From Acidobacteriota bacterium (GTDB lineage: Bacteria > Acidobacteriota > Thermoanaerobaculia > UBA5066 > Gp7-AA6), in NCBI GenBank assembly GCA_046725935.1, contig JBKOZO010000073.1:9341-73340 (forward strand): 64,000 nt of DNA. The letters run 5' to 3'. Below are positions 1 through 64,000 of the stretch, piece by piece. Below the pieces are notes generated by a model. That model did not search any database. It was given only the letters and a program-made list of their open reading frames with translations, and was not told the origin of the DNA. Position 1 is the first letter of the stretch; every line of letters begins with the position of its first letter. The translations under genes were made by a program, and so were the position numbers.

Positions 1-1271
1 ACGAGATCACCGGCATGGACGCCGGCGCCGACGTCGACGTCGTCAGGGGCGAGGAAGGCCAGGAGATCGACCTCTCGGACCTCGCGAAGTCCTCGGAGTC
101 GGCGCCGATCATCAAGGTCTCCAACCTCATCCTGATCGAGGCCCTGAAGGCCGGCGCGTCAGATATCCACGTCGAGCCCTACGAGAAGGAGTTCCGCGTC
201 CGGTTCCGGATCGACGGCATCCTCCACAACATCATGGCGCTGCCGATGCGGACGCGCGACCCCCTGATCTCGCGCCTGAAGATCATGGCCAAGCTGGACA
301 TCTCCGAGAAGCGCCTCCCGCAGGACGGCCGGATCAAGATCCGCCTGCGCGTCGAGGAGCGCTCCCGCGACCTCGACCTGCGTGTCTCCTCGGTGCCCAC
401 GCACTTCGGGGAGAAGGTCGTCATGCGCCTTCTCGACAAGTCGAAGCTTCAGCTCGACATGACGCAGCTCGGCTTCGACCAGGAGCCACTGCGCCGCTTC
501 AAGGACGCGATCGACCGCCCCTACGGCATCGTCCTCGTCACGGGACCGACGGGCTCGGGAAAGACCAACACGCTCTATTCCGCGATCGCGGCGCTCAACG
601 ACCCGACCGTCAACATCATGACGGCCGAGGATCCGATCGAGTTCAACCTCGCCGGGATCAACCAGGTCCAGATGAAGGAGCAGATCGGCCTGACGTTCGC
701 CTCCGCGCTGCGGTCCTTCCTGCGCCAGGACCCCGACATCATCCTCGTGGGCGAGGTCCGCGACTTCGAGACGGCCGAAATCGCGGTGAAGGCGGCGCTG
801 ACCGGCCACCTCGTGCTCTCGACACTCCACACCAACGACGCCCCGTCCACGATCAACCGCTTGATGAATATGGGCATCGAGCCCTTCCTCGTGGCGACGT
901 CGGTCAACTGCATCTGCGCGCAGCGCCTGGTCCGCCGGATCTGCTCGCAGTGCCCGGAGGAAGTCGAGACGCCTCCGCAGATGCTGATCCAGGTCGGTTT
1001 CGCCCCCGACGAGGTCAAGTCGCTGAAGATCAAGCGCGGGCGAGGCTGCGAGCGCTGCAACAACACCGGCTACAAGGGTCGGGTCGGCCTCTTCGAGGTT
1101 CTCCTCTTCACCGACGAGATCCGGGACATGATCCTCTCGGGCGCTTCCTCGATCGAGTTGAAGCGAAAGGCGATCGAAGAGGGCATGGTCAGCCTGCGGA
1201 TGTCCGGCCTCCAGAAGATTCGGGAGGGCGCGACGACGCTGGAGGAAGTGCTCCGCGAAACCGTCCTCTAG
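1..1271 (+). CDS. pilB: Type IV pilus assembly ATPase PilB/GspE family, C-terminal ~420 aa (5' end outside window)
   Basis: The frame is open from the window edge (codon phase from nt 3). It has Walker A GPTGSGKT and a C-terminal tetracysteine CSQC...CERC typical of PilB/GspE ATPases. Confidence 0.9.
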   Translation, partial: EITGMDAGADVDVVRGEEGQEIDLSDLAKSSESAPIIKVSNLILIEALKAGASDIHVEPYEKEFRVRFRIDGILHNIMALPMRTRDPLISRLKIMAKLDISEKRLPQDGRIKIRLRVEERSRDLDLRVSSVPTHFGEKVVMRLLDKSKLQLDMTQLGFDQEPLRRFKDAIDRPYGIVLVTGPTGSGKTNTLYSAIAALNDPTVNIMTAEDPIEFNLAGINQVQMKEQIGLTFASALRSFLRQDPDIILVGEVRDFETAEIAVKAALTGHLVLSTLHTNDAPSTINRLMNMGIEPFLVATSVNCICAQRLVRRICSQCPEEVETPPQMLIQVGFAPDEVKSLKIKRGRGCERCNNTGYKGRVGLFEVLLFTDEIRDMILSGASSIELKRKAIEEGMVSLRMSGLQKIREGATTLEEVLRETVL

Positions 1272-1280
1272 CTTTGAGTC

Positions 1281-1364
1281 TCAGGTTCCAAGTTCCAAGT
1301 TTCAGGTCGGCGGTGACTTCGGACACAACCTGGAACCTGGAACCTGAAACCGACGCGAAGTCAC
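1281..1364 (+). other. Structured element in the pilB-pilT spacer: 20-bp imperfect inverted repeat plus a loop-to-3' complementarity (pseudoknot-capable)
   Basis: 1281-1300 tcaggttccaagttccaagt pairs with 1328-1347 acctggaacctggaacctga (18/20). Loop segment gtgacttcg (1313-1321) is complementary to cgaagtcac (1356-1364). The arms are built from 7-mer tandem units GTTCCAA and AACCTGG. Confidence 0.5.
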
Positions 1365-1433
1365 TGAACCGTCTTTATTTCCCTCAGGGGACAGCGTACA
1401 CTTACCGCCAAACTCAAATCGGGGGACCGTTGT

Positions 1434-2552
1434 ATGGCGACTGATGCCACTCTCCATGGCCTTTTGAAGCAAATGGTCGAGATGGGAGCCTCGGACCTCC
1501 ATCTGACCACCAGCTCTCCCCCGATGGTTCGCCTCGACGGCAAGCTGATCCCGCTTCCCTATCCGCCGCTGACGGTTCCGGAGACCAAGCAGCTGGCGTA
1601 CTCGGTCTTGACCGACGCCCAGAAGCACCGCTTCGAGGAAAACCTCGAGCTCGACTTTTCCTTCGGGGTCAAGAGCCTCGCCCGCTTCCGCGCCAACAAC
1701 TTCATGCAGCGCGGTGCCACAGCCGGCGTGTACCGGCAGATCCCCTACGAGATCCTGGGCTTCAAGGAGCTGGGGCTGCCGCCTGTGGTCGAGCTGCTCT
1801 GCGACAAGCCCCGCGGCCTGATCCTCGTGTGCGGCCCGACGGGCTCGGGCAAGACGACGACGCAGGCCGCGATGATCGACAAGATCAACCGCGAGAAGCA
1901 GCTCCACATCGTGACGATCGAGGACCCGATCGAGTTCCTCCACGGGCACAAGAAGTGCCTCGTCAACCAGCGCGAGCTGCACGCCGACACGCACTCTTTC
2001 TCCAACGCCCTGCGCGCGGTCCTGCGCGAAGACCCCGACGTCGTTCTCATCGGCGAGATGCGCGACCTCGAGACCATCGAGGCCGCGCTGCGGATCGCTG
2101 AGACGGGCCACCTCACGCTGGCGACCCTGCACACCAACTCGGCCACGACCTCGATCAACCGCATCATCGACGTCTTCCCCGCGCACCAGCAGAGCCAGAT
2201 CCGGACGCAGCTGTCCTTCGTTCTCGAAGGCATCATGTGTCAGACGCTGCTCGAGCGCTCCAGCGGCAAGGGCCGGGTCATGGCCCTCGAGATCCTGGTG
2301 CCCAACGCGGCCATCCGGAACCTCATCCGCGAGGACAAGATCCACCAGGTCTACTCCATGATGCAGTCGGGTCAGTCCAAGTTCGGGATGCAGACCTTCA
2401 ACCAATCGCTCGCCACCCTGTACCTGAAGAAGCTGATCACCCTCGAGGCGGCGCTCTCGCGCTCCTCCATGCCCGACGAGCTTCAGGAGCTCATCAACCG
2501 CGGGTCCGGGGTCAACGTGCCGACGGTGGCCGCCTCGGCCGGCAAGAGGTAA
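1434..2552 (+). CDS. pilT: Twitching-motility retraction ATPase PilT
   Basis: 372 aa with Walker A GPTGSGKTTT and the PilT-type ETGHLTLATLHTNSA motif. There is no N-terminal GSPII domain. It directly follows pilB. Confidence 0.93.
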   Translation: MATDATLHGLLKQMVEMGASDLHLTTSSPPMVRLDGKLIPLPYPPLTVPETKQLAYSVLTDAQKHRFEENLELDFSFGVKSLARFRANNFMQRGATAGVYRQIPYEILGFKELGLPPVVELLCDKPRGLILVCGPTGSGKTTTQAAMIDKINREKQLHIVTIEDPIEFLHGHKKCLVNQRELHADTHSFSNALRAVLREDPDVVLIGEMRDLETIEAALRIAETGHLTLATLHTNSATTSINRIIDVFPAHQQSQIRTQLSFVLEGIMCQTLLERSSGKGRVMALEILVPNAAIRNLIREDKIHQVYSMMQSGQSKFGMQTFNQSLATLYLKKLITLEAALSRSSMPDELQELINRGSGVNVPTVAASAGKR

Positions 2553-2558
2553 CGCGCG

Positions 2559-3761
2559 ATGCCGAACTTCGTCTGGAAGGGAAGAAACCGCACGGGCCTC
2601 GTCCAGGAGGGCGTGCTCGTCGCGGACACCAAGGAGGGGGCGCTTCAGACCCTCCGCCGTCAGAACATCGTCGTCACCGGCATCCGGGAGCGCGGCAAGG
2701 AAATCTCGCTCACCAAGATGGGCCGCAAGGTCCCGGCCAAGGTCCTCGCGGTCTTTACCCGCCAGTTCTCGGTCATGATCGACGCCGGTCTTCCCCTGGT
2801 CCAGTGCCTCGAGATCCTGGCCAACCAGCAGGAGCACAAGAGCTTCGCAAAGATCCTCCTCCAGGTTCGCCAGGACGTCGAGGCCGGCTCGACCCTGGCC
2901 GACGCCATGCGCCGTCATCCGAAGGCGTTCGACGACCTCTACGTCAACATGGTCGCGGCCGGCGAGGCGGGCGGTATTCTGGACACGATCCTGCAGCGTC
3001 TCTCGACCTACATCGAGAAGGCCGTGAAGCTGCGTTCGCAGGTCCGGGCCGCTCTGATCTACCCGATTGCGGTCATCTGCATCGCGGCGATCGTCGTGGC
3101 GGTCATTCTGTTGAAGGTCATCCCGACCTTCGCCGCCCTGTTCACGAGCCTCGGGGCGGAGCTGCCGTTCCCGACTCGCGTGGTCATCGCGGCGTCCAAC
3201 TTCCTGGCTCGTTACTTCGTCTTCTTCGTCATCGGCATCGCCGCTGCGGTCTTCTTCTTCCGCCGGTACTACAAGACCTACCGCGGACGGCGCGTCATCG
3301 ACGGGGCGCTGCTGAAGGCGCCGATCATCGGCATCATCCTCCGCAAGATCGCGGTCGCCCGCTTCTGCCGTACGCTCGCCACGCTGACGTCCTCGGGCGT
3401 CCCGATCCTGGAGAGCCTCGACATCACCGCCCGCACGGCCGGCAACGCCATCGTCGAAGACGCCATCGTCGAGACGCGCAAGAGCGTCGAGAACGGCAAG
3501 ACGCTCGTGGAGCCCTTGCGGGACTCCGAGGTGTTCCCGAACATGGTCGTGCAGATGATCGGCGTCGGCGAGCAGACCGGCGCTCTGGACGCCATGCTGA
3601 ACAAGATCGCCGAGTTCTACGAGGACGAGGTCGACATCGCGGTCCAGGGCCTGGTCAAGCTGCTCGAGCCCGTGATGATCTTCATCCTCGGCGTCATCAT
3701 CGGAGGTATCGTCATCGCGATGTACCTGCCGATGTTCACGCTGATCAACAAGATCGGATAA
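2559..3761 (+). CDS. pilC: Type IV pilus inner-membrane platform protein PilC (GspF family)
   Basis: 400 aa with duplicated GspF-type domains and hydrophobic TM segments. It sits 6 nt after the pilT stop. Confidence 0.92.
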   Translation: MPNFVWKGRNRTGLVQEGVLVADTKEGALQTLRRQNIVVTGIRERGKEISLTKMGRKVPAKVLAVFTRQFSVMIDAGLPLVQCLEILANQQEHKSFAKILLQVRQDVEAGSTLADAMRRHPKAFDDLYVNMVAAGEAGGILDTILQRLSTYIEKAVKLRSQVRAALIYPIAVICIAAIVVAVILLKVIPTFAALFTSLGAELPFPTRVVIAASNFLARYFVFFVIGIAAAVFFFRRYYKTYRGRRVIDGALLKAPIIGIILRKIAVARFCRTLATLTSSGVPILESLDITARTAGNAIVEDAIVETRKSVENGKTLVEPLRDSEVFPNMVVQMIGVGEQTGALDAMLNKIAEFYEDEVDIAVQGLVKLLEPVMIFILGVIIGGIVIAMYLPMFTLINKIG

Positions 3762-3770
3762 GACGGCGTC

Positions 3771-3798
3771 GTGAGCCGGGAGCCGTGAGCCGGGAGCC
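3771..3798. repeat. Perfect tandem duplication of a 14-mer (gtgagccgggagcc x2) just after the pilC stop
   Basis: 3771-3784 and 3785-3798 are identical. It is followed by a GC hairpin-like stretch and gggttttcgg (about 3825-3840), which may be a weak terminator. Confidence 0.8.
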
Positions 3799-3854
3799 GC
3801 TCGACGCGGGAATCTTCGGCTGCTGGCTCCGGGTTTTCGGTTACCGGCGTTAGC

Positions 3855-5515
3855 GTGGACGACTCTCTCCGCCGCTCTCTTTTCTGGCTGACGACGATCC
3901 GGATCGTCGTCTTCTTCCTCATCCTCTTATCCGCGATCCTGGTCCAGGTCGGGTCCGAGGCCGAGGTCGAGATCTCGTACCTCTACCTCCTTTGCGCCCT
4001 GGCCTTCGTCCTGTCGCTCTTCCACTGGACGGTGGGGCGCCTCCTGCCTCCCCAGACCGAGGCCTACGTCCAGATCGCGGGGGACCTCGCGCTGGTGTGC
4101 CTCCTCGTCTACTCGTCGGGCGGACCCAACTCCGTGTTCACGTTTCTCTACCTCGTCGTCATCGGGGCCGCGGCGTTCCTCCTCTACCGGACGGGAGCCG
4201 TGGTCATCGCCTCGATCGCGGCGCTCCTCCACGGGCTTCTCGTCGAGCTGACCGCGTACGAGGTCCTGCCGCGCCCCCGGATGGCACCCGCGGCGCACTG
4301 GGGCCTCGAACGCACCGGCTACAACCTCGCGATCACCATCATCGGCTTCTACGGCGTGGCGTTCATGGTGTCGTACCTCTCCGAGAAGCTGCGCGGAACG
4401 CGGCAGGAGCTGGAGAGCCGCCAGCGGGCCCTCTCCCGGATCCAGACCCTCTACGCCAACGTCATCGCGTCCATGTCCTCAGGGCTGGTGACCGCCGACT
4501 CCAAGCAGCGTGTGACATTCCTCAATCAGGCGGGCGGCGACATCCTGGGCGTCGTGCCCGCGCGCGCCACCGGGCGCCTGCTCGCGGACATCGGCCTGGA
4601 CCTCCCGGCGGAATGGGAGCAGATCCGCCACCGGACGCGCGGCCGCGACGGCTACCGGGCCGAGGTCGAGATCCAGCGCGGCGACGCCCGCCGCATGCTC
4701 GGCTATTCGCTGCGGGCGCTGAAAGACGGCAGCGGGGAGGACGGGGCGCTCATCGTGTTCCAGGACCTGACGGAGGTCAAGAAGCTCGAGCGCCAGGCCC
4801 GCTTCAACGAGCAGCTCGCGGCGGTCGGCGAGCTCGCCGCCGGCATCGCGCACGAGATCCGCAACCCCCTCGCATCCATTTCGGGATCGGTCCAGGTCCT
4901 CTCCCACGAGCTCTCGGTCGGATCCGCCGAGCGCCGCCTGATGGAGATCATCGTCTCCGAGTCCAAACGCCTGTCCAAGATCCTCGAGGAGTTCCTGCGT
5001 TTCGTGCGCCCGCAGGAGCGCCGCGTCGCCGTCTTCGACGTCGCAACCAACATCCAGGAAGTGCTGGACCTCTTCCGTCTCTCCGACGAGGTCTCCGACG
5101 CGCACCACATCGCGCACGACGTCGTGCCGCCGGTATCGCTGCTCGCGGGCGACCGCGATCAGATCCGCCAGATCGTCTACAACGTCGCCAAGAACGCGGT
5201 GCGCGCGATGCCCGACGGAGGCGCGCTGACGGTGGAAGGCCGCGAGAACGGCGCGTGGTATAGCATCAAGTTCCGCGACACCGGCCGCGGAATGAACGAG
5301 GAAGAGATCGCCCGCGTCTTCACCCCCTTCTCGACGGCCTTCGACGGCGGCACCGGACTGGGCATGGCGATCGTCCGGCGCATCGTGGAGGACCACGGCG
5401 GCGCGATCGACGTCGAGTCGGCTCCCGGCGAAGGCACGACCGTGACGATCCTCCTTCCCCGAAACGCCACCGAGGCCGCGGCGGTCTCCGCGCCCCGAGA
5501 GGCCCACACCATCCA

Positions 5516-5519
<4 letters not shown>
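3855..5519 (+). CDS. pilS: Membrane sensor histidine kinase, PilS-like
   Basis: 554 aa with a GTG start and about 6 N-terminal TM helices. It has H-box AAGIAHEIRNPL and ATPase boxes DTGRGM and GTGLGMAIV. Its stop overlaps the pilR start. Confidence 0.8.
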
Positions 5520-6948
<1,429 letters not shown>

Positions 6949-6952
<4 letters not shown>

Positions 6953-7551
6953 AGCGGGGCCTCGCCACGAGCGCCGCCGCGTGCGCCATGGCCGCCCTCT
7001 CCTGCGGCGCGGCGCCGGCTCCCCCGCCCCCTCCGAATCCGTCCCCGAGTCCCGCGGCCGCGGCATCCGGCCCGCACGCGGTGATGCCATCCGGCGCCGT
7101 GTACCGGCTGGAGCTGGCGCTGACCCCCGAGGACCAGGCACAGGGGTTGATGTTTCGCGAGAACCTTCCCGATCGGACCGGAATGCTGTTCGTCTTTCCG
7201 GAAGCGGCGCCGCATCACTTCTGGATGAAGAACACGATGATCCCGCTCGACATGATCTGGATGGACGAGAGCGGCCGCGTGGCCTTCGTTTCGGCCCACA
7301 CGCCGCCGTGCAAGGCGGATCCGTGTCCGACCTACGGCCCGGACTCCACCGTCAGCCAGGTGCTGGAGATCGCCGGAGGGATGGCCGAGAAGGAAGGGAT
7401 TCGCGAGGGATCGGTGCTGAAGCTGATCGACACTCCGCCGGCGGCTACGGTTCGAACAGAAACAACCCGTCCCCCATCGTCCCCACGTACACCCTCCCCC
7501 CGCGTGCCTCCGCGGCCGCGGCCAGGGGCAGCGAAGGACGGGGGCTCGTAA
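6949..7551 (+). CDS. DUF192 family protein with lipoprotein-type signal
   Basis: The ATG overlaps the pilR stop. It has signal/lipobox AALSCG and DUF192 core motifs GLMFRE, MLFVF and FWMKNTMIPLDMIW. The last ~107 nt overlap the convergent BNR gene. Confidence 0.7.
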
Positions 7552-9277
7552 ACGCCCGGCGGCTGCTCCCCTCCTGCCAGAACAGAGTCCCGTCCACTTC
7601 CTGGAGGTTGGACCATCCGCCGACGGGCTTGGACGAGGCGGCGTTCTGCATGAAGATCCCACCTCCCAGGAGCGCCTTCTTCTTCGTGGACCACGCGGCT
7701 CCGTCCCAGTAGGCGACGGAGCCGCCCGAGCGGACCTCGAGCACCGCTTCGCCGTTGCGGTCGGCGAGAAGCTCGGCCCCGCTCGCCGACCGAAGTCCTC
7801 CCGGAACGGATGCGAAGCGCGCTCCGTCGATGGTCGAGAAGACGCCCTCGGTCGTCACGAGCACGGGATGCTCGAAGGGCGCGCCGTAGAGCGCGATCGG
7901 CACGCCGGGGGGCGCTTCGCGCGGCGGGGACCAGCGGGCTCCGCCGTCCCGCGACACGCGCACGCCCTGCGCGCTCGCGACGAGCCAGACCGTGCGGCCG
8001 TCGGCGGCCCGGAAGGCGGCCAGCGAGGCCGAGGCCGGAAGCGGGTCGAGCGAGACCTTGCGGACCTCGCGGCCCGCGGCTTCCCACACGCCGCTCTCCT
8101 CGCCGGCGAACGCCCGGAAGAAGAGCACACGGTCGGGATTGGACGGATCGGCGACGAGCTCGGAGACGCGGCTCTCCGGCAGACCCCGCGATCCCGGCGT
8201 CAGCGTGCGCCCCCCGTCGTCCGACGTGAAGACTCCTTCCCCTTCGGTCCCGATGAAGAGACGTCCAGTGTGGCGATCCACCTCGAGCGCCGTGACGACG
8301 AGTGACTCGCGGGTGACGCGGGCCCACGTCTGGCCCCCGTCTTCGGAGCGGTGAAGCCCGCCCACGGTCGCCGCGTACACGACGCCCTCGCGGGTCGGAT
8401 CGCGGCGCACGGCGTGGGAGCGGCGATTCGTGAATCCGGTGGTGAAGCGCGTCCAGCGGTCGCCTCCGTCGCGCGTGCGATAGACCCAGCCGCACGTGGA
8501 TACCCAGATGTCGCGCGGGTCGGCGGAGGCGAAGTCCCACGCGTACACCGTGGCATCGAGGACCATGCCCTCGGCGATCCGCATCCAGCTCGAGCCGTCG
8601 TCGCGCGTCCGAAACGCCTGCCGCCAGGTGCCGGCATAGAGCGTGCGGCGGTCCGCCGGATCGAACGCCAGAGACTCGACCTGCTGCAGGCCGGCGACGC
8701 CCTGGCCGGTCTCGGCCCACGTCTGGCCGGCGTCTCGAGAGATCCGGACGCCGTCGTCGCCGCCGACGGCGAGCATCCGCGGCGAGCCCGGCGCGATCGC
8801 GAGCGCGCGCGTCGCGACGCTTCGCGAAGAGGTCAGCAGCGTCGTCCAGGTCGCGCCGCGGTCGTCGCTGCGGACGACGAGGCCTCCGGTCAGCTCCCCG
8901 GCGAGAGACGCCCAGAGTCTTCCGGGAACCGACGGGTCCGCCTGGAGACCGGTGACGTAGTAGCCGGGGAACGCGGGACCCGAAGCCAGCGGCTGCCAGG
9001 TCGCGCCGGCGTCTTTGGAGCCGTAGAAGTTTCCGCGCGAGGTTCCGCAGTAGACCGTGCCGGGCGCGAAGGGATCGAGGGCGAACGCGCGAATCTCAGC
9101 TCCCCAGAGCGGAAGGCGCCACCACGCGGCGGCGCGCGCCGCGTCCGCGGCGAGCACGCACGCCGCCGCCGCGAGGGCGAAGCCCCCGAGCCGGCGCCTC
9201 CATTGTTTCCGCACGCGGCTATTGTACGGGCTCTCCCGAAGAACGCAGTGACGAGGGATCCCGAGCTCGATTGCCAC
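7445..9277 (-). CDS. Secreted BNR/Asp-box repeat beta-propeller protein (sialidase/Ycf48-like fold)
   Basis: It has eight SxDxGxTW-type boxes: SKDAGATW, SDDRGATW, SRDAGQTW, TRDDGSSW, TRDGGDRW, SEDGGQTW, SDDGGRTL and SRDGGARW. A hydrophobic signal-like N-terminus is present. An alternative GTG start near 9214 is possible. Confidence 0.75.
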   Translation of the reverse strand: MAIELGIPRHCVLRESPYNSRVRKQWRRRLGGFALAAAACVLAADAARAAAWWRLPLWGAEIRAFALDPFAPGTVYCGTSRGNFYGSKDAGATWQPLASGPAFPGYYVTGLQADPSVPGRLWASLAGELTGGLVVRSDDRGATWTTLLTSSRSVATRALAIAPGSPRMLAVGGDDGVRISRDAGQTWAETGQGVAGLQQVESLAFDPADRRTLYAGTWRQAFRTRDDGSSWMRIAEGMVLDATVYAWDFASADPRDIWVSTCGWVYRTRDGGDRWTRFTTGFTNRRSHAVRRDPTREGVVYAATVGGLHRSEDGGQTWARVTRESLVVTALEVDRHTGRLFIGTEGEGVFTSDDGGRTLTPGSRGLPESRVSELVADPSNPDRVLFFRAFAGEESGVWEAAGREVRKVSLDPLPASASLAAFRAADGRTVWLVASAQGVRVSRDGGARWSPPREAPPGVPIALYGAPFEHPVLVTTEGVFSTIDGARFASVPGGLRSASGAELLADRNGEAVLEVRSGGSVAYWDGAAWSTKKKALLGGGIFMQNAASSKPVGGWSNLQEVDGTLFWQEGSSRRAFTSPRPSLPLAAAAEARGGRVYVGTMGDGLFLFEP

Positions 9278-9347
9278 GACCTCGGATCGAGCACGGGATC
9301 CCTGCGCTCGGGATGACCGGCAGCGGACGCCTTGCTAAACTGCCTCC

Positions 9348-10217
9348 GTGCCGAAGATCCGCGTGGCCGTCTTCCCCGCCGCGGGCCTCGGCACCCGGTT
9401 CCTGCCAGCCACAAAGGCGCAGCCCAAGGAGATGCTCCCGCTCGTCGACCGTCCGCTCATCCAGTACGTCGTCGAGGAAGCCCGGGACGCCGGCATCTCC
9501 CGCATCGTCATCGTGACCGGACGCGGCAAAAACGCCATCGAAGACCACTTCGACACCTCGTACGAGCTCGAGCGCACGCTCGAGGAGAAGGGCAAGAACC
9601 TGCTCCTCGGCGAGGTCCGGGAGGTCGCGGAGCTCATCCCGGTCTCCTACGTCCGGCAGAAGCAGGCGCTGGGTCTCGGCCACGCCGTGCTGCAGGCGCG
9701 CGATCTCGTCGGCGACCAGCCGTTCGCGGTCATGCTCGGAGACGACATCGTGGACGCCGAGGAGCCCTGCATCGGCCAGATGATTCGGCTCTACGAGCGG
9801 CGCGGCAACCCGGTGATCGCGCTCCAGGAAGTGCCGCGCTCCGAGACGCGCCAGTACGGAATCGTCGCCGGGGAGAAGATCGAAGACCGCGTGGTCCGCG
9901 TGACGGACATGGTCGAGAAGCCGTCGCCCGAGAATGCGCCATCGAACCTCGCGATCATCGGCCGGTACCTCCTGCCGCCCGAGATCTTCGGCATTCTCGG
10001 CGAGACCAAGCCCGAGGTCGGCGGCGAGATCCAGCTGACGAGCGCTCTGAAGACGCTCCTGTCGCGCCGGCCCGTCGACGGGTACCTCTTCGAAGGGAAA
10101 CGCTACGACGCCGGAGACAAGCTCGGGTTTCTCAAGGCGACGGTGGAGTTCGCGTTGAAACGCCCCGATCTCGGCGCGCCGTTTCGCGAGTACCTGAAGG
10201 CCCTCAAGCTCGACTGA
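9348..10217 (+). CDS. galU: UTP-glucose-1-phosphate uridylyltransferase
   Basis: 289 aa with N-terminal FPAAGLGTRFLPATKAQPKEMLP and VEKP motifs typical of GalU. It uses a GTG start. Confidence 0.92.
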   Translation: MPKIRVAVFPAAGLGTRFLPATKAQPKEMLPLVDRPLIQYVVEEARDAGISRIVIVTGRGKNAIEDHFDTSYELERTLEEKGKNLLLGEVREVAELIPVSYVRQKQALGLGHAVLQARDLVGDQPFAVMLGDDIVDAEEPCIGQMIRLYERRGNPVIALQEVPRSETRQYGIVAGEKIEDRVVRVTDMVEKPSPENAPSNLAIIGRYLLPPEIFGILGETKPEVGGEIQLTSALKTLLSRRPVDGYLFEGKRYDAGDKLGFLKATVEFALKRPDLGAPFREYLKALKLD

Positions 10218-10234
10218 GACCCCGAAGAGCAGTC

Positions 10235-10250
10235 TGGCACCGGGATTGCT
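10235..10250 (+). promoter_or_regulatory. Candidate sigma-54 promoter (-24/-12) for the 10295 lipoprotein gene
   Basis: TGGCACcgggaTTGCT matches the consensus perfectly with GG-N10-GC spacing. The predicted TSS is about 10261, giving a 34-nt leader with SD AAGGAGG. Confidence 0.7.
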
Positions 10251-10294
10251 CTCCTCTCCATGTCTGGCACTCCGGCCAGACCCAAGGAGGTTGC

Positions 10295-10795
10295 ATGTCC
10301 TCGATTCCTCTTCGTGTCTCTCGCGGTGTTCTCGTTTCACTCTTTCTCGCCTCGCTCGGCCTCGTCTCCGCCTGCAACGACAACAACGACGTCACCGGGA
10401 CAGGCGGCGCTCTGGTGCGCCTCAACGTCGACGCCCCCGATTCGGCGGCCTCGGGTCAGCCGTTCAACGTGAATGTCTCGGCCCAGAACATCGGCGTCAC
10501 CAACGTGGGCAACGGCGTCGTCACCGTGACGCTCCCATCTCCCCTGACCGTCGTCAGCGTCAACGCCGAGTCGGGCACCTCGGCCACGTTTTCCAACTCG
10601 GGGACCGGTGCGACGGTCAACTGGCAGCTCAACACGCTCGATTCCAACTCTTCTTCGAACCTGACGATCCAGGCCACGGGGACGCTGGCGCCCGGAGCGC
10701 CGAATCTTCCGGTCGCCATCCAGGCTCAACTGACGGCGGATGGAATCAATCCGGGCCAGTCCGTGGCCACCGACACGGTGACCCTGATGCAGTGA
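10295..10795 (+). CDS. Small lipoprotein with DUF11/CARDB-like Ig-fold repeat
   Basis: It has SD AAGGAGG and a signal plus lipobox LGLVSAC. The body is a beta-rich N/S/T/V sequence (FNVNVSAQNIGVTNVGNGVVTVTLP) resembling DUF11-type domains. Confidence 0.6.
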   Translation: MSSIPLRVSRGVLVSLFLASLGLVSACNDNNDVTGTGGALVRLNVDAPDSAASGQPFNVNVSAQNIGVTNVGNGVVTVTLPSPLTVVSVNAESGTSATFSNSGTGATVNWQLNTLDSNSSSNLTIQATGTLAPGAPNLPVAIQAQLTADGINPGQSVATDTVTLMQ

Positions 10796-10867
10796 CCCGG
10801 AGAGCTCTCTTGCGTCGGGAAGTGAGACCGGGTGGGCCCTCCGCGGAGAGCCCGCCCGGTCGCGCTG

Positions 10868-11176
10868 TCAGCGCTCGAGTTGGAAGGAAAGCTTGGCCGG
10901 ACGGGAAACGGGAGCGTTCTGCGGACTCGCGGCCTTGGTCTGGCTCGCGCCCGTGGGGTTCGTGCGCACCGCCCCGGAACGGCCGCCCGGAACCTGATGC
11001 GTCTGCCGCGAGGCGTCGGGCCAGCACGGCTCGAGGCCCGCGGGATACGCCGACGGACAGAAGAACGGACTGATCCGACACATAGCCGAGACGTCGGCGC
11101 ATGGCCGCACGACGTCGGATCGCGGGGGCGCCTGCGCGGCGACCGCCGCCGACAAGACCACGTGAGCCAGAAGCAT
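10868..11176 (-). CDS. Small secreted protein with 4 Cys, unknown function
   Basis: The internal ATG has SD GGAGG 8 nt upstream. It has signal peptide MLLAHVVLSAAVAAQA, and a sigma-54-like motif lies upstream. Confidence 0.45.
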   Translation of the reverse strand: MLLAHVVLSAAVAAQAPPRSDVVRPCADVSAMCRISPFFCPSAYPAGLEPCWPDASRQTHQVPGGRSGAVRTNPTGASQTKAASPQNAPVSRPAKLSFQLER

Positions 11177-11228
11177 GACCAGCACCTCCAGGTTTGGACG
11201 CTCCCGAGTGAGCGCACCGCCTGGAAAC

Positions 11229-11244
11229 TGCAAGGTCGATACCA
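11229..11244 (-). promoter_or_regulatory. Candidate sigma-54 promoter for the 11176 small secreted protein gene
   Basis: The coding strand reads TGGTATcgaccTTGCA, with a perfect -12 element, conserved GG in the -24 element and exact spacing. The leader would be about 42 nt. Confidence 0.5.
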
Positions 11245-11266
11245 GAAACGCCTCCCGGGCGGCGTC

Positions 11267-11584
11267 CTAGTCGGCGCTTTTCTTGCTTTTCTTCTTGTCC
11301 GCTTTTTCGGACGCCGCGGGTTTCTCGGTCTTTTCCGACTTTTCCGACTTCTCTCCCGCATCCGAAGAGGATTCCGAGGCCTTTCGGCCGCCGCTCTCCT
11401 GCTTCGCGCGCGCGTAGTCGGTGACGTACCACCCGCTTCCCTTGAACTGGATCGCGGGTGCGGAGAACGCCTTCTTCAGCCGGCCGCCGCAATGCGGACA
11501 GACGCGCAGAGGCGCTTCGCCGACGCGCTGAATGACCTCGGTCTTCTTCCCGCACTTCCCGCAGACGTATTCGTAGATCGGCAT
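11267..11584 (-). CDS. FmdB-family zinc-ribbon putative regulatory protein
   Basis: It starts MPIYEYVCGKCG...CPHCGG, the CxxC...CxxC FmdB signature. The C-terminal tail is K/E/S-rich. Confidence 0.85.
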   Translation of the reverse strand: MPIYEYVCGKCGKKTEVIQRVGEAPLRVCPHCGGRLKKAFSAPAIQFKGSGWYVTDYARAKQESGGRKASESSSDAGEKSEKSEKTEKPAASEKADKKKSKKSAD

Positions 11585-11630
11585 GGAGTGCCGGAATCGT
11601 AACCGATTCGCCGAGGATCCGCCGCGTAGA

Positions 11631-12842
11631 ATGGCGCCCGTGATCTCGGTCGAAGAGGCCCGAGACATCCTCCAGCGGGCCTGCGCTCCAGCGGATGCCG
11701 AGTGCGTTCCGGTGACGGCGGCGCTCCACCGCGTCCTCGCCCGCGACGTCCGGTCCGACGTGGCGTGGCCGCCATTCGATACCTCCGCGATGGACGGCTA
11801 TGCGGTGCGCGTCGCGGACCTCTCCTCCGGCGAAGCGCCCGAGGAGCGGCCGGGTCTCGTGGCTGCGGGCGACCGGCCCGCGGCGCGCCTGGGACCGGGC
11901 GAGGCGGTGCGGGTGATGACCGGCGCGCCGATTCCCGACGGCACGGAGGCGATCGTTCCGGTCGAAGACATCCGCCGGGAGAACGGCCGGATCTTCGCGC
12001 GCATCACCCCGCGCGCGGGCGATCACATCCGGCGCCGCGCGGAGGTCCTTCCGGCGGGATCGACGCTGCTCGCGCGCGGGACGCGCCTGTCGCCGTCGGA
12101 CCTCGCCCTCGCCGCGCTCGCGGGAGCCGATCCGATCGAAGTCCACCGGCGAGCGCGGGTGACGATCGCCGTGACCGGCAGCGAGCTCGTCGCCGCGTCG
12201 GCGCGGCCGGGGCCGGGCCAGCTCCGCGATTCCAACGGGCCGATGCTCTCCGCTCTCTGCGCGGCCCGCGGCGTGGGCGCCGCGCTTCGCGTTGCCGTCG
12301 AGGACGAAGACGGCGCGGTGCGCCGCCTCTTCGCGGAGGCCGGGCGAGACGAGGACCTCCTCATCACGAGCGGCGGCGTCTCGGCGGGCGATCTGGACCT
12401 CCTGCCGGAGGAAGCCCGGCGCTCCGGATTCGAGATGCTGTTCCACCGCGTCGCCGTCCGGCCGGGCAAACCGGTTGCCCTCGGACGGCGCGGGAGGACA
12501 CTCTGGCTCGGGCTTCCCGGCAACCCCGTTTCTGCGAGCGTCTGCTTCCACCTCTTCGGGCGCCACGCGCTCGATTGCCTCGAGGGCGACGCGCATCCCG
12601 GACCGCCGGTCCGCCGCGCGCGCCTGGCGCGGGACCTCGCGGTGCGCGGAGAGCGCGAGACCTATCGCGACGCGGTCCTCGAAGAGGACGGCGACGGAGG
12701 CCTTCGCGTCTCTCCCTCGGAGAGCCGCGGGAGCCACGACCTGCTCGCTCACGCCCGGGCGAACGTGTTGATCCGCGTTCCGGCCGGCGCGGGCAATCTC
12801 CGCGCGGGCAGCCCCGTCGACTGCGTGGTCCTCGAGCGATGA
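11631..12842 (+). CDS. moeA: Molybdopterin molybdenumtransferase MoeA
   Basis: Motifs PPFDTSAMDGYAV, SGGVSAGDLD and VAVRPGKP are present. The ATG at 11631 is preferred over the upstream ORF start at 11583. Confidence 0.88.
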   Translation: MAPVISVEEARDILQRACAPADAECVPVTAALHRVLARDVRSDVAWPPFDTSAMDGYAVRVADLSSGEAPEERPGLVAAGDRPAARLGPGEAVRVMTGAPIPDGTEAIVPVEDIRRENGRIFARITPRAGDHIRRRAEVLPAGSTLLARGTRLSPSDLALAALAGADPIEVHRRARVTIAVTGSELVAASARPGPGQLRDSNGPMLSALCAARGVGAALRVAVEDEDGAVRRLFAEAGRDEDLLITSGGVSAGDLDLLPEEARRSGFEMLFHRVAVRPGKPVALGRRGRTLWLGLPGNPVSASVCFHLFGRHALDCLEGDAHPGPPVRRARLARDLAVRGERETYRDAVLEEDGDGGLRVSPSESRGSHDLLAHARANVLIRVPAGAGNLRAGSPVDCVVLER

Positions 12843-13630
12843 GCGGGCCGCGCCGCGGACGGAAGGCGATCGACCCGGAGGTCTCGCACCGCACGGCGCC
12901 GGCGGGCGACGGCGTCTCGATCGCGTACACGCTCTGGCGCCGTCCGGCGCGAGAGCTGCTGGTGCTGGCTCCCGGGTTCTGGCGGGTGCGCGTCGCGCGG
13001 GAAAACCTCTTTCTGGCGCACCATTTCCTGCGGCGCGGCTACGACGTCGCCGCGCTCGATTTCCGCGGGCACGGGGACAGCGGCGGCCGCTATGCCTTCG
13101 GAGCCGCGGAGCACCGGGATTTCCTGGCCGTCATCGAGGAGCTGGTGGGACCCGGCCGGCTCTTCGATCGGTTCGTCGTGGTCGGCCTTTCGATGGGCGG
13201 CGCCATCGCGGCGCAGGCGCTCGCGGGCCGGCCCGACCTGCCGTGCCGCGGACTGGCCATGATTTCCTCGCCGGCCGACCTCGCCACGCTTCGACCCAAA
13301 CCCTGGAAGGCGGGAGCGCTTCGACAGGTCCGGCTGCGCCACGCGCTGCGCGTGCCGCGGATCCTGGCACGCGGCCTCGCCTCCCGCAAGCCGCGCGCGT
13401 CCGAAGCCGTGGCGACCCTGGCGATCCCCAAGCTGATCGTGACCTCCGAGGGGGACTGGCTCGTGGATCCGTCGCACGGGCGGGCGCTCGCGGAGGCTGC
13501 CGCGGCGCCCGTGGACTACGTCCACCTGGAGCTGCCCGGCGCCCTTCACGCCGACGGCCTCGTGAAGTTCGTGCCCGTCCGGCTCCTGCGCCTGCTCGAT
13601 CGGTGGCTCGACGAGAATGCGCCGCCGTAA
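12839..13630 (+). CDS. Alpha/beta-fold hydrolase
   Basis: The ATG overlaps the moeA stop (ATGA). It has nucleophile elbow GLSMGG and HGDSGG after strand 3. Confidence 0.75.
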   Translation: MSGPRRGRKAIDPEVSHRTAPAGDGVSIAYTLWRRPARELLVLAPGFWRVRVARENLFLAHHFLRRGYDVAALDFRGHGDSGGRYAFGAAEHRDFLAVIEELVGPGRLFDRFVVVGLSMGGAIAAQALAGRPDLPCRGLAMISSPADLATLRPKPWKAGALRQVRLRHALRVPRILARGLASRKPRASEAVATLAIPKLIVTSEGDWLVDPSHGRALAEAAAAPVDYVHLELPGALHADGLVKFVPVRLLRLLDRWLDENAPP

Positions 13631-13715
13631 CAGTCGCGGAAGCTTGCTCGGGATCTGGCTCATGCCGCCGATCGGGACGGGCACCGCTTAAGTTGTTCCT
13701 AAGCAGATTCCAGCG

Positions 13716-13732
13716 CTGGCACGACCGCCGCA
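13716..13732 (+). promoter_or_regulatory. Weak candidate sigma-54 promoter upstream of the KAS operon
   Basis: TGGCACgaccgCCGCAt has correct spacing. However, the predicted TSS (about 13742) is only 3 nt from the GTG start, so it is doubtful. Confidence 0.3.
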
Positions 13733-13744
13733 TAGAATCCGGGC

Positions 13745-14995
13745 GTGGCGGAGCGGCGCGTCGCGATCACCGGGATTGGCTGCCTCTCTCCCAACGGCAA
13801 CGGGCGCGAGGAGTTTGCGCGCGCTCTCCGGGCGGGCCGAAGCGGAGTGGGACGGATCTCCCTCTTCGATCCTGAAGGCCTTCCCGCCACGATCGCGGGC
13901 GAGGTCAAGGACTTCGATCCGTCGGCGCACCTCGAACCCAAGGACCTCCGGCACGTGTCGCGCGCCGTGCCTCTCGCGATCGCCGCGACGGATGAAGCGC
14001 TCCGCGACGCCGGCATCGAGGCCGACGCGCTCACGCTCGAGGAGCGACGGCGCCTCGGAGTCCTGCTCGGAACCGGAGGCGGACCGATCGAGTTCTCCGA
14101 ACGGATGTACCACCTTTACTACACGAACCAGGTCAAGAAGGCGTCGGTCTACGCGATCGCCTCGGGCACGATCGGGACGCTGTCCTCGGAGATATCGATG
14201 CGCTACGGGCTGCGCGGCCCCTCGCAGGTCGTCTCGACGGGATGCGCGTCGTCGACGGACGCCCTGGGCCACGCCTTTCGCGCGATCAAGTTCGGAGCCG
14301 AGGAGATCGTACTCGCCGGCGGCGTCGACGCGACGGTCGTGCGCGGCATCATGGAAGGCTTCGTCATGATGCGGGTGGTCTCCACCGCGTACGAACGGGA
14401 ACCGCCGCGCGCCTGCCGGCCTTTCGACTCGGGAAGAGACGGTTTCGTTCTGGGCGAGGGCGCGTGGATGTTCGTGCTCGAGGAGAGGGAGCGCGCGCGG
14501 GCCCGCGGCGCCCGCGTGTACGCCGAGATCCGCGGCTACGGAGCGACGTGCGATGCGCATCACCGCGTGCGCCTCGACGAGTCGGGCGAGGAGCCCGCCC
14601 GGGCGATGGAGCTGGCCCTCGCGGAAGCCGGTCTGCCCGCCGAGGCCATCGACTACGTCGCGTACCACGGCACGGGCACGGAGCTGAACGACCGCGTCGA
14701 GACGCGCGCGGCGCGCCTCGCCTTCGGGGCCGCCGCGGTGCGGATCCCCGGCTCGTCGATCAAGTCGATGATCGGACATCCGCAGGGCGCGTGCGGCGCT
14801 GCGGGAGTCGCGGCCACCGTGCTCGGCATGCGCGACGGATTTCTGCCGCCGACGATCAATCTGGAGACGGCGGATCCCGAATGCGACCTCGACTACGTCC
14901 CCAACACGGCCCGGCCGGCGTCGTTCGCCAACGCCCTCTGTAACTGCATCGGGTTCGGCTCGAAGAACAGCGCGCTCGTCGTCAGCCGCGCGTGA
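13745..14995 (+). CDS. Beta-ketoacyl-ACP synthase family protein (FabF/KAS II-like)
   Basis: 416 aa starting RRVAITGIG. The C-H-H triad context is present (STGCASS, YHGTGT, GHPQGA). Confidence 0.88.
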   Translation: MAERRVAITGIGCLSPNGNGREEFARALRAGRSGVGRISLFDPEGLPATIAGEVKDFDPSAHLEPKDLRHVSRAVPLAIAATDEALRDAGIEADALTLEERRRLGVLLGTGGGPIEFSERMYHLYYTNQVKKASVYAIASGTIGTLSSEISMRYGLRGPSQVVSTGCASSTDALGHAFRAIKFGAEEIVLAGGVDATVVRGIMEGFVMMRVVSTAYEREPPRACRPFDSGRDGFVLGEGAWMFVLEERERARARGARVYAEIRGYGATCDAHHRVRLDESGEEPARAMELALAEAGLPAEAIDYVAYHGTGTELNDRVETRAARLAFGAAAVRIPGSSIKSMIGHPQGACGAAGVAATVLGMRDGFLPPTINLETADPECDLDYVPNTARPASFANALCNCIGFGSKNSALVVSRA

Positions 14996-15005
14996 GCGTC
15001 GCCCG

Positions 15006-15704
15006 GTGAGCCTCTTCGTGCCTCCGCGCCGTCCCTCCCGCGAGCGCCTCGACGATCCGAGCCTCCCCGCGGACGAGATGCGCCGGAATCTCGAGGACCT
15101 GGGCGAGATCGGCCGCCGTTGGGGAGCACAGCGGGACCTGGCGGACTACGTCGACGGCCGCGCGCGCGCACTCGGCCTGCGCCGCGTCTCGGTCCTCGAC
15201 GTCGGCGCGGGCTCGGGCGAGGGAACGTCCGGCCTTCGCCGCACGTTGACTCGCGGGGGACTCGCCGCGGAGGTGCTCGCGCTGGACCTGCGGTGGCGCC
15301 ACCTCGCCGCGGGACGGCTCATCGCCGCCCAGCCGGCGCGGGCCGTTTCCGCGGACGGGTTCCGGATGCCGTTTCGCGACGGTGCCTTCGACTTCGCGGT
15401 GTCGACGCTCTTTTTCCACCACTTCTCCCCCGACGAGAATCGGCGCCTCCTCGCGGAGCTCCGGCGGGTCGCGCGCCACGGCTTCGCCATGCTCGACGTG
15501 CGCCGCCACCGGATCCCGGAAATCTTCCTCGCCCTGGTCGGGCCCGCGATCTTTCGAACCCGCATCACGACGGAGGACAGCGTAGCGTCCGTGCGGCAGG
15601 CATACACGCCCTCCGAGGCGCTGGCCGTGGCGCGCGAGGTGGACCCGCGGAGCACCCTGCGCCGGATCTTTCCCTTCCGAATTCTGGTGGCGGGCGGGAC
15701 ATGA
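15006..15704 (+). CDS. Class I SAM-dependent methyltransferase
   Basis: Motif I is VLDVGAGSGEG. The post-I acidic residue and FDFAVS motif are present. Confidence 0.8.
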   Translation: MSLFVPPRRPSRERLDDPSLPADEMRRNLEDLGEIGRRWGAQRDLADYVDGRARALGLRRVSVLDVGAGSGEGTSGLRRTLTRGGLAAEVLALDLRWRHLAAGRLIAAQPARAVSADGFRMPFRDGAFDFAVSTLFFHHFSPDENRRLLAELRRVARHGFAMLDVRRHRIPEIFLALVGPAIFRTRITTEDSVASVRQAYTPSEALAVAREVDPRSTLRRIFPFRILVAGGT

Positions 15705-16822
15705 CAAGACCCTTCGACGCGATCGTCGTGGGCGCAGGCCCGGCCGGCTCCGCCGCCGCTGCGATGCTGGCCGCGCGCGGACGCCCCGTCCTGGTCTTCG
15801 AGAAGGAGCGCTTTCCCCGGCGAAAGGTCTGCGGCGAATTCCTCTCGGCGGACGCGCTGGGCTCTCTCGAGAGGCTCGGCGTCCGAGAAGACGTCGAAGC
15901 GCGCGCCGAACGCATCCGGGAGGGAGAGCTCTATCTCCGCAACGGACGCCCGATCGCGTTCCACTTGCCCGCGCGTGCGCTGGGGATCTCCCGCTTCGTC
16001 CTCGATGACTTGCTGGCGCGGCGCGCGGCGGAGCTCGGTGCCGAATTCCGGTTCGGCGCCCGTGTGCGCGACGTCGCGCCGGAAGGAGCCGGCTGGCGCG
16101 TCCGCTTTTCCGAAGGATTGCAAGACGCCGAGGTGGCGGCGCGCGCCGTGGTGGGAGCCTGGGGCCGCTGGGACGCGCTGGACCGGGCGCTCAACCGTGG
16201 GTTCGACGGGCGCCACGGACGATTTCTCGCATGGAGCCGCGAGTACGCGCCCTCGGCGGAGATGGCGGGCCGCGTTCGCGTCTATCTCTTCCGCGGCGGG
16301 TACTGCGGCCTCTCGCGGGTCGAGGGCGGCCGGGTGAATCTCGCCGGCGTGGTGGCCGAGTCCCAGCACCGGCGCTCAACCGGCGGTTGGGAGGCGGTCC
16401 TCGATCACGCGCGCCGTTCGAACACGTCCCTCGACCGGGACCTCTCGACTCTGACTCCGAGCTCCGATTTTCTCGGCGCCGGGCCCGTCTACTTCACGAG
16501 CAAGCCTCCTGCGGAGGGCGGAATCCTGATGGCTGGAGACGCGGCGGGCGTGCTCGATCCGTTTTCCGGAGAGGGCCAGGAATGCGCCCTGGCGTCCGGA
16601 ATCCTCGCCGCCCGGACGCTCGAGCGAGCCTTCAGCGGGGAGATCGCCCTCGAACGCGCCGCTGCGGTCTACGCGGCGGCGTGGCGCGCCCGGTTCCGGA
16701 GGCGCTTCGGCTGGAGCGCCGCGTTCCGGAGCCTGATGCTGCACCCGCGCCTGGCCGCCGCCGCGGCGCCGCTGGTCGGCGAGAGGTTGACGAGGCTGGC
16801 GCTGTCGAGACTGAGGGCCTAG
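15701..16822 (+). CDS. FAD-dependent oxidoreductase (geranylgeranyl-reductase/flavin monooxygenase-like)
   Basis: The ATG overlaps the upstream stop. It has the dinucleotide fold DAIVVGAGPAGSAAA and a later GDAAG motif. Confidence 0.82.
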   Translation: MTRPFDAIVVGAGPAGSAAAAMLAARGRPVLVFEKERFPRRKVCGEFLSADALGSLERLGVREDVEARAERIREGELYLRNGRPIAFHLPARALGISRFVLDDLLARRAAELGAEFRFGARVRDVAPEGAGWRVRFSEGLQDAEVAARAVVGAWGRWDALDRALNRGFDGRHGRFLAWSREYAPSAEMAGRVRVYLFRGGYCGLSRVEGGRVNLAGVVAESQHRRSTGGWEAVLDHARRSNTSLDRDLSTLTPSSDFLGAGPVYFTSKPPAEGGILMAGDAAGVLDPFSGEGQECALASGILAARTLERAFSGEIALERAAAVYAAAWRARFRRRFGWSAAFRSLMLHPRLAAAAAPLVGERLTRLALSRLRA

Positions 16823-16834
16823 TCGCGCGCCTCG

Positions 16835-17566
16835 TCACATCGCCTTGGCGCCTTCGGGCGTGAACACCTTGTCGTCGATCTTCGCGGGCTGGATGTCGAG
16901 GTACTCGAGACGTGTGATCTCGCCGGCGTTGGGGCCGAGCTTGTCCACGACCTCCATCTCGGCGACCGCGGTCTTGTCTCCGATCTTGCGGAACTTCGTG
17001 AAGGTGACCTCGCGCGCTTCGCGGCCCGATGGGAGGAAGAAGAGGAGCTTGCGCGCGCGCTTGTCCTGCGCATCGAGCCACAGCGTGACCTTGGGATAAG
17101 GAGCCTTCGGCGATTTGGCCGTCAGGTCGAGGACATACGCGGGCCGGTCTCCGAGGGTCTCGGTCCCGGGCCGCAGGACGGCCTCGTAATCCTCCGCCAG
17201 GCGCATGCTCGCCACGTCTCCGAACGAGGCGCCGCCCATGAGGCGCTGGTTCTTCGTGATGGGGACCGGATTCTCGGTTCCCGGGACGATCAGCCACATC
17301 TTCTCGCCTACGGTCAGCGCCTTGCGCCCGTTGTTCTTCCCGCCGCGGAAGACGATCAGCGCGTGATCGCGGCCCTTGACGTAGATGTCGAAGTCGGCCG
17401 TCCCGGCGGGCTTTCCGTCCACGATCTGCGTCGCGCGCGCCGTGATCTTGGCCTCCCCGAACGCCTGGCGCGCCTGGTCCACCGCGGTCAGCCACTCATG
17501 CACCTCGGCGTCCGTCGGCGCGGCCGCCATCGCCGCCGCGAGCAGGACCGCCCGGAAGTTAGACAT
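16835..17566 (-). CDS. Outer-membrane lipoprotein-sorting (LolA-like) periplasmic protein
   Basis: 243 aa with a signal peptide. Its sequence resembles the LolA_like family that accompanies FtsX-type ABC systems. It is the last gene of the ABC operon. Confidence 0.7.
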   Translation of the reverse strand: MSNFRAVLLAAAMAAAPTDAEVHEWLTAVDQARQAFGEAKITARATQIVDGKPAGTADFDIYVKGRDHALIVFRGGKNNGRKALTVGEKMWLIVPGTENPVPITKNQRLMGGASFGDVASMRLAEDYEAVLRPGTETLGDRPAYVLDLTAKSPKAPYPKVTLWLDAQDKRARKLLFFLPSGREAREVTFTKFRKIGDKTAVAEMEVVDKLGPNAGEITRLEYLDIQPAKIDDKVFTPEGAKAM

Positions 17567-18782
17567 GCGTCAGAGCGTCCATGATCGGGAGCCGCGAAGC
17601 GCGACGAGCCGGAAAGTAGGCGGCGACGGTCATCGTCACCAGCATCGCCACGAACCCCACGCCGTACGTCAGCGGGTAGAGCTTCACGTTCAGGGGCGCT
17701 CCGGTCGTGCCTCCGGGAGGAGGAGGCAGCGTCAGGCCCGAGGCGTTCAAGACCCAACGCACGATGAGCGCGAGCAGCGCGCCGGCGGCGCAGCCGATGA
17801 GGGCGAGGGCGACTCCCTCCACCAGGAACATCTTCCGAACGCCCGCAGGGCGCGTCCCGAGCGCGCGCAGCGTCCCGATTTCCCGGGTCCGTTCGGTCAC
17901 CGCCATCGCCATCACGATCGCCGCCGAGAGGATCACGATGACGACCAGAACCGCTCCGATGAATCCGAAGATTCCGATGTAGAGCAGTCGGACCTGTCCG
18001 TAGAAGACGGCCAGGTCCTGCCATCGCTGGATGGCCAGCGGGAAGCCGGCGGCGTGGAGCGCGGCTTTCAGCCGTTCGGCCACCTTCGCCTCGTCGACGC
18101 GAGGCTTCAGGAACACGACGAGCTTGGAGACGGTGTCTTCGCTCTGCAGCAGGCGCGAGACGAGGCCGATTCCCGCCGCCAGGTAGCGGTCGTTGAGCTC
18201 CTTGATCTTGACGTCCACGAGACCGGCCACGATCCCGTCGACCGCGTTGAGAGAGCCGTCGGGCGTGGTGGCCAGAAGCGTGATGCGCCCGCCGACGCCG
18301 ACGCCGAGGGCGCTGGCCAGTCCCGTGCCGAGGACGACGTTGTCGTCGCCGTCTCCCGAGAGGTACTTGCCCTTCACCAGCATCTCGGGAGCCATCGTCG
18401 CCTTCGCTTCCGGCTCCGGGTCCACACCCACGCCGAGAAACGGTATCGAGCGGGAGCCGTTGGTCGCCAGACCCACGAACTCGATTCTCGGAAGGACCGC
18501 GGCGACGTCCGGATCGCGCGACGCGACGGAGCGGGCCCGGTGCGCGTCATGGATGCCGAACTCGAGCGTGACGTCCTCGGCCTTGCCGACGGCGCGCGGG
18601 TCCACGGCCTGGAGGTGTCCGACGGTCCGAATCGTGCCCTCGCGGAGCGTCTCGAACGACTGGGCGACGAACCCGCCCGCCAGCGCGAAAGCGGCGAACC
18701 CGAAGGTCACCACCGCGATCATGAGGAGGCTCCGCCGCCGCTGGCGGGCGATGTTGCGCAGAGCCAGGGCGAAGGCGTTCAT
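17559..18782 (-). CDS. ABC transporter permease, FtsX/MacB-like
   Basis: 407 aa with an N-terminal TM helix, a large periplasmic domain and a C-terminal 3-TM FtsX domain. It overlaps both neighbouring genes. Confidence 0.85.
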   Translation of the reverse strand: MNAFALALRNIARQRRRSLLMIAVVTFGFAAFALAGGFVAQSFETLREGTIRTVGHLQAVDPRAVGKAEDVTLEFGIHDAHRARSVASRDPDVAAVLPRIEFVGLATNGSRSIPFLGVGVDPEPEAKATMAPEMLVKGKYLSGDGDDNVVLGTGLASALGVGVGGRITLLATTPDGSLNAVDGIVAGLVDVKIKELNDRYLAAGIGLVSRLLQSEDTVSKLVVFLKPRVDEAKVAERLKAALHAAGFPLAIQRWQDLAVFYGQVRLLYIGIFGFIGAVLVVIVILSAAIVMAMAVTERTREIGTLRALGTRPAGVRKMFLVEGVALALIGCAAGALLALIVRWVLNASGLTLPPPPGGTTGAPLNVKLYPLTYGVGFVAMLVTMTVAAYFPARRASRLPIMDALTHV

Positions 18783-19477
18783 TGCGCGCGGTCCGACTCG
18801 ATCATCCCGTCGTGCAGCGTGACGACCCGGCGTGCCCGGCGGACCACGTTGGGATCGTGCGTCGCGAAGAGGAACGAGACACCCTTCGAGGCGTTGATGC
18901 GGCGCATCAGCTCCAGGATCTCGTCGGCCGTGTGGCTGTCGAGGTTGGCGGTCGGCTCGTCGGCGAAGACGACGGCCGGGTCGTTGGCCAGGGCGCGTGC
19001 GATCGCGACGCGCTGCCGCTGGCCCCCCGAGAGGAGGTCGGGCCGGACCTGCGCCTTGTCCGGAAGTCCGACTGACGCGAGCAGCTCCCGCGCGCGGTCT
19101 CGCCGCGCGTTTCCGTCGAGGCCCTTGAGCGCCAGCGGGTATGCGACGTTCTCCTCGGCCGTCAGGACGGGAATGAGATTGAAGGTCTGGAAGACGAAGC
19201 CGAAGCGGTCCCGCCGCAGATCCGATCGCTCGTCCTCGGTCAGCGTCTCGGCCTCCTTCGCTTCGACCACGACCTGGCCGGAGTCCGGCGCGTCGAGCAG
19301 GCCGAGAAGATTGAGCAGCGTCGTCTTGCCGGAGCCGCTGGGACCCTGGAGGGCCACGAATTCACCGGGGGCGATGGCGATCGAGACGCCACGGACCGCC
19401 GGGACCCGGGCCTGGCCGAGCACGTATGCGCGATGGAGGTCGCGCCCCTCGACGAGCGCCCCGGCCCCTTCCTTCAT
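18779..19477 (-). CDS. ABC transporter ATP-binding protein (LolD/MacB-type)
   Basis: It has Walker A GPSGSGKTT, signature LSGGQRQRV and Walker B VVFADEPT. Confidence 0.93.
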   Translation of the reverse strand: MKEGAGALVEGRDLHRAYVLGQARVPAVRGVSIAIAPGEFVALQGPSGSGKTTLLNLLGLLDAPDSGQVVVEAKEAETLTEDERSDLRRDRFGFVFQTFNLIPVLTAEENVAYPLALKGLDGNARRDRARELLASVGLPDKAQVRPDLLSGGQRQRVAIARALANDPAVVFADEPTANLDSHTADEILELMRRINASKGVSFLFATHDPNVVRRARRVVTLHDGMIESDRAQ

Positions 19478-19493
19478 CCGCGCGAGAGTCTAG

Positions 19494-19761
19494 CCCGGAT
19501 TATTCATGATCACCTGGGCGAAACACGGACAGGTGACTGGGCTTAAAAGGGTTCATCCCGGAAAACAGAAGTAGCGTGATCGCAACGTCCGCGACAGAGA
19601 TTTTTCGCCGAGACAAGGAAGCGCGACGACGGCTATGCTGAAACGCATCGCCGAGGAGCGATGACGCCGTATCGGCGGACGTCCATGAGCAGGGGGCGCA
19701 CGGCGCCCCCTGAACCCCCGCGATCGGAGCGGCGCCCGGAGTCGATCGTGAATAATGCGGG
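19494..19761. repeat. 268-bp segment bounded by 18-bp imperfect inverted repeats inside a 315-bp AT-richer intergenic region (MITE-like or structured RNA)
   Basis: Left arm cccggattattcatgatc (19494-19511) matches the reverse complement of gatcgtgaataatgcggg (19744-19761) at 16/18. Internal hairpins are cacctg...caggtg and a 10-bp GC stem cagggggcgc-acg-gcgccccctg (about 19684-19706). Confidence 0.45.
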
Positions 19762-19792
19762 CTGGCCCGAGCCGGTTCCGCGCCGAAGCTCT

Positions 19793-20407
19793 CTACTTCG
19801 AAAACGTCTCCAGCAGCGTCTGCATGTCCTGGGCGTGCTCCTCTTCCTTGGCCAGGATCTCCTCCATCAGTCTGCGGGAGGTCGGGTCGTCGTTGCCCAG
19901 GAATCGGATGATCTCCGAATAGGACTCGATGGCCACGCGCTCGGCGACGAGGTCCTCGCGGATCATGTCCACCAGCGTCTTGCCCTCGACGTACTCGGAG
20001 TGACTGCGGGTCGCCAGCCCCTCGGGGTTCAGGTTGGGCTCGCCGTTGAGCTGCGTGATCCGGCCGGCGATGCGGTCCGCGTGGTCCTGCTCCTCGGTCG
20101 CGTGCTCGAGGAACTCCTGCGCCACGGCCTGCGCGTTGATTCCCGAGGCCATGAAGTAATGGCGCTTGTAGCGCAGCACGCACACGATCTCGGTGGCGAG
20201 AGCCTCGTTGAGCACACGGACGACGGTCTCGCGGTCGGCGCGGTAGTTCTCGGTCACGGCGCCTTCCTGGATGTGCCGCCGCGCGCGCTCGCGCAGCTCC
20301 CGGATGTCCGAGAGGAAGGGCATGTCGGTGGGAGCGCTCTCGGCGGGACGGGGTTTCATCGACGGGTTCTCGACGGGACGAGGCTTCATCGAGGCTTTCT
20401 TGCTCAT
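19793..20407 (-). CDS. Ferritin-like / bacterioferritin-family protein
   Basis: It is a four-helix-bundle di-iron type with EALATEI, EHATEEQDHADR and LAKEEEHAQD motifs. The N-terminal ~40 aa are Pro-rich, so the true start may be further downstream. Confidence 0.8.
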   Translation of the reverse strand: MSKKASMKPRPVENPSMKPRPAESAPTDMPFLSDIRELRERARRHIQEGAVTENYRADRETVVRVLNEALATEIVCVLRYKRHYFMASGINAQAVAQEFLEHATEEQDHADRIAGRITQLNGEPNLNPEGLATRSHSEYVEGKTLVDMIREDLVAERVAIESYSEIIRFLGNDDPTSRRLMEEILAKEEEHAQDMQTLLETFSK

Positions 20408-20607
20408 GGTTCCTCCCTGTTGTGCGACGGTTCGGGTTTCGAGTCGGGATGAACGCGGGGCTCGCGGATCGTGCGGGGCTCGCCCGGACGGCGTGGGTCG
20501 ACGGCGGGAACTTCCTTCCCCGGCTCATCGATCACCGGCTCCTGCGCCTCCGGGGGCTCCTCGCGGGGCGCGGACGGACGGGACGGCTGGGGGTCGCGAG
20601 CGTCCAT
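20404..20607 (-). CDS. 67-aa Pro/Glu/Arg-rich intrinsically disordered protein
   Basis: SD GGAGGA lies 4 nt before the ATG, and the stop overlaps the ferritin-like start. It is the first cistron after a sigma-54-like motif. I recognise no domain. Confidence 0.4.
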   Translation of the reverse strand: MDARDPQPSRPSAPREEPPEAQEPVIDEPGKEVPAVDPRRPGEPRTIREPRVHPDSKPEPSHNREEP

Positions 20608-20627
20608 GGATCCTCCGAACTGTTCGC

Positions 20628-20643
20628 TTCAAGAATCGTGCCG
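20628..20643 (-). promoter_or_regulatory. Candidate sigma-54 promoter for the IDP/ferritin-like operon
   Basis: The coding strand reads CGGCACGattcTTGAA. The -24 element is perfect and the -12 element has GA instead of GC. The predicted TSS falls on the SD. Confidence 0.5.
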
Positions 20644-20656
20644 CCAGCGAAACTCC

Positions 20657-20672
20657 CGGCGTCATTCTTGCA
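20657..20672 (+). promoter_or_regulatory. Candidate sigma-54 promoter for the metallophosphoesterase-GDPD operon
   Basis: CGGCGTCattcTTGCA has exact spacing, and its spacer attc-TTG mirrors the divergent motif. The leader would be only about 6 nt. Confidence 0.4.
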
Positions 20673-20688
20673 ACCCCGAACCCGGAAC

Positions 20689-21657
20689 ATGACGGAAGGA
20701 AATCCGACGGTCGAAGGATCCGGAGGCCTGCGCGGGCGGCTCTCCCCGCCTCAACCGGCGCCCGTCGAGCCCGATCGCATCCCCGTCCGGACCGGATCTT
20801 TCGCCGTGGTGGGAGACCTCCAGCCCACGTCGGGGTTCGAGGTCTGGCGGGAGTCGAACACCAATGAGCGCCGCGCGATCCTGCGCGAAGTCTCGGAGGA
20901 GAAGCCGGACTTCGTGGCGCTCCTCGGAGACCTGGTCTTCTGCGGCTCATCGGCCGCGGCGTGGACCGACTTCGACCGCCTCTGCGGACCGCTGAAGAGC
21001 GGAGGAATCCCGGCCTACCCGGTCCTGGGCAACCACGAGTACTGGGTCTATCGCCGGCCGGCCCTCGCCAACTACTTCAAGCGGTTCCCGCACCTGCGCC
21101 GCCGGCACTGGTATTCGGCGGTCTACGGCCCGCTCGGCCTGGTCTTTCTGGACTCGAATCTGCGCTGGCTTCCCGCCGCGGACTGGCGCGACCAGAAGGA
21201 CTGGTTCGTACGAACGCTCGCTTCGTGGGACGCCGACGCGGGGATCCGCGGGATTCTCGTGCTGCTTCACCACCCGCCGTTCACCAACAGCCGCGTCACC
21301 TCCGATGCCCTTCCCGTCCAGCGCGACTTCGTGCCGGCCTTCGGGCGCTCGCCAAAAACGCTGGCCATGATCTCCGGCCACGTCCACAGCTACGAGCGTT
21401 TCCTCCGGGACGGAAAGACCTTTCTCGTCGCCGGGGGCGGCGGAGGTCCGCGCGCTCCCCTGGCCGAAGGCCGCCGGCGCCGACACGCCGACGACCTCTT
21501 CTCCGGCGGCACGCTCCGCGCGTTTCACTATCTGCGCTTTCGCCCGGAGGAGTCGGGGCTCGAGGCCGAAGTCCGCGGAATCGAGAAGGACGGCTCCCAT
21601 TTCGAAACGATCGACCGCTTTCGTCTGGCCTGGCCCTCCGCGGGGTCGGGCGCGTGA
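20689..21657 (+). CDS. Metallophosphoesterase (calcineurin-like)
   Basis: Motifs GDLVFCG, GNHEYW, LLHHPPF and GHVHSYERF are present. The internal ATG at 20689 is preferred. Confidence 0.8.
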   Translation: MTEGNPTVEGSGGLRGRLSPPQPAPVEPDRIPVRTGSFAVVGDLQPTSGFEVWRESNTNERRAILREVSEEKPDFVALLGDLVFCGSSAAAWTDFDRLCGPLKSGGIPAYPVLGNHEYWVYRRPALANYFKRFPHLRRRHWYSAVYGPLGLVFLDSNLRWLPAADWRDQKDWFVRTLASWDADAGIRGILVLLHHPPFTNSRVTSDALPVQRDFVPAFGRSPKTLAMISGHVHSYERFLRDGKTFLVAGGGGGPRAPLAEGRRRRHADDLFSGGTLRAFHYLRFRPEESGLEAEVRGIEKDGSHFETIDRFRLAWPSAGSGA

Positions 21658-22631
21658 GCCAACTCGGGCATTCCGGGCTCCCCCATCGGGTCTCGTCGAT
21701 CCTCCGCGGCTGGCTGCACCCCGGGTTTCCCGCCGCCGCCCGACGACGGCCGTGCGTCGTCGTCGGACACCGCGGCGCGGCCCGGCTGGAGCCGGAGAAC
21801 ACGATCGCGTCGTTCCGGCGCGCGGTCGCACTCGGCGCGGACGCCATCGAGACCGATCTCTCGTTCACCGCCGACGGCCGTTTCGCCCTGTGGCACGACG
21901 CCGATCCGGACGAAAGGGTGGCCCTCGCGAGGCAGCTCGGCACCGAGCGGCTCGCCTACCGTCCATGTGTTCCGCCCGTCGGCTCGCCCGCGCGCAAACC
22001 CGTACGCCTCCTGCGCGCGGAAGAGCTCCTTGCGCACTACGCCTACGTCCGCAATGAGCTGTCGGAGATTCCCGTCGGCGGGCCGGCGCGCGCCGGCGTC
22101 GAGATGCTCGACGATCTGCTGGCGTGGACGACGACGACGTCCGCGCTGCGCAACGTCTTCCTGGACATCAAGCTCGCCGAGGACCAGACCGAGGCCGCCG
22201 CGGCGCTGGTCACCCTTCTCCGGGCGCGCCGCGACGCAAAGAGCGGGATGACGTTCCACCTGCTGAGCCCGCAGGCGGAGATCGTGCGGACTCTCGTCCA
22301 GGCCGCGAGGAGCGAAGATCCGGGCTTTCTCCGCGTCAGCGCCGACTTCGAGCTGCCCGGAGCCGCGGAGACCGGCCCGCGGACCGGAGCCCCGGACGTC
22401 AGCCTCGGCTGCGGCGGGAGGTTCTGGTCGGGCTTTCGCTACGACGTCGGCCAGGCCCTGCTCGCCCGAGACCGCGGCCGGATCGAGTGGGTCGTGGCCT
22501 GGACGATCAACGGCCGCCGCAAGCTGGAACCGCTGGTGAAGGCCGGCATCGACGGCGTGCTCACCGACGAGTCAGACGTCCTGCGGAAGATCGTCGAGTC
22601 GGAGCGAGGGGGAGTGGCCGCAGCTGCCTAG
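21654..22631 (+). CDS. Glycerophosphodiester phosphodiesterase family protein
   Basis: The GTG start overlaps the upstream stop (GTGA). Motifs GHRGAARLEPENT and ETDLSFTADG are present. Confidence 0.75.
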   Translation: MSQLGHSGLPHRVSSILRGWLHPGFPAAARRRPCVVVGHRGAARLEPENTIASFRRAVALGADAIETDLSFTADGRFALWHDADPDERVALARQLGTERLAYRPCVPPVGSPARKPVRLLRAEELLAHYAYVRNELSEIPVGGPARAGVEMLDDLLAWTTTTSALRNVFLDIKLAEDQTEAAAALVTLLRARRDAKSGMTFHLLSPQAEIVRTLVQAARSEDPGFLRVSADFELPGAAETGPRTGAPDVSLGCGGRFWSGFRYDVGQALLARDRGRIEWVVAWTINGRRKLEPLVKAGIDGVLTDESDVLRKIVESERGGVAAAA

Positions 22632-23188
22632 GCGTCGAGCGCGTCGCCCGACAGTCTTCGGACCGGGGCGACCTCCGGCCGAGGCTCCCGCGAGCCTCGC
22701 CGGACGTACTCGTCGAAGAGCACGACCGGAGCGGGTTTGTCGACCCGCATGAAATGCGCCGACCGCGCCTCGACGGCGATCAGGACGATGCGGGGATCTT
22801 CGGGACCCCCGTCGCGCACGCCGCCCTCGTCGGGGAACCAGACCTTCCAGGTCGGTTCGTAGAGCTCGCGGATCTTGGACCGGTCGCGGACCACGCGCGC
22901 CACGCCGGATACGGAGACCCATTCACGGGTCCGGTCCTTGTAGTACGCGAGATTGACGTTCGGCTCCGCGACGATCTCCGCGAGCTTGGGAGAGGATTCC
23001 CGCCCGACGAACCAGAAATGCGCGCCGTCCGCCCGGCGCTGCGTGGCCATCGGGCGAGACACGAGGCTCCCGTCCCGGCGCCGCGTCGTCATCATCGCGA
23101 CTTCGATGTCCTCGATCAGCTCGTACAGCTGGTCGACCTCGTCGAAGATCGCCGCGGCGGGACCCGCGTCGGGAGCCTTTCGGCTCAC
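22628..23188 (-). CDS. Pyridoxamine 5'-phosphate oxidase-fold protein (general stress protein 26-like)
   Basis: The GTG start overlaps the upstream stop. The sequence (VAMMTTRRRDGSLVSRPM...FWF...) is typical of the PNPOx/GSP26 family. Confidence 0.78.
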   Translation of the reverse strand: MSRKAPDAGPAAAIFDEVDQLYELIEDIEVAMMTTRRRDGSLVSRPMATQRRADGAHFWFVGRESSPKLAEIVAEPNVNLAYYKDRTREWVSVSGVARVVRDRSKIRELYEPTWKVWFPDEGGVRDGGPEDPRIVLIAVEARSAHFMRVDKPAPVVLFDEYVRRGSREPRPEVAPVRRLSGDALDA

Positions 23189-23796
23189 AGCATCTCCTCC
23201 CGGGACTGCCTCGCCCGGGCGGCTCCGATCGCCGTCTTGACCTCTTTCTCCTCTTCGGGCGGGGGCAGCACCGCCGGCATTCCGAGCGCCTGGATCCAGA
23301 GCTCGCGGGCCCATCCGGTCGTGTGGTACAGGTGCTCGTCCTCCTGCTCCTCGACCTCGGCGTGGGCCTGCTTGAGCGCGCCCGCTTCCTCGCCCCGGCG
23401 TTTGTCGGCGTACTCGCCCATGAGCTCCCAGTTCAGGTGGTCCTTCGTCTCGGCGAGAACGACGCACTCCGCGGCGAGGACCTGGGCGGCGTCGGGATTT
23501 CCGGCGTTGATCGCCAGGCGCATCGCTTCGACGAGCGCGGTCCCGATCTTGCGAACGGCCTGCCGTCCCGGCGTCTCCTGGTCCGGATCGAAGCCGATCT
23601 TCTCCAGCAGCTCCCGCATGATGCGAACGTGGTTCTGCGTCTGCTCCAGATACTCCTGCCACTCACGCGCCAGATCCTCGTTGACCGCGCACTGGAGGGC
23701 GGTCGTGTAGACCTGGACGCCGCCGAGCTCGGTCTCCAAGGACTGGTACAGCAAGTCCTTGAGCTGCTCCTTGGCAGTGAGTCGTCTCACGCTCAT
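23185..23796 (-). CDS. Ferritin-like four-helix-bundle stress protein (YciE/DUF892-like?)
   Basis: 203 aa starting at MSVRRL with SD GGAAAGGGGGAA. It has a helical repeat pattern with E/H ligand-like positions. The family assignment is tentative. Confidence 0.6.
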   Translation of the reverse strand: MSVRRLTAKEQLKDLLYQSLETELGGVQVYTTALQCAVNEDLAREWQEYLEQTQNHVRIMRELLEKIGFDPDQETPGRQAVRKIGTALVEAMRLAINAGNPDAAQVLAAECVVLAETKDHLNWELMGEYADKRRGEEAGALKQAHAEVEEQEDEHLYHTTGWARELWIQALGMPAVLPPPEEEKEVKTAIGAARARQSREEML

Positions 23797-23825
23797 GGTT
23801 CCCCCTTTCCCTTCCGGGTCGAAAA

Positions 23826-23841
23826 TGCACGCCGCGTGCCA
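23826..23841 (-). promoter_or_regulatory. Candidate sigma-54 promoter for the ferritin-like/PNPOx operon
   Basis: The coding strand reads TGGCACGcggcGTGCA with exact spacing. The predicted TSS is about 23815, 19 nt before the ATG. Confidence 0.65.
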
Positions 23842-23850
23842 GCGCACCGC

Positions 23851-24220
23851 TCACGTTTGGGAGCGCGCGAGGCCCAGGATTCGTTCCACGATCCGCTCGC
23901 GCCACGGCCGGTTTCGCCACTCTTCGAGGGTGAAAACGTTCGGGTCAGCTGCTGCGCAAAGTCGCGGTCCAGCGCGGTCCAGCAGGACGTGCACCTCGAC
24001 GCCGGCGCGGGCCCGCTCGCTCAGGGCCTCCGCGAACTGCTCGCCGATCGAGCCGGACAAGTAGATGTAGGTCTCGAAGGTGATCGTCCGCCGGGCCCCG
24101 CGGATCGCCTCGAGCATGGCATCGAGCGCACGAGATCCGACGGTCGATCTTGCGTTCACTCCAGGAGAGATTCTGCGCGAGAAGGACGACCGCGAGCGCC
24201 GCCACGACCGCGCCCAGCAC
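23851..24220 (-). pseudogene. Degraded phospholipase D/cardiolipin synthase-like gene (frameshift plus large internal deletion)
   Basis: One frame gives a TM helix plus NLSWSERKIDRR. A second frame gives ALDAMLEAIRGARRTITFETYIYLSGSIGEQFAEALSERARAGVEVHVLLD (N-terminal PLD half), joined directly to a C-terminal tail FTLEEWRNRPWRERI. Both HKD cores are missing. Confidence 0.55.
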
Positions 24221-24404
24221 GGCGAGGACCGGTTTTTCGGCCTTTCGTCACACTGCCTCGAGGCGGCTCTCGCCCCGGCCCTCACCGCACCGTCCGCCGG
24301 ACAGGGAACTCCGCCCCCCTTTATTCAGGAGGACGGGTCCGCGCTGGCGGGATGTGACTGGCAGGACGGGCTTGAGTTTCCTGAGAGCCCTTGCCCAGTC
24401 TTTA

Positions 24405-24420
24405 AGCAAAACAGGTGCCA
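24405..24420 (-). promoter_or_regulatory. Candidate sigma-54 promoter pointing at the PLD/cls pseudogene
   Basis: The coding strand reads TGGCACctgttTTGCT, a perfect consensus match. Confidence 0.6.
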
Positions 24421-24592
24421 GCGGTCGACGTCCTTCGGCGGTTCGCAGGGCTACTTCCAGGGGATCCTCCTTCGCGGAACGGCCCGTGCACCCGCTCGGT
24501 GCGCTCCGGAGAGCCCATCGCGATGGCCGCTTGGTGAATCGATTTCCGGAGCTTGCTGAGCAAAGCGTTCCGCGCAAGCGGCGAGAATCCCA

Positions 24593-24608
24593 TGGCACCC
24601 GCGTTGCA
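24593..24608 (+). promoter_or_regulatory. Candidate sigma-54 promoter for the low-affinity iron permease-family gene
   Basis: TGGCACccgcgTTGCA is a perfect match. The predicted TSS is about 24619, just before SD GGAGG and the ATG at 24632. Confidence 0.7.
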
Positions 24609-24631
24609 GCTCGAAAATCGGAGGCGGGAGC

Positions 24632-25171
24632 ATGAGAAGCAAGCCTGCACACGCCGTGGGTGAGCGCCCCGAAGCGGCGAAGAGCGCGCGGCGCGGTCAG
24701 AAGACTAAGCCGGAAAGCCGGTCCGGACGCGTCGGGCACGCTCTCGAGAAGTTCTCCCTGGCGGCGACCGAACGGGCCGGGAGCTCCTGGGCGTTCGCGG
24801 TGGCCGTCGCGGTCATTCTCGCCTGGGTCGTGACGGGACCGATCTTCCACTTCTCGGATACGTGGCAACTCGTCATCAACACGGGCACGACGATCATCAC
24901 GTTCCTGATGGTCTTCCTGATCCAGCGCGCCCAGAACAAGGAAGGTAAGGCCGTCCAGCTGAAGTTGAACGAGATCGTCGCGGCCATCAAGGGAGCGAGC
25001 AACCGCCTCATCGACGTCGAGAGTCTGTCGGAGGACGAGATCTGCACGCTCAAGCTTCACTACGCCGAGATCGCGAAGCTTGCCGCCGCTCGGGGCGGGA
25101 TCCTCGAGTCGCACTCGATCGACGAAGCGCGGGCCCGCGACGAAGAAAAGCACGGCAGTAAGGCGAAGTGA
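24632..25171 (+). CDS. Low-affinity iron permease family membrane protein (Pfam04120-like)
   Basis: It contains SWAFAVAVAVILAWVVTGPIFHFSDTWQLVINTGTTIITFLMVFLIQRAQNKE, which is characteristic of this family. Confidence 0.82.
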   Translation: MRSKPAHAVGERPEAAKSARRGQKTKPESRSGRVGHALEKFSLAATERAGSSWAFAVAVAVILAWVVTGPIFHFSDTWQLVINTGTTIITFLMVFLIQRAQNKEGKAVQLKLNEIVAAIKGASNRLIDVESLSEDEICTLKLHYAEIAKLAAARGGILESHSIDEARARDEEKHGSKAK

Positions 25172-25394
25172 CGCGCTAGGCCTCTTTTTTCAGCTTCAAA
25201 GCAAGTTTCTCAGCGGCACCGTCCCAACAGTTCGCGGCGCGGCGCGAATAGTCTCCCGAGCGGAGCGAGGGAAGAGGTTCGCGCCGCGGGAGCCGCAGCG
25301 CAGCGAGGAGACCAGGGCTGCGGTCGAGTCCGCAGCCGGACGAGCCGCGGCCGAGTGCCCGCAGGGCAGGTCTCCTCGCCAGCGTAGGCGACGG

Positions 25395-25580
25395 TCAGCG
25401 CAGGGAGTTTGCGACCTTGCGGGCGCCCGCAAGCCCCAGGACGAGGAACACGAGGAACAGGATCGCGAAGATCGCGGCGAGCACCTTCGCGATCGCGAAC
25501 GACGTGCCGGCGACCCCGGTGAAGCCCAGGAGCGCCGCCACCAGTCCGATCACGAAGAACGTCAAAGCGAGTTTCAACAC
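25395..25580 (-). CDS. DUF1328 (YtjA-like) small membrane protein
   Basis: (M)LKLALTFFVIGLVAALLGFTGVAGTSFAIAKVLAAIFAILFLVFLVL matches the DUF1328 pattern. The GTG start at 25580 is preferred over 25586. Confidence 0.8.
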   Translation of the reverse strand: MLKLALTFFVIGLVAALLGFTGVAGTSFAIAKVLAAIFAILFLVFLVLGLAGARKVANSLR

Positions 25581-25604
25581 CGGCACCCCCCCGGCGCGGG
25601 AATC

Positions 25605-25620
25605 TGCAAGAGGAGTGCCC
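25605..25620 (-). promoter_or_regulatory. Candidate sigma-54 promoter for the DUF1328 gene
   Basis: The coding strand reads GGGCACtcctcTTGCA with exact spacing. It lies back-to-back with the SOD motif in a 108-bp spacer. Confidence 0.6.
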
Positions 25621-25654
25621 GGGGGCCGCCGGGATACGCTTGACGCTCCGGCTC

Positions 25655-25670
25655 CGGCACGCTTTTCGCT
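25655..25670 (+). promoter_or_regulatory. Candidate sigma-54 promoter for the superoxide dismutase gene
   Basis: CGGCACGctttTCGCT has exact spacing. The predicted TSS is about 25681, at SD GAGGGAGG. Confidence 0.6.
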
Positions 25671-25694
25671 CCGACAGCCGGAGGGAGGACTCTC

Positions 25695-26324
25695 ATGCCC
25701 GTCTACAAGCTACCGGATCTCCGATACGACTACGGCGCTCTCGAGCCCCACATCACGGGGAAGATCATGGAACTGCACCACGACAAGCACCACGCCGGCT
25801 ACGTCAAGGGCGCCAACGACACCCTCGAAAAGCTCGACGCCGCTCGCGACGCCCGCGACTTTTCCAAGGTGGCCGGCCTCGAGAAGGCGCTGGCCTTCAA
25901 CCTCTCCGGCCACGTTCTGCACTCGCTGTTCTGGCAGAACCTGTCGCCCAAGGCGGGCGGCCGCCCCGAAGGCGACCTCGCCGAAGCGATCGACCGCGAC
26001 TTCGGCAGCTTCGACGTGTTCCGGAAACAGCTGACCGAGGTCGCCTCGACGATCATGGGATCGGGATGGGCGGCGCTGGTCTGGGAACCGCTCGCGGGAC
26101 GTCTCCTGACCACGCAGATCTACGACCACCAGTCGAACCTGGCCCAGGCGGGCGTTCCGATCTTGGTTCTCGACGCGTGGGAACACGCCTTCTATCTCCA
26201 GTACCAGAACCGCAAGACGGAGTTCTTCGAAGCGGTGTGGAGCGTCTGGAACTGGGAAGACGTGGCCGAACGCTTCGCGTCCGTTCGGCAGCTGGACGTT
26301 TCGCTCGAAGGCGTGGCGCGCTAG
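25695..26324 (+). CDS. sod: Fe/Mn-family superoxide dismutase
   Basis: 209 aa with HHDKHH and DAWEHAFYLQYQN metal-ligand motifs. Confidence 0.95.
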   Translation: MPVYKLPDLRYDYGALEPHITGKIMELHHDKHHAGYVKGANDTLEKLDAARDARDFSKVAGLEKALAFNLSGHVLHSLFWQNLSPKAGGRPEGDLAEAIDRDFGSFDVFRKQLTEVASTIMGSGWAALVWEPLAGRLLTTQIYDHQSNLAQAGVPILVLDAWEHAFYLQYQNRKTEFFEAVWSVWNWEDVAERFASVRQLDVSLEGVAR

Positions 26325-26336
26325 CGCGAACGCGGA

Positions 26337-26362
26337 CTCCGGGCGGCTCAAGCCGCCCGGAG
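26337..26362. terminator. 11-bp GC hairpin between the convergent SOD and small lipoprotein genes (bidirectional terminator candidate)
   Basis: The hairpin is ctccgggcggc-tcaa-gccgcccggag. No strong U-tract is present on either side. Confidence 0.45.
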
Positions 26363-26379
26363 CTCCGGATCTTCGAGAC

Positions 26380-26568
26380 TCAGTGCGCCGGGGTCGGGGT
26401 CACGTCGGTCGTGACCGTCGTCGTCGTCTCCGTCGTGGTGGAGGCGCCGCCCGGCGTGGCTTCGGTCTTGGTCTGCGTGTCCGTCGTCGTGGTGGTGGTT
26501 TCCCTCTTCTGGCATCCGACGGACGCGGCGAGGATGAAAATTCCGGCCAGGGCGAGAATCCTTTTCAT
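26380..26568 (-). CDS. 62-aa Thr-rich lipoprotein
   Basis: It has SD AAGAGGAG and signal/lipobox LAASVGC. The mature part is about 50% Thr (TTTTTTDTQTKTE...TTTETTTTVTTD). Confidence 0.55.
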   Translation of the reverse strand: MKRILALAGIFILAASVGCQKRETTTTTTDTQTKTEATPGGASTTTETTTTVTTDVTPTPAH

Positions 26569-26617
26569 GGTTCAAACTCCTCTTGTGAATGCGGCTTCGC
26601 GCGCCGAAGCGTCTAAG

Positions 26618-26633
26618 TGCAAGATCCGTTCCC
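26618..26633 (-). promoter_or_regulatory. Candidate sigma-54 promoter for the Thr-rich lipoprotein gene
   Basis: The coding strand reads GGGAACGgatcTTGCA with exact spacing. The 39-nt leader contains the hairpin gcttcg-gcgc-cgaagc. Confidence 0.55.
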
Positions 26634-26666
26634 GCCAAACCGATTCCGGCCCCCCGGCGCCGGGAC

Positions 26667-28502
26667 TCACTCCTCCTCGTCGGGGGTCCCCCGAGGCCGC
26701 TCGTCCAGCGCGCGGCTGATGTTGACCGCCGCGGAGATGAGCCCCAGGTGCGTCAGGGCCTGCGGAAAATTGCCGAGCGCCTCGCCCGTCAGGCTGATTT
26801 CCTCGGCGTACAGGCCGACGTGGTTAGCATATCCCAGCATCTTTTCGAACGTCATCCGCGCCTCGTCGACACGGCCGGCCCGGGCAAGGACCTCGGCCAG
26901 CCAGAACGTGCAGATCGAGAAGGTCCCTTCGTCGCCCTCCAGCCCGTCGGGTGAGACGCGCGGGTCGTAGCGGCGCACGAGGTGGTCGCTCTCGAGCTCG
27001 CGCCGGATCGCGTCGAGGGTGCCCAGCATCCGCGGTTCCGAGGGCGCGACGAACTTCACCAGCGGCGCCAGCAGCAGCGAGGCGTCCAGGACTTCCGAGT
27101 CGAGCTTCTGGACGAAGGCGTTCTTCCTGTGCGAGAAGCCCTTGTCCATGATGACGTCGTAGATCGCGTCGCGCTCCTTGATCCAGCGGTCGATCCGGGC
27201 CGGGAATCCCCGGCGGCTGGCCACGCGGAGCGCGCGGTCGAGCGCGACCCAGCACATCAGCTTCGAGAACGTGAACTGGCCCCTTCCGCCCCGAACCTCC
27301 CAGATCCCTTCATCCGGTTGCTGCCAGCGGTCGCAGACCCAGTCGGTCAGGCGGCGCATCGCCACCCAGAGGCCGTGCGAGATCGGCTGGCAGTACTTGT
27401 CGTAGAGGAAGACCGCGTCCATCAGATCCCCGACCGTGTCGAGCTGGAACTGCCGCGCGGCGTCGTTGCCGGCGCGCACGGGAGCCGAGCCCCGGTAGCC
27501 CTCGAGGTGGCCCAGGATCTCCTCGGGGATGTCGATACCTCCATCCACCCGGTAGAGCACCTGCAGGCCCGCCTCGGGACCGAGCTCCCGGACGCGCTCC
27601 TCGAGGAAGTGCAGAAACCGTTCGGCCTCCTCCGTGAACCCGACTCGCAGGAACGCGTAGACGGTGAACGCCGCGTCGCGCACCCATGCGTATCGGTAGT
27701 CCCAGTTGCGCCCGCCGCCGATGCGCTCGGGAAGGGACATCGTGGGCGCCGCGACGATCGCGCCGGTCGGGGCGAAGGTCAGCAGTTTCAGCGCGAGGCA
27801 GGAGCGCTTGACCATCTCCCGCCAGCGCCCCTGATACTCGCTGCGGGAGATCCACGACTGCCAGAACCGCAGCGTGCGCCGGAACTCGGCGTCGCAGCGC
27901 GCGGCCAGCGACTCCAGCGGCGGAGGATTTCCGTCGGTCTGGCAAAGCACGACCGGGATCTCGTCGCCTTCGTTCAGGACGAACTCGCAGCGCGCGCCGC
28001 CCCCGTCCGGACGCTCGAGCTTGAGCGGCGTGACCAGATCCACGGACAGCGCCTTTCCCGCGAAGCGCACGCCGGACGGCGTGACCTCGACCCGCGGGAT
28101 CTCGCGCGCGTAGTCGAAGGCGGGACGGCACTCGAGGAGGAACGGCAGCGTTCCGCGGACGCCGCGCACGATCCGGATGATCCGGTGATCCTCGGTCTTC
28201 TTGGCTCCGGGGTGCGCGTGCACCGGCATCAGGTCCACGACCTCTCCCACGCCGTCGGGGGTCAGGAACCGCGTCATGAGGACGTTGGAGTCGGGCAGGT
28301 ACATCTGGCGCCGCCGTGCGTCGGGAGACGTCGCGGCGATGCGGAAGAAGCCGCCCCTGGCGTCGTCCAGGATCGACGCGAACAGGCTGGGCGAATCGAA
28401 GCGCGGCAGGCAGAGCCAGTCGATCGTCCCGTCCAGGGCGACGAGCGCGGCGGTGTGAAGGTCTCCGATGACCCCGTGGTGCTCGATCGGCAGGTAGCTC
28501 AC
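26667..28502 (-). CDS. Glycoside hydrolase family 15 protein (glucoamylase/trehalase-type)
   Basis: The N-terminus is YLPIEHHGVIGDLHTAALV. It has the WDYRYAWVRDAAF motif and an (alpha/alpha)6 C-terminal region. The GTG start overlaps the otsA stop. Confidence 0.88.
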   Translation of the reverse strand: MSYLPIEHHGVIGDLHTAALVALDGTIDWLCLPRFDSPSLFASILDDARGGFFRIAATSPDARRRQMYLPDSNVLMTRFLTPDGVGEVVDLMPVHAHPGAKKTEDHRIIRIVRGVRGTLPFLLECRPAFDYAREIPRVEVTPSGVRFAGKALSVDLVTPLKLERPDGGGARCEFVLNEGDEIPVVLCQTDGNPPPLESLAARCDAEFRRTLRFWQSWISRSEYQGRWREMVKRSCLALKLLTFAPTGAIVAAPTMSLPERIGGGRNWDYRYAWVRDAAFTVYAFLRVGFTEEAERFLHFLEERVRELGPEAGLQVLYRVDGGIDIPEEILGHLEGYRGSAPVRAGNDAARQFQLDTVGDLMDAVFLYDKYCQPISHGLWVAMRRLTDWVCDRWQQPDEGIWEVRGGRGQFTFSKLMCWVALDRALRVASRRGFPARIDRWIKERDAIYDVIMDKGFSHRKNAFVQKLDSEVLDASLLLAPLVKFVAPSEPRMLGTLDAIRRELESDHLVRRYDPRVSPDGLEGDEGTFSICTFWLAEVLARAGRVDEARMTFEKMLGYANHVGLYAEEISLTGEALGNFPQALTHLGLISAAVNISRALDERPRGTPDEEE

Positions 28503-29968
28503 GGGGCGGCGGCGGCGGGCAGGTAGTCCTCCACGAGCGGAAAGTCGGCCAGCTCGCGCGAGACCGCCGCCTCGAGGAAGGTGTCCAGCCACCGGTAGAT
28601 GTCGTGCTCACGCACGGCCCGCCGCAGCTTGCGCATGCGCGCGCGGCGGTCGGCCTCGGGCTGCGTGAGCGCCGCGTAGAGCGCGTCGGCGACGCCTTCG
28701 ACGTCGTACGGGTTGACGAGAAAGGCTCCGGTCTGGAGCTCGGCCGCGGCCCCCGCGAACTCCGAGAGCACCAGCGCGCCCCCGAGATCGGCCTGCGAGG
28801 CGCAGTACTCCTTGCTGACCAGGTTCATTCCGTCTTTCAGGGGCGTGACGAGAGCCACGTCCGCGGCCCGATAGTACGCGGCGAGGCCCTGGCCTTCGAG
28901 CGCGCGGTGGATGTAGTGAATCGGCGCCCAGCCGCCGCCGGTGAACTCGCCGTTGATCTCGCCCACCAGGCGCTCGACCTGCTCCTTGTGCTCGCGATAA
29001 CGGGGAATGTCCTCCCGGCTCGGGACCAGGATCTGGAAGAGCGTGACCCGTTCCCGCAAGTCCGGGTGCTTCCGCAGCAGCCGGCGAAACGCCTCCAGCT
29101 TCTGCGGGATGCCCTTCGTATAGTCGAGACGGTCGATGCCGAGCACGATCCGCCGGCCCGCTTCCCCTTCCCGGATCCTCTCCGCCATCTCGGCTACGAG
29201 CGGGGCCGCGCCGCGGCTCTCGAAGTCCACGAAGTCGATCGAGATCGGAAACGATCCGACCCGCACCTCGCGCTCCGCCGAGCGCATCCTCCAGACCGCG
29301 CCCCGTCCCGAGATGCGCACGTCGGGAAGCAGCAGCCGGACGCACTGCACGAAGTTGCGGCGGTCCCGGACGGTCTGAAAACCGATCAGGTCGTAGGCCA
29401 GCAGCGACTGGAGGACCTGAAAACGCCACGGAAGCTTCAGGAAGATGTCGAGCGGCGGAAACGGGATGTGGAGGAAGAACGCCATGCGCCGGTGGACACC
29501 GCGCTCGCGCAGCGCCGAGCCCATCCGCATCAGATGGTAGTCGTGGATCCACACGAAGTCCTCGGGGGTCGCGCTCTGGACGGCGCAGTCGGCGAACTTG
29601 GCGTTGACCGACTCGTACGCCGACCAGTACTGGGGATCGAAGTTGCACATCGTGACCAGGTCGTGGAAGAGCGGCCACACGATCTCGTTGGAGAAACCGG
29701 CGTAGAAGCCGTCCCTTTCGGCGACCGACAGTGGCACCGGAACCAGCTCGTAGCCGAACCGCCGGCGTGAGTCTCCCAGGAACGCCGCCGGATCCGGGAC
29801 TTCCTGCGCGGTGACGCCCGCCCATCCGATCCAGCGTCCCCCGCGGTCGCGCAGGACTGGGCGAAGGGCGGTGACGAGCCCGCCGCTGCCGGGCTCGATC
29901 TGCCAGTCGCCGTCCTCCCCTTTCGAGAAGGTGAACGGAAGGCGGTTGGACACGACGACCAGATTCAT
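28499..29968 (-). CDS. otsA: Alpha,alpha-trehalose-phosphate synthase (GT20)
   Basis: It starts [12 protein letters not shown] and has the WIHDYHLM and GMNLVSKEY motifs. Its ATG overlaps the otsB stop. Confidence 0.92.
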
Positions 29969-30777
29969 GCGCTGTCTCCGGAGCATGCGGCGTTCCAGTC
30001 GGCGAGGAAGCGGCGCAGCTCTTCGGGAGGCCGGATCCAAGCCGCGGCCTGCGTGGGCCTGGGCTCGGGCCGCACCAGGACCGCGAGCCCTCGGTCGGCG
30101 AGCGCTCCGAACGCGTCCTCGTCGGTCCGGTCGTCGCCCAGGTACGCGATCGACGCGCCCGGTCCGAGCTCTTCGAGAACCGTCCGCACCACCATACCCT
30201 TCCCCTGGCCTTCCGGACGCAGCTCGACGCCACCGTCGAACCCGAGCAGCTCGAGACCGAACTCGCGCGCGGCCTCGGACCACGTCTCGATCAGCTCCGA
30301 TTCGGCGTCGGCGAATTCCTCGGCCGGCGCGCCGCGGCCGTGGACCGCGAGCCCGTAGGGCTTGCGCTCGAGAAGCGCGCCCCAGCCCAGCTCCGCCATC
30401 GACGCGGACACTCGGTCGAGGAACTCCGCCGCATCCTTCTTCGGCGGAGGGCCGATCCAGCAACCCTCGAGGGTCAGCCGCTCGAGCCCGTGCGAGCCCC
30501 ATAGCTCCGCGACGTTCTCGAGCCCGGTGAGGCGCCTCAGCTCCGCGATCGGCCGGCCGCTCACGATGCCGATGCGCGTCGGCCGCGGAGCGGCCGCAAT
30601 GCTCTTGAGCGCGGCGCGCACCCAGCGGTAGGGCGCCGCCGCCGCTCGCCTAGCCGAGAAAGGCGCCAGCGTACCGTCGTAGTCGAGCAGCAGCGCCCGG
30701 CGTGGAGCGGCCCGCAGACCCGCGAAAAACGGGCCGAACCCTGTGCCGGGTCGCAGAAGAGAGCTCTCGCTGGACAT
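29965..30777 (-). CDS. otsB: Trehalose-6-phosphate phosphatase (HAD)
   Basis: HAD motifs LLLDYDGTL and YLGDDRTDEDAF are present. Confidence 0.88.
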   Translation of the reverse strand: MSSESSLLRPGTGFGPFFAGLRAAPRRALLLDYDGTLAPFSARRAAAAPYRWVRAALKSIAAAPRPTRIGIVSGRPIAELRRLTGLENVAELWGSHGLERLTLEGCWIGPPPKKDAAEFLDRVSASMAELGWGALLERKPYGLAVHGRGAPAEEFADAESELIETWSEAAREFGLELLGFDGGVELRPEGQGKGMVVRTVLEELGPGASIAYLGDDRTDEDAFGALADRGLAVLVRPEPRPTQAAAWIRPPEELRRFLADWNAACSGDSA

Positions 30778-30847
30778 TCTTCGAACGGCTCCGGAGGCGA
30801 GGACACCCGGCGCGCCTCGCGACGCGCCGGGACGTCCGGGGCGCAGA

Positions 30848-31063
30848 TTATTCGTTGCCGGAGTCGACGTCCTCGCCGGTCGGCTTCTGTTCGCGTTCGC
30901 CGGGGCGGGACGCGCCCTCTCTCGGGGATTCCTGGTCCTCCCGCCCGGGGCGGGTCTCCGTGGGCTCTTCGGACTCGCTGCGGGGAGGAGCGTCGCGCTC
31001 GTCGGGACGATTCGGTTGATCGTCGATGCCCGGCTCGCGTTCGCGGCCTTCGAAGTCGCTCAT
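30848..31063 (-). CDS. 71-aa highly acidic intrinsically disordered protein (hydrophilin-like)
   Basis: It has SD GAGGAG and starts MSDFEGREREPGIDDQPNRPDERD. It has no hydrophobic core. It is the first gene after a sigma-54-like motif, upstream of otsBA. Confidence 0.45.
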   Translation of the reverse strand: MSDFEGREREPGIDDQPNRPDERDAPPRSESEEPTETRPGREDQESPREGASRPGEREQKPTGEDVDSGNE

Positions 31064-31111
31064 GGCAGTCTCCTCGTCGTGATGTGGGCGTGAATGCCCA
31101 CAGATCTTCGT

Positions 31112-31127
31112 TGCACGAAGCGTGCCG
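31112..31127 (-). promoter_or_regulatory. Candidate sigma-54 promoter for the acidic IDP-otsB-otsA-GH15 unit
   Basis: The coding strand reads CGGCACGcttcGTGCA with exact spacing. The 38-nt leader contains the hairpin gtgggc-attcac-gcccac. Confidence 0.65.
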
Positions 31128-31137
31128 GCCACACGAC

Positions 31138-31153
31138 TGGCAGGACGATTGCT
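31138..31153 (+). promoter_or_regulatory. Candidate sigma-54 promoter for the metallothionein-like/ku unit
   Basis: TGGCAGgacgaTTGCT has exact spacing. The predicted TSS is about 31164, at SD GGGGAGG. Confidence 0.6.
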
Positions 31154-31176
31154 ACTCATCAACGGGGAGGCAAGCC

Positions 31177-31329
31177 ATGAACTGCGAACACCCCGGTTGT
31201 CATTGCACGGACGCCACGGTCGAGCGCGACGGCAAGCAATTCTGCAGCGAGCGCTGCGCGGACGCCGCGCAGTCGAAGCCGCGCGGCACAGCCTGCGACT
31301 GCGGGCATCCCGACTGCGCCGCGGTCTGA
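31177..31329 (+). CDS. 50-aa Cys/His-rich metallothionein-like protein
   Basis: MNCEHPGCHCTDATVERDGKQFCSERCADAAQSKPRGTACDCGHPDCAAV has a C/H spacing reminiscent of Pseudomonas-type bacterial metallothioneins. It was not separately called in the ORF track. Confidence 0.6.
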   Translation: MNCEHPGCHCTDATVERDGKQFCSERCADAAQSKPRGTACDCGHPDCAAV

Positions 31330-31335
31330 CGCACG

Positions 31336-32157
31336 ATGCGGCCGATCTGGAACGGACACATCACCTTCGGGCTGATCTCGATACCGGTTTCCCTTTACTC
31401 GGCCGTCGAAGCCTCGGAGCGGGTGTCCTTCCGGCTCCTGCACCGGAAGGACCACGCGCCGATCGTCTACAAGAAGTTCTGCAGCGAGGAGGACGTCGAA
31501 GTCCCCAACGACGAGATCGTGCGCGGCTACGAGGTCGACAAGGGCGAATATGCGCTGGCGGAAAAGGAAGACATCGAGAAAGCCGAGGAGGAAGCCGGCG
31601 GCGCCGACGACATGGAGGTCCTGGAGTTCGTCGAGTACTCGGCTTTGAACCCGTTGCTGTTCGACAATCCGTACTACGTCGGAGCCCGCAAGGGCGGCGA
31701 GCACGCCTACGGCGTCCTGAGGGAGGCGCTCAACGACGCGCACCGCGTGGCGATCGTGCGCATCCGGATGCGCAAGAAGCCCCAGCTCGCCACGCTGCTG
31801 CCGGGGCCCAAGGTGCTCTCGCTGGAGACGCTGCGGCCGTTCGGCGAGCTGCGCAATCCGACCGGAGTCGAGGCCCCCGCGAACGTGCGCAAGCCCGCCG
31901 AGGTCAAGATGGCGCGCATGTTGATCGACCAGATGTCCGAGGAGGGCTGGGATCCGGCCGAGCACCCCAACACGTACAAGAAGGCGCTCCGCAAGCTCCT
32001 TTCCTCGCGCCGTAAGTTCGCGCTCAAGGGCAAGGGCCGCGCGGCGGCGGAAGTTCCCGCCAACGTCGTGGACCTGATGGAGTCGCTGAAGAAGAGCCTG
32101 GGCGCCGCACGCACTCGGCCGAAGCGTGCCGCTTCGCGGCGCGCCGGAGCCGCCTAA
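31336..32157 (+). CDS. ku: Non-homologous end-joining protein Ku
   Basis: It starts MRPIWNGHITFGLISIPVSLYSA and has a K/R-rich C-terminal tail. Its stop overlaps the convergent gene's stop. Confidence 0.93.
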   Translation: MRPIWNGHITFGLISIPVSLYSAVEASERVSFRLLHRKDHAPIVYKKFCSEEDVEVPNDEIVRGYEVDKGEYALAEKEDIEKAEEEAGGADDMEVLEFVEYSALNPLLFDNPYYVGARKGGEHAYGVLREALNDAHRVAIVRIRMRKKPQLATLLPGPKVLSLETLRPFGELRNPTGVEAPANVRKPAEVKMARMLIDQMSEEGWDPAEHPNTYKKALRKLLSSRRKFALKGKGRAAAEVPANVVDLMESLKKSLGAARTRPKRAASRRAGAA

Positions 32158-34322
32158 GGCGCGACCTCTACGGCGTTTCCGCGCGACACTTCCACAGCCA
32201 CATCTCCCTCGGCGCGTTCGACGTGGACCTCAACACTCCCGGTGCGCCGCGTAACGAGGAGGTCCGCCTTCGCGCTCCCGACGCGCAGTCCGTCGATCCG
32301 AACCGCCTCGAGGAAGCGCGGCAGCCGCGGCCGCGAGAACTGCACCCGCCGCTCGGGGGCGCTCACTCGCAGGCCCAGGCACGACTGGATCAGCAGGAAC
32401 GCCGCTGCGGAGGACCAGGCCTGCGGCGCGCAGGCCAGCGGGTAGAGCGTCGGGGCCTGGCCGGGCACGCGCTCGAATCCGCAGACGAGCTCCGGCAGCC
32501 TGCGGATCGCGACGAAGCGCGAGAGGTCGAACATGCCCGTCAGGACGCGCACGGCGTGACCCGTGTGGCCGTAGCGCGAGAGCCCCGCGGCGATCAGAGC
32601 GTTGTCGTGGGGCCAGACCGAACCGTTGTGGTAGGACATGGGGTTGAACCCCTTCTGCCCCGCCGCCACGGTGCGCACCCCCCATCCGCTGAACGCGTCG
32701 GCGCTCAGGAGCGCGTCGGCCAGGACCCGGGCGCGCGCGCGCTTCGCGATGCCCGACCACAGAGCGTGCCCGGCGTTGGACGTGAGGACGCGGCAGGGTT
32801 TCTTGTCGCCGTCCAGAGCGAAGCTGTAGAAGGCCCGATTCGGATCCCAGAACGCTTCGTCGAACCGCTCCCGCAGCTGGTCGGCCTTTTCCGAGAGCCG
32901 TGTCGCAAGCTCCGGATCGCCGAGGACTTTCGCCACCGTCGCGGCGGCGCGGCGGGCCGCGTACGCGTAGCCCTGCACTTCGCACAGCGCGATCGGCGGA
33001 GCCGCGGGCGATCCGTCCTCGTGAAAGACCGCGTCGGAGGAATCCTTCCAGCCCTGATGCACGAGTCCGCGCGTCGCGTGCGACGCGTACTCGATGAAGC
33101 CGTCTCCGTCCCGGTCGCCGTACGTGTCCATCCACGCCAGTGCGCGCTCGATGTTGGGCCAGAGCTCCTCCAGGAGCGCGCGGTCTCCGGTTCGGTCGAA
33201 GTAGGCGCCGGCCAGCACGACGAAGAGCGGCGTGGCGTCGACGCTTCCGTAGTACCGCCCGAACGGGACCTCGCCGAGGTTGGCCATCTCGCTGTCGCGC
33301 CACTCGTGGAGGATCTTCCCGGGCTCCGCGTCGCGATCGGGATCCTCGGTCGTGGCCTGCGTGGCGGCGAGGAAGCGCAGCACTCCGCGCGCCGGCTCCG
33401 GATCCAGCCACAGCACCTCGAGCGCCGTGATGATTCCGTCTCGCCCGAAGGGCGCGCTGAACCACGGCGCGCCGGCGTAGGGATACGGCCCCCAGCGCGT
33501 CCGGGTCGTCATCATGCGCAGGTCCACCGCGGAGCGATGCAGCCAGAGGTCCAGCTCCTCGTTGGAGGCGCGCAGCGCGAACAGGTTGCCGGCATGGATC
33601 GGCAGGGATCCCGGAGGCTTCAACAGGCGCGGACGCTCCGAGGAGCGGCAGGCCACCGTCAGCTGCATCAGCCAATCCTTGCCGGCTTCGAGTTGGACCG
33701 GAAACTCCAGGCGCTGGGCCGCGACGTGCGCAGCCGGCGGCCGCGTGTGCACGGTCGCCTCGCGGACCACGCGATCGAGGCCCGTGTAGACGAAACGCAG
33801 GCCGCCGTTTTCGGGAGCGACCGGATGGCGGCGGCCGCGCGCGGCCCGCGTCATTCCCCGAACCTCGAAGATGTCGGCGAAATCCGCGTCGAGTAGGAAG
33901 GCGAGGTGCACCGTGACGGCGGAAGGCGCGTAACTGCGCATCCGCAGGCGCAGGTGCAGCCCCGCCGGCGTGACGCGCAGCTGTTTGCGCACGTGCACGC
34001 TGCCGCGCGGCACCACCAGGCGGTCGCCGTCGAACAGATCCGGGTTCGTCAAATCGGCCACGAAAGCCGAGTTGTCCCGGCGCACGCCCGACGACAGCAG
34101 GAACGGGCGCCCGCCGTCCAGTCCCATCGCCAGGCTCGACAGGTAGCGCGTTCCGGAGCGGTAGAGACCGAGGTCGCCGGTCCCGCCCGGGGCGATGTCG
34201 CCGAATCGGTCCACGACGGCGAAGGTCTCGTCCGCCTTCAGGACGTTCATCGACGCGTCGAGGCGCGCCGAGGACGCCCGGATCGCGAACGGGTTGCCGG
34301 TCTCTTCGAGTTCGGCGCTCAT
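32154..34322 (-). CDS. Amylo-alpha-1,6-glucosidase / glycogen-debranching-like (GDE_N + GDE_C) protein
   Basis: It starts at MSAELEE, overlapping the GT4 stop. Motifs PWFSAPFGRDGIIT, HQGWKDS, CEVQGYAY and YHNGSVWPHDN are present. Confidence 0.88.
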   Translation of the reverse strand: MSAELEETGNPFAIRASSARLDASMNVLKADETFAVVDRFGDIAPGGTGDLGLYRSGTRYLSSLAMGLDGGRPFLLSSGVRRDNSAFVADLTNPDLFDGDRLVVPRGSVHVRKQLRVTPAGLHLRLRMRSYAPSAVTVHLAFLLDADFADIFEVRGMTRAARGRRHPVAPENGGLRFVYTGLDRVVREATVHTRPPAAHVAAQRLEFPVQLEAGKDWLMQLTVACRSSERPRLLKPPGSLPIHAGNLFALRASNEELDLWLHRSAVDLRMMTTRTRWGPYPYAGAPWFSAPFGRDGIITALEVLWLDPEPARGVLRFLAATQATTEDPDRDAEPGKILHEWRDSEMANLGEVPFGRYYGSVDATPLFVVLAGAYFDRTGDRALLEELWPNIERALAWMDTYGDRDGDGFIEYASHATRGLVHQGWKDSSDAVFHEDGSPAAPPIALCEVQGYAYAARRAAATVAKVLGDPELATRLSEKADQLRERFDEAFWDPNRAFYSFALDGDKKPCRVLTSNAGHALWSGIAKRARARVLADALLSADAFSGWGVRTVAAGQKGFNPMSYHNGSVWPHDNALIAAGLSRYGHTGHAVRVLTGMFDLSRFVAIRRLPELVCGFERVPGQAPTLYPLACAPQAWSSAAAFLLIQSCLGLRVSAPERRVQFSRPRLPRFLEAVRIDGLRVGSAKADLLVTRRTGSVEVHVERAEGDVAVEVSRGNAVEVAP

Positions 34323-35440
34323 GACGTGACGCCTCCGGCCTGTCGCGAACGGGCTCCGGCTTCGCGGGACTCGGCCACGCGGCGATAGAGATTCAGGTAG
34401 TCCAGCGCCATCCTCCGGGACGTGAATCGCTGCTCGAATCTCTGGCGGCAAACGCTCCGGTCGATTCGATCGAGATTCTCGACGGCGCCTACCGCGTCGC
34501 GGATGGTGTCGACCACCCAGCCGTTGACGCCGTCTTCCACGATCTCCTCGACAGACCCCGCCCGAAACGCGAGAACGGGCGTGCCGCACGACATCGCCTC
34601 GATCATGACGAGTCCGAAGGGCTCGGGCCAATCGATCGGGAACAGCAGGGCCGCGGCCCCGCCGAGAAAGTCGGGCTTCTCGTGCTCCGAGATCTCCCCC
34701 AGGAATTCGACGTGCGGTTGCAGCAGGAGTCTCCGGATCTCCCGGTCGAAATAGTCCATGTCGGCGCGGTCCACCTTGGCCGCGATCCGGAGCGGCCACC
34801 CGGCACGCCGCGCGATCTCGATCGCGCGATCCACGCGCTTCTCCGGAGAGATCCGGCCGAGGAAGGCGAGGTAGCCGCCGTCCCCCGGCGCGAACGGCAA
34901 CAGATCCCGCGGCAGCCCGTGGTGGACGGTCCCCTGCCAGTTGGCGTGGGGCAGGGGCGCGCGCTGCGAATCCGAGATGGACGCGAGCGCCATCTCCTCG
35001 TACTCGCGGTAGACGGGCACCAGATCCGGCAGGTCCAGCCGCCCGTGGAGCGTCGTCAGCGTGGGCGTACCGGTGCGCCGCGCGAACGGGTAGTGGAGAT
35101 AGTCGGTATGGAGATGGATGACGTCGAAGTTGGGCGCGCGCTCGAAGACGTGCTCGAGGTGGACGATGTGACGCGCGAGCGGATCCGCGCAGGATCCGTC
35201 CAGACGCAGCGAGCGCGGCGATCCCGGAACGAGCCGAGCGCGCGTGCGCGAGTCGCCGCTGGCGAAGAGCGTCACGTCGTGGCCCATCGCCACGAGCTCC
35301 TCGGTCAGGTACGAGACCACGCGCTCGGTACCTCCGTAGAGCTTGGGCGGAACGCTCTCGTAGAGCGGCGCCACCTGGGCGATCCGCAAGCCTCCGCGCA
35401 CGCGGCGAGGCCAGTCGAACCCGGTATCGGGATTCCCCAC
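34319..35440 (-). CDS. Glycosyltransferase family 4
   Basis: It has RIAQVAPLYESVPPKLYGGTERVV and EPFGLVMIEAMSCGTPV (the EX7E region). The start is uncertain: the predicted sigma-54 TSS at about 35442 favours GTG 35401 or TTG 35389. Confidence 0.85.
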   Translation of the reverse strand: MGNPDTGFDWPRRVRGGLRIAQVAPLYESVPPKLYGGTERVVSYLTEELVAMGHDVTLFASGDSRTRARLVPGSPRSLRLDGSCADPLARHIVHLEHVFERAPNFDVIHLHTDYLHYPFARRTGTPTLTTLHGRLDLPDLVPVYREYEEMALASISDSQRAPLPHANWQGTVHHGLPRDLLPFAPGDGGYLAFLGRISPEKRVDRAIEIARRAGWPLRIAAKVDRADMDYFDREIRRLLLQPHVEFLGEISEHEKPDFLGGAAALLFPIDWPEPFGLVMIEAMSCGTPVLAFRAGSVEEIVEDGVNGWVVDTIRDAVGAVENLDRIDRSVCRQRFEQRFTSRRMALDYLNLYRRVAESREAGARSRQAGGVTS

Positions 35441-35452
35441 GTCCTTCGAAAC

Positions 35453-35468
35453 AGCAGGATCCGTGCCG
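35453..35468 (-). promoter_or_regulatory. Candidate sigma-54 promoter for the GT4-GDE unit
   Basis: The coding strand reads CGGCACGgatcCTGCT with exact spacing. Confidence 0.6.
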
Positions 35469-35506
35469 GAATTACCGCCGATTCGCGGAGCCGGAATTCG
35501 GCCGCT

Positions 35507-35899
35507 TTATTCCCGCCCGCGCCGCTTTTGCTCCGTTTTGGGATCCCTCGATGCGCGCCGGCGCCTCCAGCGCCGCGAGGGCGGCCGCCGAAACTCGCGC
35601 AGCACCAGGACGATCTCTCCCAGCGCCACCCGGCGGCTGTCGCCGCCGAGCGCGTCCGCCGACGCGCTGAGGGTCGACAAACCCCGGACCGCGAGATGCG
35701 CCTCCGCGATCCGGGTCGGACCGCGAGCGAGGCGCAGGCGGACGAAGAACTCGGGCCCTTCTCCGAGAACGACCTCGCGCCGGCTCCGAAAGAGAACGGG
35801 AAGACCGGTACGCGACGCCCACCACTGCGCGTCCGCTTCGGGCTCGGAGGTGTCGAGTACGAGCCCGTGAAATCCCAGAAGCTCTCGGGGAGCGCTCAT
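35507..35899 (-). CDS. Hypothetical protein, possibly a glyoxalase/VOC-like fold
   Basis: Its ATG overlaps the HAD stop. The N-terminal LLGFHGLVLDTSEPEADAQWWASRTGLPVL resembles a VOC beta-alpha-beta unit. The C-terminal tail is Arg-rich and may be read-through. Confidence 0.35.
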   Translation of the reverse strand: MSAPRELLGFHGLVLDTSEPEADAQWWASRTGLPVLFRSRREVVLGEGPEFFVRLRLARGPTRIAEAHLAVRGLSTLSASADALGGDSRRVALGEIVLVLREFRRPPSRRWRRRRASRDPKTEQKRRGRE

Positions 35900-36615
35900 C
35901 GAAAGAGATCCCGGCCGCGCCGCCAGAGATCCGCGAGATCGTCGAACCTGCCGTCCGCGCGGGAGAGGAGGCGGTCCGGAAAACCCCCGGAAGAGACGGC
36001 GAGGCATGGAACACCGATCTGGTGCGCCGCGGCGATGTCGTAGGGCGTGTCGCCGATCGCGACCGGGCGGCGCTTGCCGAGGCGAAACCGCGCGATGGAG
36101 ATCGAGAAGATGTCGTCGAACGGCTTGGCGCTCGCGACGTCGTCCGCCGACGTGAACCCGTCGATCGAACGCGACAGCCCCAGGCGCCGCAGGGTCTTCT
36201 CGACGACGCGCCGGTCGGCCGAGGTCGCGATGACGACGGTCAGACCACTCCGGCGCATCGCGCGCACCGCGGCCGCGGCTCCGGGAAAGGGCCGCATCGC
36301 CCGCCGACCCGAATTGAGGAACAGCTCGACCTGGAGAGATCCGAGGGCCGAGCCGAGAAAGTGCCGTTCCGTGGGCCCCGCAAACTCGCGGAGAAGCTCC
36401 TGGCCTCCTTTGCCGACCTCACGCCGGATTCGTGCCGGCGAAACGTGATGGCCGAAGCGCCGCAGGGCCTTCGACCAGGCTCGGGCGTGCGCGTCGTTGG
36501 AGTCGATCAGCGTTCCGTCCAGATCGAGGAGGACCGCCCCGAAGCCCCGCCCACGCGCTCGCGACGAAGAGAAAGGACGGCGCCGCCGTAACGGAGCCGT
36601 CCCCGCCGAAACCAC
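35896..36615 (-). CDS. HAD-superfamily hydrolase (phosphatase, subfamily IA-like)
   Basis: Motifs VLLDLDGTLIDS and IGDTPYDIAAA are present. The GTG start abuts the stop of the lmo0937-family gene. Confidence 0.82.
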   Translation of the reverse strand: MVSAGTAPLRRRRPFSSSRARGRGFGAVLLDLDGTLIDSNDAHARAWSKALRRFGHHVSPARIRREVGKGGQELLREFAGPTERHFLGSALGSLQVELFLNSGRRAMRPFPGAAAAVRAMRRSGLTVVIATSADRRVVEKTLRRLGLSRSIDGFTSADDVASAKPFDDIFSISIARFRLGKRRPVAIGDTPYDIAAAHQIGVPCLAVSSGGFPDRLLSRADGRFDDLADLWRRGRDLFR

Positions 36616-36765
36616 TTATACCGTTCGACGCCCCTGGATCAGGTTGATGATCAGGATGACGACCGCGATCACGAGCAGGATGTGAATGAAGCCCGAGAGC
36701 GTGTATCCGGAAACCAGCCCGAGGAGCCAGAGGATCAGGAGGATGACGAAGATGGTCCACAGCAT
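36616..36765 (-). CDS. lmo0937-family 49-aa membrane protein
   Basis: It is absent from the ORF track (under 60 aa). The translation is MLWTIFVILLILWLLGLVSGYTLSGFIHILLVIAVVILIINLIQGRRTV, the typical family signature. SD AAGGAAG is present. Confidence 0.8.
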   Translation of the reverse strand: MLWTIFVILLILWLLGLVSGYTLSGFIHILLVIAVVILIINLIQGRRTV

Positions 36766-36816
36766 CGGAGATCTTCCTTTCCGGGGCGCCCCAGCCGGCC
36801 CCCGTCGAGGAGGTAC

Positions 36817-36832
36817 AGCGATTTTCGTGCCA
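36817..36832 (-). promoter_or_regulatory. Candidate sigma-54 promoter for the lmo0937-HAD unit
   Basis: The coding strand reads TGGCACGaaaaTCGCT with exact spacing. The leader is 41 nt. Confidence 0.65.
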
Positions 36833-36869
36833 GCGCCGGCGGCGACGACGCGCCGCGGCGATGCGCGCG

Positions 36870-38117
<1,248 letters not shown>

Positions 38118-38204
38118 CCCGGGGATCTCCGTTGAGGAACCTTCGGCCTTCATTCTCGGGATCGTCTATTTAACACGATGCACCCGGTTTTGGCCGGGGG
38201 GTTT

Positions 38205-38447
38205 TCAGCCGGCGCTCAAACCGCTTCCCAGCAACATTTCCCGGCCCCGTTCGAACAGCGAAAACGCCTTATCGAGCTCGCGGCGGGCGACTTCGAGCGG
38301 CTCGGCGGGGTCCGCCCCCTTCTTCGCCAGCCGGGAGGCCCGCTCGAGATGCAGGGCGACGGCGGACAGAGGTGTTGCGACGTCGTGAAAGAAACGGCGC
38401 AGATCGGCGGACGCGGCCGGCGAGCCCGCCTGAGAGTCGCTCGTCAT
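38205..38447 (-). CDS. 80-aa stand-alone DHp (HisKA-like) helical-hairpin protein with no ATPase domain
   Basis: It has SD AAGGAG, an H-box LRRFFHDVATPLSAV and a second helix. The gene ends 88 nt upstream of the activator gene. Confidence 0.55.
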   Translation of the reverse strand: MTSDSQAGSPAASADLRRFFHDVATPLSAVALHLERASRLAKKGADPAEPLEVARRELDKAFSLFERGREMLLGSGLSAG

Positions 38448-38577
38448 TGGGAGCTCCTTGCTTGCATGCGGCCAGAGATTCCCCTCGTCTGGATCCTACG
38501 ACATGTTCCGGAACGCGAGAAAACTCCGCCGGAGTTTCCGGAGACGACGGCTCGACGGTCAATTGCGACGGTCAGAT

Positions 38578-38739
38578 TCAGACGGCGAGATTGTCGACCG
38601 CGGCCAGGCCCAGCGCCAGAAACAGTACGAAGAGAGCCGCCAGGATCGCCGCGGCGATCTTGCCCGCGGCCAGCGGAACGGCCACGAGCCCGAGGATCGC
38701 GAGAACCAGACACGCGAGAGCGATCTTCAAGAGGAACAT
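38578..38739 (-). CDS. 53-aa two-TM small membrane protein (DUF1328-like)
   Basis: It is absent from the ORF track. SD GGAGGAG is present. The translation is MFLLKIALACLVLAILGLVAVPLAAGKIAAAILAALFVLFLALGLAAVDNLAV, with the same layout as the 25395 DUF1328 gene. Confidence 0.55.
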   Translation of the reverse strand: MFLLKIALACLVLAILGLVAVPLAAGKIAAAILAALFVLFLALGLAAVDNLAV

Positions 38740-38753
38740 CACTCCTCCCCGAC

Positions 38754-38787
38754 AAAAAAAGGTCCCGCCGGCTTGACCAGCGGGACC
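38754..38787 (-). terminator. Rho-independent terminator after the tandem-repeat protein gene
   Basis: The coding strand reads GGTCCCGC-loop-GCGGGACC followed by TTTTTTT. Confidence 0.75.
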
Positions 38788-38829
38788 CAGAAACGATGCG
38801 CTAGTGAAGCTCCTTGTCCTGGAACTGTC

Positions 38830-39465
38830 CTACAGCGCCGGTTCGACGAGCGTGGCCTTGAAGCCGTGCTCCCCCTTCAGGTAGGTGACCTTGACGCGCT
38901 GTCCGACCGCGAGGTTGGCGGCCTTCATGGACACGTTCTCATCCAGATCGAACGTGTAGTCTTTGTCGCCCGGGCCCGTCACCTTGATCTTCTTTCCGGG
39001 CTCGTACTCTTTGACCGTGCCGACGACCACTTCGGACGTCGCCTTGGTGTTGGGTCCCGGTCCCGAGTGCTTCACGGTCGACTCGGAGTGAACGCGCGGA
39101 GCGCTCGCCGAAGCCTGCGCGCCCTTGGGAGCCTCCGAGAGAACGGTGACACGCTCGCGGCCGTCGTTGTCCTTGTAGTACTTGATCTTGGCCATCTGGC
39201 CGACGACGACGGAGCCTTCGAGCTTCGCGTTCTCGTCGAGATCGAAGCTGTAGTCCTTGCCGCCCGGGCCTTCGACCTTGATCTTCTTTCCGGGCTCGTA
39301 CTCCTTGACCGTACCGACGACCGTTTCGGTCTTCGTCTTCACGTCGGGGCCCGGCCCGGTCTTCTTGACCGTCGTCTCCGTGTGCTGCTTTTCCTGGCCG
39401 AGCGCGAATGCACCGCCGCCTACGGCCACGCAAAGAGCGATTGCCATACCGGTAATGCGTTTCAT
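38830..39465 (-). CDS. Secreted protein made of two ~90-aa tandem repeats, unknown family
   Basis: It has a signal peptide. The core VVGTVKEYEPGKKIKV(E/T)GPG(G/D)KDY(S/T)FDLDEN occurs twice. The DNA repeat is visible at about 38935-39030 versus 39228-39325. Confidence 0.7.
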   Translation of the reverse strand: MKRITGMAIALCVAVGGGAFALGQEKQHTETTVKKTGPGPDVKTKTETVVGTVKEYEPGKKIKVEGPGGKDYSFDLDENAKLEGSVVVGQMAKIKYYKDNDGRERVTVLSEAPKGAQASASAPRVHSESTVKHSGPGPNTKATSEVVVGTVKEYEPGKKIKVTGPGDKDYTFDLDENVSMKAANLAVGQRVKVTYLKGEHGFKATLVEPAL

Positions 39466-39510
39466 CTCAAATTCCTCCTGCGGCCCGGAAGTGGGCCTGC
39501 AAGCTTCTGT

Positions 39511-39526
39511 TTCAAGAAGCGTGCCG
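39511..39526 (-). promoter_or_regulatory. Candidate sigma-54 promoter for the tandem-repeat protein gene
   Basis: The coding strand reads CGGCACGcttcTTGAA, the same GA variant of -12 as at 20628. The 35-nt leader has SD AGGAGGA. Confidence 0.5.
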
Positions 39527-39546
39527 ACTCGATGAGAGCCAGCGGG

Positions 39547-39579
39547 AATAAAAAGCGCCGGCCCTGCTGGACCGGCGCC
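39547..39579 (-). terminator. Rho-independent terminator after the BON-domain gene
   Basis: The coding strand reads GCGCCGGTCC-agca-GGGCCGGCGC followed by TTTTTATT. Confidence 0.8.
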
Positions 39580-39600
39580 GGAGCGTCCGCGAAGTCGAAA

Positions 39601-40599
39601 CTAGATCGAGGACTTGCTCCGCGACCCGGAAGTCGAGGAGCTCGTCGAGCCCCTCGAGGACGAGCCCGAGATCGAACCCGACGTCGAGCTCTTCCCTTCC
39701 CGGCCGCCCTGCCGGTTCTCGATTCTCAGGCGGTTCTGGACCTGCTTGACGCCGGGGAGGTCCTCGGCGAGGTCCTCCGCGAGACGCTTGGACTCCCGAT
39801 CCGGAACCGTGCCCTCGAGCGTGACTTCACCCGAGAGGACGATGACCTCGATCTCCGACGCGTCGAGATCGCCATCACGAGAGAGCGCCTCGCTGACGTC
39901 CTCCTTGATGCGGTCGTCGGAGCGCTGATAGCCCTTGGGCCCCTTGCCCGTGAAACGGCCCCGCGTGAAGCCCTGCCCCGGGCGTCCGGAGGAGCGGCCC
40001 GATTCGAACGACCGGTCGTAGCCGTCGAAACGGTCGGAAGGACGCCACTGCTCCTCGCCGGAGCCGACGCCCGACGAACGGCCGAATCCGGTGGAACGCT
40101 CCGACTCCGACCCGTGCGAAGAAACCCGCCGGCCGGAGCCGTAGGACCCGCTCGAACCGTAGGAAGGCGGGCCTCCCGAGTACTCCGCCCGACCCGACCC
40201 GTAGGAGCGGGATTCCCGGGGGTCGCCTTCCCACGTACCGCGACCCTCGCCGTAACCCTGGCTCGACCCATACCGTCCGTACTGCTGGTTCATTCCATAG
40301 CGGCCGTACGACGGGGACTCCTGGCCGCGGCCCTCGCCGCCCTCGTAAGGCTCGCCGTCGGCCTGCGAGTAGCCGCGTCCCTGTCCGCGCGAGCCCTCGT
40401 ACGACGATGAGCCCTGGCTGAAGCGGCCCTGACCCTGCTCCCCCCAGCGCTCCTGCTCGAAGGGCTCGCGGTACTCGGCGTCGCGCCGTCCCTCGTAACC
40501 CCGGCCGGAGCGTTCGCGATTTCCGAATCTGCCCTGCTCTTGTTCAAACTCGCCGCGATTCCACCTCGGTTCTCCTCCTCGAAAACGATCGGAACTCAT
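39601..40599 (-). CDS. BON-domain protein with long Gly/Ser/Tyr/Arg/Glu-rich disordered N-terminus and Ser-rich tail
   Basis: It has SD AAGGAG before MSSDRF. About 230 aa are low-complexity (GRYG, SYGS and GRG repeats). A BON domain follows (IKEDVSEAL...GEVTLEGTVP...LPGVKQVQNRLRI). Confidence 0.8.
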   Translation of the reverse strand: MSSDRFRGGEPRWNRGEFEQEQGRFGNRERSGRGYEGRRDAEYREPFEQERWGEQGQGRFSQGSSSYEGSRGQGRGYSQADGEPYEGGEGRGQESPSYGRYGMNQQYGRYGSSQGYGEGRGTWEGDPRESRSYGSGRAEYSGGPPSYGSSGSYGSGRRVSSHGSESERSTGFGRSSGVGSGEEQWRPSDRFDGYDRSFESGRSSGRPGQGFTRGRFTGKGPKGYQRSDDRIKEDVSEALSRDGDLDASEIEVIVLSGEVTLEGTVPDRESKRLAEDLAEDLPGVKQVQNRLRIENRQGGREGKSSTSGSISGSSSRGSTSSSTSGSRSKSSI

Positions 40600-40652
40600 A
40601 GGGACTCCTTGAAAACGAGAATTGCGAGACACCATGTCTCGCGAGTCGAAAT

Positions 40653-40668
40653 TGCAATCGGCGTGCCG
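40653..40668 (-). promoter_or_regulatory. Candidate sigma-54 promoter for the BON-domain gene
   Basis: The coding strand reads CGGCACGccgaTTGCA, a perfect core match. The predicted TSS at about 40642 coincides with the first base of an 8-bp hairpin (40624-40642, gcgagaca-cca-tgtctcgc). Confidence 0.7.
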
Positions 40669-40675
40669 CCGGAGC

Positions 40676-41386
40676 TCAGTGCGTCGGCGAAGCGAAGCCG
40701 AGCATCCGGGCGATCTCGTCGCGCCGCGTCATGAGCGACGCGCGTCCGTCCGCGCCGTCGACTTCCCTGCGGTACGACTCGTCGGTGTCGTAGCGATGGA
40801 GCTGATAGAGGCACTCGAGGCCCTTGTCGATGATTCCCTGCTCGAGAGCCTCGGTGGAGAGGCGGGAGGCGCCGTTGATCGCGGCCACGACGCGGCGTGA
40901 TTCGCGCTCGGAGGCGACGAACGCCACCGCCTGCCCGAAACTGTTGCGAAGGATGTTGCCCCGCTTCTCGTCCACGGTCCAGGGCTCGCTCGGACGAGGC
41001 TGCCGCGCGGGGTCCGGATTGGCCTCTTGGAGGATTCGTTCGATGAGGTCCTTGAGCTTTTCGGCGTTGACCGGTTTTGCGAGAAAAGAGTTCGGTGCGA
41101 TGTTCAGGCCCTCGTTCACCATTCCCGAGAGCACGATCACGGGGATCATCAGCAGCAGGGGATCGGACTCGCGAAGCGTCAAAAACTCGGTGCCGCTCAG
41201 GATCGGCATGTCGAGGTCGAGCAGAATCAGGTCGGGCCGCTTGCCGTTTCGGATCTTCTGGAGCGCATCGGCCCCGTTGACGGCGCCGGTCGCCTCGTAC
41301 CCTTCCGACTCCAGGAGCTCGAGCAGGATCTTCAGCGAGCTCTCGTCGTTCTCGGCAACAAGAATCCGGGGTTTCGAGCGACTCAT
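40676..41386 (-). CDS. Orphan response regulator: receiver domain plus ~110-aa C-terminal domain of unknown type
   Basis: It starts MSRSKPRILVAENDE and has DLILLDLDMP and the LAKP lysine. I recognise no motif in the C-terminal half. Confidence 0.78.
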   Translation of the reverse strand: MSRSKPRILVAENDESSLKILLELLESEGYEATGAVNGADALQKIRNGKRPDLILLDLDMPILSGTEFLTLRESDPLLLMIPVIVLSGMVNEGLNIAPNSFLAKPVNAEKLKDLIERILQEANPDPARQPRPSEPWTVDEKRGNILRNSFGQAVAFVASERESRRVVAAINGASRLSTEALEQGIIDKGLECLYQLHRYDTDESYRREVDGADGRASLMTRRDEIARMLGFASPTH

Positions 41387-41427
41387 CAGACCCCCTTGGG
41401 CAAAAAGAACCCCTCGCGTAGGGCAAG

Positions 41428-41443
41428 AGCAAGATCTGTACCG
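41428..41443 (-). promoter_or_regulatory. Candidate sigma-54 promoter for the orphan response regulator gene
   Basis: The coding strand reads CGGTACAgatcTTGCT with exact spacing. The 31-nt leader has SD AAGGGGG. Confidence 0.5.
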
Positions 41444-41546
41444 TGGCTCCCGGGGACCCCAAGGCCCCCGGACCCTGACTTCAGGTCGGGGCGGAGGAAA
41501 GGCTGGTGGGCCTGATAGGCTCCGCCCCACTGATAAGGGGACCGTG

Positions 41547-42923
41547 ATGGACAAGCGAACCGTCCGCACTCTTGGGCTGTCCGTGTGCAGTTGCCTGGGC
41601 CTCGCCGCCAGTCTCTTCGCGCAGAACCCGCACCCGATCATCCAGCCACCGGGCTTCACGCTGACTCTTCCCAACTACCTCATGACTCCGATCGGCCAGG
41701 TCGCCGGCCTCGAGGGAGGAGCGTTCGTGGCGCGCGCAAACGATGCGTCGTCCAACTGGTACAACCCGGCCGGCCTCGCGCTGGCCCACGAGTCTTCGGT
41801 CAGCAGCAGCGCGGGGAGCTATCAACTCCTGAGCGTCGTTCCGAAGGATCTCCAGAGCGAAGATTCCGGAGGATCCTCGCAGCAGGTCCCGGCGCTCGTC
41901 GGCGTCGTGGTGAAGAAGCTCTTCCCGGACACACGTTGGACCGCCGGCTTTTCGGCGGTCCGGACCAACTCGTGGGAGCAGGAGACCGACGCTCAGATCG
42001 ACCAGCTGGCGCTGCCGCCGGCGCGGCTCCGGTCCTACTCGGCGGATTCGCAGTTCCGGCGCAACGAGTTCAGCCTCGGAATGGGATTCGGGGACAAGGG
42101 ACCATGGCGATTCGGCGCGGCGCTGTCGGTCGCCAACACGAGCGTCTCGGCGGTCGGATCGATCGGCGACCAGGTCCTCACGCCCACAGGGCTCAACGCG
42201 GCCCTCGCGGACCGCAGGGTCAGCGGCAACATCACGCAGCTGCGGCTCGCGGGCGGTGTCCAGTACCAGATGACGCCGGAGATCCTTCTCGGCGCGCTCG
42301 TCCGCACTCCGGGATTGAGGTTGTTCCGCAGCGGCGAGTTCGGTTACGACGCGGTCGAGACCGCGGGCGGCACGACGGCGAGCCTGGCCTTCTTCGACCC
42401 CCAACCCACGTTCAACTACAAGCTCCCCTTCCAGGCCACGGCGGGCGCTGCGTGGGTCTGCAACCGGTTTCAGCTCGAAGTCGACGTGTCGTTCTTCTCC
42501 GGCACCTCGGCCTACGACCTCTTTTCGAGCCAGAAGACCGCGACGTCGATCTTCGACGACGGCCATGGAGGTCCGCCCGTCGTCGGGCAGGTCCCCTTCG
42601 TCCCGGTCATCTCGGATAACCGCGCGGTCGTCAACGTCGCCCTCGGCGGCAGCTACGCGCTGACGGCGAATCAGGTGTGGGTCCTCCACTACGGTTTCCA
42701 TACCGACTTCTCCCCGGTCGGCGACCAGGACGAGTTCTTCAGCAAAGTGGACCTCTACAGCTTTACCCTGGGCGTGAGCGGCTCGGTCGGAGGATTCACC
42801 GCGGCCGTCGGCGTGAACTACCAGTTCGGCGACGCCAACAACGTCCCGCTGGCCGACATCCTCGATTCCGACATCACGATCAAATCGTTCGCGATCATCT
42901 ACTCGGTGGCGTACCGGTTCTAG
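41547..42923 (+). CDS. Outer-membrane beta-barrel protein (FadL/porin-like, unassigned)
   Basis: It has a signal peptide ending SLFAQ and alternating beta-strand patterns. The C-terminal YSVAYRF aromatic terminus is typical of OMPs. Confidence 0.62.
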   Translation: MDKRTVRTLGLSVCSCLGLAASLFAQNPHPIIQPPGFTLTLPNYLMTPIGQVAGLEGGAFVARANDASSNWYNPAGLALAHESSVSSSAGSYQLLSVVPKDLQSEDSGGSSQQVPALVGVVVKKLFPDTRWTAGFSAVRTNSWEQETDAQIDQLALPPARLRSYSADSQFRRNEFSLGMGFGDKGPWRFGAALSVANTSVSAVGSIGDQVLTPTGLNAALADRRVSGNITQLRLAGGVQYQMTPEILLGALVRTPGLRLFRSGEFGYDAVETAGGTTASLAFFDPQPTFNYKLPFQATAGAAWVCNRFQLEVDVSFFSGTSAYDLFSSQKTATSIFDDGHGGPPVVGQVPFVPVISDNRAVVNVALGGSYALTANQVWVLHYGFHTDFSPVGDQDEFFSKVDLYSFTLGVSGSVGGFTAAVGVNYQFGDANNVPLADILDSDITIKSFAIIYSVAYRF

Positions 42924-42958
42924 TGCGGCGCGACGTGGCCGCAACGCCGCTCAGTGTT

Positions 42959-43687
42959 CTACCGCCTTCTCGACATGACGATCGCGCGGGGCGACGATTC
43001 GTTCCACGGCCGCCCCGCGTAGTCTCCGTCAAGTGACCGGACGTCGAATCCCGCCGACGTCAGCATCGCCGCGAGCTCGGCCGGCTCGAACAGCCGGACG
43101 CGCTCGTGAAACTCGCCGCCGCTGTCCTCCATCCGGATGGTCTTGAGCACGAAGTGCCCGGTCTCGGAGATCCGGCGCAGCTGGCGCACCCACTGGCCGC
43201 CGATCTGCCGGCGTTCGAACGGGACGAGGGCGCGCCGCGTCTGCGGAGCGTTGAGGAAATCGAGCACGAGCCACCCGCCGGGTTCGGTGACCCGGGCGAT
43301 CTCCTCGAGGACGTGCGCGTTCTCGGCGTCGTCGCGAAAATAGCCGAAGCTCGTCAAGAGGCTCACCACGAGATTGAAGCTGCCGTCGCGAAACGGCAGC
43401 GCTCGCATGTCGGCGCGGGACAGCGGCGCCTCCGGGCTCTTCTCGCGGGCGACTCCCAGGAGCCACGGCGAGAGGTCGAGGCCGATCGCTTTCTGCAACC
43501 GGCCGAGATAGCGCAGATGGCGGCCCGCGCCGCATCCGAGGTCCAGCGTCCGTCCGCCGGCGATGCCGGGAAGACGTTTCGCGATCAGATCTACCACCGA
43601 GAATGCCTCTTCTGCGCTCCGGTGGGCATAGAGCTTCAGGTGGTTGAACCAGTCCGCAAACCATTGATCCGGAATATGTTCTGACAT
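42959..43687 (-). CDS. Class I SAM-dependent methyltransferase
   Basis: Motif I is TLDLGCGAGRH. The start at MSEHIP is preferred. Confidence 0.82.
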   Translation of the reverse strand: MSEHIPDQWFADWFNHLKLYAHRSAEEAFSVVDLIAKRLPGIAGGRTLDLGCGAGRHLRYLGRLQKAIGLDLSPWLLGVAREKSPEAPLSRADMRALPFRDGSFNLVVSLLTSFGYFRDDAENAHVLEEIARVTEPGGWLVLDFLNAPQTRRALVPFERRQIGGQWVRQLRRISETGHFVLKTIRMEDSGGEFHERVRLFEPAELAAMLTSAGFDVRSLDGDYAGRPWNESSPRAIVMSRRR

Positions 43688-43715
43688 GGCGCCACAACTC
43701 AATTTCGTGCTACAC

Positions 43716-43736
43716 TACGTATTCTGAAATACAGTA
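43716..43736. promoter_or_regulatory. AT-rich imperfect palindrome in the methyltransferase/TetR divergent spacer (candidate TetR operator)
   Basis: The sequence is tacGTATTctgaAATACagta. It lies in the only strongly AT-rich 55-bp spacer of this neighbourhood. Confidence 0.4.
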
Positions 43737-43742
43737 TGTAGC

Positions 43743-44381
43743 ATGAAATCCCGCAAGTCAAGCAAGCGAGAGAAGCGCGCCTACCGGCAGTCTCTCCGCG
43801 CCGAGGCGGCCATGGCGACCCGCCACCGAATCCTCGAAGTCACGCGCGCGGCCCTCTCGAAGATGCCGCTCGAGAACGTGGGACTGGAGGAAGTCGCCTC
43901 GCGCGCGCGAGTCGCGCGGTCGACGATCTACAAGATCTTCGGCTCGCGAGCAGGACTGATGGTGGCCGTCGCCGAGGACCTCCTCCGGCGAGGCGGATTC
44001 GATCAGCTCGGCCGCGCCTTCCGGCACCCCGATCCGCGTGTCGCGCTCGAGTCGAGCCTGCGGGAAGGCGTCCGGCTGTATGCCGAGCAGCATGCGGTCG
44101 GACGAGCGATCCTGGTCCTCGCGGCGCTGGATCCCGAAGTCGCCCACGGAGCCGCGCGGCTGGAATTCGGGCGCAAAGAAGGCATGGCGGACCTGGCCCG
44201 CCGGTTGAACGAAAAGGGCGAGTTGCGCGCCGGAGTTTCCGAAGCAGAGGCGGCCGACATCCTGTGGGTCCTGACCAGCTTCGACACATTCAGCCAGCTC
44301 TTCTTCGGCCGGGATCTCGGCGTCGAGGAGACGGCCTCGCGGCTGATCGCTATGGCCACCCGTTCCATCTGCCGCGACTGA
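43743..44381 (+). CDS. TetR/AcrR-family transcriptional regulator
   Basis: The N-terminal HTH is LEEVASRARVARSTIYKIFGSRAGL. Confidence 0.88.
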   Translation: MKSRKSSKREKRAYRQSLRAEAAMATRHRILEVTRAALSKMPLENVGLEEVASRARVARSTIYKIFGSRAGLMVAVAEDLLRRGGFDQLGRAFRHPDPRVALESSLREGVRLYAEQHAVGRAILVLAALDPEVAHGAARLEFGRKEGMADLARRLNEKGELRAGVSEAEAADILWVLTSFDTFSQLFFGRDLGVEETASRLIAMATRSICRD

Positions 44382-44435
44382 AAAGACGAAGGCCCGGGAG
44401 CAACGCCCCCGGGCCCCCGCGAGACAGTCGGACCT

Positions 44436-46073
44436 CTAGTCTCCCCCGCCGTGATCGCCCTTCCTGTCGCCCTGCAGGATCTCCCACGTCACGTTGTCGC
44501 CGTGCTGCTGCGTGTAGAAGGCCCTCCAGCCGCCGTGGAAGGGATGCGGTTCCTGCGCGCCGAGGATCCCGTTGGTCTTCGGATTGCCGTCGGACACGTG
44601 GAAGCCTGTGATCTCGTTGTCGCCGTCATTCTGGAAACCGTTCCCGGGCGCCCCGGCGAGGAGCCCGGAGTCGATCGTCGCCGACGCGTCGCGCCCCAGC
44701 GCGATCAGGCGGAACGGCTGGTGGTTCGGGTTCGAGTAGTCCGCACGAGTGTCGAAGAGCCATCCGGAGTCGAAGGCGTTGTGCGCGGTGTGGAGACCGT
44801 CGCCCCGATCTTCGACGAAGACGACCCGGTCCTTGTCCCAGAACCCGACGTTGTCGAACGCGGTGTGGTCGAGGTCGCCGCGGAAGAAGAGCGAGAGTGT
44901 CCCCGAGTCGGCCGACGGATTCGACTGCGTCAGTTTGAAGAGGGCGCCGAACCCGCCGAACGTGGATCCGGCCTCGGTCCCGGCGTCGGTGTCGCCGGTC
45001 GCGTCGAAGAAGAACTCGCGAAACTGCCGGCCGGGCCGGAACTGGCCGTTCTCGGGACGCTTGAACGGCGTGGCTCCCTTGGCTTTGGCCAGAGCGTTGG
45101 CGTCGAAGGGCGCGGTGCCGTCGTGGTCGGTGTCGTGGACCGTAATCCAGTTCGTCTTGAACTGGTTTCCGTACGTGTGCAGGTCCTTCTGGTTCTGCGA
45201 GAGGATGTCTCCGTCGGCGTCCCCGGAGTGGAACACGATCGGGTCGCAGGGCTGCGAGCCGAGCCGGCAGACCTGGAGGGCCTGCAGCTTCCCGCCCTTG
45301 GTCAGGTCGAACTTGTCCTTCGGCACGAAGCGGTAGATGAAGCTGTTCGGCTGGCGGGCGTGCGAGTTGACCGTCCCCTTCGCGCCGCCGACGTCTTCGG
45401 CGATCCAGAGGTTGCCGTCGGAGTCGTTCTGGATGCCCTCGTAGCCGCCGCGGCCCAGGATACCGGAGATGTCCTCCACGGTCGGCGGGAACTCGAGCGT
45501 CGACTGCCACACGCCGCCGGCGTTGCCGCGCTCCGCGGTGAACAGCAGCCGCTGGGCCCACGGATCCCAGGTCGAGCCGTCGAACACGGGCAGCGCGTTG
45601 CCGAGAAAGTCTTGGGAGGCGAACAGCGTCACGCGATGCGCCGCGTCGGCATCGAGGTTGACGCGCGTGACGTAGCCCTGCGCGCCGGCTTCGTGGCCCT
45701 GGAAGAGGAAGTGCGTTCCGTAGTCGTAATCCGGATCGGGACCGCCTTGATGATCGACCACCAGGTAGGTGTTCTTGTCCGGCTCGGTCTTGGACGCTTC
45801 GACGTTGTGGACGGTGGTCTGCACATCGCCCGGAGCGGGAGAGTGAGGACCGTTCCCGTCGTAGCCGTAGAACGCGAGCGTCGCCGTGCCGTTCTCCAGA
45901 GGCTGAGAGCCCTGAACGACGGGGCTCTCGATCAAGCCGGACGCCAGCGCGTTGGGCGCCGCGTTCCCGGTGACCTTCGGGACGGCCGCCGGTTGCGCCG
46001 TCGCCGCGGACCCGACGACTAACGCGGCCAAACCCATTCCGATTCGCCTCTTCCAGATCCCTGCACCAATCAT
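44436..46073 (-). CDS. Secreted beta-propeller protein (DUF839/PhoX-like or phytase-like esterase family)
   Basis: It has SD GGAGGG before MIGAGIWKRRIG and a signal peptide. Motifs GGYEGIQNDSDGNLWIAEDVGG and ATPFKRPENGQF are present. The canonical PhoX NCAGG motif was not seen. Confidence 0.55.
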   Translation of the reverse strand: MIGAGIWKRRIGMGLAALVVGSAATAQPAAVPKVTGNAAPNALASGLIESPVVQGSQPLENGTATLAFYGYDGNGPHSPAPGDVQTTVHNVEASKTEPDKNTYLVVDHQGGPDPDYDYGTHFLFQGHEAGAQGYVTRVNLDADAAHRVTLFASQDFLGNALPVFDGSTWDPWAQRLLFTAERGNAGGVWQSTLEFPPTVEDISGILGRGGYEGIQNDSDGNLWIAEDVGGAKGTVNSHARQPNSFIYRFVPKDKFDLTKGGKLQALQVCRLGSQPCDPIVFHSGDADGDILSQNQKDLHTYGNQFKTNWITVHDTDHDGTAPFDANALAKAKGATPFKRPENGQFRPGRQFREFFFDATGDTDAGTEAGSTFGGFGALFKLTQSNPSADSGTLSLFFRGDLDHTAFDNVGFWDKDRVVFVEDRGDGLHTAHNAFDSGWLFDTRADYSNPNHQPFRLIALGRDASATIDSGLLAGAPGNGFQNDGDNEITGFHVSDGNPKTNGILGAQEPHPFHGGWRAFYTQQHGDNVTWEILQGDRKGDHGGGD

Positions 46074-46186
46074 GTGCCCTCCATCGGTTCGCCACCTGGC
46101 GGTCCCGCACCATCGCGGGGAGGGCAGCGTAGAAGCGCGGTGTTTCGTGATCTTGAAGAGCATGTGATTTTCGCGCGCACTTCGCC

Positions 46187-48718
46187 ATGCCGCGTTTAGG
46201 ATTTCCTCATGTGCCCGAGCGAAGGTCTCGACCAGTGAACAAACCGTGGCGCTTTGTCACGGTCCTCGCGATGCTGGCGAGCGCGTTCGCCGCGAGTCTC
46301 GCGGCCCAGCCTGCCGGAAACGTTCGGCCGGGCCGGCAGAGGGGCGAAACGCTCCTGCCGAACGGCTGGAAGATCGCGCCCGCGGGCAAACACCTTCCGG
46401 TCGGCGACCTGCCTCTCGCGATGGTCCAGTCCCCGGACGGCCGCTACCTCATCGTCGAGAACAACGGGTACGCGAAACCATCGCTGACGGTCGTCGACCT
46501 GAAGCGATTCCTGGTCGTGGAGCGCGAGCCCATGGACAGCGCGTGGCTCGGCCTGGCCTGGCATCCCGACGGCCGCCGGCTCTATTCCTCGGGCTCCGCC
46601 TCGAATGCGATCCACGAGTTCCTCTGGGCGCAGAGCCGATTGAAGCCCGGGGCGACGATCTCGCTCGGGCCCAAGGAAGCCGGCAAGTTCGTCGGCGGCC
46701 TTTCGGTGAGCCCGGACGGAAAACATCTCTACGCGGTCAATCCGCTCGGGCAGACGCTCACCGAAGTGGACCTCGAGTCGAAAAGCGCACTGCGGACGAT
46801 TCCGCTCGAGGCCGAGCCCTACACCTGCCTCGTTTCGAAGGACGGCCGATCTCTCTACGTCTCGCTCTGGGGAGGCTCGCGAATCGCGATACTCGACTCG
46901 GGCACGCTCGAGAAATCCGGCGAGATCTCGACCGGCGAGCACCCGAGCGCGATCGTCGAATCGCCCGACGGCGCGCGGCTGTTCGTCGCGTGCGCCAACA
47001 CCAACGCGGTCTGGATTCTCGGGCTGGCCGAGCGCCGCGCCGAGGAAACCGTGTCGGTGTCGCTTTCGCCGAAGGCTCCCCCCGGCTCGACTCCGAATGC
47101 CGTCGCGATTTCCGGCGACGGACGCCGCCTCCTGGTCGCCAACGCGGACAACAACACCGTCGCGGTCGTGGACGTCTCGAAGCGGGGCCAGAGCCGCGTC
47201 GAAGGATTCGTGCCCACGGGCTGGTACCCGACCGGAGTGGCCTTCGACAAGGAGGATTCGCGCATCTTCGTTCTCTCGGGCAAGGGTCTCGCCTCGCAGG
47301 CGAATCCTCGCGGACCCGAGCCCGGAAGCGCCAACGACAGCCAGTACGTCGCGGCGCTGCTGACGGGTTCTCTCTCGGTCGTCGCCGCCCCGACGCCGTC
47401 CGCGCTGGCCGGATACACGCGCACCGTCTACCGGCTCAACCCCGGCCGCGACGCGACGCGCCCGTCTCCTTCCTCGTCTTCGAAGAGCTCGCCGATTCCG
47501 GCGAAGGTCGGCGGCAAATCACCGATCCGGCACGTCTTCTACATCGTCCGGGAGAATCGCACGTACGATCAGATCCTCGGGGACGTGGCGGCCGGCAACG
47601 GCGATCCCGATCTCTGCCTCTTCGGCGAGGAGGTCACGCCCAACGCGCACGCGATCGCCCGGCAGTTCGTGCTGCTCGACAACTTCTACGTGGACGCCGA
47701 GGTCAGCTTCGACGGCCACTCGTTCTCGACCGCCGCTTACGCCACCGACGCGACGGAGAAGCTCTGGCCCCAGTACTACGGGCGAGGAGACGGGAAGTAC
47801 CTCTCCGAAGGGGGAGGCCCGCAGGTCAACGCCTACGGCAACATCACAGCGCCGTCGGCGGGGTACATCTGGGACGCGTGCCGGCGCGCCGGAGTCAGCG
47901 TCCGCAGCTACGGCGAGTTCGCCGTTCCGCACCAGGAGAACGACGAGGACCGGGCCGGAGAGCCTCCGTACATCGGATCGGTGCCGGGACTGTCGGGTTT
48001 CGTCTGCCCGGACTACCCTCCCTACGACCTCTCGATCCCGGACGCACGCCGCGTGGACGTCTGGCTGCGCGAGTTCCGAGAGTTCGAGGCCAACGGAAAG
48101 CTCCCCCGACTGTCGATCTTGCGCCTCGGCAACGACCACACCGCGGGGACCCGGCCCGGATTCCCGACGCCGCGCGCCATGATCGCGGAAAACGACGCCG
48201 CCCTCGGCCGCCTCCTCGAGGCGATCTCGAAGAGCCGCTACTGGAAGGACTCGGCCGTGTTCGTCCTCGAAGACGACGCGCAGAACGGACCCGACCACGT
48301 CGACGCGCACCGCTCGGTCGCGCTCGTCGCGAGCCCCTGGACCAAGCGCGGCGCCGTCGACTCGACCCTCTATACGACCTCCGGCATTCTGCGGACGATC
48401 GAGCTCATTCTGGGTCTCCCGCCGATGAGCCAGTACGACGCGGCCGCCACGCCGATGCATCGCGCCTTCACCGACGCGCCGGACCTGCGGCCCTTCACGG
48501 CGCTGCCGGCGCGCATTCCACTCGACGAAAAGAACGATCCGGCCGCCTACGGCGCCGAAGCCTCGCTACGGATGGATCTCTCCGAGGCGGACCGAGCTCC
48601 CGACCAGGAGTTGAACGAGATCCTCTGGCGTTCGGTGCGCGGCGCCGACGCGCTCGTGCCGCCGGCCGTGCGCGCCGGTTTCGTGCGCCCTCTCGAAGGC
48701 GGCGGCGACGACGACTGA
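46187..48718 (+). CDS. Fusion protein: YncE-like beta-propeller plus phosphoesterase-family (PLC/acid phosphatase, Pfam04185-like) domain
   Basis: The N-terminal propeller has YVTN-type repeats (LYVSLWGGSRIAILD, LFVACANTNAVWIL). The C-terminal domain has IRHVFYIVRENRTYDQILGD, LGNDHTAG and LEDDAQNGPDHVDAHRS. The start (46187 versus GTG near 46235) is uncertain. Confidence 0.8.
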   Translation: MPRLGFPHVPERRSRPVNKPWRFVTVLAMLASAFAASLAAQPAGNVRPGRQRGETLLPNGWKIAPAGKHLPVGDLPLAMVQSPDGRYLIVENNGYAKPSLTVVDLKRFLVVEREPMDSAWLGLAWHPDGRRLYSSGSASNAIHEFLWAQSRLKPGATISLGPKEAGKFVGGLSVSPDGKHLYAVNPLGQTLTEVDLESKSALRTIPLEAEPYTCLVSKDGRSLYVSLWGGSRIAILDSGTLEKSGEISTGEHPSAIVESPDGARLFVACANTNAVWILGLAERRAEETVSVSLSPKAPPGSTPNAVAISGDGRRLLVANADNNTVAVVDVSKRGQSRVEGFVPTGWYPTGVAFDKEDSRIFVLSGKGLASQANPRGPEPGSANDSQYVAALLTGSLSVVAAPTPSALAGYTRTVYRLNPGRDATRPSPSSSSKSSPIPAKVGGKSPIRHVFYIVRENRTYDQILGDVAAGNGDPDLCLFGEEVTPNAHAIARQFVLLDNFYVDAEVSFDGHSFSTAAYATDATEKLWPQYYGRGDGKYLSEGGGPQVNAYGNITAPSAGYIWDACRRAGVSVRSYGEFAVPHQENDEDRAGEPPYIGSVPGLSGFVCPDYPPYDLSIPDARRVDVWLREFREFEANGKLPRLSILRLGNDHTAGTRPGFPTPRAMIAENDAALGRLLEAISKSRYWKDSAVFVLEDDAQNGPDHVDAHRSVALVASPWTKRGAVDSTLYTTSGILRTIELILGLPPMSQYDAAATPMHRAFTDAPDLRPFTALPARIPLDEKNDPAAYGAEASLRMDLSEADRAPDQELNEILWRSVRGADALVPPAVRAGFVRPLEGGGDDD

Positions 48719-48813
48719 CACCTTCTCGGCGCCCCGCGGATTTCGCAATCTTTGACGCCGCCTTCAAGGATGCTTCAAAGCCGAACCTTAGCTTCGCGTC
48801 CGGAGGATTCACT

Positions 48814-49002
48814 GTGAGAGAGAACGTCGCGACGGAATGGCCTCTGAACTGTCCCGAGTGCGGAAAACGCGTCACGATCGTGCTCGCGCACGATGCGGAG
48901 GTGGGCTGCGGATTTCACACGTGCCCGAATGGGCACGTTTTCATGTTCCATTACGACGGCTTCTCGGTCGGGAGAATCGGCCTTCTGTCCCGCCAGGCCT
49001 AG
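48814..49002 (+). CDS. 62-aa zinc-ribbon-like protein (hypothetical)
   Basis: A GTG start has SD GGAGGA 6 nt upstream. The CPECG...CPNGH metal-binding pattern is present. Confidence 0.35.
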   Translation: MRENVATEWPLNCPECGKRVTIVLAHDAEVGCGFHTCPNGHVFMFHYDGFSVGRIGLLSRQA

Positions 49003-49058
49003 GCCACGGCCGCGCAACCTCCTGTAGAGTCCGCACCACGGATTCACGAGGAGGACTC

Positions 49059-49967
49059 ATGCGCGTACGCACCCTTTTTCGCTTCCTCAGCTCGTTGGCC
49101 GCCGCGCTCATTCTCTCGGCCGCCGCGCGCGCGGCGGAGCCGGCGATCGCGTCGCGCTTCATCGACGTCGACGGCCTTCGACTGCACTACCTGACGGCGG
49201 GACACGGCGAGCCGCTGATCCTGTTGCACGGATATGCCGAAACCTCGAGGATGTGGCGTCCGGTCATTCCCCTTTTCGCGGAGAAGTTCACGGTCATCGC
49301 CCCCGATCTTCCCGGCATCGGCGAATCCGCGATCCCGAAGGACGGACTGACCATGAAGACCTCGGCCGTGCGCATCCACGCTCTGGCGAAGGCGCTGGGC
49401 GTCTCGAAGGCGCGCGTCGTCGGCCACGACATCGGGTTGATGGTGGCCTATGCCTACGCCGCCATGTTCCCCGCGGAAGTCGAGAAGCTCGTCCTGATGG
49501 ACGCCTTTCTCCCCGGAATCGAAGGGTGGGAGCCGGTCTACAACAACCCCGGCATCTGGCATTTCCGCTTCTACGGCCCGACTCCCGAGGCACTCGTCAA
49601 AGGACGGGAGCGCACGTTCTTCGAGCGTTTCTGGAACGACTTCGCCGCGGACAAGAACCATTCGATTCCCGGGGAAGACCGAAAGGCATACACGGCGGCC
49701 TACGCCGCGCCCGGACGCATGCGCGCGGGATTCTCCTATTTCGAATCCCTTCCACAGACAGCCAGGGACTTCGCCGAGCTCTCGAAGACGCGGCTGACGA
49801 TGCCGGTTCTTTCGATCGGGGGAGAAAAGTCCCTGGGAGACGCACTCGCGGCGCAGACGAAGCTCGTCGGCACCAACGTCACGACGATCGTCCTCAAGGA
49901 CGCGGGGCACTGGATCCTCGAGGAGAAGCCGAAGGAGACCACTGACGCCCTTCGAAAGTTCATCTAG
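49059..49967 (+). CDS. Secreted alpha/beta hydrolase (epoxide hydrolase/haloalkane dehalogenase-like)
   Basis: It has SD GAGGAGGA and a signal peptide. The HGYAET oxyanion region, VVGHDIGLMVAY (Asp nucleophile type) and a C-terminal GHW motif are present. Confidence 0.87.
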   Translation: MRVRTLFRFLSSLAAALILSAAARAAEPAIASRFIDVDGLRLHYLTAGHGEPLILLHGYAETSRMWRPVIPLFAEKFTVIAPDLPGIGESAIPKDGLTMKTSAVRIHALAKALGVSKARVVGHDIGLMVAYAYAAMFPAEVEKLVLMDAFLPGIEGWEPVYNNPGIWHFRFYGPTPEALVKGRERTFFERFWNDFAADKNHSIPGEDRKAYTAAYAAPGRMRAGFSYFESLPQTARDFAELSKTRLTMPVLSIGGEKSLGDALAAQTKLVGTNVTTIVLKDAGHWILEEKPKETTDALRKFI

Positions 49968-50295
49968 TTTTTCCGAGGTCTCCCGAGCGATCTTCAAACG
50001 AATCTCGCACCCGTCGTCGGATACTTCTGCCATGCTCCACCATCCTTGGAAGTGCAACCGGGGGCACGAGAACCGGACGCCGATCCCGCCGGAATCGCGG
50101 AAGGGTCCGCGGCGGCGCATCGTCCTCTGGTGCGCCGAGCCCGGCTGCACCGAGCAGACGGCGATTTTTGTCGGCGAGTCGGAGGGCCCGCCGCCCGCGC
50201 GGAAGCCCCGGCGCCCCGGGCCGGAAAAAGGGCAAACATAGGCCTGTCCTTCCCTCCGTAGACCTGTACTTTCGTTCAGGTATAGTTCGCCCACC

Positions 50296-51654
50296 TTGAG
50301 CAGGGGGGTCGGGGTTTGGACTCGGCGACCGGGGAACTTCGCGCCACGTCGTTCTCCCGCCGCACAACCCTTCTCCATTGACCAATTTGCCTTCGCGGCC
50401 CTCGCGGTCCACCTCCTCCTGGTCCTGACACTCCGAGTGACGGCTTGGCCGGAAGTCACCACGCCGGGCTACCTCTGGTCCCGAGGAATGCTGATGTATC
50501 GCGACATCAAGCTGCTCCACACGCCCGGCACGACCGGCAGTCTCGCGATCGCGTTCTGGCTCTTCGGACCTCGTACCTGGCTCGTCCGCGCCTACGCGAT
50601 CCTCTGGCCGGTTCTGGCGCACATCGCTCTCTTGCGCGAGACACGGCATTTTCCGCTCTGGAACCGAGCCCTGACTTCCGCCTTCTTCCTGGTGGTCTTC
50701 CTCTCGACCGAGGGCAACGCGGTCTGGCCTACGGTCGTCATGGCGGCCCTCTCGATTCCCATCGCTCGAGCGCTGAGCGTGGGCCGATTCCGGACCGCGG
50801 GCCTGCTCTTCGGGCTCGCGATCCTCTTGAAGCAGACGGCGGCCTACGCGCTTTTCATCGCCGTGGCGTGCCTGCTCGCGAGGCGCCGCCGGCGCGAGGC
50901 TTCGATCGTCCTGGCCGGCGGCTGCGTCCCGTATTTCCTGGCGCTCGGGCTCTTCGCCCTTCTCGGCGCCGCTCCCGACATGTGGCGCTGGACCGTCATC
51001 GTCCCCTTCACGGTGACGGAGCCGCTGGTGTTCCGGCCCGACCTCCTGACCGCCATGGAGCTGCTGCTGGGCTTTCTTCCTCTGGCGGTCGAGGCCGCTC
51101 TCGAGAAACCGGGCGAGTACGAAACGTCGGCGCGATGGCTGCTGGTCGTCGCCCTGGGCTTCGGCCTGATCTGTTTTCCCCGCTTCCAGGTCCTTCAGAC
51201 CGTCGCGTCGGTTCCCTGCCTGGCCGTCGGCGCATCGCGCCTCATGCGCCGGCAATGGCGGTGGCTGCCCGCCGCGACCGTCGCGGCGTTCGTTCTGACG
51301 TTCGTGATCTCTCGCGGAGCCGTTCTCGCGATGGGAGGCGATTTCGACGGCAAGGTGCTGTTCTGGAACGACGAGCCCGCCTTCAACGCCCTCGTCGAAC
51401 GCCTGCACGCCATGCCGGCCGACACGCCTGTGTACTCGGAGCTCTGGGCCAACGTTCACCCTCGCGCGGAAAAGCTTCCGCCCGGCCACATCTACGTGCA
51501 CCATTGGCTGTCCTACTTCTTCCCCGTGGACCACGCGGGCGAGCGGATGGCCCGAGCGCGGTCTCAGCCCGGAACCGTCATCGTGGGGTATCGCGGATTT
51601 CGGCCGGACGCGATCTCCCTCCGGCCCTACGCGATCGCGCTGCAGGGACCGTAG
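50296..51654 (+). CDS. Polytopic membrane protein, GT-C/ArnT-like glycosyltransferase candidate
   Basis: It has about 10 hydrophobic helices followed by a soluble C-terminal ~110 aa. It uses a non-ATG start, and both the start and the family are uncertain. Confidence 0.5.
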   Translation: MSRGVGVWTRRPGNFAPRRSPAAQPFSIDQFAFAALAVHLLLVLTLRVTAWPEVTTPGYLWSRGMLMYRDIKLLHTPGTTGSLAIAFWLFGPRTWLVRAYAILWPVLAHIALLRETRHFPLWNRALTSAFFLVVFLSTEGNAVWPTVVMAALSIPIARALSVGRFRTAGLLFGLAILLKQTAAYALFIAVACLLARRRRREASIVLAGGCVPYFLALGLFALLGAAPDMWRWTVIVPFTVTEPLVFRPDLLTAMELLLGFLPLAVEAALEKPGEYETSARWLLVVALGFGLICFPRFQVLQTVASVPCLAVGASRLMRRQWRWLPAATVAAFVLTFVISRGAVLAMGGDFDGKVLFWNDEPAFNALVERLHAMPADTPVYSELWANVHPRAEKLPPGHIYVHHWLSYFFPVDHAGERMARARSQPGTVIVGYRGFRPDAISLRPYAIALQGP

Positions 51655-51762
51655 TCTCCGCGCCGTTCGACCGCTCGCTGCGCCCGCTCGGCGGCCCTCT
51701 CCGTCCGCTCGGCGAGACGTCCCTGCGTCGTCTCTCCGACGGCGTAGGCTGCCGCCGACCTG

Positions 51763-52257
51763 ATGGAGATTCGCGAAGAGCGCCTCGAGGACATCGCGGC
51801 CATTCGTGAGGTGAACCGGCGCGCGTTCGGCTCGGACCTGGAGGCCAGGATCATCGATGCGCTGAGGTCGAAGGGAGGCCTCTCCCTGTCTCTGGTCGCG
51901 CTGCTGGACGGCCGCTTCGTCGGCCACATCGCGTACAGTCCCGCATCCATCGGCGGCGTGACCGGAGCGGCCCTGGGCCCCATGGCCGTCCTCCCCGAGG
52001 ACCAGCGGCGAGGAATCGGGACTCGACTGGTCGAGGCCGGAAACCGACAACTCGAGCAGCGAGGCTGTCCCTTCATCGCCGTCGTCGGTCACGCGAGCTT
52101 CTACCCGCGATTTGGATTCGCGCCGGCGGGCGGGCGCGGGATCCGGAGCGAATGGGACGTCCCCGACGAGTCCTTCATGCTCCTAGTTCTCGACGAAGGA
52201 AAGATGCGGGGCGTTTCGGGTACGGCCAGGTACCGGCCCGAGTTTTCGAGCGCTTGA
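51763..52257 (+). CDS. GNAT-family N-acetyltransferase
   Basis: 164 aa with acetyl-CoA motif A QRRGIGTRLV. Confidence 0.85.
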   Translation: MEIREERLEDIAAIREVNRRAFGSDLEARIIDALRSKGGLSLSLVALLDGRFVGHIAYSPASIGGVTGAALGPMAVLPEDQRRGIGTRLVEAGNRQLEQRGCPFIAVVGHASFYPRFGFAPAGGRGIRSEWDVPDESFMLLVLDEGKMRGVSGTARYRPEFSSA

Positions 52258-52262
52258 ACCGG

Positions 52263-53033
52263 ATGGCCCACCTGACGGGGCAGGTGGCGCTCGTGACCGG
52301 CGCCAGTCGCGGAGTCGGCCGCGGAGTGGCGATCGGCCTCGCGCATGCCGGCGCGAACGTCTTCGCGACGAGTCGAAGCGTCGATCGAGCGGACCTCGGC
52401 CCCGGGATCGCGAGACTTCCGTGCGACCTCACCGACGACCGCGCCGTCGCCGCGTTGTTCCGGCAAATCGACGAGCAGGCGGGCCGGCTGGACATCCTCG
52501 TGAATGCCGCCTGGGGAGGGTACGAGCGCATGGTCGAAGACGGGCTTTTCACCTGGCCTGCGCCCTTCTGGAAGCAGCCGACCTGGCGGTGGGACGCGAT
52601 GATCACCGCCGGCGTACGCGCCGCTTTCGTCGCCAGCCAGCACGCGACCCGAAGGATGGTCCCGGCCCGACGCGGCCTGATCGTGCACATCTCGTCCTGG
52701 GCGGCGCAGAAATACGCGGGCAACGTTCTCTACGGCGTGGCGAAGACGGCGACGGACAAGATGGCGTCCGACATGGCCCACGAGGCCGGAGCTCGAGGCG
52801 TGACCATCGTGTCGCTCTACCCCGGTCTCGTACGCACCGAGGCGGTCCTCGCAGCCGGTGTGTTCGACCTGAGCAACTCCGAAAGCCCCGAGTTCGTCGG
52901 GCAGGCGGTCGCCGCGCTGGCGAGCGACCCCGACGTCTCCCGCTGGAACGGATCCGTCGTCGTGGCGGCCGCGCTGGCCGAGGAATACGGCTTCGACGAC
53001 GTCGACGGGAAGCGCCCGCGACCTCTGCGCTGA
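52263..53033 (+). CDS. Short-chain dehydrogenase/reductase (SDR)
   Basis: TGASRGVGRG (TGxxxGxG) and YGVAKTA (YxxxK) are present. Confidence 0.88.
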   Translation: MAHLTGQVALVTGASRGVGRGVAIGLAHAGANVFATSRSVDRADLGPGIARLPCDLTDDRAVAALFRQIDEQAGRLDILVNAAWGGYERMVEDGLFTWPAPFWKQPTWRWDAMITAGVRAAFVASQHATRRMVPARRGLIVHISSWAAQKYAGNVLYGVAKTATDKMASDMAHEAGARGVTIVSLYPGLVRTEAVLAAGVFDLSNSESPEFVGQAVAALASDPDVSRWNGSVVVAAALAEEYGFDDVDGKRPRPLR

Positions 53034-53172
53034 GCGACATGTAAGGCTTCACTTACGGCGAAGCCACCGGTCGAGAAGCCGCGCTTCCACGTCCGGAGCG
53101 AGTTCGTCGGTATACGGCGCCGCGGGCAATTGCAACGCCCGGCGGACCGCCGCTCGCGTTAGAGTCTGGCCA

Positions 53173-54822
53173 TTGCTCCACTCCCGCAAAGCGTTGCTGA
53201 TCGTCGTCGCGGCGCTCGCGTCCGTGAGCTCAACCTGGCGCACGGGAGACGAGGTCGCATCGCTGCGCGACATCGTCTCGAGCGGGCACCTGGCCGATCT
53301 TCGCTGGCCCGACTTCTCCGATTACAAGGAGCATCTCGCCGCGTTCTACGAGCCGGCCGGCTACGCACCGGCGTGGCTCCAGGGCGGGCAGCCGACGCCG
53401 CAGGCTCTCGAGCTGATCCGGCAGTTCGAGGAGGCCTGGAAGAAAGGACTGGAGCCCGAAGACTACGACGCCTCGCGGTGGAACGCGCGCCTCGAGGCCC
53501 TGAAGGGACCCGGGGCGGACCCGGCCCGATTCGACGCGGCGATGAGCGTTTGCGCCATGCGTCTCGTGTCGGATCTTCGAATCGGACGCACCAACCCGCA
53601 GCATTTCCACTTCGGTCTGAGCGTCGAGGCGAAGAAGTACGACCTCGCGCGTTTCCTTCGCGAGCGGTTACTGACGTCGTCGGACATTCCTTCGCTCATC
53701 GACTCCGTCGAGCCGCCCTTCGGGGGCTATCGCCGGACCCGGGCCGCGCTCGTCCGCTACATCGAGCTCGCGCGGCGCGACGACTTCGAAAAGCTTCCGA
53801 CTCCGGCGAAACCCGTCGATCCCGGCAAGCCCTACGCCGGAGCGCCCCGGCTTCGCCGGCTCCTGACGCTCGTCGGCGATCTCCCGCCGGACGCGGCAGG
53901 GCCGGCCGATCTGCAGACCTACGACACGGCACTCGCGGAGGCGGTCAAGCGTTTTCAGCTCCGCCACGGCCTCGACGCCGACGGACGCCTCGGGCCCGGG
54001 ACCGTCCTGGAGCTCAACGTGCCGCTCTCGGACCGCGTGCGTCAGCTGCAGCTCGCGCTGGAACGCTGGCGCTGGCTGCCGGCCGAGTTCTCCGCGCCCC
54101 CGATCTTCGTCAACATCCCCGACTTTCGCCTGCGCACCGTCGGCGCCGACGGCCGGGTCGTCATGGACATGCCCGTCGTGGTCGGAAAGGCCATGCGGAC
54201 CGAGACGCCCGTCTTCTCGCGGGACATGATCTACGTCGTCTTCCGGCCTTACTGGAACGTTCCACCCAGCATTCTCCGCGCCGAGATCGTTCCCGCGATC
54301 CAGCGCGACCGCAATTACATCGCCCGGAAGGGATTCGAGATCACGACGCCCGACGGCCGGGTGGTCACCGACGGACCTGTTTCTGACGATGTCCTCGCAC
54401 AGCTCAAGGCGAGCAAGCTCGCTGTGCGTCAGAAGCCGGGAACAACCAATGCTCTCGGGCTCGTCAAGCTCATGTTCCCGAACGAGTACAACGTCTACCT
54501 GCACAGCACGCCGGCCCAGGAACTGTTTTCGAAGACCCGCCGCGACTTCAGCCACGGCTGCATCCGCGTGGAAAAGCCCGCGGAGCTCGCCGCGTGGGCG
54601 CTTCGCGACAATCCCGACTGGCCGCTCGAACGCGTCCAGTCCGCCATGCAGACGGGCCCGGACAACGTGACGGTCAAGCTCGTCCGCCCGATCCCGGTGT
54701 TCATCGTCTACGCGACGGCGTACGCCTACGAGAACGGCGAGGTCCACTTCTGGGACGACATCTACGGCCACGACGCCACGCTCGAGCAGGCGCTGGCCCA
54801 GGGCTATCCCTACCCCTGGTAG
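53173..54822 (+). CDS. L,D-transpeptidase (YcbB-like) with peptidoglycan-binding domain
   Basis: It has PG-binding AVKRFQLRHGLDADGRLGPGT and the YkuD catalytic region HSTP...FSHGCIRVE. It uses a non-ATG start. Confidence 0.88.
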   Translation: MLHSRKALLIVVAALASVSSTWRTGDEVASLRDIVSSGHLADLRWPDFSDYKEHLAAFYEPAGYAPAWLQGGQPTPQALELIRQFEEAWKKGLEPEDYDASRWNARLEALKGPGADPARFDAAMSVCAMRLVSDLRIGRTNPQHFHFGLSVEAKKYDLARFLRERLLTSSDIPSLIDSVEPPFGGYRRTRAALVRYIELARRDDFEKLPTPAKPVDPGKPYAGAPRLRRLLTLVGDLPPDAAGPADLQTYDTALAEAVKRFQLRHGLDADGRLGPGTVLELNVPLSDRVRQLQLALERWRWLPAEFSAPPIFVNIPDFRLRTVGADGRVVMDMPVVVGKAMRTETPVFSRDMIYVVFRPYWNVPPSILRAEIVPAIQRDRNYIARKGFEITTPDGRVVTDGPVSDDVLAQLKASKLAVRQKPGTTNALGLVKLMFPNEYNVYLHSTPAQELFSKTRRDFSHGCIRVEKPAELAAWALRDNPDWPLERVQSAMQTGPDNVTVKLVRPIPVFIVYATAYAYENGEVHFWDDIYGHDATLEQALAQGYPYPW

Positions 54823-54864
54823 ACGGTTCGGACGGCTAAGTTCGGTAGGCGTGACGCGACGCTT

Positions 54865-54891
54865 TTGGCAGAAGCGTGTGGGAGTCGAACC
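54865..54891. repeat. 27-nt direct repeat of the tRNA-Sec 3' end (distal att-like site)
   Basis: ttggcAgaagcgtgtgggagtcgaacc matches ttggcGgaagcgtgtgggagtcgaacc at 56828-56854 (26/27), in the same orientation. Confidence 0.85.
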
Positions 54892-55398
54892 TATTCCGAT
54901 TTGTAGGCTTTCTTAGGGAATTCGAGCACTTTGTCAGCGCCGGTGGCGGTCTTGCAGCGAACCGGAGCGAACCAATTGCGTTTCGCGAGACCTGTTGGCT
55001 AGCTCCTTCGCGACCAGGAGGCGAAAACTTGTTGAGGAGTCTCTACCAGGCCTTGAGTTGGGTCGACTGTCTCAAGACCGGTACCACAGATGGCATCTCG
55101 GCCCCGAGCAAGCCGTGGAAGCCCACCGTCGCGTGCGCGGCGCGGTCATGTTGCGGGTGCACTGGGGTCTCTTCGCCCTGGCGTCGCACGGCACGGCTGG
55201 ACCGAGCCGATCGAGCGAGTGCTCGTGGCGGCCCGCGACGCGGGTGCGGTGGTCATCTCTCCTCCGCCGGGGCAGAGCGTCGAGCCGACCGCGGAGAGGC
55301 CTCAGCAGCATTGGTGGCCGACACGGCCATGGCGCACCGGGGCGGAGAACCCGGTCGTCGCGCACCACGGGGACTGAGCCGCTCGCGTCGGCGGAAGA

Positions 55399-55977
55399 TC
55401 AGGTTCGCAGCGATCCAACGTGTCGATAACTGTTGATGAGCACGCCAGAGGACATGGCCTTCGTGCCGACGAGAGCGAGCTCGCGCGGGTCCGCACTGTC
55501 CGAAAAGAAGCGTTTGCCCAGGCCCAGCAAGACCGGGTAGACGAGCAGCAGAACCTCGTCGACCAGTCCCTGCTCGAGCAGCACGGACGTCAGCGTCGAA
55601 CTTCCCCAGAGGATCAGGTCAGGGCCGTCCTTCGACTTGACGCCGCGAATACCCTCCATGACGTCCGCGCCGAGGTTCCCGACCGGGCCCCATTCGAGGC
55701 TGTCCGGCCTGTGGGTCGCGACGTATTTCGTCGCAGCATTCAGACCGTTTGCTATCGGACTATTCCCGGCCTTCGGCCAGTAGCCGGACCAGAGATCGTA
55801 GGTGCGGCGGCCAAGCAGCAGATCGAAGTTGCTGCCCTGTGCCTCCATGACGGCCTCTAACCCAGCCGGGGTTCGATATGGCGCCGTCCATCCGCCGTTC
55901 GCGAAGTCTTCGCCCCGTCCGCCGGGCGATATCACGCCGTCCAGCGAGATGTGTTCCATGATTTTGATCTTTCTCAT
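55399..55977 (-). CDS. Dihydrofolate reductase-like (RibD C-terminal domain) family protein
   Basis: 192 aa starting MRKIKIMEHISLDGVI, with LLLGRRTYD and LILWGSSTL motifs. Confidence 0.85.
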   Translation of the reverse strand: MRKIKIMEHISLDGVISPGGRGEDFANGGWTAPYRTPAGLEAVMEAQGSNFDLLLGRRTYDLWSGYWPKAGNSPIANGLNAATKYVATHRPDSLEWGPVGNLGADVMEGIRGVKSKDGPDLILWGSSTLTSVLLEQGLVDEVLLLVYPVLLGLGKRFFSDSADPRELALVGTKAMSSGVLINSYRHVGSLRT

Positions 55978-56031
55978 TTTGCGTCTCCATCTGTCAGATG
56001 TTTTCTCCTCTCGCGTCCGACACCGAACAGC

Positions 56032-56481
56032 TCAGCTCCGCTTCGCCGCCTGCGCCGCGAGCTCGTCGTGCATCCTCCGCTCGCGCGCTACAGCCTCGTC
56101 AGTACGCACGTCGTCTGCCGGCAAGTCCGACATCTCGTAGACCTGCCGGATCTCGATCTCGGACACCTCGTCGTCGCCGAACGGGGCGGGGCAGCGCTTC
56201 ACCCACTCGATCGCTTCCTCTTTCGATTTGACCTGGATCAGCCAGAATCCGGCGACGAGCTCCTTGGTCTCCGCGAAGGGTCCGTCGATCACGGACCGTT
56301 TCCCGTGGTCGAAGCGGACGCGGGCGCCCTTGGAGCTCGGCTGGAGGCCCTCGGCGGCCAGCATCACGCCCGCCTTCACCATCTCCTCGTTGAACCGGCC
56401 CACCGCCTCAATGGCCTCCCACTTGGGCGGCGCGCCGGTCTCGGAATCCTTGTTCGCCTTGAGGATCACCATGAAACGCAT
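56032..56481 (-). CDS. YciI-family protein
   Basis: 149 aa with MRFMVILKAN...DGPFAETKELVAGFWLIQVKSKEEAIEW, typical of YciI/DGPF proteins. Confidence 0.85.
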   Translation of the reverse strand: MRFMVILKANKDSETGAPPKWEAIEAVGRFNEEMVKAGVMLAAEGLQPSSKGARVRFDHGKRSVIDGPFAETKELVAGFWLIQVKSKEEAIEWVKRCPAPFGDDEVSEIEIRQVYEMSDLPADDVRTDEAVARERRMHDELAAQAAKRS

Positions 56482-56828
56482 TGCAGACTCCTTTCGTTCT
56501 CCGTGAGAACCGGGTCACCGGGACGTCCGCCGGTCCGAAATCCCGCTCTCTGACAGAACGACGAACGATACCGGCCGAAATCGACAACCGGCGATCAGGA
56601 TTTTCTCGCGCCGGCAAGGAGGACAGCGATGATCAAATATCCCAACGGGGGCATCGAGCCCTTCTCATCGTCGGGTTTTCTTGGCGTCGGCAGACAAGGC
56701 CGCGCGCGTTCAGCGGGACTGTCAGCGAACCACCCGCCTCCGGTCGCCATTTCTGGGTTTCCAACTGCAGTCGGAAACGAGAGAGCGCCCGATTTCTCAG
56801 GCGCTTGCCTGGCGGCAGGGAGCGGGGT

Positions 56829-56927
56829 TGGCGGAAGCGTGTGGGAGTCGAACCCACCCGTCCCGGCGTTCGCCGCGACGCCGACGGATTTGAAGTCCGC
56901 GGGGGTCACCGGACCCCGTGCGCCTCC
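56829..56927 (-). tRNA. selC: tRNA-Sec (selenocysteine, anticodon UCA)
   Basis: The 99-nt reverse-strand sequence is GGAGGCGCACGGGGTCCGGTGACCCCCGCGGACTTCAAATCCGTCGGCGTCGCGGCGAACGCCGGGACGGGTGGGTTCGACTCCCACACGCTTCCGCCA. It has a 6-bp D-stem with a 4-nt loop, anticodon loop CTTCAAA, a long variable arm, T-loop GGTTCGACTCC and an encoded CCA. It closely parallels E. coli selC. Confidence 0.87.
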
Positions 56928-56973
56928 GGAACCGGATTATTAACCGGATCCTGCCCGCCGGCGGAGGCGCCGC

Positions 56974-57627
56974 CTAGCGGTTCGCGACCGTCTCGGTAGA
57001 AACGCCGGGCTCGAAGCGGCGGAATACGAGCGCGACCAGGCCGAGCCGGATGGAATCGCCGTCGCGGAGAGGGTGACTGCCTTCGAGCCGGTGATTGCGC
57101 AGGAACGTTCCGTTCTTGCTGCCGAGGTCCTCGAGGCGCGCGGCCGTCCCGTCGATGACGATGCGTGCGTGGTGGCGGGACACGGATGCGTGGTCCACCG
57201 GAATGTCCGCGTCGGGGTCGCGGCCGAGCACGTACGTCCCTTCCGCGAGGGCAATTTCGCGTTCTCCCCACACGAGGGCGTAGAGCGACGGCGGCGCGGG
57301 GACGGCTGCCTTTGCGCCGCTTTCGACGACTTCGCCGTGGAAGGCGTAACCGAAGCGGGGCACCGTGCGCACGAATCGAGGCGCGTTCGCGTCGTCTCCG
57401 ATCACTTCGCGCAGCTCGGCCACGAGACGGGCGAGGTTGCCTTCGGCCACGAAAACCCCCGGCCAGAGGGCTTCCATCAGGTTGTCTTTGGAAACGGCGG
57501 CGGGCCGCTGCGCAAGGAGCAGCTCCAGCAGGCGAAAGACCTTGGGCGGAACGTGAACAACCGCGCCGCGGCGCGACAGCTCACGTGTCCGGCCGTCGAA
57601 GACGCAATCCCCGAAGGAAACGGTCAT
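56974..57627 (-). CDS. Transcriptional regulator: N-terminal OmpR/CadC-type winged helix fused to a C-terminal FHA domain
   Basis: The wHTH region reads LSRRGAVVHVPPKVFRLLELLLAQRPAAVSKDNLMEALW...VRTVPRFGYAF. The FHA region reads LGRDPDADIPVDHASVSRHHARI...LEDLGSKNGTFLRN. This is a mini-EmbR-like layout without the BTAD domain. Confidence 0.8.
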   Translation of the reverse strand: MTVSFGDCVFDGRTRELSRRGAVVHVPPKVFRLLELLLAQRPAAVSKDNLMEALWPGVFVAEGNLARLVAELREVIGDDANAPRFVRTVPRFGYAFHGEVVESGAKAAVPAPPSLYALVWGEREIALAEGTYVLGRDPDADIPVDHASVSRHHARIVIDGTAARLEDLGSKNGTFLRNHRLEGSHPLRDGDSIRLGLVALVFRRFEPGVSTETVANR

Positions 57628-57650
57628 CGCGTCGACGAATTGTACTTCCG

Positions 57651-57718
57651 GCGCGAAAACGAAGCGAAAGCGAAGGGGAAACGAAAGACGCGCGACGCCG
57701 TCTCGCTGGATCGTCTAC
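57651..57718 (+). promoter_or_regulatory. Purine-rich conserved leader/upstream element, copy A (shared with 59641-59708)
   Basis: The sequence is gcgcGAAAAcGAAgcGAAAgcGAAggggAAAcGAAAGACGCGCgacgccGTCTcGCTGGATCgtctac. The blocks CGCGAAAA, CGAAAGACGCGC and CGCTGGATC recur upstream of the paralog. Confidence 0.5.
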
Positions 57719-57758
57719 CTGTCGGCCCCGGTCGACCCCGGCGGCCGGAGGAGGCCAC

Positions 57759-59630
57759 ATGGTTCCCAGGATTTCCCGCTTATCCTTCATCCTCCCCTTC
57801 GCGCTTCTCGGCGTTCTGCTGGCCGCGCCGGCGACGCTCCGGGCGGGTCAGAACAGCTGGACCGGAAGCCGGCCCAGAGAGGCCCGAACCGATTACGCCA
57901 ATCTGATCGCCGCGGTCCCGAGCAATCCCTATGTCGTTTTCGCGGTCTTCGAGCCAGATCTGTACAAGAGCAACGACGGGGGACGCACCTGGACAAGAGT
58001 CGCCTCGTTTACCTGGATCCACTCTCTCCTGGTTCATCCCGCGGACGCCACGATCTACGTCGGCGCCGCCCTCCTCGACGGCGCGCTGGCCACCGTCTTT
58101 CGAAGCGACGACTCCGGCGCGACGTGGACGCAGCTCACGATGGCCGGGTCAACCGATGTCTTCGTCGACACGTTGGCCGGCGCTCCGAGCGACGCCGGCA
58201 CCGTTTACGCGGGCTCGGTAGACGGCTGGGTCTACCAGACGAGGGATGCGGGGGCGACTTGGACGAGAGGCCCGAATCTCGCCAATATCATTTCCGAGCT
58301 CGTGGTCCACCCAACGGAACCACAGGTCGTCTACACCGGCACGGACGCAAGCTACTACTATTTCTTCGGAGAGGCCTCCATCGAAAAATCGGTTGACGGA
58401 GGAGTGCACTGGTCCAACCTGAATCCAGGAGACTTCGGCTCCGTGACCGCACTCGCGATCGATACGTCCTCAAGGCTCTACATGAACGTCGAGTCGGACG
58501 CCGGCCCCCCTACCGAGTTGCGCGGTCTGCTTCGTTCCGACGATGACGGCTCCAACTGGACACAGGTGGGCAGAGGGCTTCCGACCGACATCTACGTGAG
58601 CAGCCTCGTTACCGATCCGCATGCCCCGGGCACCCTATACGCCGGGACTTCGTCCGGCGTCTATCGCAGCCGTGACTCGGGAGAGAACTGGACACGGGTC
58701 GGCCTCCTGCTGTCGAGCGTCTTTTCGCTCCAGCTCGACGACACCGGCCGTTTTCTCCAGGCGGGCACGGACGCCGGGGCCTACGCCCTCGAGATCATCC
58801 GCGGTCCGATCGACCTTGCCGCGAGAGGTTCCGATACGCCGACGCTGTTCTTCGATTCGGATCGGCTCACGATTCGCACGATGGACGACGGCGGCGACTG
58901 GCGGGGCACCTCCTCCGACGATCCTTCGACGACCTGGACGGCCACGGCGATCGCCGCCGGAGCGGACGGGCTCACGCGCGTTCTGTGGCAGTGCGCTGAC
59001 GGCCGATGGGGAATCGAGATAGTCGGTCCGTCGGGACGGCAGGCCGTGCACGTCTTTTCGATCACGAGCAGCCTCGCGCCGGTGGATGTCGCCGTGGGGG
59101 CCGATGGCGCGGCCCGGGTCCTTTTCTCTAACGGCGTGGGAGTCATGCAGATTGCGAGCGTGGACTCCTCCGGCGCGCTCCACGCGGGCATCGTGTACGG
59201 GCCGGCTCCAGGCTGGACGGCGGTGTCCATCGCGGACGGTCCCGGCGGGAACCGTGTGCTCTGGCGGTGCACCGACGGGCGCGGCGGCATTTCGCTCCAC
59301 GACACGGAAGGCGCGATGACGGGATCTTCCAAGTGGGTGGCGAGCGCGGGATTCCTGGCCGAGGACCTGGCCGTGGGAGCGGACGGGCATGCGCGACTGC
59401 TCCGCACGAACGCCGGCGGAGTCGCCGAGGTTTCGACACTCGACGCTGCGGGTCAGCCGACGGCGGCACAGACCTTCACCAGTCTCGGATTCACGCCCCG
59501 CCGCATCGCGGCCGGCGCCGACGGTACGACGAGACTGCTCTGGAACGCGGCCGACGGCACGGGCCAGATCTGGATCCTCAACTTGGACAACACGGAGCGT
59601 TCCCGGATCGAAACACCCACGGGGCCATAG
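57759..59630 (+). CDS. Secreted two-propeller protein, paralog 1: BNR/Asp-box propeller plus a C-terminal array of six ~46-aa repeats
   Basis: 623 aa with SD GGAGGAGG and a signal peptide. It has 6 Asp-boxes (SNDGGRTW, SDDSGATW, TRDAGATW, SVDGGVHW, SDDDGSNW, SRDSGENW). The C-terminal repeats follow the pattern (I/V)AxGADGxxR(V/L)LWxxxDGxGxI. Confidence 0.8.
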   Translation: MVPRISRLSFILPFALLGVLLAAPATLRAGQNSWTGSRPREARTDYANLIAAVPSNPYVVFAVFEPDLYKSNDGGRTWTRVASFTWIHSLLVHPADATIYVGAALLDGALATVFRSDDSGATWTQLTMAGSTDVFVDTLAGAPSDAGTVYAGSVDGWVYQTRDAGATWTRGPNLANIISELVVHPTEPQVVYTGTDASYYYFFGEASIEKSVDGGVHWSNLNPGDFGSVTALAIDTSSRLYMNVESDAGPPTELRGLLRSDDDGSNWTQVGRGLPTDIYVSSLVTDPHAPGTLYAGTSSGVYRSRDSGENWTRVGLLLSSVFSLQLDDTGRFLQAGTDAGAYALEIIRGPIDLAARGSDTPTLFFDSDRLTIRTMDDGGDWRGTSSDDPSTTWTATAIAAGADGLTRVLWQCADGRWGIEIVGPSGRQAVHVFSITSSLAPVDVAVGADGAARVLFSNGVGVMQIASVDSSGALHAGIVYGPAPGWTAVSIADGPGGNRVLWRCTDGRGGISLHDTEGAMTGSSKWVASAGFLAEDLAVGADGHARLLRTNAGGVAEVSTLDAAGQPTAAQTFTSLGFTPRRIAAGADGTTRLLWNAADGTGQIWILNLDNTERSRIETPTGP

Positions 59631-59640
59631 CCTCGGTTTC

Positions 59641-59708
59641 CGCGAAAAGCGAATCCAAAACGAAGTAGAAGCGAAAGACGCGCTCGGTCTTCCCGCTGGA
59701 TCTTCACG
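59641..59708 (+). promoter_or_regulatory. Purine-rich conserved leader/upstream element, copy B
   Basis: The sequence is cgcGAAAAgcGAAtccAAAAcGAAgtaGAAgcGAAAGACGCGCtcgGTCTtcccGCTGGATCttcac. Confidence 0.5.
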
Positions 59709-59743
59709 TTGCGGGCGCCGCTGTTACGGTGCCGGGAGGCAAC

Positions 59744-61615
59744 ATGATCGAGAAGAGCGCGCATCGGTGGTGCATCGGATTTCTGGCGAGCGTTCTCATT
59801 CTGCTGATCGCACCGGCCGCCGCCCGCGCGGATCAGAACACCTTCACAGGCTCCGGCGTCGTCGGCTCCGGGGCAGGCGCCGACCACATCGCCGCCGATC
59901 CGTCGAACCCCTACATCGTGTATGCGGTGTTCCAGCCGGCCCTCTATCGCAGCGATGACGGGGGCAGGACCTGGACGCTTCTGAAGGGAGGGTTCGACAC
60001 CATACACGCCCTGCTCGTCCATCCGGCCGAGCCGACGACGATTTACATCAGCGCCTCCGATGGCAACGGGCAGTCTGTCGTCTACAAGAGCACGGACCGC
60101 GGCCAGACCTTCGCCAAGCTTTTTCTGTCCCCACTTTCCTTCGACTACGTCCTGGTCCTGGCCGGAGATCCTTCGGATGCCTCCACGGTGTACGCGGGAA
60201 CCGTCTTCGGAATGTTCTATAAATCGAGTGACGGGGGCGCGACCTGGGCGACGGGCCAGAGCTTGAGCGGCGCCGTCGCTCAGCTCGTGATCGATCCGAG
60301 CGACCGCAGGAACGTCTACGCCGGCACGGAAGCCGACTTCTACTACTTCACCTTCGGGCAGTTCGAGAAGAGCACGGACTCGGGAACGACCTTCACCTCC
60401 CACAGCCCGGGACCGTTTCAGACCGTCACCGCGCTGGCGATCGATCCCCATTTGCCGTCGAAGCTCTACATGGGCGTGGATTCCGCTGAATACCTGCGAG
60501 GCCTCTTCACCTCGAACGACGGCGGGACGAGCTGGCTTCCATCCGGGGCTGGGCTCCCGGGCGCACCGGTATCCGGCATCGTGACCGACCCGAACGCTCT
60601 GGCGATCGTTTACGCCGGCACGCGCGAGGGAGTCTTCCGCAGCTTGGACGCGGGAGCGACCTGGGCACCGTTCGGCTCACGACTGGGACTCTCGGTCAAC
60701 TCGTTGACGATGAGTGGAGACGGGCGGTTCCTGCACGCGGGAACGGATCAGGGAGCATTCGACCTGGAGATCGTTCGGGGCCCGATCGACGTCGCGGGCG
60801 GCGCGTCGGGCGACAGCCAACTTCTACTCTGGATCGATAACCAGCTCTTTTTCGGCTCGCTCGACGCGTCCGGAGGGTGGTCGGGGGCACCCCCCAGCGC
60901 CACGTCAACGACCTGGACCCCCACGGCAATCGCGCGGGAACCCGACGGAAGCCCGCGGATCCTGTGGCAGTGCAACGACGGCCGCTGGGGGTTGCAGAGC
61001 TTCGGACCACTGGTCAGCGAATCCGTGGTGTTCCCGCAGGGGAGCGTGGCTCCGGCAGACATCGCGGCTGCGTCCGATGGGCAGACCTGGATCCTCTTCA
61101 CCGGCGTCACGGGCCAGATGTTCGTCGTCAAGACAGACTCCTCGGGGACGCCGACGTTCCACCAGGCGTACGGCCCGGCGGCGGGCTGGAGCGCGGTCGC
61201 GATCGCGGACAGTTCCGAGGGCGCCTGGGTCCTGTGGCGCTGTACCGACGGCCGCGCGGGTCTCTCTCTTCACGACGCAGGCGGCGTCATGCTCCGCTCC
61301 CTTCAGTGGCCAGCGGGGCCCGGTCTCGCGGCCGAGGACATCACGGTCGGCGCCGACGGACGCGCGCGCCTCCTGCGCGCAAGCGCAAACGGACATATGG
61401 AGATATCGACCGTCGACGCGGCGGGTCAGCTGACCGCCGGTCAGAGCTACGACAACTCGGGGTTCGCGGCGCGCCGAATCTCCGCGGGCTCGGACGGCCT
61501 GACGCGGGTCCTCTGGAATGCGCCGGACGGCAGCGGCAGTGTGTGGCTGTTCAAGGCGGACAACACGCCCAGCGCCAAGCACGACACTCCAACGGACCTG
61601 AGCGGGTCTGACTGA
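59744..61615 (+). CDS. Secreted two-propeller protein, paralog 2
   Basis: It is also 623 aa, with SD GGGAGG. The architecture is the same and roughly half the residues are identical to paralog 1 by eye. Its Asp-boxes are SDDGGRTW, STDRGQTF, SSDGGATW, STDSGTTF, SNDGGTSW and SLDAGATW. Confidence 0.8.
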   Translation: MIEKSAHRWCIGFLASVLILLIAPAAARADQNTFTGSGVVGSGAGADHIAADPSNPYIVYAVFQPALYRSDDGGRTWTLLKGGFDTIHALLVHPAEPTTIYISASDGNGQSVVYKSTDRGQTFAKLFLSPLSFDYVLVLAGDPSDASTVYAGTVFGMFYKSSDGGATWATGQSLSGAVAQLVIDPSDRRNVYAGTEADFYYFTFGQFEKSTDSGTTFTSHSPGPFQTVTALAIDPHLPSKLYMGVDSAEYLRGLFTSNDGGTSWLPSGAGLPGAPVSGIVTDPNALAIVYAGTREGVFRSLDAGATWAPFGSRLGLSVNSLTMSGDGRFLHAGTDQGAFDLEIVRGPIDVAGGASGDSQLLLWIDNQLFFGSLDASGGWSGAPPSATSTTWTPTAIAREPDGSPRILWQCNDGRWGLQSFGPLVSESVVFPQGSVAPADIAAASDGQTWILFTGVTGQMFVVKTDSSGTPTFHQAYGPAAGWSAVAIADSSEGAWVLWRCTDGRAGLSLHDAGGVMLRSLQWPAGPGLAAEDITVGADGRARLLRASANGHMEISTVDAAGQLTAGQSYDNSGFAARRISAGSDGLTRVLWNAPDGSGSVWLFKADNTPSAKHDTPTDLSGSD

Positions 61616-61666
61616 CAACGACGTCGGCTGCGGCGCCGGGCGGGGACCCTCGCCGGCGTCGTCTGT

Positions 61667-63199
61667 CTACGAGCCCGTTCGCACCCCGCCGGCACGCAAC
61701 AGGAAGCGCTGGAGCTTGCCGGTCGCGGTGCGGGGCAGCTCGGGCACGAAAGTGATCCACCTCGGGCACTTGTAGCCCTCGATGCGCTCGCGGGCGAACG
61801 ACCGCAGCGCGTCGGCGAGACCCTCGGAAGCGGCGCCGTCGCGCACCACGACGAAGGCGTGCGCCTTGACCAGGCGATCGTCGTCCGTCTGGCCGATCAC
61901 CGCGCACTCGAGGACCGCCGGATGCGCGGACAGCGCGGACTCCACCTCGACCGGAGAGACCCAGATGCCGCCGACCTTGAGCATGTCGTCGCTGCGTCCG
62001 GCGTGCCAGTAATAGCCGTCGGCGTCGCGCCGATACTTGTCGCCTGTCCGGATCCAGTCGCCCTCGAGCGCGCGCTTCGTGGCCTCGTGCTTGTTCCAGT
62101 AGAACGCCATAGTGGAGTCGCCGCGCACGAGAAGATCCCCGATCTCGCCCGCCGGGACCTCGCTCCCGTCCTCTCGCGCCAGGCGGACGTCGTAGCCCGG
62201 AATGACGGTGCCGCTCGAGCCCGCCCGCGCCGCGCCGGCGCGATTGGAGAGAAAGCAGTGGCAGACCTCGGTCGAACCGATGCCGTCGAGGATCTCCAGG
62301 CCCGTCGCCTCGCGCCAGCGTTCGAAGAGGATCGGCGGCAGGGACTCCCCCGCGCTGAAACAGGCGCGCACGCTCGAGAAGTCGGCCTTCGCGCCCTTCT
62401 CGATCGCAGCGAGCATGTTGGCGTACGCCGTGGGCACGCCGAAGAAGAGCGTCGGCCGGTGGCGGCGCACCTGGGCGAAGACCGCGTCGGGGGTCGGACG
62501 CCCGGCGAACAGGACGCCGGCCGCGCCCGCGTCGTACGGAAGGTACTGCGCGTTGCCCAGGCCGTACGCGAAGAAGAGCTTCGCGACCGAGAAGCAGCGG
62601 TCCTCCGCGCGCATGCGGAGCACCGCGTCGCCGTAGGTGCGGCTGCAGATCCACATGTCGTGCTGCAGATGGACGACGCCCTTGGGCTCCCCCGTCGTGC
62701 CGCTCGAGTACAGCATGAAGGCGAAGCCGTCGCGGTGGGTCGCGGCGTAGTCCGCCGGATCGGCTTCCGCGAGAAGGGTCGCGGTCTCCGATACCCTCCA
62801 CGTGGCGCAATGGGCGGGCGCGATGGCGTATCCGTCGGCCAGGCCGGGGTCGAAGACCAGCAGGCGCGGTTCGCAGTCGGCGAGGATGGAACGCAGATGC
62901 ACGGCCTTGAGGCTCGGGTTCAGCGGCGTCGCGACGGCGCCCGCGGCGATGGCGCCCCAGAAGGCGATCGAGAAGAGCGGACCGTCGGAAAGGATCAGGG
63001 AGACCCGGTCGCCGGAATGGAGTCCTTCCTCCCGAAGCACGCCGGCGAAGCGGCGCACCTCCAGATCCAGCTCCGCGTAGGTCGTCTCGCCTTCGTCGCT
63101 GACGATCGCGACGCGGCCGCCGCGGCCTTCGGCGGCATGGCGGCCGACGAACCAGGAGGCCGCGTTGAACCGCTCGGGCAGGTAATCCGCGGCGCGCAT
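61667..63199 (-). CDS. AMP-dependent aryl-CoA ligase (benzoate/4-hydroxybenzoate-CoA ligase family)
   Basis: 510 aa with the AMP-binding motif MLYSSGTTGEPKGV and GDKYRRDADGYYWHAGRSDDMLKVGGIWVSP. Confidence 0.85.
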   Translation of the reverse strand: MRAADYLPERFNAASWFVGRHAAEGRGGRVAIVSDEGETTYAELDLEVRRFAGVLREEGLHSGDRVSLILSDGPLFSIAFWGAIAAGAVATPLNPSLKAVHLRSILADCEPRLLVFDPGLADGYAIAPAHCATWRVSETATLLAEADPADYAATHRDGFAFMLYSSGTTGEPKGVVHLQHDMWICSRTYGDAVLRMRAEDRCFSVAKLFFAYGLGNAQYLPYDAGAAGVLFAGRPTPDAVFAQVRRHRPTLFFGVPTAYANMLAAIEKGAKADFSSVRACFSAGESLPPILFERWREATGLEILDGIGSTEVCHCFLSNRAGAARAGSSGTVIPGYDVRLAREDGSEVPAGEIGDLLVRGDSTMAFYWNKHEATKRALEGDWIRTGDKYRRDADGYYWHAGRSDDMLKVGGIWVSPVEVESALSAHPAVLECAVIGQTDDDRLVKAHAFVVVRDGAASEGLADALRSFARERIEGYKCPRWITFVPELPRTATGKLQRFLLRAGGVRTGS

Positions 63200-63218
63200 C
63201 GACTTACTCCGGCCGCGA

Positions 63219-64000
63219 CTACCCCTTGACGCAGACGACCTGTTTGAGGCGAGAGACGATCTCGACTAGGTCCGAGGAATTCTCGATGACCTCGCCGATC
63301 GGCTTGTAGGCCCCCGGGATCTCGTCGAGCACGCCCGCGTCCTTGCGGCACTCGACGCCCTCGGTCTGCGCCGCGAGGTCCTCCTTGGTGAACGTCCGGC
63401 GCGCGGCTCCGCGGCTCATCTTGCGGCCGGCGCCGTGGGGAGCGCTCTCGAAGGACTCGGGGTTGCCGAGCCCGCGCACGATGAAGCTGCCCGTTCCCAT
63501 CGAGCCGGGAATGATTCCGAGATCGCCCCGCCGCGCCCGAATCGCGCCCTTGCGCGTGACGGTCACTTCCTCTCCGAAGTGGGTCTCCCACGCGACGTAG
63601 TTGTGGTGGCAGTTGATCGTGGGCTCCCGCGCGAAGTCGCCGGCCACGTGACGGAGATCCTTCAGGACATCCTCCAGCATGATCTGACGGTTGACGAACC
63701 CGAACTCCTGGCACCACTTCAGGTCCTCGACGTACGCGTCGAACTCCCGGCTCCCTTCCGTGAAGTAGGCCAGATCCGAATCCGGCAGCTCGACGGACAG
63801 ATTCTTGAGGATCTTCTTCGCCTTGCCGATGTGCTTTTCGGCGGTGACCTTTCCGATGTTGCGTGATCCGGAGTGGAGCAGGACCCAGACCTTGGCATCG
63901 TCCTGATCGACGCAGATCTCGATGAAGTGGTTGCCGCCGCCGAGCGTGCCGCATTGGTGCGCGGCCTTCTGGATCTCGCCGTCAGAGGCGACCGACGGCC
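63219..64000 (-). CDS. rtcB: RNA-splicing ligase RtcB, C-terminal part (5' end outside window)
   Basis: The frame is open to the window edge. Motifs GTLGGGNHFIE, LHSGSRNIG and PHGAGRKMSR are present, and the protein ends in VCVKG. Confidence 0.92.
   Translation of the reverse strand, partial: PSVASDGEIQKAAHQCGTLGGGNHFIEICVDQDDAKVWVLLHSGSRNIGKVTAEKHIGKAKKILKNLSVELPDSDLAYFTEGSREFDAYVEDLKWCQEFGFVNRQIMLEDVLKDLRHVAGDFAREPTINCHHNYVAWETHFGEEVTVTRKGAIRARRGDLGIIPGSMGTGSFIVRGLGNPESFESAPHGAGRKMSRGAARRTFTKEDLAAQTEGVECRKDAGVLDEIPGAYKPIGEVIENSSDLVEIVSRLKQVVCVKG

Follow-up and report, generated by a model that had tools for sequence, protein, structure and literature searches.

Regulators of the OmpR/PhoB type bind in tandem, head-to-tail, to direct repeats that are spaced by a helical turn and lie just upstream of a weak -35 element or replace it. 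EmbR of Mycobacterium tuberculosis, which works together with the kinase PknH and is grouped with the SARP/AfsR regulators, joins an OmpR-type winged helix to an FHA domain. In SARPs, the OmpR-type domain recognises direct repeats with a spacing of 11 or 22 bp, which adjoin or overlap the -35 element (PMC10936776). The same coupling of domains was found in a regulator encoded in a 64-kb stretch of DNA from an Acidobacteriota bacterium, probably one like the Thermoanaerobaculia (the window), where the gene stands divergently from two tandem genes for secreted paralogs (Table 1).

The sequence features described in the original prediction were all recovered in the window. It had read the divergent neighbour of the paralogs as an OmpR/CadC-type winged helix fused to an FHA domain, and both domains matched above the Pfam cutoffs, Trans_reg_C (PF00486) with 51.9 bits against 26.2 at residues 23-96 and FHA (PF00498) with 79.1 bits against 20.7 at residues 132-196. 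The best sequence match in the PDB was the FHA domain of EmbR (2fez, 1e-11). Unlike EmbR and the SARPs, the regulator has no BTAD. No match to this domain was found at E<=0.1, and the gap of about 35 residues between the winged helix and the FHA domain is too small for one. The protein has 217 residues compared to 388 in EmbR. It also differs in its phylum, Acidobacteriota instead of Actinomycetota, and in the three or four repeats at its predicted sites instead of two. With the OmpR/PhoB response regulators it shares the Trans_reg_C DNA-binding domain, but it lacks their receiver domain and histidine kinase. A receiver domain with a phospho-acceptor aspartate was not detected in the regulator (no Response_reg match; the winged helix starts at residue 23), and the input would be phosphothreonine bound by the FHA domain rather than aspartyl phosphate. 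The same architecture is shared by over 7,800 proteins with a length of about 218 residues.

Table 1. Features of the locus; positions are those of the window.
Feature	Positions	Strand	Details
Regulator gene, 217 aa, OmpR/CadC-type winged helix + FHA	56974..57627	-	Pfam Trans_reg_C 8e-14, FHA 3e-22
Codon of Thr211, C-terminal tail	56995..56997	-	Candidate phospho-acceptor (inferred)
FHA domain, residues 132-196	57040..57234	-	Invariant G135-R136, S150-R151-x-H153, N172-G173-T174
Winged-helix DNA-binding domain, residues 23-96	57340..57561	-	Pfam match; helix class co-varies with operator class
Recognition-helix region, residues ~61-75	within 57340..57561	-	AEGNLARLVAELREV
Operator 1 (predicted)	57652..57684	+	Three in-phase 11-bp direct repeats CGCGAAAACGA / AGCGAAAGCGA / AGGGGAAACGA
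-35-like box, paralog-1 promoter	57685..57690	+	AAGACG; a degenerate fourth repeat unit also begins here
-10-like hexamer, paralog-1 promoter	57709..57714	+	GATCGT, 18 nt past the -35-like box; predicted start near 57721
Predicted 5'UTR hairpin, leader 1	57723..57748	+	Upstream of Shine-Dalgarno GGAGGAGG (57747-57754); z=-2.19 for 57712-57758
Paralog 1, 623 aa	57759..59630	+	Signal peptide, residues 1-29
Paralog 1 BNR/Sortilin-type propeller, residues ~45-345	57891-58793	+	
Paralog 1 W-rich six-bladed propeller, residues ~347-618	58797-59612	+	
Operator 2 (predicted)	59642..59674	+	GCGAAAAGCGA / ATCCAAAACGA / AGTAGAAGCGA; aligns with operator 1 and L094
-35-like box, paralog-2 promoter	59675..59680	+	AAGACG
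-10-like hexamer, paralog-2 promoter	59699..59704	+	GATCTT, 18 nt past the box; predicted start near 59711
Predicted 5'UTR hairpin, leader 2	59714..59733	+	GGCGCCG-CTGTTA-CGGTGCC, upstream of Shine-Dalgarno GGGAGG
Paralog 2, 623 aa	59744..61615	+	Architecture as paralog 1
Paralog 2 BNR propeller	~59873-60772	+	
Paralog 2 W-rich propeller	~60776-61594	+	

The phosphothreonine-binding residues G135, R136, S150, H153, N172 and G173 were unchanged in 43 diverse homologs of the regulator. Thr211 in the C-terminal tail was likewise unchanged in the 43 sequences, with the preceding S210 conserved in at least 90%, and its invariance makes Thr211 a candidate phospho-acceptor. A small FHA protein with a conserved Thr-containing tail, possibly phosphorylated and read by the FHA domain, resembles GarA and OdhI, and both were strong matches to the FHA domain of the regulator. 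In these proteins, however, the phospho-motif is located at the N-terminus, and they inhibit enzymes instead of binding DNA.

The kinase input was approached through the gene neighbourhood. Of 69 evaluable loci, 34 have a gene for a Hanks-type Ser/Thr kinase that begins at most 250 nt downstream of the regulator gene, and in three to four further loci such a gene is the divergent neighbour. The linked kinases have about 850 residues and combine a Pkinase domain with a PD40/WD40-like region. The wider family thus has the regulator gene beside a kinase gene, as EmbR does, whereas no kinase gene adjoins the regulator gene in the window. When four kinases from related loci were used as tBLASTn queries, no kinase was found within the 64 kb, as had been noted before. 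At the usual place of the kinase gene, after the regulator, the window has a tRNA-Sec, and the same is seen in the syntenic ortholog locus L094; phospho-control in the lineage of the window is an assumption. As far as it can be computed, the proposed EmbR-like logic without a BTAD and with a Ser/Thr kinase as input agrees with the domain content, the invariant FHA residues and the kinase neighbours. The regulator gene also stands beside such target genes elsewhere. Among eight Acidobacteriota loci that were picked via the C-terminal domain of the paralogs alone, the regulator gene was divergently upstream of genes for a BNR propeller with this C-terminal domain in six. Literature searches on FHA/OmpR regulators in Acidobacteria and on Trans_reg_C with FHA returned nothing relevant, and the layout of regulator, kinase and promoter appears to be an unstudied one that recurs in many soil Acidobacteria.

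The regions upstream of the two paralogs had been described as leaders built from GAAA/CGAA direct repeats. This was borne out and could be refined by lag-11 autocorrelation (0.62, p=0.0004 for paralog 1 and 0.47, p=0.017 for paralog 2) to a three-fold direct repeat of 11 bp, with the consensus nnnGAAAnCGA in both operators. Averaged over 81 regions, the peak of the lag-11 and lag-22 autocorrelation was confined to the sites next to regulator genes. About 90 related regulators were compared, and many of them have the same layout beside them, with which operator 1 is in phase. Among about 70 related regions, 25 had the box [AG][ACG]GAC[TG][CT] at a fixed position, compared to 1-8 for any other 10-nt bin. 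In 13 of 36 loci, the box was followed by a -10-like hexamer at a distance of 17-18 nt (0.57 +/- 0.76 in shuffles), and all six purine-class promoters showed the pattern AnGACn-18-GATCnT. The -35 and -10 assignments are weak hexamers in a genome of 66% G+C and the transcription starts are predictions; a sigma-70 consensus scan of 56400-62000, for which the proposed hexamers are too weak, reported no promoter. The sequence class of the operators tracked the class of the recognition helix and not that of the target gene, a co-variation that could partly stem from the common ancestry of closely related loci. The family-wide periodicity, the fixed distance to the -35-like box and the co-variation with the helix are all consistent with the earlier proposal that the GAAA repeats are a plausible target of the regulator. 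In the sequence, both the repeat spacing and the position of the -35-like box match the geometry of SARP promoters.

Taken together, we consider it probable that the three genes form a regulatory module in which a kinase-controlled, EmbR-like activator without a BTAD drives the promoters of both paralogs. The regulator would be a one-component-style transcription factor that binds DNA with the winged helix and reads phosphothreonine from a Hanks-type Ser/Thr kinase with the FHA domain. Its molecules would sit head-to-tail on the three, perhaps four, 11-bp direct repeats, which in the predicted layout end exactly at the weak -35-like AAGACG, 18 nt from the weak -10-like GATCGT or GATCTT. From there the regulator would activate transcription in the manner of OmpR, PhoB and the SARP activators. 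Its binding may be controlled by phosphorylation, possibly of Thr211 read by a neighbouring FHA domain. Each paralog would have its own regulated promoter through duplication of the operator-promoter with the gene, and both proteins would be exported by their signal peptides.

Alternatively, the regulator might bind the repeats but chiefly repress, or regulate its own gene. The repeats would then be a roadblock in the 5' region of the regulator gene, and the paralogs would be turned on by derepression. Only about 13 nt separate the repeat block from the ATG of the regulator in most family members, which places the block within the gene's own upstream or leader region, and good -10-like hexamers on the regulator strand (GATAAT, TAAGAT) were seen by eye past the repeats in many loci. 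However, copy 2 has no divergent regulator gene, yet the repeats are at an unchanged distance from the -35-like box. Since copy 2 keeps all blocks without an adjacent regulator gene, their effect would be on the gene downstream. Relative to the target gene, the repeats are upstream of its -35-like box and cover neither this box nor the -10 hexamer, and the target hexamers are weak, as would be expected for activator-dependent promoters. A mainly repressing role is therefore judged unlikely, although the two roles can coexist in one protein.

The upstream regions of the two paralogs were 75% identical over a core of 75 columns, compared to 48.5 +/- 3.1% (maximum 60%) in shuffled sequences. No 68-nt window in the aligned coding sequences exceeded 73.5%, and the coding DNA was 59% identical overall and 47% at third codon positions. 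In a three-way alignment with L094, the repeat, -35 and -10 blocks were invariant and the spacer and UTR varied, so the similarity extends to the orthologous locus. With different target genes, the layout is kept as an architecture in four loci (L015, L017, L019 and L024). In a scan for GAA density, none of the first 13 related loci contained the purine-rich tract as such, and the reading derived from it, that the leader is not conserved, was dropped, as the intergenic regions share the 11-bp-repeat architecture with lineage-specific units. The two leader copies are offset by 1 nt, and a pattern written in one register matches that leader alone. The data support an ancient tandem duplication that carried the predicted operator-promoter along with the gene. 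The original prediction of a copied regulatory leader thus holds for the copying, with a cis region more similar than any coding window and blocks kept in L094, but not for an RNA leader, as the conserved 68 nt are most likely an untranscribed operator and promoter.

Under another reading, the conserved purine-rich region would be a transcribed RNA leader that controls the two genes after the start of transcription, for example as a riboswitch, as an attenuator or as a GAAA-repeat RNA to which a protein binds. Its GAAA-rich sequence is directly upstream of both genes, and a small hairpin is predicted just before the Shine-Dalgarno sequence in three leaders, namely leader 1 and, at like positions, leader 2 and L094, with different stem sequences. 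A covariance and structure check of the two leaders did not reveal a known RNA element. The Rfam scan of 54000-64000 at E<=1 returned only the tRNA-Sec, and folding of the whole leaders gave z-scores of -0.30 and 0.01, with a different predicted structure for each. The conserved blocks have the geometry of a -35 and a -10 element separated by 18 nt, as in the promoters of unrelated target genes, and the repeats show the 11-bp phasing of the DNA helix. A motif of a hairpin plus a run was found, but solely on the opposite strand. These terminator-like matches on the minus strand (57699-57687 and 59693-59673) correspond, in reverse complement, to the spacer palindrome and the purine tract; the terminator reading was rejected since the T-runs are interrupted and copy 2 has no upstream gene on the minus strand. 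We regard an RNA leader as improbable. Recent local gene conversion or a chance likeness of low-complexity sequence without function is disfavoured already and is a very remote prospect, for although tandem paralogs can convert and a purine-rich tract has low complexity, no conversion is seen in the flanking coding DNA, the identity is far above that of the shuffles, and the blocks are kept in L094 and their architecture next to other target genes.

The predicted targets of the proposed activator are 49% identical over 610 residues. Both were described before as proteins of 623 residues with six C-terminal repeats, and this was seen in both paralogs. The N-terminal half belongs to the BNR/Asp-box proteins of the Sortilin-Vps10 type (PF15902 with a cutoff of 33; 56.6 and 53.4 bits) and has six SxDxGxTW boxes, near residues 71/116/161/211/260/304 in paralog 1 and 70/116/161/210/257/300 in paralog 2. 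The six boxes thus stand as described, but not the six blades, as the approximately 27 strands of this half in the full-length model (AF2, pLDDT 89) fit a seven-bladed propeller with six Asp-boxes. PDB entry 3b7f ('glycosyl hydrolase, BNR repeat') matched the N-terminal half with 5e-15, and the NCBIfam model NF045728 (F510_1955 glycosylhydrolase) gave 114.4 and 109.4 bits, under its cutoff of 175. In GH74 enzymes, two seven-bladed BNR propellers form a cleft with a catalytic Asp pair. The paralogs resemble the GH74 xyloglucanases and the BNR/Sortilin-Vps10 tandem-propeller proteins in being secreted and in having two consecutive beta-propellers, the first with Asp-boxes. GH74 enzymes were among the best Foldseek matches of the full-length model (global TM about 0.40, 14-17% identity), a likeness that in the models is only topological. 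Unlike in GH74, the second propeller is non-BNR and six-bladed, and no catalytic residues were identifiable in the paralogs.

The C-terminal domain consists of six units of about 46 residues, with a mean identity of 26% to one another. It was confidently modelled as a beta-propeller (AF2, pLDDT 91, pTM 0.90), all-beta with about 24 strands. Neither Pfam nor NCBIfam matched the C-terminal half of either paralog, sequence searches found no solved relative, and Foldseek with the model of the domain returned generic propellers only (TM 0.5-0.66) and no lectin-type six-bladed match. The repeats may thus be called a second propeller without a curated family, in line with the original prediction. Some homologs of the domain reached or came near the threshold of PF07483 (W_rich_C, the tryptophan-rich Synechocystis C-terminal domain) over one or two repeats (P0011 with 26.8 and P0014 with 30.7 bits against a cutoff of 26.2), whereas the proteins of the window did not even at E<=10. 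As PF07483 has no assigned function or structure, this link adds a name only; a literature search on W_rich_C gave nothing relevant. The domain belongs to a large, uncurated family of tryptophan-rich repeats, with thousands of cluster representatives at 50% identity. In other secreted proteins the domain is fused to proteases, a cyclophilin, cupins, adhesin-type domains and BNR proteins, and because of these attachments the second propeller is most likely an extracellular module that binds a ligand or a glycan. The family merits a definition of its own and a search for ligands.

It is also conceivable, though less likely than not, that the wHTH-FHA proteins of about 218 residues are a very abundant, uncharacterised class of Ser/Thr-kinase-dependent transcription switch in Acidobacteriota. 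A cognate membrane kinase with a PD40-type propeller sensor would phosphorylate the invariant Thr211 for binding by the FHA domain of the adjoining protomer. The resulting phospho-dependent head-to-tail oligomer would match the 11-bp repeats and recruit RNA polymerase to the weak promoters of secreted proteins. In the lineage of the window, the kinase gene would have been lost from the operon and the kinase would act in trans. Acidobacteriota rank with the most abundant bacteria in soil, and to our knowledge almost nothing is known about their gene regulation. The locus shows a compact and very common type of regulator for which an operator and a promoter geometry are predicted, and which comes with a partner kinase and with defined target genes. 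With this regulator, the logic of EmbR and PknH, leading from a Ser/Thr kinase over an FHA domain to OmpR-type DNA binding, would be extended to a minimal, BTAD-free form in another phylum.

All three genes of the original prediction, the six Asp-boxes and the six C-terminal repeats of about 46 aa were found in the region 56974-61615. The observation was confirmed, since the domains, the Asp-boxes and mutually alignable C-terminal units were all recovered. A domain search of the regulator matched Trans_reg_C at residues 23-96 (51.9 bits) and FHA at residues 132-196 (79.1 bits). The two paralogs are 49% identical across 610 residues and both start with a predicted signal peptide, read from the sequence as a basic n-region, a hydrophobic core and a cleavage position between LRA and G or between ARA and D. 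Each has six Asp-boxes and a Sortilin-Vps10/BNR match above threshold. Their best solved sequence relative is 3b7f (5e-15), a structural-genomics entry named 'glycosyl hydrolase, BNR repeat'. The full-length paralog was modelled with a pLDDT of 88.8 and a pTM of 0.88 as two propellers packed together, and residues 1-29 were the sole low-confidence stretch. The N-terminal propeller comprises about 27 strands in this model and hence probably seven blades; the six Asp-boxes of the prediction stood, whereas its six blades probably do not. GH74 xyloglucanases were among the closest full-length structural neighbours, but with a TM of only about 0.40. The domain partners suggest that the whole protein is secreted and binds a glycan or another ligand, and it may be a hydrolase. 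The window contains a third BNR/Sortilin-like gene, which shares about 30% identity with the paralogs' N-terminal propeller; in this gene neither the C-terminal propeller nor an operator copy was detected.

Features of the locus, with positions in the window unless L094 (the syntenic ortholog of the locus) or L005 (a related locus) is named
Feature	Position	Strand	Remarks
Regulator gene	56974-57627	-	217 aa; OmpR/CadC-type winged helix and FHA
Paralog 1	57759-59630	+	623 aa
Paralog 2	59744-61615	+	623 aa
Predicted transcription start, paralog 1	near 57721
Predicted transcription start, paralog 2	near 59711
GC-rich hairpin, paralog 1	57723-57748
GC-rich hairpin, paralog 2	59714-59733
GC-rich hairpin, L094	~1195-1216	-	GCTGCCGG-TTGATC-CCGGCAGC
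tRNA-Sec	56829-56927	-	anticodon TCA; Rfam 67.6 bits; directly after the regulator stop codon, where related loci often carry the kinase gene
tRNA-Sec, L094	2009-2107		same arrangement as in the window
Terminator-like hairpin	56784-56805	-	9 pairs, then CTCTCGTTTC; just downstream of tRNA-Sec
Third BNR/Sortilin-like gene	~7826-9112	-
Region between regulator and first BNR gene, L005	2694-3120		operator-like repeat blocks at ~2700-2740 and 3003-3040, small ORF between them

The W-rich C-terminal domain had been regarded as a second six-bladed propeller outside the named families, which was borne out. Residues 335-623 gave no Pfam or NCBIfam match even at E<=10, and the confident AlphaFold2 model of the domain (21 homologs, pLDDT 91.1, pTM 0.90) contains only beta structure, its 23 strands being consistent with six blades of four strands each. 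Foldseek against the PDB returned only generic propellers, mostly seven-bladed WD40 (TM 0.5-0.66, rmsd >5 A), and a profile search of the PDB sequences found nothing. A word-indexed search retrieved only 20 relatives. When 1.84 billion cluster representatives were searched with a profile, 14,072 proteins passed E<=1e-3 and 992 passed E<=1e-30. The profile also took in about 95 positions ahead of the domain, but among the 150 matches listed the best-matching stretch falls in the domain itself. Judged by these matches, the domain is not rare. It is joined to sedolisin pro-domains, trypsin and cyclophilin, to cupin, FMN-reductase, fn3, PKD, Calx-beta and BACON domains, and to RCC1 and BNR propellers. 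No fewer than 22 cluster representatives have the complete architecture of about 620-640 aa, in which a BNR propeller precedes this domain. The score cutoff of Pfam W_rich_C (PF07483), an entry without known function, is reached by a few relatives. The second propeller thus belongs to a large family without a curated model, and its partners point to an extracellular binding module. Large tandem arrays were noted at two loci. In the Acidobacteriota locus L002, at least four consecutive genes carry BNR propellers (some of them two), the C-terminal domain or both. At least six copies of the domain lie within 12.8 kb in the Capsulimonadaceae locus L013, with no regulator nearby.

The conserved purine-rich region upstream of each paralog is read here as a candidate operator with a predicted promoter. 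Its purine tract, for which GAAA/CGAA direct repeats had been predicted, is a three-fold 11-bp direct repeat at paralog 1 (CGCGAAAACGA, AGCGAAAGCGA, AGGGGAAACGA) and at paralog 2 (GCGAAAAGCGA, ATCCAAAACGA, AGTAGAAGCGA), with a lag-11 autocorrelation of 0.62 (p=0.0004) and 0.47 (p=0.017), respectively. The third unit is directly followed by AAGACG and, exactly 18 nt further on, by GATCGT (paralog 1) or GATCTT (paralog 2). For comparison, 93 related loci were collected, 13 via the C-terminal domain and 80 via the regulator. When 81 regulator-adjacent regions were averaged, autocorrelation peaked at lags 11 and 22 solely in the part adjoining the regulator gene. A box [AG][ACG]GAC[TG][CT] was located 40-49 nt from the regulator ATG in 25 of about 70 regions, compared to 1-8 per other 10-nt bin, and the hexamer [CGT][AT]TC[TGC]T followed 17-18 nt after the box at 13 of 36 loci (0.57 +/- 0.76 in shuffles).

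The sequence of the repeat unit varies by lineage and tracks that of the recognition helix. Units of the GGAAAAACC type occur with SDGTLTSLLAEVR, the AGGAAAAGCC/AGCGAA type with SDANLPNLVAELR and the AACGAAnCGGG type with SERSLARL. Purine CGAA/GAAG units pair with the helix (A)(E/D)GNLARLVAELRE in the window, L015, L017 and L024, and L019 is similar. Despite unrelated target genes, the six promoters in the purine class all share the pattern A(A/C)GACn, 18 nt, GATC(G/C/T)T. This pattern and the co-variation of unit and helix indicate that the cis-element goes with the regulator and not with the target. Another intergenic layout was observed in a regulator subclass (L040, L056, L061, L070, L077) with the recognition helix SDG(A/T)LTSLLVEVRN and the wing LYVRTVHRFGYAF; here the regulator ATG has a GATTATCGCGCA element nearby, and the repeat/ACGACT block is farther off, near the target. 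L070 is the sole metagenome locus with a target carrying both the BNR propeller and the C-terminal domain.

We propose that the regulator would occupy the 11-bp repeats head-to-tail between about -69 and -37, possibly together with a degenerate fourth unit that overlies the -35 element, and would then activate a weak sigma-70-type promoter. OmpR, PhoB and SARP proteins activate promoters from such positions. In SARPs, the repeats adjoin the -10/-35 elements at a spacing of 11 or 22 bp (PMC10936776). A role as repressor or autoregulator is compatible with the position of the repeats, which in most loci adjoin the start codon of the regulator itself, and may coexist with activation. At copy 2 no regulator gene is adjacent, so that the conserved blocks would have to serve the downstream gene. 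A transcribed RNA leader is an unlikely reading of the region: no Rfam match was found in the leaders, their folding is unremarkable, and the DNA-type 11-bp phasing and the promoter geometry speak against it.

Transcription from the predicted starts would give 5'UTRs of about 35 nt, opening with a hairpin and closing with the Shine-Dalgarno sequence. This GC-rich hairpin, just upstream of the Shine-Dalgarno, occurs in both copies and in L094 with differing stem sequences, and three leaders are too few for a covariation test. Possible roles of this stem-loop are stabilisation at the 5' end or a function in translation. Since no plus-strand terminator was predicted between the paralogs, paralog 2 may also receive read-through transcription.

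The upstream regions of the paralogs are 75% identical over 75 aligned columns (shuffle null 48.5 +/- 3.1%), whereas their coding DNA is 59% identical overall, 47% at third positions and at most 73.5% in any 68-nt window. It follows that the duplication is old and that selection acts on the upstream block, in line with the prediction that the regulatory region was copied with the gene. When both copies were aligned with L094, the repeats, AAGACG, CGCTGGATC and the Shine-Dalgarno were invariant, and the -35/-10 spacer and the 5'UTR varied; the similarity thus reaches the orthologous locus. Gene conversion or chance is a most improbable source of it, given the saturated synonymous sites and the comparison with L094.

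A survey of co-occurrence placed the regulator divergently upstream of genes with BNR and C-terminal propellers in 6 of 8 Acidobacteriota loci found via the C-terminal domain alone, and at none of the 5 Armatimonadota loci found in this way. The regulator family is not confined to such neighbours. In the metagenome set, BNR/Sortilin proteins were the commonest divergent neighbours; the others included TonB-dependent-type outer-membrane, PAP2 and vanadium-chloroperoxidase-like proteins, cupins, Vgb-lyase-like and PD40 propellers, an M13 peptidase and kinases; the neighbour proteins inspected open with signal peptides or lipoboxes. In L005 the first two BNR paralogs with the C-terminal domain overlap and are thus operonic, whereas each paralog in the window has its own predicted promoter.

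The predicted Ser/Thr-kinase input was supported by a Hanks-type kinase gene that starts on the same strand at most 250 nt downstream of the regulator in 34 of the 69 loci with enough sequence. In a few more loci the kinase is the divergent neighbour. The embR and pknH genes show the same pairing. The linked kinases (among others in L003, L005, L006, L015, L021, L023, L027, L031, L034, L045 and L076) have about 850 aa with an N-terminal Pkinase domain and a long PD40/WD40-like C-terminal region, presumably an extracytoplasmic propeller sensor. The regulator, the kinase and many targets thus appear linked to propeller proteins. A kinase search of the 64 kb found none, as had been noted, and a tRNA-Sec takes its place in the window and in L094, where the regulator is 92% identical and the DNA 80% identical over 1,517 nt. 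The lineage is therefore an 'orphan' whose kinase would have to be encoded elsewhere.

Searching with a profile built from five regulators gave more than 7,800 proteins, nearly all of them about 218 aa long and with both domains; the few named ones come from Thermoanaerobaculia MAGs. In 43 diverse members the phosphothreonine-binding FHA residues G135-R136, S150-R151-x-H153 and N172-G173-T174 were invariant, and likewise Thr211 in the short C-terminal tail. The kinase would set the activity of the regulator via the FHA domain. Thr211 is a candidate phospho-acceptor, and the FHA domain of an adjacent protomer may recognise phospho-Thr211, leading to cooperative head-to-tail arrays. In the window, the regulator would control an ancient tandem pair of secreted double-propeller genes.

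The system resembles EmbR/PknH and the SARPs in its mode of working and OmpR/PhoB at the DNA level, but the regulator fails the defining features of these families, as no BTAD domain, for which there is also no room, and no receiver domain were detected. The EmbR-like logic without BTAD was therefore retained. In the literature library searched, no paper on this wHTH-FHA architecture was found. We file the regulator, on its domain content, as a minimal FHA-coupled OmpR-type regulator that is abundant in Acidobacteriota and has a defined candidate operator, and not as categorically new. The locus offers a clean, testable entry to gene regulation in a poorly studied phylum.
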